Below, one piece after another: positions 1 through 50,059 of a DNA stretch of 50,059 nucleotides. The first letter of the stretch is position 1. Each line of letters begins with the position of its first letter. Under the pieces are notes generated by a model that was not told the DNA's origin, did not search any database, and saw only the letters and a list, made by a program, of their open reading frames with translations. The stretch lies in the IMG/VR virus record IMGVR_UViG_3300011416_000002, positions 1 to 50,059 of that record; one strand, written 5' to 3'. A program made the position numbers and the translations under genes. This DNA comes from a virus (Duplodnaviria > Caudoviricetes).

Positions 1-123
1 CGAGGGTGCCATGCTTCGACCCAGATGAGTGTCCCCTTGCATACTTGAAGTAGCTCTTGGTCTTCATACCGATGTGGAAGCCAATCGATAGGGTCTTGAT
101 CTTCTTCATATGCGCACCATGAA
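1..123. repeat. 123-bp direct terminal repeat, left copy (circular assembly overlap or terminal redundancy)
   Basis: 1-123 is identical to 49937-50059; stop of ORF 106-360 overlaps (ATGA) the start of ORF 49422-50045 across the junction. Confidence 0.97.
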
Positions 124-360
124 ATAAACCCACCGTGATGGGCCTTCCCGTTTCTGTACCAGGGTTACCTGGCCCGCTTCATACGCCCTATAGGCGAGCG
201 CAGCGCGCCGCTCTATGTCCGCGCTACCTGTGCGATCCTGTGCGAGGTAGCCGTTCCAATAGGCCAGCCACTCTCCGAAACGCGCATTCCGTAGCCACTC
301 GGTCAACTGTGGGGTAGAGAGCGCCATTGCAGGCGCTCCCATTGTTGTACGCTTCTCCAT
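106..360 (-). CDS. hypothetical early protein (84 aa)
   Basis: ATG at 360 directly after upstream stop (362); AGGA-type SD; ATGA coupling to next gene. Confidence 0.75.
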   Translation of the reverse strand: MEKRTTMGAPAMALSTPQLTEWLRNARFGEWLAYWNGYLAQDRTGSADIERRAALAYRAYEAGQVTLVQKREGPSRWVYFMVRI

Positions 361-361
361 G

Positions 362-1672
362 TTACTTTCCTGCACTGTCAGCCTCCGGAGGCGTTTCCGT
401 AGAGGCTTCATCTTCAAGGTTGACTGCCATATCGTAGAAGTAGAAGCGGTTGTCAGCATCGTCCCAACCAAAGACGTAGCCTTCCACCGTCACAAGGGTC
501 ATGTCCTTTAGCATCCCTATGTGGGGAAACTCATTGGAGCCGAAGAGCCCCATAGCCTTTGCATAGGCTTTGTACTTGTTGTTGGACAGGATTGGGGTTC
601 CTTTGCTGTCCTCCACATAGAAGGGGTGGCCATCCAGCTCCTCAAGGAGTTCGGCCTCCCCTGGTTGTAGATCGGGGCATTCATCGCTCTTTGTCGATGT
701 GACCTTTCGTCCCCCATTGAAGTAGTGCTTCACGAAGGAGCCTTCTTTGGTGCGCTGCCACCATCCAGTGCGCCCCTCTTTGACGGGCTTCTCTGTCTTG
801 GCGTACCTGGTATTCGTATATCCGCCGTATGTGTTCTTGGAGCCACCAGCACTGACCTTTCGACCGGTCATGTCCTCTACATACTTCAACTGGTCATGGC
901 ATTCGACAGCTTCCTTACAGTAGAAGGACCGAAGCCATGTAACGGGGCACATATCGTCTGGAACGAGGCCCCCAACGGAAGCGACGATAGAAGCGGCTGT
1001 TCCGGTGCGACCATGACCTCCCATACAGAACATTACAATGTTGCTCCCTTCTTCAAGGGACGCGATCTTATCAACGAAAACCCGCCACCATTCCATAGGA
1101 AGTTGTGATGGAATACCATAGTCGGGCCAGTTGATGTGCATGTAGGGGACAGTTGGGGTCTTCCATACGAGGGAGCCGAAGGTTTCTTCCGCGCTCTCAT
1201 TACATGCGAGGATACGATCACCAGCCCCACCAGCTATCTTCGACCATGTCCCCTTGATGAGGCACACCACGAGGTCCCACGCTTTGTCTACATCAAGGGG
1301 AACCTTGAAGGTGACCTCACTCTCTTTGCCGATCCATACGGTGCAACCACCGATCTTCCCAAGGACATGGAGGCCCTTATGGCAATCGCGGCTCCACACT
1401 TCAGTGTGGCTATAGGATGTGGCTGTGGATGTGGTGGCCTTTGGAGGGCCATTCGTGATGACCTCAATCACGTCTGAGGCATCCATGAGGCATATCATCT
1501 TCTCGCGGCATGACCACATAGAGCAGGTTTGCTTGTGGCGATTGCACCATACGGTGTCCGGTAGCTTCTTCATTGGGGTAGTCTCCGTCTTCGGCTTGTT
1601 CATTTTCTGACACACAAGCATACAATGTGCATTGTGGCATTCATCACGATAGATGGGGCACTTACGAAACAT
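362..1672 (-). CDS. protein-tyrosine/dual-specificity (CX5R) phosphatase with Cys-rich N-terminus
   Basis: HINWPDYG (WPD loop) and MFCMGGHGRTGT (C-x5-R P-loop); start set at ATG 1672, which overlaps the upstream TGA (TGATG). Confidence 0.85.
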   Translation of the reverse strand: MFRKCPIYRDECHNAHCMLVCQKMNKPKTETTPMKKLPDTVWCNRHKQTCSMWSCREKMICLMDASDVIEVITNGPPKATTSTATSYSHTEVWSRDCHKGLHVLGKIGGCTVWIGKESEVTFKVPLDVDKAWDLVVCLIKGTWSKIAGGAGDRILACNESAEETFGSLVWKTPTVPYMHINWPDYGIPSQLPMEWWRVFVDKIASLEEGSNIVMFCMGGHGRTGTAASIVASVGGLVPDDMCPVTWLRSFYCKEAVECHDQLKYVEDMTGRKVSAGGSKNTYGGYTNTRYAKTEKPVKEGRTGWWQRTKEGSFVKHYFNGGRKVTSTKSDECPDLQPGEAELLEELDGHPFYVEDSKGTPILSNNKYKAYAKAMGLFGSNEFPHIGMLKDMTLVTVEGYVFGWDDADNRFYFYDMAVNLEDEASTETPPEADSAGK

Positions 1673-3984
1673 CACTCCAATCCCCCATCTTGGTCTTCGT
1701 TGTAGAGCGGCTCCCACTTAGGATAGTGCGGGTCCTCTGGGTTATCCGTGGGTGCTGGAAGGTTGTTCGCATACATGTCCTTTTGCAGCTTCACCTTCAT
1801 ACAGTCGATACATGTGCATTCAGGCAAGTAGTTATTGTATTGCACAAGGCTTTGAGGGGTGACCTCATTGATAGTTACAGGGAGCACCTTCTTGAGTTCC
1901 TTGTAGGTCTCCTTGGTAGGCGGCTCACCCTTCTTGGTGTAGAGCGGCGATATCCCATAAGGGGTCGCCCACTTGCCAACGCCATATAAGGCCGACAGCT
2001 CGCTGGATGTCATACAGTTTGTAGGAATACTCTTGTCGGTGTCATCGCATGCATTAGCGATGGGGTGCCACCTTGAGTAGCCGTCCTTCTTGGTGCAGAG
2101 GCCGCACTTGTAGAGACGGGGTTTCTCTGGTGGCGCTGTGACAACGAACCACTTGTTGTGAACGCTATTGAGAAAGCTATAGGTGTAGTTGGGCACATAG
2201 GCGTGATCGGTATCAGGGTGGTTCATGCACATCTGGTCCTTTGGATGGTAGACAGTTGTGGTGAACGATGCACCCGGCTTCTGACAGTAATTGCATGGGT
2301 AGTAGGAGACTGAGTTGATCTCCTCTTGAAGGGCCGCTTCATGCATATCCTTTATGCGTTGAGCCCGCCGCTCCTCTGCTTTAAGGCGCCTATCAGCACT
2401 CTCATTCCAGCCTTGGTTGATGTGCTTCTCGGCTTCCTTCTGGACCTTGATCTTCGCATCTTGGATAGGCCCGCAGAGGATTTCCATCACCTGAGGGGTG
2501 GCTAGCCCGAACTGAGGAACGGTCACTGAGAGGTCCACATAAGCATCGGCTATGAACTTGGATGTGAGCTTTCCACCATTGTGGACGGAATTGACCGCCT
2601 TATTGTAATAGACCACAACCTTATTCCAATTGATTTCAGTAGGCTCATCCTTGAACACGAATATGGCATCGATCATATTGCGAGTATCCCGCGCTGCATC
2701 TCGCCACTTGGGACCGCCATATGAGCAGCTTCCTACATAATCCCCGTTCTTATCCTTGGCATCAGCCGCGCCCCTCCATGGACCTTCAAAATCCTGGACC
2801 GCTTGATCTATAAGGGATCGCAGTATCTCCATGTTATTGATCGATAACAGACGGGTGAATACCATATCGCGTGAGCCATGGGTTTGTGAGCCCTTCATTA
2901 ATGGCACACGGCTTTTGTCCAGCATTATCCAATCTATTGCTGGAGCGCTCCCATTAATAGAGCCGGGGCCACTGGCATAGAAATGCCTTGCTTCCCCTAT
3001 GCATGCAGCGGTTAGGATGCGCGCCATCAACGATACTCCGGCCACTCGGAGCTTCAATAGGTATGGTTCGTAGCCCCATTCGTTCATGACATGGAGGATC
3101 GACACTGATGCTTGGATAGCGCTTTTTCTATCGCAAAACATGGGCTTTCCAAACATCTTGCTCATGGCCCTGTAATGAACGCGCCGTAGCTTAGGAGGCT
3201 GCTCACTGTCAGGCTCTAAGGCATCTCCTGCGACAGGCTTAGGTGCCTCAGGATCAGTAATCACTGCGAAACCCTTCGCTATTCCATGCACTGTTATATG
3301 CGATGACAATGATACTCCTGGGCAATAGATTGCGGTCCCCTCTTCCATGGTGTTGACGCGGCGTTCCCATAATAGGAGGTCATTCACCTCTTCCTCAGTT
3401 GGGATAACAACGCTGGATACTATGTAGCGTTGTGTGGGCACATAGTTATAGCGCACACGGCCTACCTTAGGGCCATCCCTAAGCTGTACTATGGTAACCG
3501 CTCCACTATTCTCTACGATTTCCATGTATGGGCTGTCCTTTATACCGGCAGCTCCATAAGCGGACATTCTATCAAGATAACTTGTGAGCTTTCCAGGGGT
3601 GCATGGGATTATATATTGCTGTCCCTTACCAGCCGTGGCACCATCATTTTTGTAGGCCCATGTCACAGAACTATCTGTGAGAACACCACTAGCGTTCCCT
3701 GATAGTGTGGGCATGATTAGGACTTCTGCCTTGGGATCGGCCATCTTGGCTTCCATGTACACATCCAAGAGGTCTTTCAATCCTTTGATGGGGCGGCTTT
3801 CTACAAAGCCATGGCGCGGCCTTTCTGGGCATGGACGCGCAAACATCCCATCTAGGGAATAGGTCTCGGGCATGTTGTAAGGGAGGCAGTAGGCCGTGAC
3901 TGTTTCGAACCATTGGGGTAGGACGCCCATTGTGCGCAATGTAGGCAACAAGGCGACGCCCTTGGCTTTCTGTGTCACATGCAT
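1672..3984 (-). CDS. PPDK/PEP-synthase-like ATP-grasp + phosphohistidine swivel phosphotransferase with unknown C-terminal domains
   Basis: QKAKG, FARPC, SGVLT and YMEIVENSGAVTIVQLRDG match PPDK nucleotide-binding motifs; SLSSHITVHGIAKGFAVIT matches the TSHAAVVAR phospho-His motif; GGAG SD before ATG 3984. Confidence 0.75.
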   Translation of the reverse strand: MHVTQKAKGVALLPTLRTMGVLPQWFETVTAYCLPYNMPETYSLDGMFARPCPERPRHGFVESRPIKGLKDLLDVYMEAKMADPKAEVLIMPTLSGNASGVLTDSSVTWAYKNDGATAGKGQQYIIPCTPGKLTSYLDRMSAYGAAGIKDSPYMEIVENSGAVTIVQLRDGPKVGRVRYNYVPTQRYIVSSVVIPTEEEVNDLLLWERRVNTMEEGTAIYCPGVSLSSHITVHGIAKGFAVITDPEAPKPVAGDALEPDSEQPPKLRRVHYRAMSKMFGKPMFCDRKSAIQASVSILHVMNEWGYEPYLLKLRVAGVSLMARILTAACIGEARHFYASGPGSINGSAPAIDWIMLDKSRVPLMKGSQTHGSRDMVFTRLLSINNMEILRSLIDQAVQDFEGPWRGAADAKDKNGDYVGSCSYGGPKWRDAARDTRNMIDAIFVFKDEPTEINWNKVVVYYNKAVNSVHNGGKLTSKFIADAYVDLSVTVPQFGLATPQVMEILCGPIQDAKIKVQKEAEKHINQGWNESADRRLKAEERRAQRIKDMHEAALQEEINSVSYYPCNYCQKPGASFTTTVYHPKDQMCMNHPDTDHAYVPNYTYSFLNSVHNKWFVVTAPPEKPRLYKCGLCTKKDGYSRWHPIANACDDTDKSIPTNCMTSSELSALYGVGKWATPYGISPLYTKKGEPPTKETYKELKKVLPVTINEVTPQSLVQYNNYLPECTCIDCMKVKLQKDMYANNLPAPTDNPEDPHYPKWEPLYNEDQDGGLE

Positions 3985-4105
3985 TGGGAACTCCATTGGG
4001 TTTTGGCACGGGTTTGGCACGGCCCAAGTGTGGCAGATTTGCCGCACTTTTGGCCATGTGGCGCGCTGCCGCGTGCCATTTTGTCGCACGCGCCGGCCGG
4101 CGGCG

Positions 4106-4121
4106 TTAACCTTTCGTTAAC
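4106..4121. promoter_or_regulatory. CtrA-binding site (TTAA-N7-TTAAC)
   Basis: TTAA-cctttcg-TTAAC, ~120 bp upstream of the phosphotransferase start. Confidence 0.7.
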
Positions 4122-4210
4122 TTTCCTCGCACGCGCTGGCGCGGCACCAGGGATCGCAGGCTCGCATGGCGATTGCGGCGCCAAATTTGGCCGCTAGCTG
4201 GCCAGGAATG

Positions 4211-4239
4211 AGAAAGGGGAGGCTAGATAGCCTCCCCTT
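4211..4239 (-). terminator. rho-independent terminator
   Basis: AAGGGGAGGCTA/TAGCCTCCCCTT inverted repeat, T-rich on - strand, downstream of 4288 stop. Confidence 0.7.
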
Positions 4240-4287
4240 GTCGATTGCGTCTGGCGGTCCGCTTTGGGCCGCTGGCTGTGTTGAGCG

Positions 4288-4515
4288 TTACAACCAATCG
4301 TTTTCTTGCGCCATGTCTAGCATGTAGCCAAGCCAGAAGTGTCGGAGGCCACGGGCCCATGCCTCGCGATAGGCGTGCTCACTTTCGGCGGTCTCACGCA
4401 CCCATGCAGGAGGATTGCAGGCATCGTCCTCCTGCATCTCGTTTCCATCCCTATAGCCAGCTTTGCCAGCGCGCTGCACTAGCAAGCTGTTCGATGTTGC
4501 TATGGCCAAGCTCAT
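4288..4515 (-). CDS. hypothetical early protein (75 aa)
   Basis: ATG overlaps upstream TGA (ATGA). Confidence 0.7.
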   Translation of the reverse strand: MSLAIATSNSLLVQRAGKAGYRDGNEMQEDDACNPPAWVRETAESEHAYREAWARGLRHFWLGYMLDMAQENDWL

Positions 4516-4604
4516 GACAGCACCAAATGCAAGAGAGCTCCTGAGACCATGCCGAGCACAAACATGGCGGCCATTAACCATGCGATTTCATCGTTCGGGC
4601 TCAT
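4512..4604 (-). CDS. 30-aa membrane peptide MSPNDEIAWLMAAMFVLGMVSGALLHLVLS
   Basis: read manually; ATGA overlaps at both ends; single hydrophobic helix. Confidence 0.6.
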   Translation of the reverse strand: MSPNDEIAWLMAAMFVLGMVSGALLHLVLS

Positions 4605-4693
4605 GACGTCACCAATAGCAGGAGGGACAGGATTATGATGGTTGCACATAGAACGATTTCTATGAGCATGCGCTCATCGTTTGAGTGTTTCAT
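4601..4693 (-). CDS. 30-aa membrane peptide MKHSNDERMLIEIVLCATIIILSLLLLVTS
   Basis: read manually; AAGGAG SD 6 nt upstream; ATGA overlap with next ORF; hydrophobic helix. Confidence 0.65.
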   Translation of the reverse strand: MKHSNDERMLIEIVLCATIIILSLLLLVTS

Positions 4694-4712
4694 ATGCATC
4701 TCCTTGAACGCG

Positions 4713-4738
4713 AAAAGGCCACGCGTTCAAGCGTGGCC
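4713..4738 (-). terminator. rho-independent terminator
   Basis: GGCCACGC-6nt-GCGTGGCC followed by TTTT on - strand, just after 4757 stop. Confidence 0.65.
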
Positions 4739-4756
4739 GCTTCACGATGCTAGGGT

Positions 4757-5098
4757 TTATTCGTCGCTCTCATCCGAACCATGGCCTTGCGCGGCCAAGT
4801 AGGCCCGCATGGTCGCCGCAAACTTCGGATCGGCCATCTTGCGCTCGATTTCCAGCGCGGTCCTGTCATGCGCAGGATTGGGGATGCCAGCCGACACGTT
4901 GATGCGCAGGTTGCCACCGAGCGCCTTTAGAGCGCGCCACTGGGTAGAGGCGAAGATGCAGAGCGCGCCAGACTTGGACGGCTTGGCGCGGGCCAATGCA
5001 TCGGCCGACACGTCAATGCGGATGACAAGATAGTCGCCATCCATCTGTGCCGTTACGCCATTGGAGACCTTAACGATGGGGTTTGAGATCATGTTCAT
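4757..5098 (-). CDS. small first-early protein, possible nucleic-acid-binding (LVIRID...PSKSG...AST family)
   Basis: clean ORF; motif LVIRIDVS..KPSKSG..FAST resembles a widespread small phage/bacterial beta-rich family; function inferred only. Confidence 0.6.
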   Translation of the reverse strand: MNMISNPIVKVSNGVTAQMDGDYLVIRIDVSADALARAKPSKSGALCIFASTQWRALKALGGNLRINVSAGIPNPAHDRTALEIERKMADPKFAATMRAYLAAQGHGSDESDE

Positions 5099-6067
5099 TG
5101 TAAGAGCCTTTCAGGTTGTAGCGGCACCGACCACCATTGGCGGGTGCCAAGGCCGAAGATGCGACGCAAAGGTTAAGGAAGAGTTAACGGCACCACATAA
5201 ACGCTGTTCAATAGCGCGGTGTGGCGTTTTGTCGCGGGGCGAGGGAGCGTGCGAGAAAAGCGGTTTTTCTGCGGAATATGAAGAGGTTCTTTTGTGTGTC
5301 TTATATGCAATCTGAACGCTGTGTTGTGCGGGTCTCGCCCAATTGAACGCCGTAATGTGCGCCGGGCCGAGATGTACCGGCACCCGTTCCCCCCGCCCCA
5401 CCCCCGGCCGCCGGGCGGCAGAAAACGGGGCCCCGCCGGACACGCCGTGTACATGCAACTGAAAATAAATAAGAAAAACCCTGCACGCTGCATATACAGT
5501 ACACAGATCATAGGATGCAGCGGCCACCTTTCCGCGCCATGTCGCATAAGCATCTTACAAAGGATGAGGCTCGCTCGCTTCGCTCGCTCGCTGGGTGCGG
5601 CATATCGTCGCATCTGGGTGAACAGCGTTCAGCCCCTGCGGGAGGGTGGAACCGGGGACGGGGAGCGGCTATCGGATAGAGGACTGGGACGGGAGCGGGG
5701 GGCCGGAGAAGGGGCAGTGATACGCTAGTGAGAGGCCACATGGTTCTAGCATGTGGCTCCCTAGCTACTGGTAGGTAAATAGGCGAGCGGGAGCGAACGT
5801 AGAGGGGTTCAAAGTCCAGATTACCCTTATAGAGGAAGATGAACTGACCCTCCGAGGTCCTCCGACGAGACCGAGGAAACCATTTCTCGCGAGCGTTAGC
5901 GAGAGCGGTCAGCTCCAAGTGGTCTTATAGGCGATCTGACCTTTTGACCTGTCGCCCCTGCGGCGTTCGGCCACATTGAGTTGACCTGCTGACCCGTATA
6001 GTAGGAGTTCCAGCAGGGGTCAGAAGGCCAATTCCCGGTCCTGACCCCCTGATCTGGTCCCCCAAAC
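5099..6067. other. divergent non-coding control region (promoters, putative origin/packaging site)
   Basis: lies between oppositely oriented gene arms; only low-complexity shadow ORFs; GCTC/GAGC and TGACC repeats, G- and C-tracts. Confidence 0.6.
5173..5188. promoter_or_regulatory. CtrA-binding site (TTAA-N7-TTAAC)
   Basis: TTAA-ggaagag-TTAAC, ~75 bp upstream of first early gene. Confidence 0.7.
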
Positions 6068-7132
6068 ATGCCCCAAGAGGCAAAAGCCCCCTACTTAACC
6101 GTCCGGCGTTCCGACATGATCGAGAAAAAGCAGATCGAATGGCTCTGGAAGCCCTATATCCCCGCAGGAAGCCTCTCCATGCTGACCGGAGACCCCGGTA
6201 TCGGTAAATCGACCCTGGTTTGCGAGATCATAGCCTGTCTGACGACCGGCCGACCGCTCCCTGGCATGGTTCCGGGGTCCATCCCGCCGTCCGAGTGCTG
6301 GATTTTGAACGCTGAAGACGCAGCCGACGACACGATTGTCTGGCGTCTCGACAACCAAGGCGCCGACCGCTCAAGGGTTCAGGTCACAGATCAGGCCAGA
6401 CCGCTGGATGAGCGGGCTATGAAGCAGATTGACCAGGTTCTAGGCGACCTGAAGATCAAATTCATGGTGGTTGACCCGGTTCAAGCCTGGACCGGCAGCA
6501 AGATCGACATTCACCGGTCAAATGAGGTCCGTGAATGGACCGAGCCGCTCCGTAACTTGGCAGTCTTCCATAAGACTGCCATCATGTTCATCCGCCACCG
6601 CCGCAAGGGAGCGGCCGGGGACAACCGCATCCAGTCAGGGTATGGCTCCATTGACTTCACAGGGGCCGTCCGGAGCGAGAACAGCGCCATCGAGGCGAAG
6701 GATGGCACCAAGTTCATCGCCCGCATCAAGGGTAACGTCGGCGTTGTGAAGGGCACCGGCCTTGCCTACATCTTGGAGACGCACCCTGATCCTGAGAACG
6801 ACCACGGCATCCTCCGCTGGCAAGGTGCCTACAATGAAGAAGCCATCAAAGAGAAGAAGACCGCTTCCCGTGTTCCTAAGGCGATGGGACGGGCTATTCT
6901 GTTCCTACAGGGTTTCCTGAACCAGGGACCGAGAACCGCGAAAGAATGCTTTACCGAGGGACTGAAGTCCGGTATCAGTGAGAGCACACTGAAGCGAGCC
7001 GCCCACGATATGGTGGACCGCAGCCGTGACGGGGACAAGATGCTATGGGCACTGAAGACATCTTCCCCTTTTGAAGATATGCCCCTGGTACAGATGAATG
7101 GCGCCGCTACCGAAACGCACATGGACACTTGA
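6068..7132 (+). CDS. AAA_25/RepA-like RecA-fold ATPase (putative replicative helicase) with C-terminal wHTH
   Basis: IEWLW..YIP, Walker A GDPGIGKS, Walker B MVVDP, IRHRRKG..GSIDFTGAVRS; C-terminal GISESTLKRA. Confidence 0.85.
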   Translation: MPQEAKAPYLTVRRSDMIEKKQIEWLWKPYIPAGSLSMLTGDPGIGKSTLVCEIIACLTTGRPLPGMVPGSIPPSECWILNAEDAADDTIVWRLDNQGADRSRVQVTDQARPLDERAMKQIDQVLGDLKIKFMVVDPVQAWTGSKIDIHRSNEVREWTEPLRNLAVFHKTAIMFIRHRRKGAAGDNRIQSGYGSIDFTGAVRSENSAIEAKDGTKFIARIKGNVGVVKGTGLAYILETHPDPENDHGILRWQGAYNEEAIKEKKTASRVPKAMGRAILFLQGFLNQGPRTAKECFTEGLKSGISESTLKRAAHDMVDRSRDGDKMLWALKTSSPFEDMPLVQMNGAATETHMDT

Positions 7133-7883
7133 TGACCCGCTCGACGAGAGTGCGGCTCTCGCATTCTGCGAGGCCATAGCGTTCGGCCGCTCCTTCGGAG
7201 ACATTGAGAACGACCAGGGGTTGCCGCCCCGCACCCTGTTCATGGTGTGGGTCATGCGGCACCCCGAGGTCGCCCAAGCCTTCCACGCTGCTCGCGAGGT
7301 CTCCTCCTACATTATGGAGGACGAGGCCATCGACAAGCTCCGCAACATGATGCGGAAGCCCGGCTCCCAAGCTGAAATCCGGCTCCTGGACCTCTTCCTG
7401 AACTGGGTGAAGTGGTCCACCTCCAAGCGCAACCCCAAGGTGTTCAGCGATAAGGCCGCCATCGACATCACCGTTCCGATCCAGATCAACACCTCCCTTG
7501 ATATGGCCAATACCGCTTCCGGCACCAAGGACCATCCGAACATCTACGAGCTGAAGGCCCAGCAGGTCCAGGAACTGGAACCGCCGCCCGACCCTGAGAA
7601 CGTCGTCGATCCCGTCCGTGAAGAAGCGACGAAGGAGTTCAAGAAGGAGAAGCCCAAGCTGCCTCGCCGTCAGAAGCGGCTTCTGGCCCCTCGCGTCGCT
7701 GTCACCGAGCTGGACCGCGCCGTCATCGCAGAGAAGGTCGCCGCTCGCCGCGAGAAGATGAATGCATACCACCGCGAACGGAACCGCCGACTGAAGGGCC
7801 TCCTCCAGTCAAAAGAGCGAAGCGAAAAATTGAGTGAGGACCAGGGAGGCCCATCGAATGGCCCAGACAGTCCACAGAACTGA
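7098..7883 (+). CDS. terS: terminase small subunit
   Basis: N-terminal HTH (GRSFGDIENDQGLPPRTLFMVWV..HPE..QAFHAARE) typical of Sf6-like TerS; directly upstream of TerL. Confidence 0.75.
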   Translation: MAPLPKRTWTLDDPLDESAALAFCEAIAFGRSFGDIENDQGLPPRTLFMVWVMRHPEVAQAFHAAREVSSYIMEDEAIDKLRNMMRKPGSQAEIRLLDLFLNWVKWSTSKRNPKVFSDKAAIDITVPIQINTSLDMANTASGTKDHPNIYELKAQQVQELEPPPDPENVVDPVREEATKEFKKEKPKLPRRQKRLLAPRVAVTELDRAVIAEKVAARREKMNAYHRERNRRLKGLLQSKERSEKLSEDQGGPSNGPDSPQN

Positions 7884-9318
7884 GTTCAACCCGAACCCCG
7901 TCCAAAGAAACTTCATAGAAAGCCGCGCCCGAGCGGACCTCTTCTCCAGCCGCATGGGAGAAGGAAAGTCCACCGCCATCGCATGGGCCTCCCTCTACCA
8001 CACGCGCCACAACCCCGGCGCGACCTGGGCGATCATCCGCGATACCTTTGAGAACATCGTTGGCACAACCCAGAAAACTTTCTTCCAGTGGTTCCCCCCT
8101 GGTGTCTATGGTTCCTACAACGCTTCCAAGAAGACCTTCACCTGGGCAGAGGGTGTCGCCAAGGGCGACGTGGTCTTCATGGGAATGGACGACCAGAATG
8201 ACGCCACCAAGCTCATGTCCCGCGAACTGGCTGGCTTTGCGATAGACGAACCCGCTCCCGCCGTCGGATCGGCCGGTGTCGATGAGATGATCTTCGATAT
8301 CGCCCTCTCCCGCTTGAGGCAGCCCGGCATGAACTGGTACTGCGCCAAGCTCGCGGAGAACAACCCAGACGAAGCCCACTGGACCTACACGCGGTTCGTC
8401 CGCGATCCCGACCCCGACTTCCGGGTGTGGCAACCGGCCATGCCTGAGAACATCATGCACCTCCCGAAGGAATACTACGCCGGCCTCCGGAAGACATGGC
8501 GCCACCGCCCCGACCTGATCCGGCGTTTCGTCGATGGTGAGTTCGGCTTCCAGATCGAAGGTAAGGCGGTGACCCCGCAGTGGTCCGAGAAAATCCATCT
8601 GACCCTTGGCCTAACCCCGATCCCTCGGCTGGAAGCAATCATGCTCTGGGACTTCGGCCATAACCCGACATGCATAATCACGCAGCGCACGCCAATGGGC
8701 CAGTGGTACATCCTCGACAGCTTTGTTGGCGAAGGGATCGGTGTTGCGGAACTCATTAACGACGTGGTGAAGCCGGTCATCATTGAGCGCTACAAGCCCG
8801 AGCACATTACCTTCCGGCACATCGGTGACCCCGCTGGTCTCACCGGTGAGCAGACCTCCGTTCATCGGAGCGCTGTCCGTGAGTTGCGGAAGGAACTCGG
8901 CGGTGCCTGGAGGTCTGGCCCCGTCAAGGTCCTGGAACGCATCGAGCCGCTTCGTGCCGTCCTTGCGAAGACTGTCGGAGGCAGGGGCCTCGTCCAGGTA
9001 GACCGCGACCGGGCTCCCCATGTCTGGCACGCTCTCCGTGGAGGATGGCACTTCAATATCGCTCATACCGGCCTCGTCTCGACTGTGCCTAAGAAGAACA
9101 TCCACTCCCATCCCGGAGATGCGATGGGCTACGGAGCCGCTGTCCTTTTCCCGCTGGGTAAGGTACAAGGAAGGATCGCATCGAACGCAGCTATCGACAA
9201 CCGGGCCAAGGGCGGATACTTTAGCCGAGGATCGAATAACGCAGCCGATGCCCTATTCAGGATCGGCAAGCCCGTCCCACCTGGGACGGTGAAACACGGA
9301 TCGAAGTTGGGAGCCTAA
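7858..9318 (+). CDS. terL: terminase large subunit
   Basis: Walker A SRMGEGKS, Walker B FAIDE, coupling motif ENNP, nuclease WDFG and HSHPGDAMGY. Confidence 0.92.
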   Translation: MAQTVHRTEFNPNPVQRNFIESRARADLFSSRMGEGKSTAIAWASLYHTRHNPGATWAIIRDTFENIVGTTQKTFFQWFPPGVYGSYNASKKTFTWAEGVAKGDVVFMGMDDQNDATKLMSRELAGFAIDEPAPAVGSAGVDEMIFDIALSRLRQPGMNWYCAKLAENNPDEAHWTYTRFVRDPDPDFRVWQPAMPENIMHLPKEYYAGLRKTWRHRPDLIRRFVDGEFGFQIEGKAVTPQWSEKIHLTLGLTPIPRLEAIMLWDFGHNPTCIITQRTPMGQWYILDSFVGEGIGVAELINDVVKPVIIERYKPEHITFRHIGDPAGLTGEQTSVHRSAVRELRKELGGAWRSGPVKVLERIEPLRAVLAKTVGGRGLVQVDRDRAPHVWHALRGGWHFNIAHTGLVSTVPKKNIHSHPGDAMGYGAAVLFPLGKVQGRIASNAAIDNRAKGGYFSRGSNNAADALFRIGKPVPPGTVKHGSKLGA

Positions 9319-9319
9319 G

Positions 9320-9700
9320 ATGGCAGACGGCGCAACTACACCAGCAGTTACCCTCGTGAAGACCGATGACGGTTATGCCGTCGCCACTTGGTCCGGCGCC
9401 CTGAACGGCCTCGCGACCGGAGTGAAGGCTTCGATGGGCAGCGTGAGAGGATTGTCTGTCCAGGTGGACGGCACCTTCGGCTCCGCCACGGCGGTCCTCC
9501 AGGGCTCCAACGATGGCACCAACTTCGTCACCTGTCGCCTCGCTCGACAGGTTGCCGCAGCCGGGGTCAACGATGCCGCGTCCTTTACCGCTGCCGGGGC
9601 TGGCCGCGTCCTCGATGACATGTTCCGCTACTACCGCCTTTCGACCTCTGGGGGCACCAGCACCGCAGTTGTGATGACCCTGGTGGGCCTCCGCGCCTAA
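9320..9700 (+). CDS. hypothetical virion-associated beta-sandwich protein
   Basis: SVQVDGTFG.ATAVLQGSNDG motif; GGAG SD; between terL and portal. Confidence 0.7.
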   Translation: MADGATTPAVTLVKTDDGYAVATWSGALNGLATGVKASMGSVRGLSVQVDGTFGSATAVLQGSNDGTNFVTCRLARQVAAAGVNDAASFTAAGAGRVLDDMFRYYRLSTSGGTSTAVVMTLVGLRA

Positions 9701-9712
9701 CAGGAGTGAACC

Positions 9713-11554
9713 GTGGCCTACAGTGCACCGGAACCAGCCTCTACAATCGTAACTGGCGGCCCGACCGACGATAACGCTCGTCAGATCGTTCCTGTCCTCC
9801 AAGGCTACCTCCAGGAGGCCCAGTCCGCCCGCCGTGGTGGATTGAACAACCGCGACGACAAGTGGGAGGAGAACCTCCACCTCTACTGGAACCGCTACGA
9901 CATGGCCGGCAAAGCCGGCTGGCAGGCCCAGGAAACCCTCCCCGAAATCCCCGCCTTCGTAGACCGCTTCGCAGCCGCTTTGAAGGAAGCGCTCGTCACC
10001 GGCCCAACCGGTTTCTATACGGTGGTCGATCCCGCCGACCGCGAGGGGGACGTTACATCCGCCGTGAAGCGCATGACCGACGTATGGCTGTCGGTCGCTG
10101 GAAGGAACCAAACGGGTACCTGCCTGGGGTTCCCCGCCGTCTTCGAGGAACAGTGCAAGATGGGAGCCATCATGGCGATGTGCTCCTCGGTCTGCTGGAG
10201 GGACGATCACGGCTACGGGAGGGTCGCTATCGAGACAGTGGACCCGCGTAAGGTGTGGCTCGATCCAACCTACCGCAATCTCTACCGGGTCCGGCGCACG
10301 GAACTCGATAAGCATGAGCTGCGTGATATGGCGCTCATGAAGGACAAGAAGGGCTCGTCGATTTACAACCTGGATGCCGTCGATCAGATGGTGTCGCATA
10401 TCGACGGAGAAGCCCGCCGCCGACAGGAAGAAGCTTCGGGCCATGGAGCCGACCTCTCCTCTACCCGCCAGCCCATCGTGATGGATGAATACATTGCGAC
10501 CGTCGTGGCTCCCAACGGAGATGTCCTCGCCAAGGACGCCCTTATGGTCGTGGGGAACGAGCAGTTCCTCATCCGAGGCCCGGAGGCAAATCCCTACTGG
10601 CACAAGAAGGACTGGATGGTCTATGCGCCCCTGGTGAGCGCACCCTTCTCCGTCTACGGCCGCACTTACATGGAAGACTTCGGCTCCGTGGCCAAGGTCT
10701 TCAACAATCTGACGAACCTGATCCTGGACGCGGTCCAGATGTCCTCGATGAAGGCGTTCGTCGTCGTTCCGAGTTACCTTCTGAACCCGGAACAGATTGC
10801 CGGTGGGATTACTCCCAACATGCTCCTCCAAGCAGAGGACGGTGTCCCGGCTTCCGACGTGCTCCAAGCGGTGGACCTCGGCCAGCTTCCTCCGGAGAGC
10901 ATGCAAATCTGGTCCGCCATGAAGAACGAACTGCGTGAAGCGGCGGACATCAATGAGGTAGGGCTTGGCCAATTCGCGCCAAAGGCCCGCACATCTGCGA
11001 CCGAAGTCTCTCAGACGCAAGAGAGTTCCAGCGCCCTCATCCGTTCGATTGCGCAGACCATCGAGAGCCGTTGGCTCAATCCGACGCTCGATCTGGTGTG
11101 GAAGTGCGGCCTCCAGCATGTGAAACCCACCGACACGATGGTCGCTAACGCCTGCGGACAGGAACTGTTCAGCGCTCTGATGAAGCGCCGACGCGAGCTG
11201 ATTGCGCGGCCCATCACGTTCCAGGCGCAGGGCATCTCTACTCTGATCCAGAAGAACCGCATGCTGAAAGCTTTGCTTCAGCTTATGCAATACTTGGCCC
11301 AATCTAAGGAACTCCTCGCCGCTTTCATGCAAACCGCTGACATGAACAAGCTGGTCAAGCTGCTTTTCCAGCTCTCTGACGTAGATATGGAAAAGATTTC
11401 GATCTCGGAACGTGACAAAGTGATGCAGTCGGTGATGGGTCAGTTCCAGCAGGCCCAGCAAATGCAGCAGGGAGCTGGCCCGGTCCAGCCCGGTGCCGGC
11501 TCGATCCGCGAGATGGCCGACATCGCCAAGACGATGGGAATAAATCGCCAATGA
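9713..11554 (+). CDS. portal protein (P22/podovirus-like)
   Basis: 613 aa after TerL; VDP..VWLDP, YGRTY, RTSATEV motifs; Q-rich C-terminus. Confidence 0.85.
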   Translation: MAYSAPEPASTIVTGGPTDDNARQIVPVLQGYLQEAQSARRGGLNNRDDKWEENLHLYWNRYDMAGKAGWQAQETLPEIPAFVDRFAAALKEALVTGPTGFYTVVDPADREGDVTSAVKRMTDVWLSVAGRNQTGTCLGFPAVFEEQCKMGAIMAMCSSVCWRDDHGYGRVAIETVDPRKVWLDPTYRNLYRVRRTELDKHELRDMALMKDKKGSSIYNLDAVDQMVSHIDGEARRRQEEASGHGADLSSTRQPIVMDEYIATVVAPNGDVLAKDALMVVGNEQFLIRGPEANPYWHKKDWMVYAPLVSAPFSVYGRTYMEDFGSVAKVFNNLTNLILDAVQMSSMKAFVVVPSYLLNPEQIAGGITPNMLLQAEDGVPASDVLQAVDLGQLPPESMQIWSAMKNELREAADINEVGLGQFAPKARTSATEVSQTQESSSALIRSIAQTIESRWLNPTLDLVWKCGLQHVKPTDTMVANACGQELFSALMKRRRELIARPITFQAQGISTLIQKNRMLKALLQLMQYLAQSKELLAAFMQTADMNKLVKLLFQLSDVDMEKISISERDKVMQSVMGQFQQAQQMQQGAGPVQPGAGSIREMADIAKTMGINRQ

Positions 11555-11808
11555 AAATGGTCCAAGTAGAGAGCGCAGTGATGGAACTGCCGGTCCTCGG
11601 AGCGGCTGAGCCTTACCTGATCGCGGAACTCGACAAAGGAAAGCACCGGATCGTTCAACGGGCACTCAATTCCTCCACCGATGGCATCCTTACACCCGAC
11701 CTGGCACTCCAACTGTGGGCCGAGTACATCGCCGTGGAACGATTGCATAGGGGAATGGTGACCCGGCGCAAGCTGGCAGCCGCAGAAGCCACTAGATTTC
11801 CTGGTTGA
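11551..11808 (+). CDS. small hypothetical protein between portal and scaffold
   Basis: ATGA coupling to portal; usual podovirus position. Confidence 0.7.
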   Translation: MKMVQVESAVMELPVLGAAEPYLIAELDKGKHRIVQRALNSSTDGILTPDLALQLWAEYIAVERLHRGMVTRRKLAAAEATRFPG

Positions 11809-11834
11809 CGCCCCCACACGGAACCGCCTATCCT
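11805..11834 (+). promoter_or_regulatory. putative sigma70-type promoter for scaffold gene
   Basis: TTGACG-18 nt-TATCCT. Confidence 0.4.
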
Positions 11835-11867
11835 TCGCCTTTCGCAACCTAACGACGGGAACACCCT

Positions 11868-12656
11868 ATGGCACGTAAGAAAGCCCCTGTAGAGCCTGCC
11901 GCCGACGACATCTTCGCCCATTTCGAGCGCCACGGCCGCTCTTTGAATGGCCCCGATGAGGCCCCAGTGAAGCAAGATAACGCTCAAACCGAGCTTCTGG
12001 CCCGCTTAGCGGCTCTGGAACAGCAGAACACGACGCTCCAGGACCAAATCCGCCGCTCCACCCTGTATGGAACGCCTACTCAGACCCCCGATCCTCGGGG
12101 ACAGGTGACCTACAAGGACATCAAGCCGGACTTCAGCGGCATTCCGAGCCAGATTGAAGACCCCGAGGGCTTCTCCCGCGCCCTTGCAGAGCGCACCACC
12201 ACCGCATTCGAGGCCCGAGAGGCAGCCCGCGAGCAGCACCAGCGGGAACAGGCCGAAAGGTCGGCCGCCGCGACCGGCATGTGGGAAGCCTTCTCCAACG
12301 CCTACCCCGATTGGAAGCCCCACGAGGATGTGGTTGAGACCGTCTCTGGGAAGGTAGCCGAGCGCGCCAAGGCCGCTGGCATGGATATGCAGAAATACTT
12401 CGGCGCTTCCCGCGACCTCTTCTTCGCAGATGTAGCCGCCGAACTTCAGAAGAAGTATGGCAAGCTCATCGAGGCGGATGATGGAACTCCCGCTCCCGCT
12501 GCTAAGCGCCGCGACGAGAATGAGGATGAAGGCCGCACTGCCGGCATCTTCGGAGGAAACGAGACAGGTGGAAAGCCAACGGCGGCTTCCGGCCAGGCAC
12601 GTCCTGGGATGCTGGAAGACCTTCAGGCTCTCCAAAAGAAGATGGGGCTTTTCTAA
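11868..12656 (+). CDS. capsid scaffolding protein
   Basis: charged, helical/coiled-coil, between portal and MCP. Confidence 0.7.
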   Translation: MARKKAPVEPAADDIFAHFERHGRSLNGPDEAPVKQDNAQTELLARLAALEQQNTTLQDQIRRSTLYGTPTQTPDPRGQVTYKDIKPDFSGIPSQIEDPEGFSRALAERTTTAFEAREAAREQHQREQAERSAAATGMWEAFSNAYPDWKPHEDVVETVSGKVAERAKAAGMDMQKYFGASRDLFFADVAAELQKKYGKLIEADDGTPAPAAKRRDENEDEGRTAGIFGGNETGGKPTAASGQARPGMLEDLQALQKKMGLF

Positions 12657-12864
12657 ACGAGCTGCGCCTGCCGGTGTCCCTTTCCACCGTGCGGCCAGAG
12701 GAGGGGTCCCGCTCCCCGTCCGGGACCCCTCCGCCCTTTCGATGTAACCTTGAGGCATCTTTATAGGCTCTAATGTTGCTTCAAGACGCCTTTTGGGAGG
12801 ACCTGATCCAATGCTCAGACGCCAGGGATAAAGGCGCCCCATAGCTTAATGGGGCCTCCCGCCC

Positions 12865-12949
12865 GCCAGGGTAGCTCAAAGATAGAGCGCCGGTCTAGTC
12901 TGACGACTAGGAATGCCGGAAGATGGAGGTTCGAACCCTCCCCCTGGCC
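12865..12949 (+). ncRNA. tRNA-like RNA with hairpin-expanded anticodon arm
   Basis: acceptor GCCAGGG/CCCTGGC, TA, D arm GCTC/GAGC, anticodon stem CCGGT/GCCGG enclosing 20 nt, variable AAGAT, T arm GGAGG-TTCGAAC-CCTCC; no encoded CCA. Confidence 0.8.
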
Positions 12950-12951
12950 CC

Positions 12952-12991
12952 TTATTTTTTTATTGACACCCCCTATTGAACAATGTACAGA
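12952..12991 (+). promoter_or_regulatory. putative sigma70-type promoter for major capsid gene
   Basis: T-tract (UP-like), TTGACA (12963)-17 nt-TACAGA (12986). Confidence 0.55.
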
Positions 12992-13043
12992 AGCCCGTAA
13001 GTCGGACGGGGAAACGAAATCCGGCACCCAAGGGGGAACCGCA

Positions 13044-13970
13044 ATGTCTTGGACATTTGACGCGCCGACCGGCACCTATCGGAACCACGCTCTGTCGAGC
13101 GACATCCGCCGCGAGGCTATCGCAGACACCCAGTTTATGAAGTTCTTCCGTGCCGAGCCCGGCTTCGGTAAGAAGAAGGGTGACACTGTCACGATCACTC
13201 GCATCATGAAGCTCCCGCTGGCAAGCCGCGTGAGTGAGACTGATGCATCGCTCCCGAGCGGCCGTCCGGCCATCGAGACCAAGTCGGTCTCTGTGAGCCA
13301 GTGGGGATACAAAATTCCCATCACGGAGTTCGAGCAGCACTTGACGCACTTCAACATCATGGACCCGTTCCAGCAGGCCCTTCGGGACCAGATTTCGCTG
13401 ACCATGGACAAGATGTGCGCCGACGCTCTCCAGCTCACGCCGTACAAGTACACCCCACTCTCGACTGGTGGTGAGTTCGTCACGGACGGCTCCGCTGACA
13501 GCCTCTCCGACCGCAACCTGGAAATCCAGGACCTCCGGCGCCTTCATGATCGCCTCCACGGCACGCTCAAGTGCCCCAAGTTCAAGAACGGCCGTTACAT
13601 CGGCATCCTGAGCACCAGGGCGGCCCGAGGCATCAAGAACGACCCGGAGTTCAAGGATTGGATGGCTCCTTCTACGAAGGACCCGCTGATCAGTGGCAAG
13701 CTCTACGATGTGGAGGGCTTCACCCTCTACGAGACCAACCACACCGACGCGCTGTCGGACCTGATCGGCAACTCCACCACGACTGGTGAGGCCATCTTCT
13801 TCGGCGCCGACGCTGGTGGCCTTGTGAAGATTATGGACCCCGAGCTGCGGGCTGGTATGCCCGAGGAGCTGGGTACCCGCCGCGAGATCGGCTGGGTCGG
13901 GACTGTCGAGGCGTTCCTCGTCTGGGAGCGTCCCACGCAGGCCCGCGTGATCCACCTGGCGTCAACGTAA
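13044..13970 (+). CDS. major capsid protein (HK97 fold, N4-gp56/P22-coat-like)
   Basis: GKKKGDTVTI, LSETD..P, G.LYDVEGF..YET motifs; position after scaffold; strongly biased codons. Confidence 0.88.
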   Translation: MSWTFDAPTGTYRNHALSSDIRREAIADTQFMKFFRAEPGFGKKKGDTVTITRIMKLPLASRVSETDASLPSGRPAIETKSVSVSQWGYKIPITEFEQHLTHFNIMDPFQQALRDQISLTMDKMCADALQLTPYKYTPLSTGGEFVTDGSADSLSDRNLEIQDLRRLHDRLHGTLKCPKFKNGRYIGILSTRAARGIKNDPEFKDWMAPSTKDPLISGKLYDVEGFTLYETNHTDALSDLIGNSTTTGEAIFFGADAGGLVKIMDPELRAGMPEELGTRREIGWVGTVEAFLVWERPTQARVIHLAST

Positions 13971-14002
13971 TCGGTGACCGGAACCCATAGGGAGTAACGC
14001 AA

Positions 14003-14575
14003 ATGCATGTCGATATGAGGAAGGTCGTTATCGTCTCGGCAGCCGACACGCCGAACATCGATAGCGCCGGTGCAGTAGCCGAGTTCATCCCGGTCCTGCC
14101 CTTCGTAGTCACGCGGGTCGGTATCCTGGTCACCACAGCGGTTGACCCGGACAACTCGGTCGCGCTGACTGCTGAGATGGAGCGCCGGATCACGGTCGGC
14201 TCCGCCACCAATGCCGTCACGCTGGGCACCTTCAAGATCATGGCCGCAGCGGCCACCAACCTCGCGGTTGGCCAGATCGTGTACAAGGACCTGCACATCG
14301 ATGACGAGGACGGCGAGGAGCCCGAGGACTACGATGCGGATACCTCTCGTGCGAACCGCAACGAGGCCCCGTCTTCGAACATCACGCTTCACGCAACGGG
14401 CCTCCACCCGTTCCTGATCCCGGCTGGTCAGAGCTTCGCACTGACCCTGGACACGAACGCCGAGGCAGACAGCGGTGCGGTCATGAGCTTCATCGAGGGC
14501 TACTACCTGCCCCTGATGGATCACCTGGCCGATGTTGATCCGCTGATGCGCGACACGACGAACGACATAAGCTAA
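14003..14575 (+). CDS. putative capsid decoration/virion protein
   Basis: follows MCP, GGGAG SD, beta-rich. Confidence 0.6.
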   Translation: MHVDMRKVVIVSAADTPNIDSAGAVAEFIPVLPFVVTRVGILVTTAVDPDNSVALTAEMERRITVGSATNAVTLGTFKIMAAAATNLAVGQIVYKDLHIDDEDGEEPEDYDADTSRANRNEAPSSNITLHATGLHPFLIPAGQSFALTLDTNAEADSGAVMSFIEGYYLPLMDHLADVDPLMRDTTNDIS

Positions 14576-14583
14576 CCGAGAGT

Positions 14584-14610
14584 GGGGTCCTCTAGAGGAC
14601 CCCCTTCTCC
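14584..14610 (+). terminator. palindromic hairpin / probable terminator
   Basis: perfect 20-bp palindrome GGGGTCCTCTAGAGGACCCC followed by pyrimidines. Confidence 0.55.
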
Positions 14611-14637
14611 CATAATTCTAACAAGGGAAGCTCGACC

Positions 14638-15417
14638 ATGGCACTCTACGGCGCATTCTCCAGGCACAAGCACCTCGACGAGCTTGATGATCCCATCGAT
14701 GTAGGTGGCGACATCAAGACCCCGGCCGAGCGCGCTGCCCTCTGCCTTTCCAATCTCGCTCGTACCGCGATGACCGCTGCACAGCTCGCCGCTGTAGCTG
14801 CCGTTACGCCGGGTACGGTCACCGCCTCCAAGGCAGTGGTTGTGGACGCCAACGGCGACGTGGACACTCTCGGTGTTAACGTCCTGAAGTCCCCGGCCGC
14901 CACGGTTGGTACTCCGGGCGCCCTGTGTACCGCAGTCGAGCACGGCGACGGCACCTTCCACACCACCGTCCTGACCCTGACCGACTTCGCGGTCGGCACC
15001 GGCGACGACGATGTGGACCTCGCAATCGGTGCGGTCTGCTACACCTTCCCGGCCGGCGCTATCGCCATCCTTGGTGGCGCTGTCGAAGGCATCTTCTCGC
15101 AGGCTTCCGCTGGCGTCTCTACGGATGGTGAGGTCGGCCTCGGAACCGCAGTCGCAGCGGGCGCTACCTCGGTCCTGTCCGGAACCCCCGCTTTCGAAGA
15201 TGTCATGAACGGCATCCCCTACACCAACATCACGCTGGGGACCACCCGCTTCACTGGCGCCGCTTCTCCGACTGCTCCGGTTTGGACCGTCATCCCGGCA
15301 GCTACGGCAACCCGCGATGTCTACCTGAACCTGGCCGCTGACTGGCCCAACATCGCAGCGGCCGAAGCGGTGACCTTCACTGGCACCGTCACGATCCGCT
15401 GGATGCTGATTGACTAA
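14638..15417 (+). CDS. putative virion structural protein (head fibre/decoration)
   Basis: A/G/T/V-rich; GTVTASKAVVVDAN motif typical of fibre proteins. Confidence 0.6.
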   Translation: MALYGAFSRHKHLDELDDPIDVGGDIKTPAERAALCLSNLARTAMTAAQLAAVAAVTPGTVTASKAVVVDANGDVDTLGVNVLKSPAATVGTPGALCTAVEHGDGTFHTTVLTLTDFAVGTGDDDVDLAIGAVCYTFPAGAIAILGGAVEGIFSQASAGVSTDGEVGLGTAVAAGATSVLSGTPAFEDVMNGIPYTNITLGTTRFTGAASPTAPVWTVIPAATATRDVYLNLAADWPNIAAAEAVTFTGTVTIRWMLID

Positions 15418-15442
15418 GACTGACGATTTCTACTGGACTGCC

Positions 15443-15471
15443 GAAGGGGCTGCCGTTATGGTGGCCCCTTC
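15443..15471 (+). terminator. intergenic hairpin / probable terminator
   Basis: GAAGGGGCTGCC-gttat-GGTGGCCCCTTC. Confidence 0.55.
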
Positions 15472-15491
15472 ACCATTAACGGGGAACCCCA

Positions 15492-16007
15492 ATGGCCAAA
15501 TCTAACATCGATGAAAACCGCCCGACGATCATCCGCTTCGTGCCGGACCTCGGCATGGAAATCTACATGTACAAGGATGATCCCGGCGTCTTCCTGAATG
15601 CCTACGGAACACCAGTACATCCGGACCTCGCCCGGAAGGCTGGCTACGATGTTGACAAGTATCTCAAGGTGAAACAGCGCCGCGACCTAATGTCGCAGGC
15701 CGCCTCTGAGATCGAGAGACGCCTCGCCCTTGAAGCCTCCCAACCAGGGTCCAGGAATGTTATAAAGGAGAGAGACGGGTTCCGTTTGGTGCAGATCGGC
15801 AATGGCCGCTGCGTCGTGGAGGACCCCGATGGCACAGTTCTCACCGGGAATGCGGTCATCAATCTGGATGCCGCTTCCAGCCTCTTCGAGGTCCTGGTGC
15901 CACAGAAAGTCGTTCCGGATGAGGTCCCCATTCAGGAAGCTGTTCCTGCCGGAGACCTACCCGGAGGAGGAGACGTGGGTAGACCTTCCGGGTCCCGGAA
16001 AAAGTGA
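15492..16007 (+). CDS. hypothetical protein
   Basis: clean ORF in late operon with GGGGAACC upstream. Confidence 0.75.
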   Translation: MAKSNIDENRPTIIRFVPDLGMEIYMYKDDPGVFLNAYGTPVHPDLARKAGYDVDKYLKVKQRRDLMSQAASEIERRLALEASQPGSRNVIKERDGFRLVQIGNGRCVVEDPDGTVLTGNAVINLDAASSLFEVLVPQKVVPDEVPIQEAVPAGDLPGGGDVGRPSGSRKK

Positions 16008-16020
16008 GACGGAGTGACCG

Positions 16021-16752
16021 ATGGCAACCTACGGCGAACTGCAAACCCGCGTACAGCAGATCATCATAGACCTGCCATCCTCCGTGACGGCCCAGGTTCC
16101 GACCCTCGTGAAAGAGGCGGTCCGCGAGCTTCAGAAGAAGCACAACTTCAAAGTCATGGAAGCCCTCTCCAGCTTCACGACCGTCGCTGAGACCCGTGAG
16201 CTGGGCGACGTGCCTTCCAACTTCAAGGAGTTCCGGAACCGCCCCTACGAGCTGCTCTCGACCGGCTTCCACCGGGAACTCCAGATCGCGACCGACCGCA
16301 AGGTGGCCGAGGAGACCTGGGGTTCCGCCGATGCCGAAGCTGAGGCCGAGACCCTCATGGGGCAGCCCGAGATGATCCTCATGGGGGAACCATCGGATGA
16401 CGATGGCACCATGGTCTATGAGGTCTTCCCCTACTCAGATAGCGCCTCCCTGTGGGAGGACAGCGACGCCGGTGAGTACCGCGTTCGCATCCCCTACTGG
16501 AAGTACCTGACCGTCCTCTCCGCCAGCGATGACACCAACTGGTTCACCGTCAACGCGGACACCTATATCGTCTACAAGGCCGCTTCCGAGGGCTTCTTCG
16601 ATAACTGGGACGAGGAACGGGGAACCCTCTGGCTACAGAAAGCCCAGGCCCAGTGGACCGAGGTCCTGAACGCCGATAAGCGGCTCCGCCTCTCCGGCGT
16701 GACGCACCTGGTTCCGAACCCCGATGCAAGGCGGCCCCGGCCTATTCGCTGA
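16021..16752 (+). CDS. head-tail adaptor protein
   Basis: MATYGELQTRV start, VFPYSD, DTNWF..NAD.YIVY motifs of podovirus adaptors. Confidence 0.7.
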   Translation: MATYGELQTRVQQIIIDLPSSVTAQVPTLVKEAVRELQKKHNFKVMEALSSFTTVAETRELGDVPSNFKEFRNRPYELLSTGFHRELQIATDRKVAEETWGSADAEAEAETLMGQPEMILMGEPSDDDGTMVYEVFPYSDSASLWEDSDAGEYRVRIPYWKYLTVLSASDDTNWFTVNADTYIVYKAASEGFFDNWDEERGTLWLQKAQAQWTEVLNADKRLRLSGVTHLVPNPDARRPRPIR

Positions 16753-16808
16753 TTTCTTTCTGACATGGTAATCTCCATGGACGTACTATACCTCCATGGG
16801 AGTTCCCG

Positions 16809-17576
16809 ATGGCTAGCCCGCCGTTTTCAATCGCTGAAACCGTACCGGCCGACGATGACGTAGCTGCCAACTTCCCGGCAGCCGAACGCACGTTCCGCGA
16901 TATCGTGGAGAGCTGGCTCCTGATTGAGCACAACACCTACGGCCTCCATGAGTTCGGTTTCTACACAACCGCCCAACGTGATGCCGAGACCAACTGGGCT
17001 CGCGGCTCCGTCTGCTACAACGCGACCCTGGACCAGTTCCAGATTGCCACGGCGGCGGACCCTGAGACCTGGCTCTCCATCGGACCGGAGTTCCGCACGG
17101 GAGGCCACATCAGGATGGCCTTCCAGCACACCAATGCGCCCACTGGTTGGACCAAGGTAACCGACATTGGATACAACGATGTCGTGATGCGCCTGGTGAC
17201 CGGGGTTCCTTCTGGGCAGACCACCGCTGCGAAGAACTTCTCGGACCTTCTCACGGCTCGCACCATCACCCAGGCGAACCTGCCGGCCGTCAACCTGGTG
17301 TCGTCCTCGCTGTCCGCCGCGTCGGTGTCGGTATCGTCGTCCTCGACCTCGATCAGCCACAACGCCGGCACGGTAACCGGTTCGAACGTGGCTGAGCAGA
17401 ACCCGAATGACGTTACGGTCGCCACTCCAAACGGGGCCGCATCCATCTCTGCTACTACGACCACCACCACGACAACTACAACCACGATCTCAGGGACCGT
17501 TCCCCTCGGTGGAAGTGGAACCGCCATGGACTTCGCGGTGAACTACCGCGACTTCATCCTAGCCGTTAAGGACTAA
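16809..17576 (+). CDS. short tail fibre / collar-domain protein
   Basis: MAFQHTNAPTGWTK and C-terminal DFAVNYRDFILAVKD motifs; S/T-rich. Confidence 0.7.
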   Translation: MASPPFSIAETVPADDDVAANFPAAERTFRDIVESWLLIEHNTYGLHEFGFYTTAQRDAETNWARGSVCYNATLDQFQIATAADPETWLSIGPEFRTGGHIRMAFQHTNAPTGWTKVTDIGYNDVVMRLVTGVPSGQTTAAKNFSDLLTARTITQANLPAVNLVSSSLSAASVSVSSSSTSISHNAGTVTGSNVAEQNPNDVTVATPNGAASISATTTTTTTTTTTISGTVPLGGSGTAMDFAVNYRDFILAVKD

Positions 17577-17580
17577 CTCA

Positions 17581-17796
17581 ATGAGATGGTCTCCTAAAGA
17601 GGCTCCGGTCGCCCGGTTCGCGCTGAAGCTCCTTGCCCGTGAGCGACCCGAGGTCGCCAAGGTTGTTGAGGAGTGGGCCATGGAACAAGGATTGTCCTTG
17701 GTGCCGGGGTCGGCCCCCGTCGCTAAGGGGAAGAAGCGCCGGACCCGTGTGTTCGGCGTAGGAAAGGAAAAGAAGAATGTTCAACCCGTTCGGTAA
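17581..17796 (+). CDS. hypothetical protein
   Basis: fills gap between neighbours in operon orientation. Confidence 0.5.
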   Translation: MRWSPKEAPVARFALKLLARERPEVAKVVEEWAMEQGLSLVPGSAPVAKGKKRRTRVFGVGKEKKNVQPVR

Positions 17797-18184
17797 CCCG
17801 CCCGATACCAGCATCCCTGACAAGATGTGCCCGCACTGGAGGGGACCGTGCCGGAAGCACTGCCCCACCTGCATGTTCTGGCGCCCAGTGGAACAGAAGG
17901 ACAAGAAGAGGCCGCCCCTCGAACCCGGCAACATGGTCTATGATTGCGCTCTCGGCTGGCACACCACCCTTGGTGTCGCTCAGCTTGGCCGCCTCGATGG
18001 GGTACAAGCCGCCATGGAGCAGACCCGGAACATGCTGGCCAACTCCATAAAGCGGACCAGTGCCCTTATTGGAGCTGTTGCTGGGGTCCGGGAACAGCTA
18101 GACGCAGCCAAACCGCCCCAGCGTCTGACCGCCGATGAGGGTCCGGCGCTTCTGGAGCATGACGATGAAAGCCAGCAGCGCTAG
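17777..18184 (+). CDS. Cys-rich conserved protein beside tail fibre (possible assembly chaperone)
   Basis: CP..C..C..C..W...DCA..W..QAAME..RN pattern; AAGGA SD. Confidence 0.6.
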   Translation: MFNPFGNPPDTSIPDKMCPHWRGPCRKHCPTCMFWRPVEQKDKKRPPLEPGNMVYDCALGWHTTLGVAQLGRLDGVQAAMEQTRNMLANSIKRTSALIGAVAGVREQLDAAKPPQRLTADEGPALLEHDDESQQR

Positions 18185-20678
18185 TACCGCCATTCTCAAC
18201 CCTAATCTGGGCCTCTATCTGGGGATCGACCCCCTGATGGTGCCGGCTACCGGCCTGCTTGCGGGCGAGAACTTCCGTGTGAAGAACGGCAAGCTCTCGA
18301 ACATCAACCTCGGCTGGGTCGCCTACAGCGCTATCGCCTTTGTGGACCCCATCACGCTGATCGACACCTTCTTCATCCGGGGTGTTGCTGAGAAGAACAT
18401 CGTCGCCACCACCCGTAACCTCTATGAGTGGGACGCTGAAGCCGATACCGCGCTCTATCTGAATGCCCGCTACGCCACAGGCACCGTCCAAGCAGGTGGC
18501 GGCAACGATGCGTTCACTAAGGTGTTGCTCACTTGCGATGGCAGCGACCTTGGTACGACCTTCACCGACAGTAACGCTGGTGGTTCCGCTCACACATGGA
18601 CCGCTGCCGGCAATGCGCACACCGATACCGCCGAGAAGAAGTTCGGAACCGCTTCCGCTCTGCTTGATGGTACCGGCGACTATGTATCGACGCCGGATCA
18701 CGCGGATTTCTCCCTAGGCAGCGGTGCATGGACAATCGATCTATGGTTCAACTGCACTGCGCCGACTGGAACTAATCGGGCTCTCGGCGGCCAGGGCGAT
18801 GTTGCGGTCACAGCGGCCACCACGGCGTGGTCATTGTTCCGCACCACGGCCGATAAAATCCGCGTCAATGTCTACGTTGGCGGTGTGGCATCGCAGATCG
18901 ACAGCACGTCTACGTTTACTGACGCGGTCAACACCGGCTGGCACCATGTCGCCGTTGTGCGCACAGGCGACATCCTTCGGATGTTCATCGACGGCGTCCA
19001 GGAGGGTGGCGACGTTGCTATCACAGGCACCGTCAACAACGCGACAGACGTTCTGGCTATCGGCGCTCTCGGCGCCTACGTCGCAGAGGTGTGGTTGGGC
19101 TGGATAGACGAGTTCCGCATCTCCGTCGGCATCGCCCGCTGGACCGCCGCTTTTGAGCCGCCTGGTTTCGCGGCCACCACCGCCGCTCTCGATATCGTCC
19201 TCGCCAACAGCGGCACTCCCGCTTGGCAAACCAATGATATCGCCGCAGGGGACTTCATCAACTTCACGTCCGCCACTCAGCGGTCCCTCTCTGCCACCTG
19301 GTACGAGATTGAGAGCGTCGATAGTGAGAGCCAGCTCACTCTGACCAGCGCTGTTCCCACTCCTATCGCTGGAACCGTCTACACCATCCGCCGCGCCTTC
19401 ACCGGGAACCTCTACGACATCTGGGACAGCGAAGTCTTCGTGAACCCGGATGACGGCACTGGGGACGACCTATGGTTCGCCACGAACGGCGTCGATTACG
19501 TGGTCTCTTGGGACGGCTCTGCCACCCAGGTGACGATCCAGAGTGCCCTTGACTTCACCTGCAAGCGGCTCTCGGTCTACAAGAACATGATGATCTACGC
19601 CAACATCACCCAAGCTGGTGAAGTGTTGCCGTCCTCGATCATCAATAGCGATGTGGGTCAGCCGCTCGATGTCTCGCTGGGGCTCGCCTCACAGTTCCGC
19701 ATCCATGATGGTGTCGATCACATCCATGAGATTGAGGACCTAGGCGATAACCTCATCATCTACAGCGAGCGCCATGTGACCGTTGCGCAGTTCGTCGGAG
19801 ACCCCCTGGTGTTCGTCTTCAGGGATGCCGCTTCCGGCATCGGCACTCTTGCAACCCGTGTCGTAGCCGACTTCGGGGACTACCATGAGTTCCTCGGCTG
19901 GGACAGCCAGTATCTATTCGACGGCGTCTCGGTCACAGAGGTCGGCAAGCAAGTATGGCGCGAGGTACTTCGCACTCGTGACGCCACCCGCCAACAGATG
20001 TGCTTCAACCACTTCAACGAGGAACAGGGCGAACTCATGTGGGGAGTGGCGCTCTCTTCCGACACCGGCGCCGGCTCCGACCTGGAGAGCCCGGTCGAGA
20101 CCGCCTACGTGGAACACTACCTGGAAGAGGTCGGGGACCGCACCCCCTCTCCTTTCAGCAAGCGGGACTTCCCCTTCACCTGCGAAGGCTACAGCGCGAC
20201 CACCTCGCTTACCACCTGGGACGAGCTTCTGGATGCGTGGGAGGACACCTTCCTCCGCTGGAACGACAGCTTCCTCTCCGCCGCGTTCCCGCTCTCCCTC
20301 ATGGGAACCTTCGGCGGTACCATCATGGTTATCAACACGGTGCAGACCGGCGCGGGAGCTGCTTTGCCCTCCTACGTGAGAACCGCTCGACGCGCCCTAG
20401 GAGACGGCCGCATGAGGGGCCTCCTTGCCCGCGTGTACCCGTTCGCGAGCCAGATTTCGCCTGGGACGCTAGACATAACGGTCCGCCTTTCCGACCATGC
20501 GTCCGGCCCGATCACAGACAGTGAGACCTTTGAGTTCGACACGGCGCTCTCCGAAGGCGCCCACTTCATCTCACCATTCCGTGCCGCCCGCTACTTCGAA
20601 CTCCAGCTAGGAACCGACGGTTCTGCCTGGGAGATCACCGGCTACGATATCGATACCCGCCCCGGAGGCCGTAGATGA
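18165..20678 (+). CDS. tail nozzle/stabilisation protein (P22 gp10-like) with inserted LamG domain
   Basis: size, position and beta-propeller-like segments; internal WTIDLW..WHHVAVVR..MFIDG..GWIDEFRIS LamG signature. Confidence 0.75.
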   Translation: MKASSASTAILNPNLGLYLGIDPLMVPATGLLAGENFRVKNGKLSNINLGWVAYSAIAFVDPITLIDTFFIRGVAEKNIVATTRNLYEWDAEADTALYLNARYATGTVQAGGGNDAFTKVLLTCDGSDLGTTFTDSNAGGSAHTWTAAGNAHTDTAEKKFGTASALLDGTGDYVSTPDHADFSLGSGAWTIDLWFNCTAPTGTNRALGGQGDVAVTAATTAWSLFRTTADKIRVNVYVGGVASQIDSTSTFTDAVNTGWHHVAVVRTGDILRMFIDGVQEGGDVAITGTVNNATDVLAIGALGAYVAEVWLGWIDEFRISVGIARWTAAFEPPGFAATTAALDIVLANSGTPAWQTNDIAAGDFINFTSATQRSLSATWYEIESVDSESQLTLTSAVPTPIAGTVYTIRRAFTGNLYDIWDSEVFVNPDDGTGDDLWFATNGVDYVVSWDGSATQVTIQSALDFTCKRLSVYKNMMIYANITQAGEVLPSSIINSDVGQPLDVSLGLASQFRIHDGVDHIHEIEDLGDNLIIYSERHVTVAQFVGDPLVFVFRDAASGIGTLATRVVADFGDYHEFLGWDSQYLFDGVSVTEVGKQVWREVLRTRDATRQQMCFNHFNEEQGELMWGVALSSDTGAGSDLESPVETAYVEHYLEEVGDRTPSPFSKRDFPFTCEGYSATTSLTTWDELLDAWEDTFLRWNDSFLSAAFPLSLMGTFGGTIMVINTVQTGAGAALPSYVRTARRALGDGRMRGLLARVYPFASQISPGTLDITVRLSDHASGPITDSETFEFDTALSEGAHFISPFRAARYFELQLGTDGSAWEITGYDIDTRPGGRR

Positions 20679-20875
20679 GCCTCCGCGAAATGTCGCCTTC
20701 AGCCCGCCTTAAGGCCGCTAAAGCTGCCTTCGGCCGACGCCATGGAGCCTCCCCCGAAACGCGGGAGAAGATCGCGGCTGCCGAAAGTAAGATGGAATGG
20801 CGGGGCCAATGCCGGAAGTGCAAGACCCCCTTGAAAGGGCTCCTCAGCGAACTGAAGGAGCACCGCTGTGGTTGA
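20675..20875 (+). CDS. small basic protein with CxxC..HxC
   Basis: ATGA coupling; SPETREKIAAA (NUMOD3-like) and CRKC..HRC. Confidence 0.55.
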   Translation: MSLREMSPSARLKAAKAAFGRRHGASPETREKIAAAESKMEWRGQCRKCKTPLKGLLSELKEHRCG

Positions 20876-22556
20876 TAAAATCCAGGAGACCCCATCCTTC
20901 GGACAACGCGCCACCAACTGGGAGGACACCCATGATGGGCTGATCCGGACCCTCTACTACATGCTTACCAGCGCGTTCCACCGGCTTAACAACGTCCTCC
21001 CGGAGGACGGCTCCGAGGATATGGCGGCCCCGCTCCCCCTCCAGGAAGTCGCCACCGCCGACCTGCCATCTGCTGCCCTTTGGGAAGGTGGCCTCGTCTA
21101 TGATACGACCCGCAATCGGGTTCTCTACAGCGACGGCTCCACCTGGCTCAGCCCCGGCTCCCAACCGTGGCTCTATGCCGCTGACTACGGTGTGGACGCT
21201 TCTAACAGCGCCGCCACCAACACCACCGCTATGAATGCTTGCCTAACCGCTGCCGCCGCCCTCGGTGGAGCCCGGATTTACATGCCCCGTGGCCAGCTAA
21301 ACTTCAATGCGTGGGACACGATCACCACGAATGCTATCGAAATACATGGCATGGGGGACTACTCCGGTGGCACCGAACTCCGCTTCGCCCACGCCACAGG
21401 GGACAGCATAACCCTATCGACGAGCGGTCATCAGTGCTTGAAGGACCTCTTCATCTCATCTTCGGTCTACAAAACCTCTGGATACGCCATCAAGATTACC
21501 GGTGGCGCATTCTCACCCCGCATTGAGAACGTCCGCATTGACTACCACCACAACGGCATCTGGGTTCACGACACCGCTGAGCCTTACATCCGGCGTATCA
21601 GGATGCGATACATGCACGGTACGCAGGGCATCTATGTCGGTGGAACCAGCTCTTCGGACGCCGTTTTCGGCTGCACAATCGACTACTTCAACGCCGATAA
21701 TCCCTACCCGCTGACCTATGGCACCTTCAAGACGTGGGCCATTTCCACCGCTTTCTCTCTGAATGACATCATCCAGAACAACGGGAACATCTATCAGTGC
21801 TCCACAGCCGGCACCTCCTCCGGCGCTGGAACAGGCCCCTCCGGCATCCCTGGCAGCGGAACCCCCGACGCGGCTTTCACGACCACCATCACCGATGGAA
21901 CCGCTGTGTGGAAGTTCGTCGCGTCCGGTTCCCTCGCTTGGTACATCCAGGACAATTACGCATATTCTTGCGCATGCAACGATAGCGCCCTCCTGAACGG
22001 CGGCTACGGCGTCCGGATGATCGATACCGCCGCTACCGGCACCTCCTACCCCACCTGGCTCAATAGCACCAACCTGGAGCTGGACCACAACCTCAACATG
22101 GGAGCTGACCTCGCAGCCGGTGAAGGCTTCTTCGCACAGGGCTTCTGGCAGGGCTCTTGCATCGCTGGCTCCGGGGTTACCATCGGAGCCTCTTTCCGGG
22201 GTGAAACCACCATCGGTATGGGGTCCCGCATCCTCGGTAACTACACCCACGGCGTCCTGGTACAGGCTGGCCCCGTCGCAACCAATATCTCCGACAGCGT
22301 CATTGCCCTCAATGGGCAGGCCGCTGCTGCCACCTACAACAACATCTCACTGGCCGATAACGCCGCTCGTGTCTGCATCTCGGATAACTTCATCGGATAT
22401 GCCGCTTCCGGCTCCGGACAGGCAGCCTATGGGGTCTACGGTGGGGCTGGTGTCGCCCGCATCATCGTCACAGGGAACGACCTCGGGGGGAACGCCACCG
22501 GTGGGACCAACCTTGCTACCGGTGGCACTCTCATCATCGAGCACAACAATGTCTAG
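20868..22556 (+). CDS. tailspike / right-handed beta-helix polysaccharide-binding protein
   Basis: AADYG..NTTAMN..GGARIYMPRG pectate-lyase-3 start; repeated beta-helix rungs. Confidence 0.8.
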   Translation: MVDKIQETPSFGQRATNWEDTHDGLIRTLYYMLTSAFHRLNNVLPEDGSEDMAAPLPLQEVATADLPSAALWEGGLVYDTTRNRVLYSDGSTWLSPGSQPWLYAADYGVDASNSAATNTTAMNACLTAAAALGGARIYMPRGQLNFNAWDTITTNAIEIHGMGDYSGGTELRFAHATGDSITLSTSGHQCLKDLFISSSVYKTSGYAIKITGGAFSPRIENVRIDYHHNGIWVHDTAEPYIRRIRMRYMHGTQGIYVGGTSSSDAVFGCTIDYFNADNPYPLTYGTFKTWAISTAFSLNDIIQNNGNIYQCSTAGTSSGAGTGPSGIPGSGTPDAAFTTTITDGTAVWKFVASGSLAWYIQDNYAYSCACNDSALLNGGYGVRMIDTAATGTSYPTWLNSTNLELDHNLNMGADLAAGEGFFAQGFWQGSCIAGSGVTIGASFRGETTIGMGSRILGNYTHGVLVQAGPVATNISDSVIALNGQAAAATYNNISLADNAARVCISDNFIGYAASGSGQAAYGVYGGAGVARIIVTGNDLGGNATGGTNLATGGTLIIEHNNV

Positions 22557-22932
22557 GCTCCGTAGCCGTTACAACTCCAAGATGTGGCCAGTCCTGATCG
22601 GCTTAACCGACCGGGACGATGGCACCGTTTGGTATCTGTCCACCGAGACCGTGGATGACGAAATCTATATCTCCATCGACACGGAGCGGCCGTTCAGCAA
22701 CCCCACCAAGCATGTCATATACGAGGCCCATGCCGGTCCCATTGTGAACGGCCTTCGCCCCCTGAGGCTCCTCGTCCGTGGAGGATACCTTGGCTTTGAG
22801 ATTGTGGACCGGCCCATCGACATCGACACCCCCCGTATTTACGCTCATATTGGTCCTCCTGCGGGCCGCTCTGAGATCATCCCGGCCGGCTGGTCTATGC
22901 CCGAAGACACCATAGGGTACAGGACGCCATGA
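22549..22932 (+). CDS. hypothetical tail-associated protein
   Basis: ATG overlapping upstream gene end; ATGA coupling to the long fibre. Confidence 0.65.
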   Translation: MSRLRSRYNSKMWPVLIGLTDRDDGTVWYLSTETVDDEIYISIDTERPFSNPTKHVIYEAHAGPIVNGLRPLRLLVRGGYLGFEIVDRPIDIDTPRIYAHIGPPAGRSEIIPAGWSMPEDTIGYRTP

Positions 22933-25900
22933 CCGAATATCTGTTTGCCCGGATCGGGGACATCGACGCTTTCGAAGCTAGCCTCGCGGATCACATCGCT
23001 GATCCGACCGCCGCGCATGCCGCCTCCGCTATATCGGTCACCCCCTCTGGAACTCTGGCCGCTACCGATGTAGCCGCCGCCCTCACTGAAATCCTAGGCG
23101 ATATCGAGACCCACGTTGCCGATGCCTCAGCCGCTCATGCGGCCTCCGCTATCTCCTTCGCGGCTACCGGTTCTATTGCCGCCACCGACGTGCAGACCGC
23201 TATCGCTGAAGTCGCGACCGATTACCTGGCTGCGATATCGGCACTTTCTACCGTTTACCAACCCCTGGACGCGGACCTCACGTCCTGGGCCGCCATCACC
23301 CGAGCTGCCGGCTTCGACACCTTCGTGGCGACCCCGTCCCTGGCGAACCTCGGCTCCCTGCTGACGGACGAAGCGGCCGGCCTTATCACCTTCATGACCA
23401 CCCCGTCCAGCGCCAACCTAGCTACGCTGGTCACCGACGAGACCGGCTCCGGCTTGCTGGTCTTCGCAACCGCGCCGACCCTCACGTCCGTTGTTATCAC
23501 ATCGAACGCCGCCAACTTCCCCAATGGCTGGGGGAACACCCTCAAGCTCACCGCCGCCGACTACCCAGCTATCTGGTTCAACGGTGTCGATCAGGATATC
23601 GGTGTCGTCTATGCCTTCGACAGCTCCACCAACATTTTCTGGCTAGAGGAAGTCACAGCCGGCGCCACCGTCGGGAACGAGTTATTCTGGGACTTCAACA
23701 ACGAGACCTTCTTCACCGGCGACAGCACATGGGACCTCGGCAAGGACATCAAGCCGTGGGATCGGCTCTATGTAAACTCTATTGAGCTTGGCCATGCCAC
23801 CGCGAATACTCTCACCGCTTCCGGCGGAACGCTTTCGATTGAGGGTGTCGCACTTGCCACCGCCGCCTCCGTCTCTGACCACCTTGCCGACGCGACGGAT
23901 GCCCACGATGCATCTGCCATCTCGGTTGCTCCCTCAGGAACTCTAGCCGCTGACGATGTCCAGGAAGCGCTCCTGGAAATCCTCGGGGACATCGAGACCC
24001 ACGTCGCAGATGGAACCGCCGCTCATGCCGCCTCTGCCATCTCGTTCGCCCCTAACGGCTCCATCGCGGCAACCGATGTCCAGTCTGCTATCGTCGAAGT
24101 CCGTGACGAGGCACAGCCGCTCGATGCCGACCTCACCGCTATCGCCGCTCTTACCACCACCGCCTATGGCCGCTCCCTGCTGGAGCTGGCTGATGAGACA
24201 GCTCTTGAGGCGCTTCTCGACACGCTGCCGAACCTCGTCTCAGTCCAGGGACGCACCGTCACCCTTGCTGATGCAGGCGCCAATGCGTTCTTCGGATGGG
24301 ATGACGTTGCAGGGGCATACGAGAACCTAACCGCCGCTGAAGCCCTCGCGATCATCCTGACCGTTGATGGGGCTGGCTCTGGCCTAGACGCTGATCTCCT
24401 CGACGGACAATCGAGCGCCTTCTATGCCACCGCCACGTCGGTATCGGATCACCTTGCCGACGCCGTGGACGCCCATGACGCTTCCGCCATCTCCTCGGTG
24501 GCAGCCGGTAATCTATCGTCTACCGATGTCCAATCGGCGCTGAACGAACTCGACACTGAGAAGCAGCCCCTTGATGCGGACCTCACCGCCATCGCTGCCC
24601 TAACCACCACTGCTTACGGCCGCAGCCTCCTGGAACTGGCGGATGAAACCGCCCTTGAAGCCCTTCTGGATACGCTCCCCAACCTCGTCTCGATCCAGGG
24701 CCTCACCGTAACCTTGGCTGATGCCGGAGCCGACGCTTTCTTCGGTTGGGACGATAGTGCCGGTGCCTATGAGAACCTAACCGCTTCCGAGGCCCTGGAG
24801 ATCATCAAGACTGTCGATGGCGCCGGTAGTGGGCTGGATGCCGACCTGCTCGACGGCAAAACGACGGGCACCTCTGGGAACACGGTCCCTCTCCTCGATG
24901 GCGCCAACACCTGGAGCGCCCTACAGACCTTCACAGCCGGCATCGTGATGACCGGTACGCTGGGTCTCAACATCGCGGTCACCGCCGCTTCTATCGCCTC
25001 GGACCCGGCCTCTGGCTACTTCGGCACCTTTGAAGCCTTCTCTGGGACGAAAATCCAGCTCACCCAGTCCGAGGTCCAGGCAGCCGACGAAAGCGGCGGC
25101 TGGCGCTCCGCCCTCTCCCTGTATCATCAGGATAGCGACGCCACCGACTACGAAGCGATTGCTTACCGCACCATCTCCGATGGCATGAGGGTCGGCGTCT
25201 TCGGCCCCAACGATGGGCTCGGCACCTACTCGACCTCCTCTAAGGATTTCCACGGCGTTACCAGCCAGGTTATCGCTCGCACCGATTGGACCACCCGTGG
25301 TGTCGCCTCCTTCGCCGGTGACAGCGTCCAGTTCGGAGAGGGTGTCTGCCTCAACGAAGTGACGATGTCGAACCCGTCCGGTAGCAGTGCCCAAGCCTCC
25401 CAGATCGCTGGCTGGCTAATCACACTGAGCGGTAAACAGGCCGCCGCCGATGCATCGCACACGGTCCACGGTCTTACGATCATCAACGTCGGCAAGAAGG
25501 CTACCACCGTCCTTGAAGCTTATTCGGCTGGCACTGACGGCGACAATGGCCAGTTCGGCTACGTCCTCAAGCTCGACAATGCCACCGTCGATACCGGCGC
25601 GATCCTTATGCCGGCTTCCGCCGCCACCGACGTTGGAACCCGGATCATCTATGAGACCGGCTCATGGTCTGCCTATGACCGCACCGGGAACGCCTTCACC
25701 TGGGCGCTCGGCTCCGCCAACGTCATAGCGCTGGACGGCGCGACGTTCTTCCCCGCTGGAGATGGTGGCGCTTCGCTCGGCTATGCAACGCTCGCCTGGC
25801 AGAACCTCCATCTGAACACTGGCGGCACCATCAACTGGGAGAACGGTGATGTCGTCATTACCCACTCCTCGAATACCCTTGCCTTCTCAGGCGCCTCCTC

Positions 25901-28139
25901 AGGCTACACCTTCACCCACGCGATCCTCCCGTCCGCTTCAGATGGAGCCGCCATCGGTTCCGCGACCCTCATGTGGTCGGACGCCTTCCTCGCCTCTGGC
26001 GCGGTTATCAACTTCAACAATGGGAACGTCACCCTTACGCACTCGGCGGCCCGGCTCGACTTCACCGGCGCCTCGGTTATGTCCCAAGCTACCAGCGGGA
26101 CTTTCCCGATCTTCATCCTGGAGCGGACCGACACCCATGGCGATGCCGCTGTAGTCGGCTCCCTCCAATTCTACGGCCGTGACAGCGCCGCCGCATCGCA
26201 GTTCTACGCCAGCTTCTATGCCTCCGCAGTCCTCGATAACGCTACCGCAGAAGAGGCGTCGTTCAGTTGGTTCGCCGTAAAGGCAGGTTCCGGCATCGCT
26301 TACATGGACCTCACGGGGACCGCCCTGTCCCCCGGCAGTTCCGACCTATTGGCGCTCGGCACTACGTCCCTGATGTGGTCCGATGCGTTCTTCGCCAGCG
26401 GCGCCGTGTTGAACTTCAATAACGGCAACTCCGTCATCACCCACTCCGCCGCAGTGCTCACCGTCTCCACGGGCGACCTCCGGGTCACCACCGCTGGCAC
26501 CAATGCCGCTTCCGTCGTCACTGTGGGTGGAACTCAGACCCTTACCGCGAAGACCCTCACCTCTCCGACGATCATCACCTCGCCCACGGCTGCCGGCGCT
26601 ACTTGGACCGATCTCGGCACCGTCACAACCGCTGATATCAACGGCGGCACCATCGATGGGACCGTTATCGGAGGCGCCTCTGCCGCCGCCATCACCGGCA
26701 CCACGATTACGGTCAACACCAACCTTGTACCGGACGCTAACGACGGTGCCGGTCTCGGTCTCGCCGCAACCGCGTTCTCAGACCTGTTCCTAGCGTCTGG
26801 AGCGGTCATCGGGTTCAACAACGGGGATGTTACCCTCACGCATGCCGCTAACCTGCTCATCTTCGACGGTGGCACGATCATCACCACCCATACGGCCGCT
26901 TCTTCGGCCTACCATGCGGCCGGCATCACCCCGATTGTCCAGATCAGTGGCACGGACATCAACAACTCGTCTCTCGGCCTAGCCCGCTACAGTGCCGACG
27001 CCAATGGCACCTACATCGCCTTCGGCAAATCGCGCCATGCTACGAACGGCTCCCACACCATCGTCCAGAGCGGCGATGTCATCGCGACCCTGTCGTTCGG
27101 CGGCTCCAACGGGACCGCCTTCGATGCAGCGGCCTATATCATCGCTTCCATCGGGGACACGCCCGGCGCCTCCGCCGATATGCCCGGCCAGCTATCGTTC
27201 TACACAAGCTCCAATGCTTCGGCCACGCCGACTGAGCGCATGCGCATCACGTCGGCCAACCAGATCATGTTGCTCGACACCAGTCTCTACTTCACAGTCT
27301 CGGGCGACGTGCCGCTTCTCAACTTCGACGGCAACGACTATTGGGCGTTTGACCGCTCCGACAATGCTTGGACGTGGATACTCGCCGGCAACAACCTCCT
27401 GGCCCTCTCAGCGACCGGCGTCAACATCAACGCAAGCCAGGTAGCGACGGCCAACAACTGGCTCAAGGTCGATCAGGGAGCGGCTCTCACCGTCGGGACC
27501 AACACCACCTACGCCTTCGCCATCGTGCAAACCGGTACCCACGTCTACACAGTGGGCTCCGGCGGCGGCCACACCTACGAGCAGTCATGGAACGCCCAGC
27601 CCTTCCATATCAACAATCAGGGGAACGACCTGTTCCTTGCAGAGGGCGCGGATGGCGTCCAGTGCGGCGCTCCCACCGGTGGCGACAAGGGCAACGGCAC
27701 TGTGAACGCCAAGGCCGTCTATGACGACAATACGCTTCTGACCTGCATACCGGTTCAGAAAGAGTTCCTGGATAACGGCACCATCGACAAAGCCTACTGG
27801 AACAGTAAGACCCCGGATGCCCCAAAGAAGTTCGATGAGGACAAGAAGGAGCTTCCCGCCGAGCCCATGGAGCATCCTTCCATCGCCATCATGGAGGACC
27901 TCATGGCGGCCGGCTATGACCCCCGGAACCCCACCAAATACTGCGACTACCTCTATGAGCACAACTCCCTGCCAGGCATGCCCACCCGCGCCAACTGGGT
28001 CCACAACGAGCTGTCACAGGGCCAGGTCATGACCCGCCTGTGGCTGGCCGCAGAGCTGCTCGCCGTATCGTACCGGACTTCCCACCAGGAGATGGAAACC
28101 CTGAAAAATGAGGTTGCGCTCCTGAAGGCCAAAGGTTAA
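22929..28139 (+). CDS. long repetitive tail fibre (1736 aa), possible C-terminal chaperone domain
   Basis: AHAASAIS, LDADLTAIA, GSGLDADLLDG, TQTLTAKTLTSP, TERMRITS fibre motifs; C-terminal coiled coil. Confidence 0.85.
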   Translation: MTEYLFARIGDIDAFEASLADHIADPTAAHAASAISVTPSGTLAATDVAAALTEILGDIETHVADASAAHAASAISFAATGSIAATDVQTAIAEVATDYLAAISALSTVYQPLDADLTSWAAITRAAGFDTFVATPSLANLGSLLTDEAAGLITFMTTPSSANLATLVTDETGSGLLVFATAPTLTSVVITSNAANFPNGWGNTLKLTAADYPAIWFNGVDQDIGVVYAFDSSTNIFWLEEVTAGATVGNELFWDFNNETFFTGDSTWDLGKDIKPWDRLYVNSIELGHATANTLTASGGTLSIEGVALATAASVSDHLADATDAHDASAISVAPSGTLAADDVQEALLEILGDIETHVADGTAAHAASAISFAPNGSIAATDVQSAIVEVRDEAQPLDADLTAIAALTTTAYGRSLLELADETALEALLDTLPNLVSVQGRTVTLADAGANAFFGWDDVAGAYENLTAAEALAIILTVDGAGSGLDADLLDGQSSAFYATATSVSDHLADAVDAHDASAISSVAAGNLSSTDVQSALNELDTEKQPLDADLTAIAALTTTAYGRSLLELADETALEALLDTLPNLVSIQGLTVTLADAGADAFFGWDDSAGAYENLTASEALEIIKTVDGAGSGLDADLLDGKTTGTSGNTVPLLDGANTWSALQTFTAGIVMTGTLGLNIAVTAASIASDPASGYFGTFEAFSGTKIQLTQSEVQAADESGGWRSALSLYHQDSDATDYEAIAYRTISDGMRVGVFGPNDGLGTYSTSSKDFHGVTSQVIARTDWTTRGVASFAGDSVQFGEGVCLNEVTMSNPSGSSAQASQIAGWLITLSGKQAAADASHTVHGLTIINVGKKATTVLEAYSAGTDGDNGQFGYVLKLDNATVDTGAILMPASAATDVGTRIIYETGSWSAYDRTGNAFTWALGSANVIALDGATFFPAGDGGASLGYATLAWQNLHLNTGGTINWENGDVVITHSSNTLAFSGASSGYTFTHAILPSASDGAAIGSATLMWSDAFLASGAVINFNNGNVTLTHSAARLDFTGASVMSQATSGTFPIFILERTDTHGDAAVVGSLQFYGRDSAAASQFYASFYASAVLDNATAEEASFSWFAVKAGSGIAYMDLTGTALSPGSSDLLALGTTSLMWSDAFFASGAVLNFNNGNSVITHSAAVLTVSTGDLRVTTAGTNAASVVTVGGTQTLTAKTLTSPTIITSPTAAGATWTDLGTVTTADINGGTIDGTVIGGASAAAITGTTITVNTNLVPDANDGAGLGLAATAFSDLFLASGAVIGFNNGDVTLTHAANLLIFDGGTIITTHTAASSAYHAAGITPIVQISGTDINNSSLGLARYSADANGTYIAFGKSRHATNGSHTIVQSGDVIATLSFGGSNGTAFDAAAYIIASIGDTPGASADMPGQLSFYTSSNASATPTERMRITSANQIMLLDTSLYFTVSGDVPLLNFDGNDYWAFDRSDNAWTWILAGNNLLALSATGVNINASQVATANNWLKVDQGAALTVGTNTTYAFAIVQTGTHVYTVGSGGGHTYEQSWNAQPFHINNQGNDLFLAEGADGVQCGAPTGGDKGNGTVNAKAVYDDNTLLTCIPVQKEFLDNGTIDKAYWNSKTPDAPKKFDEDKKELPAEPMEHPSIAIMEDLMAAGYDPRNPTKYCDYLYEHNSLPGMPTRANWVHNELSQGQVMTRLWLAAELLAVSYRTSHQEMETLKNEVALLKAKG
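24114..24857 (+). repeat. intragenic ~98-codon duplication (24114-24407 / 24564-24857)
   Basis: QPLDADLTAIAALTTTAYGRSLLELADETALEALLDTLPNLVS...GSGLDADLLDG occurs twice, 450 nt apart. Confidence 0.9.
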
Positions 28140-28172
28140 GTTCCCCCTCCTCAACCAAGACAGGGAACCAAC

Positions 28173-28565
28173 ATGAACGACACCATCAAGCTGACTATGA
28201 CTGTCCAGCAGGCAAACGAGCTTGCTTCCGGCATCATGGGCCTCGACCAGGATGTTAAGGACCCATCCAAGCACTACAAGTTCTCCGTTTCCTTCCGGGT
28301 ACGCCATGCGCGTAACCTTGGGAAGCTCAGGGAAGTCCTTCAAGCCTTTGAGGTGAACCGTAACCAGGTCGTAATGGACCTGAACGATTTGCCTCAAGGC
28401 GAGAAGGAGAAAGCCGCCCAGAAGGCCATCTGGGCACTCCAGAGCGAGAAGTTCGTTTTCGAGCTGGAGACCTTCAAGGAAGAGGAGCTACAGCTAGAGC
28501 GGAACCCCATCCCGGTGACGTTCCTAGCCGCGCTCCAGCCGCTCCTGGCCACAACGCTGCACTAA
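28173..28565 (+). CDS. hypothetical protein downstream of tail fibre
   Basis: clean ORF, GGGAACC upstream. Confidence 0.75.
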   Translation: MNDTIKLTMTVQQANELASGIMGLDQDVKDPSKHYKFSVSFRVRHARNLGKLREVLQAFEVNRNQVVMDLNDLPQGEKEKAAQKAIWALQSEKFVFELETFKEEELQLERNPIPVTFLAALQPLLATTLH

Positions 28566-28584
28566 CGGGGGACTGGAGGATCAG

Positions 28585-29931
28585 GTGTCCGATGCACCAT
28601 GGCTTGACCGGCTTATCCAGCTAGAAGGCCAGGGGTTCAGGGAAGTCCCTGGACCCTCCTCCAACCCGCGCATCCTCGAATGGTCCCGAGGCCCCGGTGC
28701 GTTTCCGGACATGACCGACGACAGCACCACGCCATGGTGCGGCATCGGTCTCGCCGGCATCATGGACGAGGTCGGCCTCTCCTCCCTCATTCCGCCCCTC
28801 CCCTTTCGAGCCGCCTCCTGGATGTCGGTCGGCTTCGACAGCGAGCCGCGCCCCGGCGCCATTGTCGTGTTCCCCCGTCAAGGCGGCAATCACGTCACAG
28901 TGATCCGCTCCGTAGAAGGCCACATTTGGCGCTGCATCGGCTGCAACCAGTCGAACGCCATCACCACCACCACCTTCGACGGAAGACAGGCCAGAGCCTG
29001 CCGCTGGCCCGGTCAAAAGCAGGTCCCAACCTTACCCGCCCTCCCGCCGAACGCCAGCAACCGCTACACGGCGCTCATCCGCTCCATGAAGGTCCGCCAC
29101 ACCTGGGTCACCAGGATCGATGAGGAAGCCCACCGACGCCTCTCCCACAAGGAACGCTATAAGGTCATCGAACGCGCTACCGGCATTCCGTGGGCCTTTG
29201 TCGCCGCCCTCCACTACCGGGAAGACAGCACCGGCCGCTTCGACACCGCGCTCCACAACGGCGACAAGGTCATAGGGAACGGGAAGCTGACCTATCGAGT
29301 TCCGGCCGGCCGAGGCCCCTTCGAGACCTGGGAAGATGCCGCCATTGACGCCCTCCAAATGAAAGGTTTTCACAATGCCGACGATTGGAACATTGAGGCT
29401 ATCTGTGAGCGGGCTGAGCGATATAACGGCCTCGGTTACCGGACGAATAACCTCTGCCCCAGCCCCTATCTCTGGAGCGGCACGACCCACTACGAGCGTG
29501 GTAAGTACGATTTCGATGGCCACTATAATGCCACTCTTACCGATGCCCAGATCGGTGTAATCCCTCTCATTACACGCATCATGGAGCTGGACAATGAGGG
29601 CCGATTTCGGGACGGCTCCCGCAAGCTGAACCTGATCGCTTGGGTTCGCCGCTTCATCAAAGCGATCATGGCCGCCATCGGCTCCATCTTCACCCTTGAT
29701 AACCTCTACTCCACCAAGGAGTTCCTTGCGCCTCTCAAGGATATGTTCACCCTTCAGTCCCTCGTGGTTCTCGCTGTGAGCGGCATCGGTGTCTGGGTCC
29801 TCATCAACACCCTCGACCGCATGATGATGGAAGACGGCAAAGACGGACGCTATGTCCCATCGAAGATAGACGCCGCTGCCGGGGAAGCGGCCGATGTTCT
29901 ACAAGAGGCGACCGATGAGCGAAATTCTTGA
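28585..29931 (+). CDS. lysin: TIGR02594-like (NlpC/P60-CHAP) domain + lysozyme-like domain + C-terminal hydrophobic segments
   Basis: APW..EVPG..NPRI..D.TPWC..GNHVT..GCNQSN; TGIPW.FVAALHYRE..LHNGD..ERYNGLGY..SPYLWSGT..GKY..DG. Confidence 0.85.
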   Translation: MSDAPWLDRLIQLEGQGFREVPGPSSNPRILEWSRGPGAFPDMTDDSTTPWCGIGLAGIMDEVGLSSLIPPLPFRAASWMSVGFDSEPRPGAIVVFPRQGGNHVTVIRSVEGHIWRCIGCNQSNAITTTTFDGRQARACRWPGQKQVPTLPALPPNASNRYTALIRSMKVRHTWVTRIDEEAHRRLSHKERYKVIERATGIPWAFVAALHYREDSTGRFDTALHNGDKVIGNGKLTYRVPAGRGPFETWEDAAIDALQMKGFHNADDWNIEAICERAERYNGLGYRTNNLCPSPYLWSGTTHYERGKYDFDGHYNATLTDAQIGVIPLITRIMELDNEGRFRDGSRKLNLIAWVRRFIKAIMAAIGSIFTLDNLYSTKEFLAPLKDMFTLQSLVVLAVSGIGVWVLINTLDRMMMEDGKDGRYVPSKIDAAAGEAADVLQEATDERNS

Positions 29932-30325
29932 GACCGCCTTATCCTGGCTTGGCATCTCACTGGGGGCTTTCGGCCTCACCGTGGGAGCCGCCTGGTTCTT
30001 CGGGCTCATGCCCGTTCTCGGTGCCGTCGCCACGGTGGTCGCAGCGGCCCTCGCCCCTATCATTGGAGCCGTCGTCCAGGGCATCATCTGGCTGTGGCAG
30101 AACGTCATCTGGCCCGGCCTATGGGACATCCTAGAAGACTGGGTCACAGTGCTCACTGTGGCCCTCATGGCATTCATGTTGTGGACCTTCTTGGCCGCCC
30201 GGTTCGAGGTCGCCGAATACCGCCTCAATAAGGAAATTGCCGCTTGTAAGACCACCCTGAAAGCGGTTAGAAAGGCCGCTCCGCCGATACAGCCGCAAGT
30301 TCCGTGGCCCTTCGGCAACTGGTAA
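29915..30325 (+). CDS. multi-pass membrane protein (holin/spanin candidate)
   Basis: three hydrophobic stretches, adjacent to lysin. Confidence 0.55.
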   Translation: MSEILETALSWLGISLGAFGLTVGAAWFFGLMPVLGAVATVVAAALAPIIGAVVQGIIWLWQNVIWPGLWDILEDWVTVLTVALMAFMLWTFLAARFEVAEYRLNKEIAACKTTLKAVRKAAPPIQPQVPWPFGNW

Positions 30326-30340
30326 CCAACGGGGACGGGG

Positions 30341-31033
30341 ATGAAGATTGCGCCTATCGAGAACTGGGAAGCCTTTATGCTGCCCCCAGTCTGCGCCGCT
30401 CTCGCGACCTGGACCAAGCGCACCCAGGACTGGACCACCCTCGTCCATAAGGTGATCGCGGGGAAGGCCATGTGCCTCGCCGGATCGAATACCCCTGACA
30501 AGGTAGAGGCCCTGTCGATCATCGTCTGGCCCGAGGAAGGTGACCCCTTCTACCCCTTGCCCTTGGTACACCATTTCCACTGTAACGGCGGGGCCAAGCT
30601 CCGGGCCAAGATGGTCCGAGCTACAGTCGCTTTCCTTCACGCACATGGCTATACTGCGTTTACCGCGATAAACGTATCCGGGGCACCGGTTGAAGTCTGG
30701 GCAAGGGCCTTCTCCGACGCCGGGTTCCCGCATCCAATCGCGACCGTATACGAATTCAAGAAGGACCCCTACCGTGGGAACTATCGGAAAAATGCTGTTC
30801 GGCGGAAGCGAGCAGAAACAGCAAAGCACGTCCACGCAGCAGGCGACAAGCCAAAGCACGTCGAAGCCAATCGACACGACGCCCGAAGAGCTTCAGGCGC
30901 TAAGAAACCCGTTCGTCCAGTCGCTGATCCAGTCGTTCAGCCCGTCGAACACAACGTGGCAAGGCCCGTTCGCGGCAAACATGGCACCCGGCGAGGGACA
31001 GGCCCTAAGCGCTCTCGGAAACCAGGCGTATAA
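30341..31033 (+). CDS. hypothetical virion-assembly protein (GNAT-like position) with basic overlapping tail
   Basis: precedes ejection genes like P22 gp14/T7 gp13; C-terminal ~85 aa overlap next gene. Confidence 0.55.
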   Translation: MKIAPIENWEAFMLPPVCAALATWTKRTQDWTTLVHKVIAGKAMCLAGSNTPDKVEALSIIVWPEEGDPFYPLPLVHHFHCNGGAKLRAKMVRATVAFLHAHGYTAFTAINVSGAPVEVWARAFSDAGFPHPIATVYEFKKDPYRGNYRKNAVRRKRAETAKHVHAAGDKPKHVEANRHDARRASGAKKPVRPVADPVVQPVEHNVARPVRGKHGTRRGTGPKRSRKPGV

Positions 31034-31640
31034 CCCCCTCCGTGGAACTCTTACCGATTTCACCATGGCTGGCGGCTTCCTGCCCGGCCAAGCAGGCGCG
31101 AACCCCTTCCTGGAAGAGGCGATCAAGCAGGCTCAGCGCCCCACCATGCAGGGCCTTGAAGAGACCCTGTCGCGGACCCTTCCCGGCCGCTTCACGCAAG
31201 CCGGTCAGTTCACCCAGCCTAAAGGTAGTTCGGCCTTTGACCGGGCTGCCGCTATAGCGACCCGAGGAGCCGCAGATGCGAGTTCGGGTATCGCGACTAG
31301 CATGGCTTTCCAAGCCTACGAACAGGAACGCCAGCGCCAACAGCAGGCCCAGCAGATCAGCCAGCAGGAAGTCACCACCCTCTCTGAGAACCTGAAGTCC
31401 CAAGCCCTCCCCCGGCTCATCGAAGACCTGGGCATCGAACGCGCCATGACCGCTTTCAGCGACGGCTTCAAGTCCCTGCTACAGGCACTCCAGATCGCTG
31501 CCGGCTCTCCAATCGCCCAGCAAGGTCAGGTCTCTGAAGCCTCCTCCCAGAGCACCGGCTCCTCGCAATCGACCGGCTCAACTGAGAACTTCGGCAAGGG
31601 TATCGTCGGTACTCTTGGCGGCTTCGTGGAACCAAGGTAA
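30774..31640 (+). CDS. DNA ejection (pilot) protein
   Basis: AAGGA SD + GTG; MG..LFGGS start, Q/S/T-rich, NPFLEEAI, YEQERQRQQQA motifs. Confidence 0.7.
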   Translation: MGTIGKMLFGGSEQKQQSTSTQQATSQSTSKPIDTTPEELQALRNPFVQSLIQSFSPSNTTWQGPFAANMAPGEGQALSALGNQAYNPLRGTLTDFTMAGGFLPGQAGANPFLEEAIKQAQRPTMQGLEETLSRTLPGRFTQAGQFTQPKGSSAFDRAAAIATRGAADASSGIATSMAFQAYEQERQRQQQAQQISQQEVTTLSENLKSQALPRLIEDLGIERAMTAFSDGFKSLLQALQIAAGSPIAQQGQVSEASSQSTGSSQSTGSTENFGKGIVGTLGGFVEPR

Positions 31641-31645
31641 CTCCC

Positions 31646-33385
31646 ATGGCTGGACCCTTCCAAGGATTAACGGACTTCTTCGGCCTCTCCGGGGACCCCG
31701 ATTATTCCACGCCCACCGAGGAAGACGAGCTTCCCGTAACGAAGATCGGCGGACCGCGCTACGGCGGCGGCCAAGACAACATCTTCGACGCGATCCTCGG
31801 CCCCTCCGGCGCCCGCAAGCGCCAGGCCGACAAGTTCGCCTATGACGAGGCCAAGAGCGCCCGGTCCCGCGCCCAGGCCGGCTCCGTGTCGAAAGCCGAG
31901 AGCGAGCTGGGCCAGCGCGTGATCCAGCTCCAGCAGGAGAACGTCGGCCTACCCCCGCACGAAATCCGCCAGAAGGCCCTCTCCGACCCCGTCTTCCTGA
32001 AGAACATCCTCCAGGTCCCCCAGGCCAAGCAGATCGAAATCCTCAAGCAAATCCAGACCACCATCACGCCTCAAACGCAGTACGGCAAAGACCTCTCCCC
32101 CGGCGGCTTCCGACCGGAACTGGACGAACAAGGCGCCCCCGTCACTGGCCCCGATGGCCAGCCACGCGGTATTCGTAACCAGCCCATGAAGGTCCAGGAG
32201 GACGACGCTTTCGTCCACCGCTCCCAGGAAGAGCGGGACATCATCCTGGGTCTCCGCAAACCCGCTGGCCAAGGCCGCGTTGGCACTTCCCAGCGTGAGC
32301 GTATCGCTGACCTCGCCATGAAGTCCGGCATCCTCAAAACTCCCGAGGAACAGGTGAACTGGCTCATGAAGCGCTGGGACCTCAAGTACGACCAGCAGAA
32401 CGGCGGCTGGATGCTCTTTGACACCGCCACCCAGAAAGAAGTCCGCCGCATCGACCCCGGCGCTATGCCGCCCGACCTCTACGCCCAACTGGAACAGAAC
32501 CCCGGCGTCTCCGGCGAAGCCATGGCACGCCCACAGAAGCCCTCCGACCCGCACAGCCCTAACCAGCTCTCCCCGCAGCCCGGCGAGGCCCCCGGTAAGC
32601 GCCAGTCGCTTCTGACCCGCCCCGGCATGATGATCTACGCCGGAACCCCTACCGACCGCTTGGAACGCGCTCTCGGGAACGGGCTCGGCGGCGTCTTCCC
32701 GAAGTACGCCGACATCGGCACCGAGGAAGAGACCCGCGCCATGGCGATGAAGTCCCTAGGAACCGCCATCGCGGACGCCTATGGAAGGTCGGCCCGCTTC
32801 AAGACCGAGTGGGAGACGGCCAACTCCATGATTAAGAACGCCGACGATTGGATCGGCTCGCCCGGCATCAATGCCAGCCGCCTCAAGTGGCTCCGCGCCC
32901 TCGCTGAGGACAAGCTCGCCTCTATTGATAGCGAGATCAAAGCCCTCGGTGCATCGAAGACCGGCACCCGCAAGCAGCTCGACGAACTTGAGAAAGAGCG
33001 CCGGATGTTCATGAACCTCTACCAGGCCACCCCGGCCATCCACCAGATCGACAAGGAACTGGAACTCTACCGCCAGTATGACCCCTCCACGCCTAACCTG
33101 GAGCGGACGATCACCCGCGCCCCGAAACCTGGGGACCTCATCGATGACGCGACCGAACTCGGTAAAGCCCGCCCCAGCAAGGCACCCCGTCCCCGTGGCG
33201 CATCCCCCGGCCAACCGGATGAGCCGGCCGCCCTCCCGTCCGCTCCGGCTCCCGACCTGAAGTTCCCGGATAGCGACGCCGACCTCGCCAAGATGTACCG
33301 CGAGACGCAAGACGCGACCATGAAACAGCAAATCCAGAATGAGGCCCGGCGTCGTCAACAGCTCCGTCAGAAGGGAGGTAAGTAA
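31646..33385 (+). CDS. internal virion/ejection protein
   Basis: helical, Q/P/G-rich; position in ejection cluster. Confidence 0.65.
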   Translation: MAGPFQGLTDFFGLSGDPDYSTPTEEDELPVTKIGGPRYGGGQDNIFDAILGPSGARKRQADKFAYDEAKSARSRAQAGSVSKAESELGQRVIQLQQENVGLPPHEIRQKALSDPVFLKNILQVPQAKQIEILKQIQTTITPQTQYGKDLSPGGFRPELDEQGAPVTGPDGQPRGIRNQPMKVQEDDAFVHRSQEERDIILGLRKPAGQGRVGTSQRERIADLAMKSGILKTPEEQVNWLMKRWDLKYDQQNGGWMLFDTATQKEVRRIDPGAMPPDLYAQLEQNPGVSGEAMARPQKPSDPHSPNQLSPQPGEAPGKRQSLLTRPGMMIYAGTPTDRLERALGNGLGGVFPKYADIGTEEETRAMAMKSLGTAIADAYGRSARFKTEWETANSMIKNADDWIGSPGINASRLKWLRALAEDKLASIDSEIKALGASKTGTRKQLDELEKERRMFMNLYQATPAIHQIDKELELYRQYDPSTPNLERTITRAPKPGDLIDDATELGKARPSKAPRPRGASPGQPDEPAALPSAPAPDLKFPDSDADLAKMYRETQDATMKQQIQNEARRRQQLRQKGGK

Positions 33386-36021
33386 TGGCCGACCCCCTTG
33401 ACGAAATCCTAGCCGGCGCTGATCCGCTGGACAGCATCCTGTCGGATGCTCCTACCGATTTGCACAACGCGAACCCTTCTCGGGCTCCCAAGATAACGGA
33501 CAGCTACGAGAAGAACCCGCTCGACATGACCTTCAGTGAGAAGCTTCGCTCTCGCTACGACAAGGCCATGGCCGACCCCATCGGGGACCTGAAGAAGGCC
33601 CGCTCCGACGCTGCCGGCATCCCCTCCGACATCCTCTCCGGCTTCTACACGGAGGCCGCGAAAGCCGCTTCCCTCCCCTTCGATGCTGCCCTGGACGCTG
33701 CCAAGATCGTCGGCTTCAAGGGCCTCCCGGAGCCCGGCCGCGCCCGTGAGACATTCATGAAGGCGATGGTGGACGCCGGCTTCTCCAACTACATGGGACC
33801 GGCCCAGACCTGGTCCCAGCGCATCGGTGAAGAGGGCATGCGCCAGTTCCTCTTCTACGCCGGCATGAGGGGTGCGGCGCCTACCATGGCCAAAGCCACC
33901 CCAGGCGGCCTTGTAGAGCGGATGGGCACTGAAATCCTAGCGAAGCCCGGCACCACCGCAGCCGCCTCTATCGCTTCCGCCCCCGGCGTTGTCGCGGGTG
34001 AAGCCGTTGGTGAGCCCGTCGGCGGGAAGCTGGGCGAGACCGCTGGCTCCTTCGCGGACCGCATCCTGGGCACTGAGAGTGGCGCTGAAGTCGGCAAGAA
34101 GGTCGGAGAAGTCACCGGCAAGATGGTCGGCGGTATGGTGGGCGGCGTCGCATCCGCCACCCCTGTCCTGGGCGCCAAGCGCGGCTTCGACACCCGCCGC
34201 AACGCTGGCGGCGAGTTGGGCGGCCCCGTCTACGGCGACACCGCGATCCTCCCTCGCGAAGGGGACGCCATGAAGGCGACCGAGTTCGCCCAGCACTCCA
34301 CGAAGCGCGCCCTCGATACAATCGACCGCCGCGTTGCCAACATCATCGATGACGCCGGCTCCTCTGTCGTCGGGAACCTGGACCCGGAGAGCGCCTGGTC
34401 GATCCTCAACGCCCGCCTCAAGGCGTACTACACCAAGGTCCTGAAGCCCTATGAGAACTCCCTCTACGAGAAGGCCTGGGCTGGTGGAAAGCATACCCAC
34501 ACCATCGACCCGTCCGACATCGTAACCGCTATCAAGGACGACATCGCCCAGAGCGCATCCTCCGACCGTGTTATCCCCCACAAGCAATACCAGGACTTCC
34601 TGAATGACGCCCTCCGCGATGTGAAGGGCATGAAGGGGCTCAAAGAGATTGTCCCGATGTCCCTGAAGAAGCTCCAGGAACACCGGACCGCGATCCGCGA
34701 GGCGACCACTGAAGCCGGCGCCTCCACCGTAACCGGCAAGGAGGTCCAATCCGGCGCCCGGAACCGCCTACGTGAAATCCAGGACCTGCTCATAAAGAAG
34801 CTCGATGAGGGTCTCCTAGAAGCTGGCGGCAATCCCCAGGATATCGGGTTCGCCCGGTCCGTGTCGAAGCGCCTCGGGGACCTGTGGAAGCGCGGCCCCG
34901 TTGGCGAGCTGATGGCGAAGGATGCCCAAGGCCAGCCCCGAGTAGCGCCAGGTGATACCGGGAAGAGCCTCATGGGAGACCCGCGTGGTCTGCCTGCCCT
35001 TCGTGAAGCCACTGAGCCGCTCCCCGGCCAACCAGTCCAAGGAGTGTTTGGAGCGAAGCGCGCCGAATTGGCGGTCGGCTCCGACGTATCGGATGCTCTC
35101 CGCGCCCACTTCCGCCAGATGGTGGATGAGCCCGCCCAGATCGCGGGCCAGACCGGCGAAGACATGGCGAAGGCCGCGACCAAGGGTGCCGCCTCCTTCC
35201 AGAAGAAAATCCTCGACAGGGCCGACGCCTACGCCGACGTGACGGGCCGCCTCACGACCGCAGTCAAGCGGATCAGTTGGCTCTGGAAAGACAAGCAGTC
35301 CTGGCAAGCCTCGGCCCTCGCGGAGTACGGCGTGAAGGACCCCCAAGCGGCGGTCCGGAACGTCATGAACTCATCGAACCCCTCCGCGAAGGCCGCCGAT
35401 CTCATCAGGAGCTTCGCCCGTGATCCCGACGCCATGGACGGCTTCCGACGCGCCGTGGCAGAGGAGTTCTTCCTCAACGCGAAGGGTCAGTCCGCTGAGG
35501 TCATAGCGCGCCACATGTCGAACCCGAAGAACCAGCGCCTCATGACGACCGTCTTCGGCCCCGACGGCGCGGAACGCATCACCAGGATCGTCAATAGTGC
35601 CAAGGCATGGGAAGCCGGCGAGCAGTCGAGCCCACTCCGGTTGGCCCGGAAAGCCACCTCATGGATGGGTCACGTCCTGGGCAACCGCGCCGGCCATCTC
35701 TTCGCCGGTGTCGTCGGTGGCGGCTCCTACAGCTCCCTCACCTATCCCGCCCGCTTCAGCAAGGGCATGCGTGACATGATCGCCAAAGCCATGCGCGACC
35801 AGGACCCGACCCAGCTCCTCGTTGAGGCCGCAGTCAATCCGCAGATGGAGCGGTTCCTCAACAACAAGGTCCCGGAGAACATGACGGAAGCCTTCAAAGC
35901 CATGAAGGTCCTGAAGCGCCTAGGCGCTGGCGTCAACACTGGGTACACCATGGCTTCCGACCGCTATGAGCGGGAGCGGATGAACACCAAGAAGAAGTCA
36001 GCTATCTCAGGGAGCCAGTGA
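33385..36021 (+). CDS. large internal virion/ejection protein
   Basis: DPLDEIL repeats at N-terminus, Gly/Ala-rich segments, 878 aa; TAATG coupling. Confidence 0.7.
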   Translation: MADPLDEILAGADPLDSILSDAPTDLHNANPSRAPKITDSYEKNPLDMTFSEKLRSRYDKAMADPIGDLKKARSDAAGIPSDILSGFYTEAAKAASLPFDAALDAAKIVGFKGLPEPGRARETFMKAMVDAGFSNYMGPAQTWSQRIGEEGMRQFLFYAGMRGAAPTMAKATPGGLVERMGTEILAKPGTTAAASIASAPGVVAGEAVGEPVGGKLGETAGSFADRILGTESGAEVGKKVGEVTGKMVGGMVGGVASATPVLGAKRGFDTRRNAGGELGGPVYGDTAILPREGDAMKATEFAQHSTKRALDTIDRRVANIIDDAGSSVVGNLDPESAWSILNARLKAYYTKVLKPYENSLYEKAWAGGKHTHTIDPSDIVTAIKDDIAQSASSDRVIPHKQYQDFLNDALRDVKGMKGLKEIVPMSLKKLQEHRTAIREATTEAGASTVTGKEVQSGARNRLREIQDLLIKKLDEGLLEAGGNPQDIGFARSVSKRLGDLWKRGPVGELMAKDAQGQPRVAPGDTGKSLMGDPRGLPALREATEPLPGQPVQGVFGAKRAELAVGSDVSDALRAHFRQMVDEPAQIAGQTGEDMAKAATKGAASFQKKILDRADAYADVTGRLTTAVKRISWLWKDKQSWQASALAEYGVKDPQAAVRNVMNSSNPSAKAADLIRSFARDPDAMDGFRRAVAEEFFLNAKGQSAEVIARHMSNPKNQRLMTTVFGPDGAERITRIVNSAKAWEAGEQSSPLRLARKATSWMGHVLGNRAGHLFAGVVGGGSYSSLTYPARFSKGMRDMIAKAMRDQDPTQLLVEAAVNPQMERFLNNKVPENMTEAFKAMKVLKRLGAGVNTGYTMASDRYERERMNTKKKSAISGSQ

Positions 36022-36518
36022 TGCCACAGAAAACCCCGTTCGACAGCCTCATGGGCGGCCCGGCCTCGCAAAGATCGGGAATGGGTGGTATGGTAATGCC
36101 AAGAGGCGGCCAACCGGTTCCCTCTATGCCTCCCGCTCAGCCAATGCAATCACCGGGGCCACCGGTGCCTGTGCCGGCTCAACGTCCACAAGGTGCAGGA
36201 AAGTTCAGCCGACCCGTCGCGGGAACCGGCTCTCCCGACCTGGACGCGGCGATGGGCGGCGGCCAGCAGCCTGACGACCGGATGCGGGAAACGCTCCGTG
36301 CCCAGTTGGAACAGGCGGCCCAGATGCTACAGCAGGCCCACCGCGACCAGTCGGTGAGCCCGAAGCTCCGTGATGCTACTGTTGAGTACGCCAACGGCCT
36401 CGCGATGGAAGCCGAACGCATGGGGATGGGGGACCTGGTTGAGGAAGTCCTAGCCAAGCATGGATCGGTGTCTACAAATGAGTTCGCCGGAGAAGAAGAT
36501 GCTCAGCCCACAAAGTGA
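36018..36518 (+). CDS. hypothetical P/Q/M-rich protein
   Basis: GTGA coupling to upstream gene. Confidence 0.65.
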   Translation: MMPQKTPFDSLMGGPASQRSGMGGMVMPRGGQPVPSMPPAQPMQSPGPPVPVPAQRPQGAGKFSRPVAGTGSPDLDAAMGGGQQPDDRMRETLRAQLEQAAQMLQQAHRDQSVSPKLRDATVEYANGLAMEAERMGMGDLVEEVLAKHGSVSTNEFAGEEDAQPTK

Positions 36519-36690
36519 CGAGATGGTTAAGGCGGCGATGGATGTCATCAGCTTCCTTGCGCTTGTCGGCTGGTTTGCCGAAGCACTTCCGGCTGTCGCC
36601 ACTTTGCTGACAGTGTTCTGGACCGCCATCCGTATCTTGGAGACGGAGACGGTCCAGCGCTGGTTGAAGCAGAAGTCCGGCGACAACTAG
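36499..36690 (+). CDS. small membrane protein (holin-like)
   Basis: LPAVATLLTVFWTAIRILETETVQ motif of small phage membrane proteins; last late gene. Confidence 0.6.
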   Translation: MLSPQSDEMVKAAMDVISFLALVGWFAEALPAVATLLTVFWTAIRILETETVQRWLKQKSGDN

Positions 36691-37067
36691 CTCATGGGAA
36701 GAAGCTCGTACTTGTCGCCACCGTTCAAGCTTGGTGGCGGAAGGATCGGCGCTAGCGGAAGTAGCCTGACGTAGAGCTGGGTCCGCCTACCATGGCTAAT
36801 CCGGGTCTTGGTGTGCCCCGTAGTTGGCGCTCTCTCCAGGCGGTTCGCCCTGATGAGGGACATGATGAAGGCGCCCCAGACGTTGTGGTGACGCGGCTTC
36901 CGTAGACCGTTGTTGAGGAGCGCGATCTTTACGTCCTCGCCTGAGAACGGCGATGGTAGTTGGACCGACATCACCAAGTTGGTGGCGTCCGCAATCCAAC
37001 GTTCATGGGTTTCCTGCATGTCGGATAGGATGGCCATTCCTACTTCCTGGCCTTGGGTCAGTGTCAT
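36687..37067 (-). CDS. conserved phage hypothetical protein (P.H.N.WGA family)
   Basis: PRHHNVWGAF..SHGR motif; AAGGA SD. Confidence 0.7.
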   Translation of the reverse strand: MTLTQGQEVGMAILSDMQETHERWIADATNLVMSVQLPSPFSGEDVKIALLNNGLRKPRHHNVWGAFIMSLIRANRLERAPTTGHTKTRISHGRRTQLYVRLLPLAPILPPPSLNGGDKYELLPMS

Positions 37068-37094
37068 CGTTGGTTCCTTTCATTGCTAAGTTAC

Positions 37095-37529
37095 TCAGTC
37101 CCCGAAGTTTCCGGCCTTCGGCCACTCCGGGGCGTACTTCACGCTGAAGTCGAACTCTGGCTGTTCCTCTGGAACGGTCTCGACCAGCTTCTGCTTCATG
37201 CGCTCATGGAGCCATCCCTGAATGTTAAAGAGGATGGCGCATGCTACGTCTTCGATGTCATCGCCGGCCTTAGGCTCCCATAGATCACGAGGGGCATCCT
37301 CGTAGGCCAGCCACAACTCGAACGAATGCCGGATGAAGCTCTCCATGTAAACTTCAGGGGGCATCCCACGCTTCCAGTTATCGGAGGACCGCATCGAGCC
37401 ATCGGGCTGTTTCCGATGCTTATGCATGTACTCAGCGAACCGCCTCATAGCCAGCGGGCTTATGAAGCCACGATAGTCGAGCTTGTCTGTGTTGGTGTCG
37501 CGGGTTGCACCCGTCTCAAACTTCCTCAT
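37095..37529 (-). CDS. dATP/dGTP diphosphohydrolase-domain (DUF5664-like) protein
   Basis: FETGATRD..K.DY..ISP.A..R.A..DNWKRGMP...SFIRH. Confidence 0.75.
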   Translation of the reverse strand: MRKFETGATRDTNTDKLDYRGFISPLAMRRFAEYMHKHRKQPDGSMRSSDNWKRGMPPEVYMESFIRHSFELWLAYEDAPRDLWEPKAGDDIEDVACAILFNIQGWLHERMKQKLVETVPEEQPEFDFSVKYAPEWPKAGNFGD

Positions 37530-37553
37530 GTTGGTTCCCTTTCGAGTTGTAGA

Positions 37554-37790
37554 TCAATCTTGCCAGACGCGCTGCGGGGCCTCCGCAGGTGCTGGAGCTA
37601 CCTTGCCCGCTGCCGGCGCGATCTTTTGCTGTACGGGCTTCTTTGGGGCGTCTGCGGCCGTTGTAGGCTGCGGCGGCGCCTGCCGCTTCAGGACGCGGTA
37701 AGTTGCATCACCAACCACGATGAGCAGCATAACCGCTCCCCATAGGAAGGCTTTCTTATACCGCTTCAGAAAGTCGATTACCCTGCTCAT
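37554..37790 (-). CDS. single-TM protein with P/A-rich tail
   Basis: ATGA coupling; hydrophobic helix. Confidence 0.6.
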   Translation of the reverse strand: MSRVIDFLKRYKKAFLWGAVMLLIVVGDATYRVLKRQAPPQPTTAADAPKKPVQQKIAPAAGKVAPAPAEAPQRVWQD

Positions 37791-38017
37791 TTCCAGTTTC
37801 CTTTGTGGATGCGGATTGCTTCGAACAACCGTCTTAGAAGGAAGGACCGTAGCACACTGATAACGGTGAACACTACCCCGATCCCGAAAGCAGTTGTCAT
37901 CGTAACCGGTAGGCCGAAGACCGGGAGTACGAGTAAGTTGGCCCCAAAGTTGATCCCAAACCCGATTGCCACATTGCCCCATGCTTCCACCCACGACATG
38001 AACCTCGACTGCTTCAC
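37787..38017 (-). CDS. small two-TM phage membrane protein
   Basis: QSR.MS.VEA..NV.IGF...FTVIS..RS..LRR.F family motif. Confidence 0.7.
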   Translation of the reverse strand: MKQSRFMSWVEAWGNVAIGFGINFGANLLVLPVFGLPVTMTTAFGIGVVFTVISVLRSFLLRRLFEAIRIHKGNWK

Positions 38018-38211
38018 ATGCGGTCCATGAGGATTAGCTTTACCTCCTCCAGAACCTTCGCCTGCCCCTCTGGCTTGAGCCACCCGAGGTCGTTTGCGAT
38101 CCGCCTCGCAAGCTCCGTCATACTCAAACGGCTCGCCTCCTCTCTTGTAATCCACTTGAAACCTCCTTCAGTTGGCCAGTAGATATCGCCCCTCGGCTTC
38201 TCATCAGACAT
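38014..38211 (-). CDS. hypothetical protein
   Basis: GAGGAG SD, overlaps neighbours in operon fashion. Confidence 0.55.
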   Translation of the reverse strand: MSDEKPRGDIYWPTEGGFKWITREEASRLSMTELARRIANDLGWLKPEGQAKVLEEVKLILMDRM

Positions 38212-39262
38212 CGAGCACTTCTCCTCTGAACGTGACGAAGCCACCGGCTTCGTCGATGACAGTTACGAGTTCCGGGGGCAGTAGCGCCCCCTTCTTGAAG
38301 GTAAGTATGCAGAACCCTGCGACGTGATTACGTGGGTTGTGCTCCTGGTACTCGAACTGGGGACCCCAGACCGGCGCCAAAGCGCCCGCATCAACCCCCC
38401 ATCGCGTACCATTGTAGTCCGTGAAAGGCGTAACCTTTTGGCTATGGAGATGCCCCGTAACCATGGTGCGGCCAGACCACATCGCATTGTTATGTGTCGC
38501 ATGAATGCCACCCTTGAACCGATGCTTCACAATCGCACTAGGCGCCCTCTTGGGATCGCCCACCTCAGCCGCCCAACACGGTTCCCAATCCGGGAAGTGA
38601 TGCACGAGCCGCGTTCCATACACGTTCCGGAACTCCGGCGCCACCTCCGCCAGCCGCCTATTGAAGCGGGCATCATGGTTGCCTAGCGTCCAAATCTTCT
38701 TAGCCTTCCCCGCCGCCTCAGCGATCTCTCCCAGCCGCTCCTGCACCTCACATAGCTCATCTTCAACCGTCGGCACCTTCTCCCACCCTATCGGAGGATG
38801 CCGACTGATAGATGGGGCATCCAGCGCGTCCCCGTTCATGATGACCACGCGGGGCTTCATCTTCTTGATGAGCTTCACGAAGGCCCGGTGCGCCGTGCTG
38901 TAGATGCCCGGCCAGTAGTGCGCGTCCCCGCCTATGAAGACCATCCCATCGCTGATCTGGGCATTCACCTTCTCATTCTGAACCGGCATCCCCTTAGTGT
39001 ATTGGTTGGCTTGTCCCATCCGTAAGCTCGTCCCTGAACGCTGTTCAATCTTCGCACGGCGCTCATGAACCCGCCGCTCCCCTATGCCGAGCGCCTGTGC
39101 AAGCCTGTTGGGTCCGAGGGCTCTGTACTGCTCAATGAACTCATCGTCGCGCATGGGGCGGGTCCTCTTAGGGGTGGGACCCCGTCTAGCCGTGAAGGTA
39201 ACCCGCTTTCGGGAGGGAGGCGAGCGCCTCCCTCCCGCTCTCTTGACATTCCGCTTAGCCAC
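38204..39262 (-). CDS. calcineurin-like metallophosphoesterase with N-terminal HTH
   Basis: GDAH, NGDALD, GNHD, KH, GHLH metal-binding motifs. Confidence 0.88.
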   Translation of the reverse strand: MAKRNVKRAGGRRSPPSRKRVTFTARRGPTPKRTRPMRDDEFIEQYRALGPNRLAQALGIGERRVHERRAKIEQRSGTSLRMGQANQYTKGMPVQNEKVNAQISDGMVFIGGDAHYWPGIYSTAHRAFVKLIKKMKPRVVIMNGDALDAPSISRHPPIGWEKVPTVEDELCEVQERLGEIAEAAGKAKKIWTLGNHDARFNRRLAEVAPEFRNVYGTRLVHHFPDWEPCWAAEVGDPKRAPSAIVKHRFKGGIHATHNNAMWSGRTMVTGHLHSQKVTPFTDYNGTRWGVDAGALAPVWGPQFEYQEHNPRNHVAGFCILTFKKGALLPPELVTVIDEAGGFVTFRGEVLDV

Positions 39263-39263
39263 T

Positions 39264-39629
39264 TCACTGCTCCGTTGGGGTTCCGTCCAGAGCGCGCCTC
39301 TCGAACTCTTTGAGGTCGCGCCGGATTTCCACGCCCTTGTTGGTCTCCGTAAAGCCGAAGCCCATCGCCAGAAGCGCCAAGCTCACCAAATTGAAGACAT
39401 GCTCCCGACTCCTGGCATAGCCGTGAACCCAGCCGCTTTCCTTCCACACCTGCCGCTGCATGTTCTCATCAAAGTTCGCAGGGGTCTGCCCTCTAACTAC
39501 ATGGCACCGATAGCTGTAACGTCCTGGACCATGCTGGAAGCTGCCGCCTTCATTCCATATGACGGAACGGGCGATCTCCGTGACTTCCTTGGTGACGGCA
39601 CTGTGCAACTCTACCTTCACGACTAGCAT
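39264..39629 (-). CDS. conserved phage hypothetical protein
   Basis: MLVVKVELHSA start with AAGGA SD. Confidence 0.65.
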   Translation of the reverse strand: MLVVKVELHSAVTKEVTEIARSVIWNEGGSFQHGPGRYSYRCHVVRGQTPANFDENMQRQVWKESGWVHGYARSREHVFNLVSLALLAMGFGFTETNKGVEIRRDLKEFERRALDGTPTEQ

Positions 39630-39633
39630 TGGC

Positions 39634-39798
39634 TTAGTCCTTCTTCTTGGTGCGGGGCCGGGTTGACCCCAGCGCCTCAGTGATGCGGCCCCTGTTGACG
39701 CCAAGCCGCTCCGCGAGGTCGGTCCTCCTTAGGTCCGGGAACCTCTTGGCGGTCTGTCTGATCTTCTCCTGCGTAATCTGCTCGTTCACCCTTTTCAT
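39634..39798 (-). CDS. 54-aa helix-turn-helix protein
   Basis: read manually: RTDLAERLGVNRGRITEAL; ATGA-coupled to polA. Confidence 0.65.
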   Translation of the reverse strand: MKRVNEQITQEKIRQTAKRFPDLRRTDLAERLGVNRGRITEALGSTRPRTKKKD

Positions 39799-41414
39799 AG
39801 CTCTATCTCCACTAACCCTTCTGGATTGCTCTTACTCTGCTTGCTCCAGTTGGAGCCGATTGCGGCCTCCACCTGGATGATGCACTCCCGTTCCTTGCCA
39901 TGGATGTCGCGCACCGGGACCTTGACCGACATGCACCCACCCAAGATGTCCAGCACCTCCTTTTCGTGTTCTGTCCTGTATTGGAAAAGCACCGCGTCGT
40001 GAACCTGGGCCAGCACTTCCAGAAGCTCCGGATCATATTGTGAGAGCCTCCACAGCCCAATGTTCAGGATATCCCCCACCCCGCTCTGAGGCCCGAACGC
40101 CAGCGCCTGCTTGTAGGTATGGGTGTCGTTGGGCCGCCCCAGGAGCCGGACTTCCCGATCCAGTGGGTTGTAAATCGGCTTCCGTTCATACACGTCTTGC
40201 AGCCGTTGGTTCTGCCACTCCTTGATGCCAGGGAACGCCTTGAAGAACCTTCCTTGGGCCTCCTCGCACCGGACGATGGGTATCTTGGCGATCATCGCCA
40301 TCCCCCGTGGAGTGAGCCCGTAGTTAGAACCGTGCTGGACCCGCTTCGCCTGGAACCGATAGTCGTGCCCCTCCGTCTTGTCCCAAGGCGGGTAGGTGTT
40401 CTTAGCCAGCGCCTTGTCCTTCTTGAGGTCTCCCGTCCACGGTATTTCTTCACTCCAGACCTCTCGACAGACGTAGGTATGAACGTCCCGCTGATGCGCT
40501 TCGATGTATTTTTCATCCCCCGCGATATACGCAACCAATAGACTTTCAGCGGTCTTCAGGTCCACATAGCACAGCTTCCGACCGCTATCCGGAACGAAGA
40601 TGAACCGATGCTTCTCCGCGATGTTCTGTAGGTTGCCGCCCTCCCCATATGGGTTCTTCGACGAACTCCACCGGCCGGTCCAAGGTGCAGAGACGTTGAA
40701 CCCGCTATGAAAGCGGCCCCTCAGACTAAGCTTAGCGGAGAGGAAACCCCTCTGCTTGTTGAGGTCCCGATGTTCCCGTAGCAGTTCCAGTAGGGAGCTG
40801 TACTTCGGCTTCTCATGGGACAGTTGCTCCAATGCATCATCATCCGTGGTGAGTGAACCGGTTTGCCCGTACTTCTTGGGGAGCTTCATCCTCTCATACA
40901 GAAGGTGGCAGCATTGATCCTTCGACGCGGGCTGGAACCGCATAGGCTTCAAGCGTGGCATCCCGCAGCGCTCACACCGCATCTCGTCCTGGCTCACAGC
41001 CGGCTCACCAACGGCGGTCCTGGGCCACTTATGGCGCTGCTCTTTCCCGGTCTTCGTCAGCTTCTCCGACTTGGGACAAAAGCCCGTTTCGAGTTCGACG
41101 CCATCCCAGAACTTGATGGTCCATTCATTCGCCTGGATAGCATCGGCGGTCTTCTCCAGGCTCTCGGTGACATCCTTCAGGGCAAGCTTCTGGCCCACCG
41201 TATCGACCTTGACCCCGCGAATACCCATGATGAAAGCCGGCGTCTGTTGCGCCAGGTTCCACTTGTAGGTCCGCACTTGGTTTGCGTTGAGCCTGGGTCT
41301 CAGGCGATTGAAGATTTCAAGGGTGCCGGTCGCATCGAGGCACGAATAGGCCGCGAACTTGGCTTCCCCGTGAAGCTCCTGGGCCTTCTCCAGGCCCACC
41401 GTGTTGAATTTCAT
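39795..41414 (-). CDS. polA: family A DNA polymerase, C-terminal part (ExoIII + polymerase domain)
   Basis: YSCLD (ExoIII), TGRWSS, NLQNI, motif A YVDLKTAE, motif B RFQAKRVQHGSNYG, motif C VHD. Confidence 0.93.
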   Translation of the reverse strand: MKFNTVGLEKAQELHGEAKFAAYSCLDATGTLEIFNRLRPRLNANQVRTYKWNLAQQTPAFIMGIRGVKVDTVGQKLALKDVTESLEKTADAIQANEWTIKFWDGVELETGFCPKSEKLTKTGKEQRHKWPRTAVGEPAVSQDEMRCERCGMPRLKPMRFQPASKDQCCHLLYERMKLPKKYGQTGSLTTDDDALEQLSHEKPKYSSLLELLREHRDLNKQRGFLSAKLSLRGRFHSGFNVSAPWTGRWSSSKNPYGEGGNLQNIAEKHRFIFVPDSGRKLCYVDLKTAESLLVAYIAGDEKYIEAHQRDVHTYVCREVWSEEIPWTGDLKKDKALAKNTYPPWDKTEGHDYRFQAKRVQHGSNYGLTPRGMAMIAKIPIVRCEEAQGRFFKAFPGIKEWQNQRLQDVYERKPIYNPLDREVRLLGRPNDTHTYKQALAFGPQSGVGDILNIGLWRLSQYDPELLEVLAQVHDAVLFQYRTEHEKEVLDILGGCMSVKVPVRDIHGKERECIIQVEAAIGSNWSKQSKSNPEGLVEIEL

Positions 41415-41641
41415 CCAACCTTACCGCGCACCTTCAGATAAACGTGGCAGTCGTTTATCGTAAGAAGGTACGGCGGATGAGTTTCGCCAGTCCCTATCGC
41501 CCCCATGGCATCGAGTTCCGCCATGAGCTTTTTATAGATCGTATGCCGGTCCGCCTCGGTCTTGAAGAAGATCGATATGGAGGACGGAGCCCCATTCGCC
41601 TCAGACAGTTCCGCATACAAGCCGCAGAATTCCTCAATCAT
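41411..41641 (-). CDS. hypothetical protein
   Basis: TGATG and ATGA coupling on both sides. Confidence 0.6.
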   Translation of the reverse strand: MIEEFCGLYAELSEANGAPSSISIFFKTEADRHTIYKKLMAELDAMGAIGTGETHPPYLLTINDCHVYLKVRGKVG

Positions 41642-42009
41642 CAGTTCCCACCTGGAATGTAGAGACACCTCAGCTTGCCATACCATTCGCAAGAATGAGT
41701 TTCGCCGTCCTTTGACTGCTCAAAGCGGGTGTCAGCGTCCACTGCCACCGCTTTCCCCGTCTTGTTGGTGTAGTACCACTTCCCGTTGCGCTGTTCGGCC
41801 TTCGTGATCGGGCCACAGTCCTGCATGTTGCAGCAATAGGCGCTGTACCATGAGTGAGCCGCCGCTGGCTGGGACCAGCTCACGAAGATGAGGAACGCTA
41901 TAGCCGCGCAAGCACTCGGAAGGGGATCAGTCGGTGGCACGATTGGCATCTTGCACTGGTAGGATTGATGGCCCCACTTGAGGCACCGGAAGCAGAACTT
42001 CTCCTGCAT
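41641..42009 (-). CDS. zinc-knuckle + TM/signal + Cys-rich exported domain protein
   Basis: CFRCLKWGHQSYQC; hydrophobic helix; AHSWY...CC...DC...SKDG..H.C...RCLY; AAGGAG SD. Confidence 0.7.
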   Translation of the reverse strand: MQEKFCFRCLKWGHQSYQCKMPIVPPTDPLPSACAAIAFLIFVSWSQPAAAHSWYSAYCCNMQDCGPITKAEQRNGKWYYTNKTGKAVAVDADTRFEQSKDGETHSCEWYGKLRCLYIPGGN

Positions 42010-42034
42010 GACACGGCTCCTTGCAATGCGACAC

Positions 42035-42238
42035 TTAGTCGCTGCTTCTAAGGAAGTTCCAGGCTTTCACGCACCCGATGATAGCCGCTGCCAGCCCAAG
42101 GACCGGGTGAACGAACATGGTAAGCGGAATTGCGGCGGCGACCATGATGAGGGTCATGATGACCCGGTAAGCCTGCTTCTCCTCCTGAGGGAGGCTTTCC
42201 CCCTTGAGGTCCTTCACGATGTTCTTCAGTAGGTTCAT
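42035..42238 (-). CDS. small membrane protein
   Basis: two hydrophobic segments; GGAG SD. Confidence 0.55.
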   Translation of the reverse strand: MNLLKNIVKDLKGESLPQEEKQAYRVIMTLIMVAAAIPLTMFVHPVLGLAAAIIGCVKAWNFLRSSD

Positions 42239-42239
42239 G

Positions 42240-42443
42240 TTACCACTCCATGTATGTGCTGAGATAGATGAGGCCGATGCCCCACACGACGAGGACAAGC
42301 CCCGTCAACGATGGGAGTACAGAGTACCATTTCGCGATGAGATCGATAACCGCCAAAGCCAGCAGGATGGTGCCGACCCAGACTAGGAGACAGCCGATCC
42401 CTCGGAGGATGATCCCAAGGAGGTCCTTACCGCTGTCAAGCAC
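42240..42443 (-). CDS. small membrane protein
   Basis: two hydrophobic segments; GGGAG SD + GTG. Confidence 0.55.
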   Translation of the reverse strand: MLDSGKDLLGIILRGIGCLLVWVGTILLALAVIDLIAKWYSVLPSLTGLVLVVWGIGLIYLSTYMEW

Positions 42444-42654
42444 CTCGTATCTCCCTTAGTTCACCGGTAGTCCAGGCGTTCTGGAGGTCCCACAACTCCC
42501 GCTGGATGTCATGGAAGTCGTTAACGAGCTTCCGCTGTAGGAGCGCCGTGTCCTGGATTTGGGTAGTCTTCTCAGTCAGCTTGTCATTCAGCACCTTACG
42601 GGCCGCTTCGTATTCCTCGTCACTCATTGGCTTCTTCTTCATCAGTCGCGTCAT
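42436..42654 (-). CDS. small coiled-coil protein
   Basis: heptad pattern; start uncertain. Confidence 0.55.
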   Translation of the reverse strand: MTRLMKKKPMSDEEYEAARKVLNDKLTEKTTQIQDTALLQRKLVNDFHDIQRELWDLQNAWTTGELREIRGA

Positions 42655-42892
42655 CTGCTTTGTCCTTCTGTTTGAACACTCTGAAAGCGTAGGCCATTAC
42701 TTCAAGCTCTACCCTGTCCCCGACCTTAACATCTTCCGGCTTTAGCCCCGTTGCATGGAGCGCGGCCTTCGATACCAAGATGTTCCCTAGGTGATGAAAC
42801 AGCCTTGGACTGATAGGCCGGGCCAAGATGGTGACAAGCCCTCGCTGGTTCGTTTCATGATGCTTGATGACACATGGGATGTTGTCACTCAT
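42620..42892 (-). CDS. hypothetical protein
   Basis: GAGGAG SD; overlaps upstream stop. Confidence 0.6.
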   Translation of the reverse strand: MSDNIPCVIKHHETNQRGLVTILARPISPRLFHHLGNILVSKAALHATGLKPEDVKVGDRVELEVMAYAFRVFKQKDKADDATDEEEANE

Positions 42893-44000
42893 CGCGCTTA
42901 TCTCCTCTCTGCTTCTGCCTTAGGCCGCTTTCGCCGGCCCAATGCTTCCATGAGCCTTGCCGGCTGTAGGAATTTCCCATGAACTGTAGGCTCGCCGGTA
43001 GCTCCGGGTAAAGAGCTTTGTGAAGCAACCGCAGATCGTGGCAGTAATTGCGGGGCCTTATGTTCATCTTCTGTAGGAGCCAGGGCACATCATAGGCGCC
43101 GAAGTTCTGTCCCAGCTTCGGGACATCGTTCTCCAGGATCGCCTTGCAGGCCATCCAAGCCCGCTTCTCCTTGGCCGCGCTATACCAGTAGGATGCGTTG
43201 AGGTTGTCCATCGAGATGAAGGGGACATACATCGCCCGCTCCTCTGAGGTCGCGAACGCTATACCCCGTACCATTCTTGGTACGAGCGCATTATCAGGGC
43301 TCCACCATGTCTCGATGTCGGCACTCAGTAGAGGCGCCTTCGCCGCCTCATCCACGAAGGCTTCCACTTCCTCGATGGTCGGCGCAATGCTCAGGAGCCG
43401 CTTCGGAAGCTCTATGTGCTTCCCGATTTCGGCCTCGGCCAGCGCCCTATTGAGGTCCCCGATGAACACATGGAACAGGCTGTACTTACGCCGGACCATG
43501 TCGGGGTCGAAGATGGGGAAGAACTTCACCCCGAAGAACAGCCGCTCTCCCATGAAGGGCTGGCCCCTCAGGTTGCTGATGTTGCCACCGGGCTTGAACG
43601 CGGCCACCGCATTGGTGCCAAGCGGGACGACCACAGTGGGGTTCGCCGCTTCGATTTCGGCCTTCACCCGCGCAAGCGATGCCTCATGATAGGCGGGCCA
43701 CTCGGAGCCCCGGCGCCGCTTCTCCCGCACAATGTCGTCCCCCTCGAACTTCTCATCATAGACATAGGTGAGGAGGCAGTCGTAGCGGTCTATCGAGGCG
43801 GCTCTCATGCCGCTCTCAAGGATGATCCCAGTAGGACCCACGAAGGGCGCGTTCTTCTCGCACTCCCACGCCTGCGGGGCGTCACCGATGAAGGCCAGCT
43901 TACAAGGCGCTCTACGCGGGAAGTCGGCCGGGACCTTCCGACCGTACTCCTCGGAGCGGTTCTCAAAGCGGGGCTTTCTTACTCTTGTGAAGGTAGCCAT
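42885..44000 (-). CDS. DNA polymerase N-terminal part: family-4-like uracil-DNA glycosylase domain + 3'-5' exonuclease (ExoI, ExoII)
   Basis: IGDAP..E..PFVG.TG, VVPLG..A, LRG (UDG); LSADIET (ExoI), GQNFGAYD (ExoII), HD..L.H...PELP.SL. Confidence 0.85.
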   Translation of the reverse strand: MATFTRVRKPRFENRSEEYGRKVPADFPRRAPCKLAFIGDAPQAWECEKNAPFVGPTGIILESGMRAASIDRYDCLLTYVYDEKFEGDDIVREKRRRGSEWPAYHEASLARVKAEIEAANPTVVVPLGTNAVAAFKPGGNISNLRGQPFMGERLFFGVKFFPIFDPDMVRRKYSLFHVFIGDLNRALAEAEIGKHIELPKRLLSIAPTIEEVEAFVDEAAKAPLLSADIETWWSPDNALVPRMVRGIAFATSEERAMYVPFISMDNLNASYWYSAAKEKRAWMACKAILENDVPKLGQNFGAYDVPWLLQKMNIRPRNYCHDLRLLHKALYPELPASLQFMGNSYSRQGSWKHWAGESGLRQKQRGDKRDE

Positions 44001-44001
44001 G

Positions 44002-44038
44002 AAAAAGCCGGGGACCGCCCATGCCAAGCGGTCCCCGG
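44002..44038 (-). terminator. rho-independent terminator-like hairpin abutting ATG 44000
   Basis: CCGGGGACCGC/GCGGTCCCCGG stem then CTTTTT on - strand. Confidence 0.6.
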
Positions 44039-44199
44039 TCCCCGTCTAGTCGGTTTCTATGCCGGACTTCTTCCGGAACTCAACAACATCTTCAAGGACC
44101 GCCAACGGTAGGTAGAGCAGAGCATGCGAAACAGCGGCCCTTAGGAGGGTCGCGAGGGCAGGCTCAGTGGTTGGCGGTAAGAGGACAGCGGCCTCAGCT

Positions 44200-44451
44200 C
44201 TATCGAGGACGTTTCTTAGGCTTCTCTGTGGGCTTCCCATACTCTTTCCCCAGTCTCTTGAGGGTCTTTGCGGAGCCCCCAGACGTCAATCCCACGCGGA
44301 CCGCCTTATTGAAGGCTGGGCTTTGATAGGCCCGTCCCTTCTCAAGCCCTCTCATGTCAGAGAGCTTTTGAGCGACCATAGCGCGAACCCTTGACGACTG
44401 AGGGCTCCTGCGAATACCAGTCCTGATAGACCTAGATGTCTTGAATGCCAC
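44200..44451 (-). CDS. small highly basic protein
   Basis: K/R-rich ORF in operon orientation. Confidence 0.5.
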   Translation of the reverse strand: MAFKTSRSIRTGIRRSPQSSRVRAMVAQKLSDMRGLEKGRAYQSPAFNKAVRVGLTSGGSAKTLKRLGKEYGKPTEKPKKRPR

Positions 44452-44923
44452 TTGGCTTAGGGACCTTCAACCCAGAGATGAGACCTGATACGGGAGGCCC
44501 ATTCTCCAGCTTATTGCTGACCCCGTCAACAACGACCGCGTCCGTGAAGGTTTCCACGGGGTGCCGGGTTTTGCCCGTTTGAACCCAGTAGAGGGCCTTC
44601 CCCATGATGATGTCAGAGGTAGCGGATAGAGCCGCGTACCGCTGACCCTCAGTGGGGAAGTGCGCCAGGAGGTCGCCCAGGCACCGGGACAGGCAATCGA
44701 TGGCATGGCTCATGATGATCTTCCCATCCGCAGCGCCCATCTGCTCATGCTGGTGGGCCATGATGGTCTCGAAAATCTTAGAGGCCATCGTCGGAGGCTC
44801 CTTATCCGGGATGAACCCGTTCTCAGTAGCCATCTTGTTGAACTCCTCGACGGCCTTTCCCTGAGGATCACCCGTGATCCCAAGAAGGCTGTAGAGGCTT
44901 TCCATTCCCTTAGGCGTTGCCAT
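44432..44923 (-). CDS. hypothetical protein
   Basis: AAGGA SD before ATG 44923. Confidence 0.7.
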   Translation of the reverse strand: MATPKGMESLYSLLGITGDPQGKAVEEFNKMATENGFIPDKEPPTMASKIFETIMAHQHEQMGAADGKIIMSHAIDCLSRCLGDLLAHFPTEGQRYAALSATSDIIMGKALYWVQTGKTRHPVETFTDAVVVDGVSNKLENGPPVSGLISGLKVPKPSGIQDI

Positions 44924-45009
44924 TGTAGGTTCCTTTCTTCTGTTAAGTGGTGGAGGGGACGGGGTGGGCTCCCATCCCCTCCTCGGCGGAGGATTGAGTT
45001 TGCCCAATC

Positions 45010-45489
45010 CTACTCGGCCGAAACGAAGAACGAGATGCTGTTCTGAGTGGTCACCTTGCCTGTAGTCTTGTTGGTGACCTGCTCCTGGACGACGTGACCC
45101 AGGACCTCAGTGTTCTTGCATGCGTCGATAGCCTCCTCCGGGGAACCGTAGTCCTTCCGGGCATCGATCCCATGGAGGGCCAGGTGAGCCGTGATCTTGG
45201 CCCAATCGTTGGCGCTTCCACCGGCCCAAAGCCGCTCGAAGATGCGGTTCTCGGAGTAGTTGTAGTTCTTTCCGAGCGCCGCAAGAGCCTCATCATCGAC
45301 ATCGTCCATGGGCTCGACCGGCTCATAGGCGAATACGATCTGCGGAGAGACCTTGGGGTTCTTGTTGGGGCTGAACTTAGCCGCCCGACACTTGAGACGC
45401 CATGTCCCAGGAGGCAGGAGCTTCAGGTCCGGGATGTTGTCCCAAGAGCCCTTGAGGATGCTCTCGTAGTCAGTCACTTCATCAGTCAT
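45010..45489 (-). CDS. single-stranded DNA-binding protein (DUF669/gp2.5-like)
   Basis: LLPPGTW start motif, acidic, directly downstream of Sak4-like ATPase. Confidence 0.65.
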   Translation of the reverse strand: MTDEVTDYESILKGSWDNIPDLKLLPPGTWRLKCRAAKFSPNKNPKVSPQIVFAYEPVEPMDDVDDEALAALGKNYNYSENRIFERLWAGGSANDWAKITAHLALHGIDARKDYGSPEEAIDACKNTEVLGHVVQEQVTNKTTGKVTTQNSISFFVSAE

Positions 45490-45517
45490 GTCATTTCCTT
45501 TCTGGTTGCAACCACTG

Positions 45518-46420
45518 TTAACCGGGGGGTATATGACCCAACGCGATGAACAGTTCCTTGAGGGCCGTTTCCGGACCCAATCCGTTTAGCTTCTCCAGGT
45601 TCCTCGCAGGGACCTTGATATCCATGTCGCTGCGGGGCAGAACCTGCATGCACCTTGTCCCGGTGGAGCCTTTGAACTTGGTCTCAAAGTTCACCACAAT
45701 CGGGAACTCACCGCTGATCGTCTGAGGCAGGGACCAGCCCACCGCCGTCGGATAAAACCGAGTTGGGATCATATCCACCGCCTGCTTCTTGATCTCCTTG
45801 GTGATATCGCCGTCACCGCTCTGGGTATCCTTAGGACCCACCATCTTCAGGTGGCTGATGACGATCACATGATGCTTGTTGGTAGTCGCCGTGAGCCGCC
45901 TCAGGAAGTTAAGCTGATCGGCCGCCGCCATGCCCCACACAGCCTGTGTGGTGTTCAGTGGGGTCTTCCCAGCCAGAGACCGGGCGCGGTTCATGGCTGC
46001 ATTGGCGTTCCCGGTGATCCCGTCGAGCACCACAATGGTGTCGGGACCCCAATCCTTGGATTGGCCAAGATCGATCCAGCAGACCCCCTTATCGTCCGGG
46101 GTTCCAGTGGGGTCCTGATACTTCCATCGATCCAGAAGGCGGACCCCCTTCGCGAAAGCGGTAGGCATATTGGGACCGAGGAACCCCTCCTTGTCCACGA
46201 TGGGGTCCTCCAGGGAGACGATATCGATGTTCTTTAGCCGCTCCTTGTCCGTGAATAGGAGGAGGCTCTCCGGATTGCCATCGAAGTCCAGGATGCGGAG
46301 CTTCCATCCGGCATTGGCTAAAGAAGCCAATGCTCCAGTCTTTGAGGCTCCCGGAAATCCGGTGACCAGGAGGCGAGCGGGGCTTTGTCCGAGGAGGGTG
46401 AGTGCGTTGGCCATTGGCAT
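45518..46420 (-). CDS. Sak4-like AAA_24 ATPase (ssDNA annealing)
   Basis: GFPGASKT Walker A, ILDFD, VLDGIT, ISH; between nuclease and SSB. Confidence 0.8.
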   Translation of the reverse strand: MPMANALTLLGQSPARLLVTGFPGASKTGALASLANAGWKLRILDFDGNPESLLLFTDKERLKNIDIVSLEDPIVDKEGFLGPNMPTAFAKGVRLLDRWKYQDPTGTPDDKGVCWIDLGQSKDWGPDTIVVLDGITGNANAAMNRARSLAGKTPLNTTQAVWGMAAADQLNFLRRLTATTNKHHVIVISHLKMVGPKDTQSGDGDITKEIKKQAVDMIPTRFYPTAVGWSLPQTISGEFPIVVNFETKFKGSTGTRCMQVLPRSDMDIKVPARNLEKLNGLGPETALKELFIALGHIPPG

Positions 46421-46862
46421 GGACCTCTTAGAAGGGGTGTGGGTGCCAGGGGTTCGCCTAGCCAAAAGAGGGTCGCCCCTCTACCCCACCATGGGAGACT
46501 GGCGGAAGGTCACGGGCTCTTAGGACGCGCCTTCCGCCAGCCATTCGGCATCATGAGTGAAGGGCAGGATTGCCCGATGCCGAATTAGTTACCGCTCTGC
46601 CTCTCCAGATGGGAGAAGATCGAACGAGCGGTAGAGAGCGTCATAGCCCGCTCATGGCGGGGCTTACAATGACGCGGCACATCGAAAGTCATCTGGCATG
46701 CTAAGAGCATTGCAATAATCATAGGTTTTCTCCGTTTTTGTGAGACGAACTTCGTCGCGGCGAGTTGTAGCTCATCTCGCCGTTCCGCGCCATGCGGCAA
46801 GTCGCCGCGCCCTCGCCGCCATGGCCGCCTCATACGTTAGGAAGGGGCCATAGACGCTTCCA

Positions 46863-48068
46863 TCAGTCTCCTCTAACCACCATTGGTTGTGTCTCTTGAA
46901 CAACCGGGGACGCTTCACTTCCGACATTTACTGGTTCCCTTTTCCTTAGGAGGGGGTTCCAACGCGACCTTTCGAACTTCGCGTTGAGCATCGCTTCCCT
47001 GATGGACGGCTCCGCTTTGCAGACTTCTTTGAAGTTACAGAACCGGCACGCGGTGCGGTTACGCGGCCAGAAATTCTGGATGGCGAACTGTTGAGCCATA
47101 GAGAGCCAGATGAGGATTTCCTTGTAGAACTCCTCCTTCCGCTCCTCACTGTGGGGATATACCCGCCAGCCGAATTTGACCCAGCCATTGCCGGCTTGCA
47201 TGGCTTCGATAGCGACACCGCTATAGGGCATATCTGCTGGAAGAGCCCTACCTGCCACGAGACCATAGAGGTCCACCTGGACGTTCGGCGCGAACTGCGA
47301 GAAGTATTGGTCATTGAGTTGGTTCTTCGTTGTCTTGTAGTCAGTGATGAAGACCTCTCCCTCCCCAGGATGGGTCTGAGGTCCATCACCCCACAGTTGC
47401 TTCACACCATCAAACCATCCTGCTACGTGGTACTTGATGCCACCAATCGTTGCAAATGGAATTCGATACTGAACCTCCACCGCCGCCTTGTGGGAACCGT
47501 CGGGATATTTCACACTGATCGGCTTGAGAGCACCGTTCTTCACCTCCTCAGCGTACCAGACGATGGCTCGCACAAGCTGTATGCGGTCCTTCACATCGGT
47601 AGCCGGCAGCCATAGCCGCTCGACGGCGGTCTTCGATCCGCAGCCACAGAAGCCCGGCGATGGCATTGGGAAGTATTTCCCCTTGTGGCTGAAGGGACAC
47701 TTAGCCGGGTTGCCCTTCTCATTCTTGAATTTGGTGAGACCCAGGCACCGCCATCCATCGACGTATTCACCGAGGGTGGGGACATTCCGTTCGGTGTCCC
47801 ATGTGCGCCCGAGGACGAGCCTCACAGCGGCGCGCACCGCCGCGTCATGCGTGTCTCCTTCCTCCATGATCCGCCTATAGAACAGCTCGACGGCCTCGCC
47901 ATAGATGGAGCCGAACTCCAAATCGACCTTCTCCTCCCTCGTTGTGTAGCCGAGGACGTTGTGAAGGTAATACTGGTGTGAGCACTCCATGAGGGACTTC
48001 AAGGAAGTTGCGTCCCACACCTGTTGGATGTGGGGCATGTCAGGATGGAATAGGGTTGGTTCGGTCAT
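46863..48068 (-). CDS. PD-(D/E)XK (Cas4/RecB-like) exonuclease
   Basis: C..QY..FGS; GWFDG; ITDYKT; QVDLY; C-terminal C..C.F..VC. Confidence 0.85.
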   Translation of the reverse strand: MTEPTLFHPDMPHIQQVWDATSLKSLMECSHQYYLHNVLGYTTREEKVDLEFGSIYGEAVELFYRRIMEEGDTHDAAVRAAVRLVLGRTWDTERNVPTLGEYVDGWRCLGLTKFKNEKGNPAKCPFSHKGKYFPMPSPGFCGCGSKTAVERLWLPATDVKDRIQLVRAIVWYAEEVKNGALKPISVKYPDGSHKAAVEVQYRIPFATIGGIKYHVAGWFDGVKQLWGDGPQTHPGEGEVFITDYKTTKNQLNDQYFSQFAPNVQVDLYGLVAGRALPADMPYSGVAIEAMQAGNGWVKFGWRVYPHSEERKEEFYKEILIWLSMAQQFAIQNFWPRNRTACRFCNFKEVCKAEPSIREAMLNAKFERSRWNPLLRKREPVNVGSEASPVVQETQPMVVRGD

Positions 48069-48643
48069 AGCGCGATCACCTCTTGGGCTTTCGATTTCTC
48101 AGCTTCGATCCTTGCCTTGGCTTCGGCCTTCTTCTTCTCCAAGCGCTCCTTCTGTTCCGGGGTCATGATGCTCCCATAAGAACTGGAGACGCTTGAAGAG
48201 ACTTTCGCTTCCTCAGCCTTGGGCGCCTTCGTCTCCTCAACCTTCGAGACGAGGACTTCCTTGGTAGCAGGCGGCCGCTTCATGATGTCGGTGAAGCCCT
48301 TGGAGAGGCTCACGATGGCCTTCTCAATGACGGCCCCCATCGCATCGCGCTCTTTCTGGCGCTTCTCAGCTTCTTCAATAAGACCTGTCGCCATTTGCCA
48401 TGCATGTTCCATTGCCCCAGGGATGACGGCTTTCTCGGTCTTCTCAGGGGCCATTGCTTCCCATGCCTTCTCTTCATCTTCGTCATCCAGGAGGTTGATG
48501 AGAGCCGCCGCTGCTTGAGCCAGCGTCTCCTTGTTGCACAGGATGGTGGGCTTAGACCGCCACCCACCGGCAGCGGCTAACACTACGTCCCACCCACCGA
48601 CTTCACTTTGCTGGATGCTGTACACGGTTGCGCTCCTTCTCAA
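48065..48643 (-). CDS. hypothetical charged protein
   Basis: ATGA coupling to nuclease; start uncertain. Confidence 0.65.
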   Translation of the reverse strand: MRRSATVYSIQQSEVGGWDVVLAAAGGWRSKPTILCNKETLAQAAAALINLLDDEDEEKAWEAMAPEKTEKAVIPGAMEHAWQMATGLIEEAEKRQKERDAMGAVIEKAIVSLSKGFTDIMKRPPATKEVLVSKVEETKAPKAEEAKVSSSVSSSYGSIMTPEQKERLEKKKAEAKARIEAEKSKAQEVIAL

Positions 48644-49094
48644 AGAACTTCGTCACGGCTGCCCAATCCTTGGTGATATGGATGCGCTGTGCAAAGCCGC
48701 TCTTCAAGTGGTATCCAAAGAGGAAGAACGCCTTCACATAGGGACAAGACCGTTCAGCAGGCACCACATGGCGCGGCCGGTCGTCGATGAAGTACCGCAT
48801 GTTGAAGCTGTTGATATCGGGCCACTTCAACTCGGAGAAGTTCACATAGAGTTGGCGGCTATGTGGGATTGGGAAGTCATGCTCCTTGAGCCACTTGATG
48901 GTGTCATGCTTCCGGGTCGTGCCACACTGTGAGAGAACCCAGAACTCAAACATGTCCAAATGGGCATATAGGAACTCACGGGAGCCCTCTTGGGGCTCTC
49001 CATCGTGTTGCATGGAGGCGAGGACCCCGCCCACATCTAGGGCAAACCTAGGAAGATGAGCGATCCGTTCACTGCGCGGGTTATTCTTAGCCAT
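48603..49094 (-). CDS. HAD-superfamily hydrolase (5'-nucleotidase-like)
   Basis: ALDVGGVL motif I variant, VLS, T.KWL.EH, FIDDRP motif IV. Confidence 0.75.
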   Translation of the reverse strand: MAKNNPRSERIAHLPRFALDVGGVLASMQHDGEPQEGSREFLYAHLDMFEFWVLSQCGTTRKHDTIKWLKEHDFPIPHSRQLYVNFSELKWPDINSFNMRYFIDDRPRHVVPAERSCPYVKAFFLFGYHLKSGFAQRIHITKDWAAVTKFFEKERNRVQHPAK

Positions 49095-49106
49095 GGCACG
49101 TTCCTT

Positions 49107-49238
49107 TCAGATTGGTGGAATGCAGAGGAAGACCCATAGGATCAGGATGGAGAGCACCGTCACGGCGCCATAGGCGACGAGCGGCACCCACCACAGCTCA
49201 TAGGGGATCGGGTAACGCTTCTTCGACAACCAACTCAT
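49107..49238 (-). CDS. 43-aa membrane peptide MSWLSKKRYPIPYELWWVPLVAYGAVTVLSILILWVFLCIPPI
   Basis: read manually; fills the gap; strongly hydrophobic helix. Confidence 0.5.
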   Translation of the reverse strand: MSWLSKKRYPIPYELWWVPLVAYGAVTVLSILILWVFLCIPPI

Positions 49239-49425
49239 CGGATTGCATCCTCGCTTTGCGGCCCCGTGGAGCCTTTTCTTCACGGATAAACTTGGCGCGG
49301 TCCTCTCGTAGCCTCTCTATGAGGCCGTCAATCTCGCTGTCCTCAACGGAGGTCGGCGCTTTCGTGAGAGCCTTGTTGAGCGAGAGGTTCTCAGGTTCGT
49401 TGATGATTTCGTCGATGGGGTTCAT
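49198..49425 (-). CDS. hypothetical protein
   Basis: ATGA coupling to upstream gene. Confidence 0.65.
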   Translation of the reverse strand: MNPIDEIINEPENLSLNKALTKAPTSVEDSEIDGLIERLREDRAKFIREEKAPRGRKARMQSDELVVEEALPDPL

Positions 49426-50045
49426 TGCGGCACCTTTGTCCTAGCTTCCTTGATGAGCTTCGATAGATCAGCGCATGTCAGGTTGTGGCTATAGGAATGA
49501 TCGCCACACTCACATGCAAGGTTAGGCGTCACCGTGGGCTTGTGGACCGTCACATATGTGGCGTTTTTCCCACGTCCAATCTTCTTCTTGCTGTGCGTTC
49601 CTCCTGTTCTGTATTGCCAGAATTGGAACTCATTGAGCCCATCCAATAGGCCCTTCAATGCAAGTTCCAACGATAGGGCGCGGGTCTTCGCATCTATGTC
49701 TCCCTTGTAGGGAGAGACACCACCTATGTTGAACTTCAAGACCTGGAACGGGAGCTTGGCCACCCCATCATCTTGATTGATCTTCCCAATGCCGATCTCG
49801 ATTTCATCCTTGTCGATGCAGATGAAGACGCTATCCAGCGTAGCAGGGTTCCTGAAGATCACATTCATGGTGTCGAAGCGGCCATGCCTAGTGAAGTTCT
49901 TGAAGTGTCCAAAGGAGCGGGTTGAGATTGTTCCCACGAGGGTGCCATGCTTCGACCCAGATGAGTGTCCCCTTGCATACTTGAAGTAGCTCTTGGTCTT
50001 CATACCGATGTGGAAGCCAATCGATAGGGTCTTGATCTTCTTCAT
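49422..50045 (-). CDS. hypothetical early protein with C-terminal CxC..H..C
   Basis: 207-aa ORF; start coupled across the circular junction. Confidence 0.7.
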   Translation of the reverse strand: MKKIKTLSIGFHIGMKTKSYFKYARGHSSGSKHGTLVGTISTRSFGHFKNFTRHGRFDTMNVIFRNPATLDSVFICIDKDEIEIGIGKINQDDGVAKLPFQVLKFNIGGVSPYKGDIDAKTRALSLELALKGLLDGLNEFQFWQYRTGGTHSKKKIGRGKNATYVTVHKPTVTPNLACECGDHSYSHNLTCADLSKLIKEARTKVPQ

Positions 50046-50059
50046 ATGCGCACCATGAA
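49937..50059. repeat. 123-bp direct terminal repeat, right copy
   Basis: identical to 1-123. Confidence 0.97.

Follow-up and report, generated by a model that had tools for sequence, protein, structure and literature searches.

Pyruvate,phosphate dikinase (PPDK) and PEP synthase contain an ATP-grasp domain, a His domain, and an acceptor domain, in that order. Rifampin phosphotransferase (RPH-Lm, 5hv1) combines an ATP-grasp domain and a swivel His with a non-pyruvate acceptor domain, and its His domain is at the C-terminus. The parts of a dikinase can also be on separate proteins, as in the two-component aromatic kinases HpeHI and phenylphosphate synthase, which use aromatic substrates in a catabolic context. 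To our knowledge, glucan, water dikinase and the glucan phosphatases SEX4/LSF2 and laforin are the one well-known pairing of a PPDK-type dikinase with dual-specificity Cys phosphatases in which a single substrate is phosphorylated and dephosphorylated in a productive cycle; these proteins are eukaryotic and have carbohydrate-binding modules. In phages, T7 gp0.7 is an early enzyme, a Ser/Thr protein kinase, that rewires the host by phosphorylation.

The window (the whole 50,059-nt stretch of DNA that was analyzed) is a complete phage genome in which the leftward replication/early gene block begins with a transcription unit for two proteins, P0001 and P0002. P0001 resembles RPH in having an ATP-grasp domain, a candidate swivel His, and a non-pyruvate acceptor domain, but the RPH ATP-grasp domain is approximately twice as long (chain 15-315 versus model 1-173), the domain order differs, the acceptor domains are unrelated, and RPH has no partner phosphatase. 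P0001 shares its domain order with PPDK and PEP synthase, as well as matches to the motifs GN(D/M)G..(A/S)G, Q-x-R, and (S/T)-H. Unlike them it is much smaller, has no Pfam match to PPDK_N, PEP-utilizers, or PEP-utilizers_C, and has no TIM barrel. T7 gp0.7 has a fold unrelated to that of P0001 and has no partner phosphatase. Pfam detected no carbohydrate-binding modules in P0001 or P0002, and we saw no link to glucan in the phage loci.

We consider it probable that P0001 is a three-domain dikinase-type phosphotransferase, that P0002 acts in the same pathway, and that the two form a mobile module that also occurs in a split form. The minimal ATP-grasp domain would bind ATP and charge His229, in the small mobile domain, with a phosphoryl (or pyrophosphoryl) group. 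We infer that His229 would then hand this group to a substrate held in a helical domain with ExRH, YGGxxW, and HNGG motifs, which would stand in for the pyruvate-binding barrel of PPDK or the rifampin-binding domain of RPH. P0002 is predicted to be a Cys-based phosphomonoesterase translated from the same message, and it may share the substrate of P0001, acting on the P0001 product or on a neighboring phosphate of the same molecule. If both enzymes worked on a single site, they would drive a cycle that wastes ATP, unless timing, location, or the position modified on the substrate kept them apart. As a guess, the substrate may be a conserved anionic molecule of the cell (such as a nucleotide, nucleic acid, or phosphosugar) and the role may be in host takeover or counter-defense.

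Layout of the gene pair

The initial annotation had described two ORFs joined by a TGATG overlap. Both ORFs, the overlap, and the motif coordinates recomputed from the translations were as claimed.

1675..3984, minus strand: whole ORF of the 770-aa dikinase-like phosphotransferase P0001, from translation; ATG at 3984, stop codon at 1672-1674
365..1672, minus strand: whole ORF of the 436-aa cysteine phosphatase P0002, from translation; stop codon at 362-364
1670..1674, minus strand: TGATG stop/start overlap of P0001 and P0002, from the sequence
3991..3994, minus strand: GGAG ribosome-binding site 6 nt 5' of the ATG at 3984, read from the sequence

The junction on the minus strand reads GGAGTGATGTTT, in which the TGA of P0001 (1674-1672) overlaps the ATG of P0002 (1672-1670). 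An alternative upstream GTG start would give a P0001 of 805 aa. We favor the ATG at 3984 because many P0001 homologues begin 1-3 residues ahead of the TQKA(R/K)G motif.

A hairpin and T-rich tail precede the unit, which has its own ribosome-binding site. This region has a GC content of 0.51-0.53, lower than the 0.57-0.64 of the rest of the genome (the far end of the window has 0.54), and such a difference would be expected of a recently acquired accessory cassette. The GC content, the position at the head of the leftward block, and the separate ribosome-binding site are consistent with a counter-defense or takeover module that would use the same chemistry early in infection to phosphorylate and dephosphorylate a molecule of the host, for instance a nucleotide immune signal, an NAD-derived metabolite, a protein, or a glycan. 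We regard this more specific role as a tentative possibility. Against it, neither P0001 nor P0002 had a match in PADLOC.

Domains of P0001

3445..3984, minus strand: compact ATP-grasp nucleotide-binding domain, about residues 1-180, with K6, R50, E87, E155, Q167, and R169; from structure searches and residue counts
3190..3432, minus strand: small alpha/beta domain, about residues 185-265, with invariant His229 in the family consensus motif GGSLxSHxAVH
2455..3147, minus strand: helical acceptor domain, about residues 280-510; from invariant residues and an hhalign match to the RcZahn gp10 family
1675..2454, minus strand: lineage-specific C-terminal extension, residues 511-770, with three CxxC motifs; from family comparison and the model

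P0001 belongs to a large family. At E<=1e-3 there were 149 homologues in a word-indexed search and 2164 clusters in a profile search, and 967 of these clusters reached E<=1e-30. A Pfam scan of the 770-aa protein gave no family at E<=0.1, and the Pfam models PPDK_N and PEP-utilizers did not match it at E<=1. The AF2 model of residues 1-510 has a mean pLDDT >90 in most 10-residue blocks. Using VIA-align against 48,161 chains, we found that the best structural match of the ATP-grasp domain is RPH (5hv1_A; Z 10.9, rmsd 3.2, 159 residues aligned over model 1-173, 17% identity). Other ATP-grasp enzymes matched at Z 7-10, and PPDK (1vbg) and the kinase subunit HpeI (9goj) were among the matches at Z 6.8. 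A search of this kind had been suggested for the N-terminus, and Foldseek also recovered ATP-grasp proteins, namely Ddl, PPDK (1dik, E 2.6e-5), and RPH (5hv1), with E values of about 1e-5 to 3e-5. The ATP-grasp residues first picked out by eye proved to be conserved: of 105 aligned homologues, 103 have K6 and all have R50, E155, Q167, and R169. E87 is likewise present in all 105. Based on motif comparison and the PPDK literature rather than residue-level structural superposition, we take K6, R50, E155, Q167, and R169 to be equivalent to the PPDK catalytic set. In a sub-profile hhalign comparison (E 0.012), GNDGATAG and VQLRDG of the P0001 family consensus aligned with two motifs of canonical PPDK_N proteins, GNMGEDSGSG and ILQSRVG. 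When whole profiles were compared by hhalign, the match to canonical phage PPDK-like proteins covered 22 columns only (E 0.12). The modeled structure thus supports an ATP-grasp fold with RPH as the nearest neighbor. The prediction that P0001 is an ATP-driven phosphotransferase with a putative His relay, a novel form of a known kind of enzyme, is well supported.

For the second domain a swivel motif, SSH, had been annotated. The claimed His (codon 3298-3300) is H229 in 105/105 homologues, and in three comparisons (the 2e28 profile, whole-profile hhalign, and sub-profile hhalign) its motif aligned with the TSH motif of PEP-utilizer domains. The swivel fold itself received weaker support. The model of the isolated domain has a pLDDT of 92, and the Foldseek search with it gave a best E of 0.5. 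With VIA-align the best Z was 3.5, and Enzyme I and the C-terminal domain of 2e28 (both Z 3.2) tied with unrelated folds. The PDB profile search matched the PEP-utilizer-type C-terminal domain of 2e28 at E=1, and sub-profile hhalign against the PEP-utilizer domain gave E 0.003 over 51 columns, with His on His. We therefore consider the assignment as a PEP-utilizer swivel domain to be weakly supported. This statistical weakness, together with the many structural neighbors that are ligases such as Ddl or other ATP-grasp enzymes such as synapsin and succinyl-CoA synthetase, would fit an ATP-grasp ligase or a simple ADP-making kinase that forms no phosphohistidine and in which His229 is structural or a general base. 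This seems improbable to us, as the nearest structural neighbor of P0001 is a dikinase-type enzyme, its motifs of the PPDK_N and GGxxSH types do not vary in the family, and the split-form partner of the helical domain is a bona fide PPDK_N plus PEP-utilizers protein.

Past the His domain the P0001 model is helical, which agrees with the earlier statement that no pyruvate-binding TIM barrel is evident. Residues E331, R333, R372, G423, G424, W427, H468, and K476 are invariant among the 105 homologues, and the motifs are ExRH, YGGxxW, and HNGGxxxNK. VIA-align matched this domain only to generic helical bundles in the PDB (Z<=8.9), and no relative was found among PDB sequences. It is homologous to the gp10 family of phage RcZahn (hhalign 97.6%, E 3.1e-12, 120 columns; 96.8% in a single-sequence comparison with gp10). 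The acceptor domain is a previously undescribed family of its own, common to the split form in cultured phages.

The family core stops near residue 480-510, and the extensions beyond it vary. In P0001 the model is unreliable from about residue 590, with pLDDT <50 over most of 593-770, and CxxC motifs are at residues 564, 627, and 725. CxxC-rich extensions occur in 31/105 kinase-like homologues and in 11/36 phosphatase homologues.

P0002 and its linkage to P0001

803..1417, minus strand: conserved PTP/DSP catalytic core of P0002, residues 86-290, with C97, D184, C216-x5-R222, E257, and Q261; from alignment

The WPD loop (W182-P-D184, 1121-1129) and the P-loop (C216..R222, 1007-1027) of P0002 had been read as intact, and D184, C216, and R222 are indeed invariant in an alignment of 36 homologues, as are C97, W196, G221, G224, E257, and Q261. 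C252 is nearly invariant in the same alignment, and the core was also aligned in a set of 39 sequences. The P-loop has the form CxGGxGR(T/S)GT and is followed by an AVExxxQ motif. Pfam matched P0002 to PTP/DSP families (PTP-SAK / Tc-R-P), with all scores below the gathering thresholds. These families and archaeal-type small PTPs, SsoPTP and ShufPTP (9e9l; phmmer against the PDB, E 1.2e-4), are the best sequence matches (E 1.2e-4 to 3e-4). P0002 differs from these in the invariant C97, the near-invariant C252, and its long variable N- and C-terminal extensions. The presence of the CX5R motif, the WPD Asp, and the Gln supports the prediction that P0002 is an intact, catalytically complete Cys phosphatase.

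The two genes were expected to occur together across phages, and this was borne out. The phosphatase adjoins the dikinase-like gene in at least 46/47 viral loci: tblastn found it in 45, ORF clustering added one (L035), and the remaining contig (L014) ends 205 nt past the match. It is also present in 4/4 bacterial-genome loci of the dikinase-like gene. Same-strand downstream pairs overlap or are separated by <=60 nt in 33/38 cases, with an exact 4-nt overlap in 10. No third conserved gene accompanies the pair, the next-best neighbor cluster being present in 5/48 sets (47 loci plus the window). The pair is found in very different phages, on contigs from 7 to 448 kb long and surrounded by small ORFs without a known function, and bacterial genomes are nearly devoid of it (a pattern scan covering the genomes of 185,579 species gave 4 loci). 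We conclude that P0001 and P0002 are a mobile, self-contained two-gene module that is widespread among phages (hundreds). Movement of such a cassette among different phages, with almost no copies in bacterial genomes, also fits a counter-defense role.

One locus (L020) has a T4 Rnl1-type RNA ligase (Pfam RNA_lig_T4_1, E 5e-19; PHROG 562, E 7e-52) directly upstream of and tightly packed with the pair. This raises RNA end-healing by analogy with T4 Pnkp, where kinase, phosphatase, and ligase work together: the dikinase would act on 5'-OH ends and the phosphatase on 2',3'-cyclic or 3' phosphates, and a ligase would reseal tRNAs cut by host anticodon nucleases. A ligase of this type lies within 5 kb in only 1/47 loci, however, and a search of the complete phage genome for RNA ligases had no match, although the same search also missed its controls. 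We consider this quite improbable.

The split form in cultured siphophages

The helical domain is a free-standing gp10-like protein in cultured Rhodobacter, Vibrio, Stenotrophomonas, and Rhizobium phages, and tblastn found gp10 relatives in 40 cultured-phage GenBank records. We inspected gene order in three, Rhodobacter RcZahn, Vibrio PG28, and Stenotrophomonas DLP_3. In each, the gp10-like gene is flanked by two PTP genes, and a gene for a PPDK_N plus PEP-utilizers protein lies just upstream, the module spanning gp6-gp11 in RcZahn and gp135-141 in DLP_3. The canonical Pfam PPDK_N and PEP-utilizers domains are on a separate protein of 650-735 aa, the helical domain is a free protein of 326-357 aa, and the two PTPs are related to P0002. 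The fused form differs in that all parts but the phosphatase are joined and in how far its ATP-grasp and His parts have diverged, which is considerable. Because the helical domains are homologous and the gp10-like genes adjoin PTP and PPDK_N genes, we regard the fused and split forms as one system with the same neighborhood logic. The two-component aromatic kinases are a precedent for dikinase parts on separate proteins.

We found no functional study of the module in print. GenBank and the literature already contain related genes, presented as presumed metabolic genes rather than as a characterized system. The kinase partner of the split form is named 'pyruvate phosphate dikinase' in GenBank, and for the vibriophage relatives of the split form a TIM-barrel PEP site has been modeled in ORF98 of phage J26 (PMC12038007). 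A genuine PPDK, as an auxiliary metabolic gene of central carbon metabolism, is nonetheless very unlikely. Neither RcZahn gp6 nor the corresponding PG28 protein had a Pfam match to PEP-utilizers_C (TIM barrel) at E<=0.01, P0001 carries the helical domain in its place, and the constant linkage to PTP and gp10-like genes has no place in PEP/pyruvate metabolism.

The split-form genes sit among replication genes and adjoin DNA polymerase I, and in PG28 also a dCTP deaminase. This is not typical of anti-defense genes. It would fit DNA or deoxynucleotide modification, in which the dikinase would activate a hydroxyl on a nucleotide or on DNA by forming a phosphate or pyrophosphate ester there, while the phosphatase would trim leftover or competing phosphates. 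DNA of Stenotrophomonas phage DLP3 resisted 15/15 restriction enzymes (PMC7326821) and DLP5 DNA was cut by only 4/36 (PMC5834331); neither report assigned the modification. The CxxC-rich extensions would suit a macromolecular, possibly nucleic-acid, substrate, and most of the invariant residues at the acceptor site are basic or polar. This evidence is correlation only. The same reports list other candidate modification genes, a glycosyltransferase in DLP3 (PMC7326821) and, in DLP5, a SAM methyltransferase as well as sugar-nucleotide enzymes (PMC5834331). Moreover, the 47 loci share no base-modifying enzyme next to the pair, and no thymidylate-synthase-like gene or glycosyltransferase was found among the window ORFs scanned. 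We therefore view DNA modification as rather doubtful.

The RcZahn PTP weakly matches the Pfam family PTP-NADK, which shows that DSP-type phosphatases pair with nucleotide kinases and would be in keeping with counter-defense. Homologues of the phosphatase (PHROG 17568; DLP_3 gp141) carry the label 'thymidylate synthase'. We found no support for this label in Pfam scans covering P0002 and its RcZahn and PG28 counterparts, which matched phosphatase families only.

The gene pair in the viral genome

The window has direct terminal repeats, and its 50,059 bp represent a complete virus record. Its minus strand contains two overlapping genes that encode a dikinase-like protein (P0001) and a predicted cysteine phosphatase (P0002). 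The features of this region are as follows:

1675-3984, minus strand: P0001 gene, encoding a 770-aa protein, with its start ATG at 3984
6 nt 5' of the P0001 ATG, minus strand: RBS-like GGAG, read from the sequence
1670-1674, minus strand: TGATG overlap, comprised of the TGA stop of the P0001 gene and the ATG of the P0002 gene
365-1672, minus strand: P0002 gene, encoding a 436-aa protein
4211-4237, minus strand: perfect 10-bp inverted repeat, GGGGAGGCTA .. TAGCCTCCCC, then a T-rich tail, TTTCTCATT; 5' of the P0001 gene

The motif codons are where the initial annotation had placed them, with His229 of P0001 at 3298-3300 and the WPD and C-x5-R loops of P0002 at 1121-1129 and 1007-1027. The hairpin at 4211-4237 was spotted by eye, is absent from the listing of the consensus terminator scan, and looks like an intrinsic terminator of the preceding small minus-strand ORF (4291-4581). 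The GC content of the two genes (window positions 1-4000) is 0.51-0.53, compared to 0.57-0.64 in most other 2-kb windows and 0.54 in the far-end window. This low GC fits a recent acquisition of the pair as a cassette.

Terminase, portal, capsid, and tail genes are located on the plus strand, with an ORF of 1736 aa (22929-28136, plus strand) lying within the structural gene block. A minus-strand block contains genes for an exonuclease, a family-A DNA polymerase, and a metallophosphoesterase. Because the terminal repeats suggest a circularly permuted genome, the gene pair is, if the genome is permuted, the first unit of this leftward block. The DNA polymerase appears to be split into two proteins. 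There is a 380-aa protein (42888-44027, minus strand) with a uracil-DNA-glycosylase-superfamily domain and a 3'-5' exonuclease domain, and a separate 539-aa protein with the polymerase domain (39798-41414, minus strand); approximately 1.4 kb of small ORFs lie between the polymerase halves. A 144-aa ORF (37098-37529, minus strand) has a sub-threshold Pfam match to dGTP_diPhyd_N, the dATP/dGTP diphosphohydrolase N-terminal domain (E 0.007; 16.8 bits versus a cut-off of 27). Nothing else in the window hinted at editing of the nucleotide pool, and this match may have arisen by chance.

The initial annotation had coupled the two genes as a writer and eraser of one phosphorylation, and we found that they co-occur across phages. 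Using tblastn with P0002, we detected the phosphatase in 45 of the 47 viral loci that hold a P0001 relative; ORF clustering added it at locus L035, and the remaining locus, L014, ends 205 nt past the match. Both genes were recovered by a crude ORF caller in 42 sets (41 loci and the window), and in 38 of these the phosphatase gene follows the dikinase-like gene on the same strand. Thirty-three of these 38 pairs overlap or are at most 60 nt apart, including 10 with the exact 4-nt overlap. In other arrangements the phosphatase is just upstream (three loci) or present as two copies upstream on the opposite strand (one locus). A pattern scan of genomes from 185,579 species returned four loci, two from Acidobacteria and one each from Chloroflexi and Salinarimonas, and the phosphatase gene is downstream in all four. 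The GenBank podovirus genome MW202742 also encodes this pair, the two genes overlapping there by 26 nt.

No third gene is conserved at these loci, with the next-commonest neighbor cluster occurring in 5 of 48 sets (47 loci and the window). Larger neighbors are mixed and include lectin/BACON, integrase, AAA, RNA ligase, C5 methylase, and unknown proteins. We considered a role in RNA end-healing on the basis of a T4 Rnl1-type RNA ligase gene beside the pair at locus L020, but this link is limited to that one locus of the 47. On this 117-kb IMG/VR contig the ligase gene (3736-4836, plus strand) is directly 5' of the pair, tightly packed with it, and preceded by a sigma-factor-like gene. An RNA-ligase search of the window genome gave no match, but the search controls likewise gave none. 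A possible role in host takeover or counter-defence, the view taken in the initial annotation, fits the cassette-like mobility of the pair, its low GC, its place as the leading unit of the leftward block, and its near-absence from bacterial chromosomes. PADLOC gave no match for P0001 or P0002.

Predicted domains of P0001 and P0002

A word-indexed search at E ≤ 1e-3 identified 149 relatives of P0001, whose shared core matched no Pfam domain in any of them. Using a P0001 profile to search 1.84 billion cluster representatives, we obtained 2164 matches at E ≤ 1e-3, of which 967 reach E ≤ 1e-30. The family thus comprises approximately 1,000 clusters at 50% identity, and its kinase part has no counterpart in Pfam or PHROG. 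The common core extends from residue 1 to approximately 480-510, and both terminal extensions are variable. At least two CxxC motifs occur in 31 of 105 family members. Some members (P0060, P0072, P0078, and P0086) have an N-terminal left-handed beta-helix (hexapeptide) domain like that at the C-terminus of sugar-nucleotide pyrophosphorylases.

Alignment of these 105 members showed that R50, E87, E155, Q167, R169, H229, E331, R333, R372, G423, G424, W427, H468, and K476 are present in all of them, K6 in 103, and S228 in 92. This includes every residue that had been picked out by eye from the single sequence (K6, R50, E155, Q167, R169, and H229). An AlphaFold2 model built from the family alignment was confident for residues 1-510 and unreliable beyond approximately 590. 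When this model was compared with 48,161 PDB representatives by exhaustive VIA alignment, the best match was rifampin phosphotransferase (RPH, 5hv1_A) with Z 10.9 and rmsd 3.2 over 159 residues in model positions 1-173. Lower rows contained many ATP-grasp enzymes, with maize PPDK and the kinase subunit HpeI both at Z 6.8. Foldseek returned D-Ala-D-Ala ligases, PPDK 1dik, and RPH 5hv1 at E of about 1e-5. The VIA and Foldseek matches therefore identify the N-terminus of P0001 as a compact ATP-grasp domain, the fold that the initial annotation had proposed, and it is about half as long as that of RPH.

Sequence searches with P0001 gave less. Pfam PPDK_N (PF01326) did not match it at E ≤ 1, and phmmer found no match for it in the PDB. 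Using hhalign with a sub-profile we obtained a weak alignment (E 0.012) of the family motifs GNDGATAG and VQLRDG with GNMGEDSGSG and ILQSRVG of canonical PPDK_N proteins. In PPDK, the ATP site has its glycine-rich loop and its Gln/Arg pair in these segments. Residues K6, R50, E155, Q167, and R169 are thus a putative counterpart of the PPDK catalytic set, matched by motif rather than by residue-level superposition.

The model shows residues from approximately 185 to 265 as a small alpha/beta unit in which a helix starts at His229 (pLDDT 92 for the isolated domain). The family consensus here, GGSLxSHxAVHxxxxGxPV, resembles the PEP-utiliser signature GGxTSHAAVVAR..xxP.VVG. A PDB profile search with the family gave a single match to this domain, at E=1 with His on His, in pyruvate kinase 2e28, whose C-terminal domain is of the PEP-utiliser type. 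Comparison by hhalign of the whole family profile with canonical phage PPDK-like proteins aligned the His motif only (E 0.12, 22 columns), and a sub-profile extended this to 51 columns at E 0.003, again with His on His. Single-sequence comparisons with canonical PPDK-like proteins yielded nothing beyond the His motif, and Pfam PEP-utilizers (PF00391) did not match P0001. Searches with the isolated domain returned no Foldseek match at E ≤ 0.001 (best E 0.5) and no VIA match at Z ≥ 5 among 48,161 chains (best Z 3.5); the VIA rows contained Enzyme I 2wqd (Z 3.2), residues 480-576 of 2e28 (Z 3.2), and EI-Ntr (Z 3.1), tied with unrelated folds. We therefore regard the His229 domain as likely to be a PEP-utiliser swivel domain.

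P0002 is a predicted Cys-based phosphatase of the PTP/DSP type. All of its Pfam matches were below the gathering threshold at E 3e-4 to 1e-3, with Tc-R-P at 21.7 of 27 bits, PTP-SAK at 21.2 of 27, and Y_phosphatase at 19.1 of 20.9; its best phmmer match in the PDB was the archaeal-type ShufPTP (E 1.2e-4). The 36 aligned homologues, drawn from linked loci, invariably contain C97, D184, W196, C216, G221, R222, G224, E257, and Q261, and W182 is at least 90% conserved; the core spans residues 86-290 and both ends are variable. The P-loop is CMGGHGR (C216 to R222). The C-x5-R and WPD loops described as intact in the initial annotation are thus conserved, and the invariance of C216, R222, D184, and Q261 suggests that they are the nucleophile, P-loop arginine, general acid, and glutamine found in hydrolytically competent PTPs. 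The best PHROG for P0002 (PHROG 17568) and the GenBank entry for gp141 of phage DLP_3 (locus L054, 5644-6420) are both labelled 'thymidylate synthase'. This label is probably a spread annotation error because Pfam scans of the window, RcZahn, and PG28 proteins showed phosphatase families only. A complex prediction for P0001 1-510 with P0002 86-290, using alignments, scored 0.00 and gives no verdict for or against binding.

The helical domain and its split form in cultured phages

Residues 280-510 of P0001 were modelled with high confidence as a helical bundle. The structural neighbors of this region are only generic bundles (for example, GPCRs and a designed protein) at Z ≤ 8.9, and no PDB relative was found by sequence. 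In the ESM Atlas, residues 265-520 yielded no usable feature, the Atlas model being poor (pLDDT 0.36) and all structure rows having TM <0.5. The helical model, together with the lack of a Pfam match in P0001 to the PEP-utilizers_C (PF02896) TIM barrel, agrees with the earlier remark that no pyruvate-binding barrel was evident.

Using tblastn with the phosphatase, we reached three cultured phages, Rhodobacter phage RcZahn, Vibrio phage PG28, and Stenotrophomonas phage DLP_3, that share a string of genes. This string encodes a 647-734-aa 'pyruvate phosphate dikinase', one to three small proteins, a PTP, a 326-357-aa hypothetical protein (gp10 in RcZahn), a second PTP, and a further hypothetical protein, with DNA polymerase I slightly downstream. 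Pfam identified PPDK_N and PEP-utilizers domains in the RcZahn and PG28 'PPDK' proteins and DSP/PTP domains in the two PTPs that each of these phages encodes. The small genes between the 'PPDK' gene and the first PTP gene at loci L048 (2932-3402) and L049 (2391-2696) have weak CsrA-family matches (E 2.6e-6 and 4e-4).

Comparison of RcZahn gp10 with the P0001 helical domain by hhalign gave 96.8% and E 2e-10 as a single sequence, and 97.6% and E 3.1e-12 over 120 columns when its 34-member family alignment was compared with the P0001 family. The motifs ExRH, YGGxxW, and HNxGxxxNK are invariant in both. On these profile alignments gp10 is homologous to the helical domain; hhalign gave no match to RcZahn gp12. 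Members of the gp10 family number 703 at E ≤ 1e-3 and lack Pfam domains; the family profile matched only chance-level PDB rows (E ≥ 0.19), and PADLOC returned only a chance-level Cas10 row for gp10. Of the 40 cultured-phage records that contain a gp10 relative, 33 are for phages of Vibrio, 4 of Stenotrophomonas, 2 of Rhizobium, and 1 of Rhodobacter. The homology therefore suggests that P0001 is a fusion of a divergent, minimal ATP-grasp/His unit with a domain that elsewhere is encoded beside a canonical dikinase. Thus, the window and the cultured phages have in common a gp10-like helical domain and an adjoining PTP-type phosphatase. By contrast, the window has no separate canonical protein with PPDK_N and PEP-utilizers domains, these functions being fused in a form invisible to Pfam, which makes it a distinct architecture. 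This relationship of fused and split forms is independent support for the dikinase reading of P0001 and makes the helical domain its likely acceptor site.

The available text of two vibriophage papers takes the gene to be a true PPDK (PMC12038007; PMC10141217), and that of the first includes a TIM-barrel and PEP-docking model for the J26 homologue (PMC12038007). The lack of a barrel and the ever-present phosphatase partners are at odds with this reading. No PEP-utilizers_C match was found by Pfam in the RcZahn or PG28 'PPDK' proteins, and those at L048 (872-2926) and L049 (170-2371) end in a region of 170-210 aa without a Pfam family. Pfam scans of the L048 and L049 homologues thus lend no support to the J26 barrel as presented in that text. 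Our link between the two forms would make the 'pyruvate phosphate dikinase' AMG part of a multi-protein phosphotransfer system, and published AMG claims for it probably need revising.

Proposed phosphotransfer and candidate roles

Enzymes with an ATP-grasp domain and a swivel His gain new substrates by swapping the acceptor domain, with pyruvate, rifampin, glucans, and phenols among the known acceptors. P0001 would belong to this already known kind, and its family is apparently a large-scale acceptor-domain swap in viruses. In the reading with the most support, ATP bound at the ATP-grasp site would donate a phosphoryl group that is relayed via His229 to a substrate in the helical domain, and the co-translated Cys phosphomonoesterase P0002 would act on the same pathway. 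From the folds, the motifs, and the relationship of fused and split forms, we regard dikinase-type relay chemistry as fairly probable, and we have much lower confidence in any particular biological role. Basic or polar residues predominate among the invariant positions of the putative acceptor site, as would suit an anionic ligand, and the frequent CxxC-rich extensions on both proteins are a hint of a macromolecular partner. Proteobacteria, Acidobacteria, and Chloroflexi are all among the hosts, which calls for a broadly conserved target.

In the literature, with supplements (which may hold gene tables) outside the search, we found no description of the fused family and no tested function for phage PPDK-like and PTP modules. 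Nor did we find there a description of the acceptor domain, the fused minimal architecture, an obligatory Cys-phosphatase partner, or a correspondence between the fused form and the cultured-phage 'PPDK' modules. We tentatively suggest, as a possibility we hold to be rather unlikely in its full form, that the fused and split forms are one widespread, undescribed phage system that combines a phosphohistidine dikinase, a new catalytic domain (ExRH, YGGxxW, and HNGG), and Cys phosphatases and that targets a molecule universal in bacteria, either an immune or metabolic nucleotide-type signal or DNA or a deoxynucleotide. If true, a nucleotide-type signal as target would mean a new class of counter-defence enzymology, and a DNA or deoxynucleotide target would mean a new route of DNA hypermodification via a (pyro)phosphorylated intermediate. 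Identifying the substrate would thus reveal either a new way for phages to counter defence or a new chemistry of DNA modification. The occurrence of the split form in cultured Vibrio, Stenotrophomonas, Rhizobium, and Rhodobacter phages makes this question experimentally approachable.

The module could act in DNA or nucleotide modification, since the split-form genes adjoin DNA polymerase I and, in PG28, also a dCTP deaminase. The available text of two reports describes heavily modified DNA in Stenotrophomonas phages, DLP3 DNA resisting 15 of 15 enzymes (PMC7326821) and DLP5 DNA being cut by only 4 of 36 (PMC5834331), with the type of modification not established in either. The DNA route, if true, could account for this, but the same texts give both phages other candidate modification genes, and no base-modifying enzyme was seen among the window ORFs scanned. 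NARP3 was set aside because its chemistry, as far as the available text describes it, is unrelated to the module (PMC13464706). A gene cluster considered as the source of the DLP3 modification was also rejected, the DLP3 of that report being an Acinetobacter phage and not the Stenotrophomonas phage (PMC13326640).
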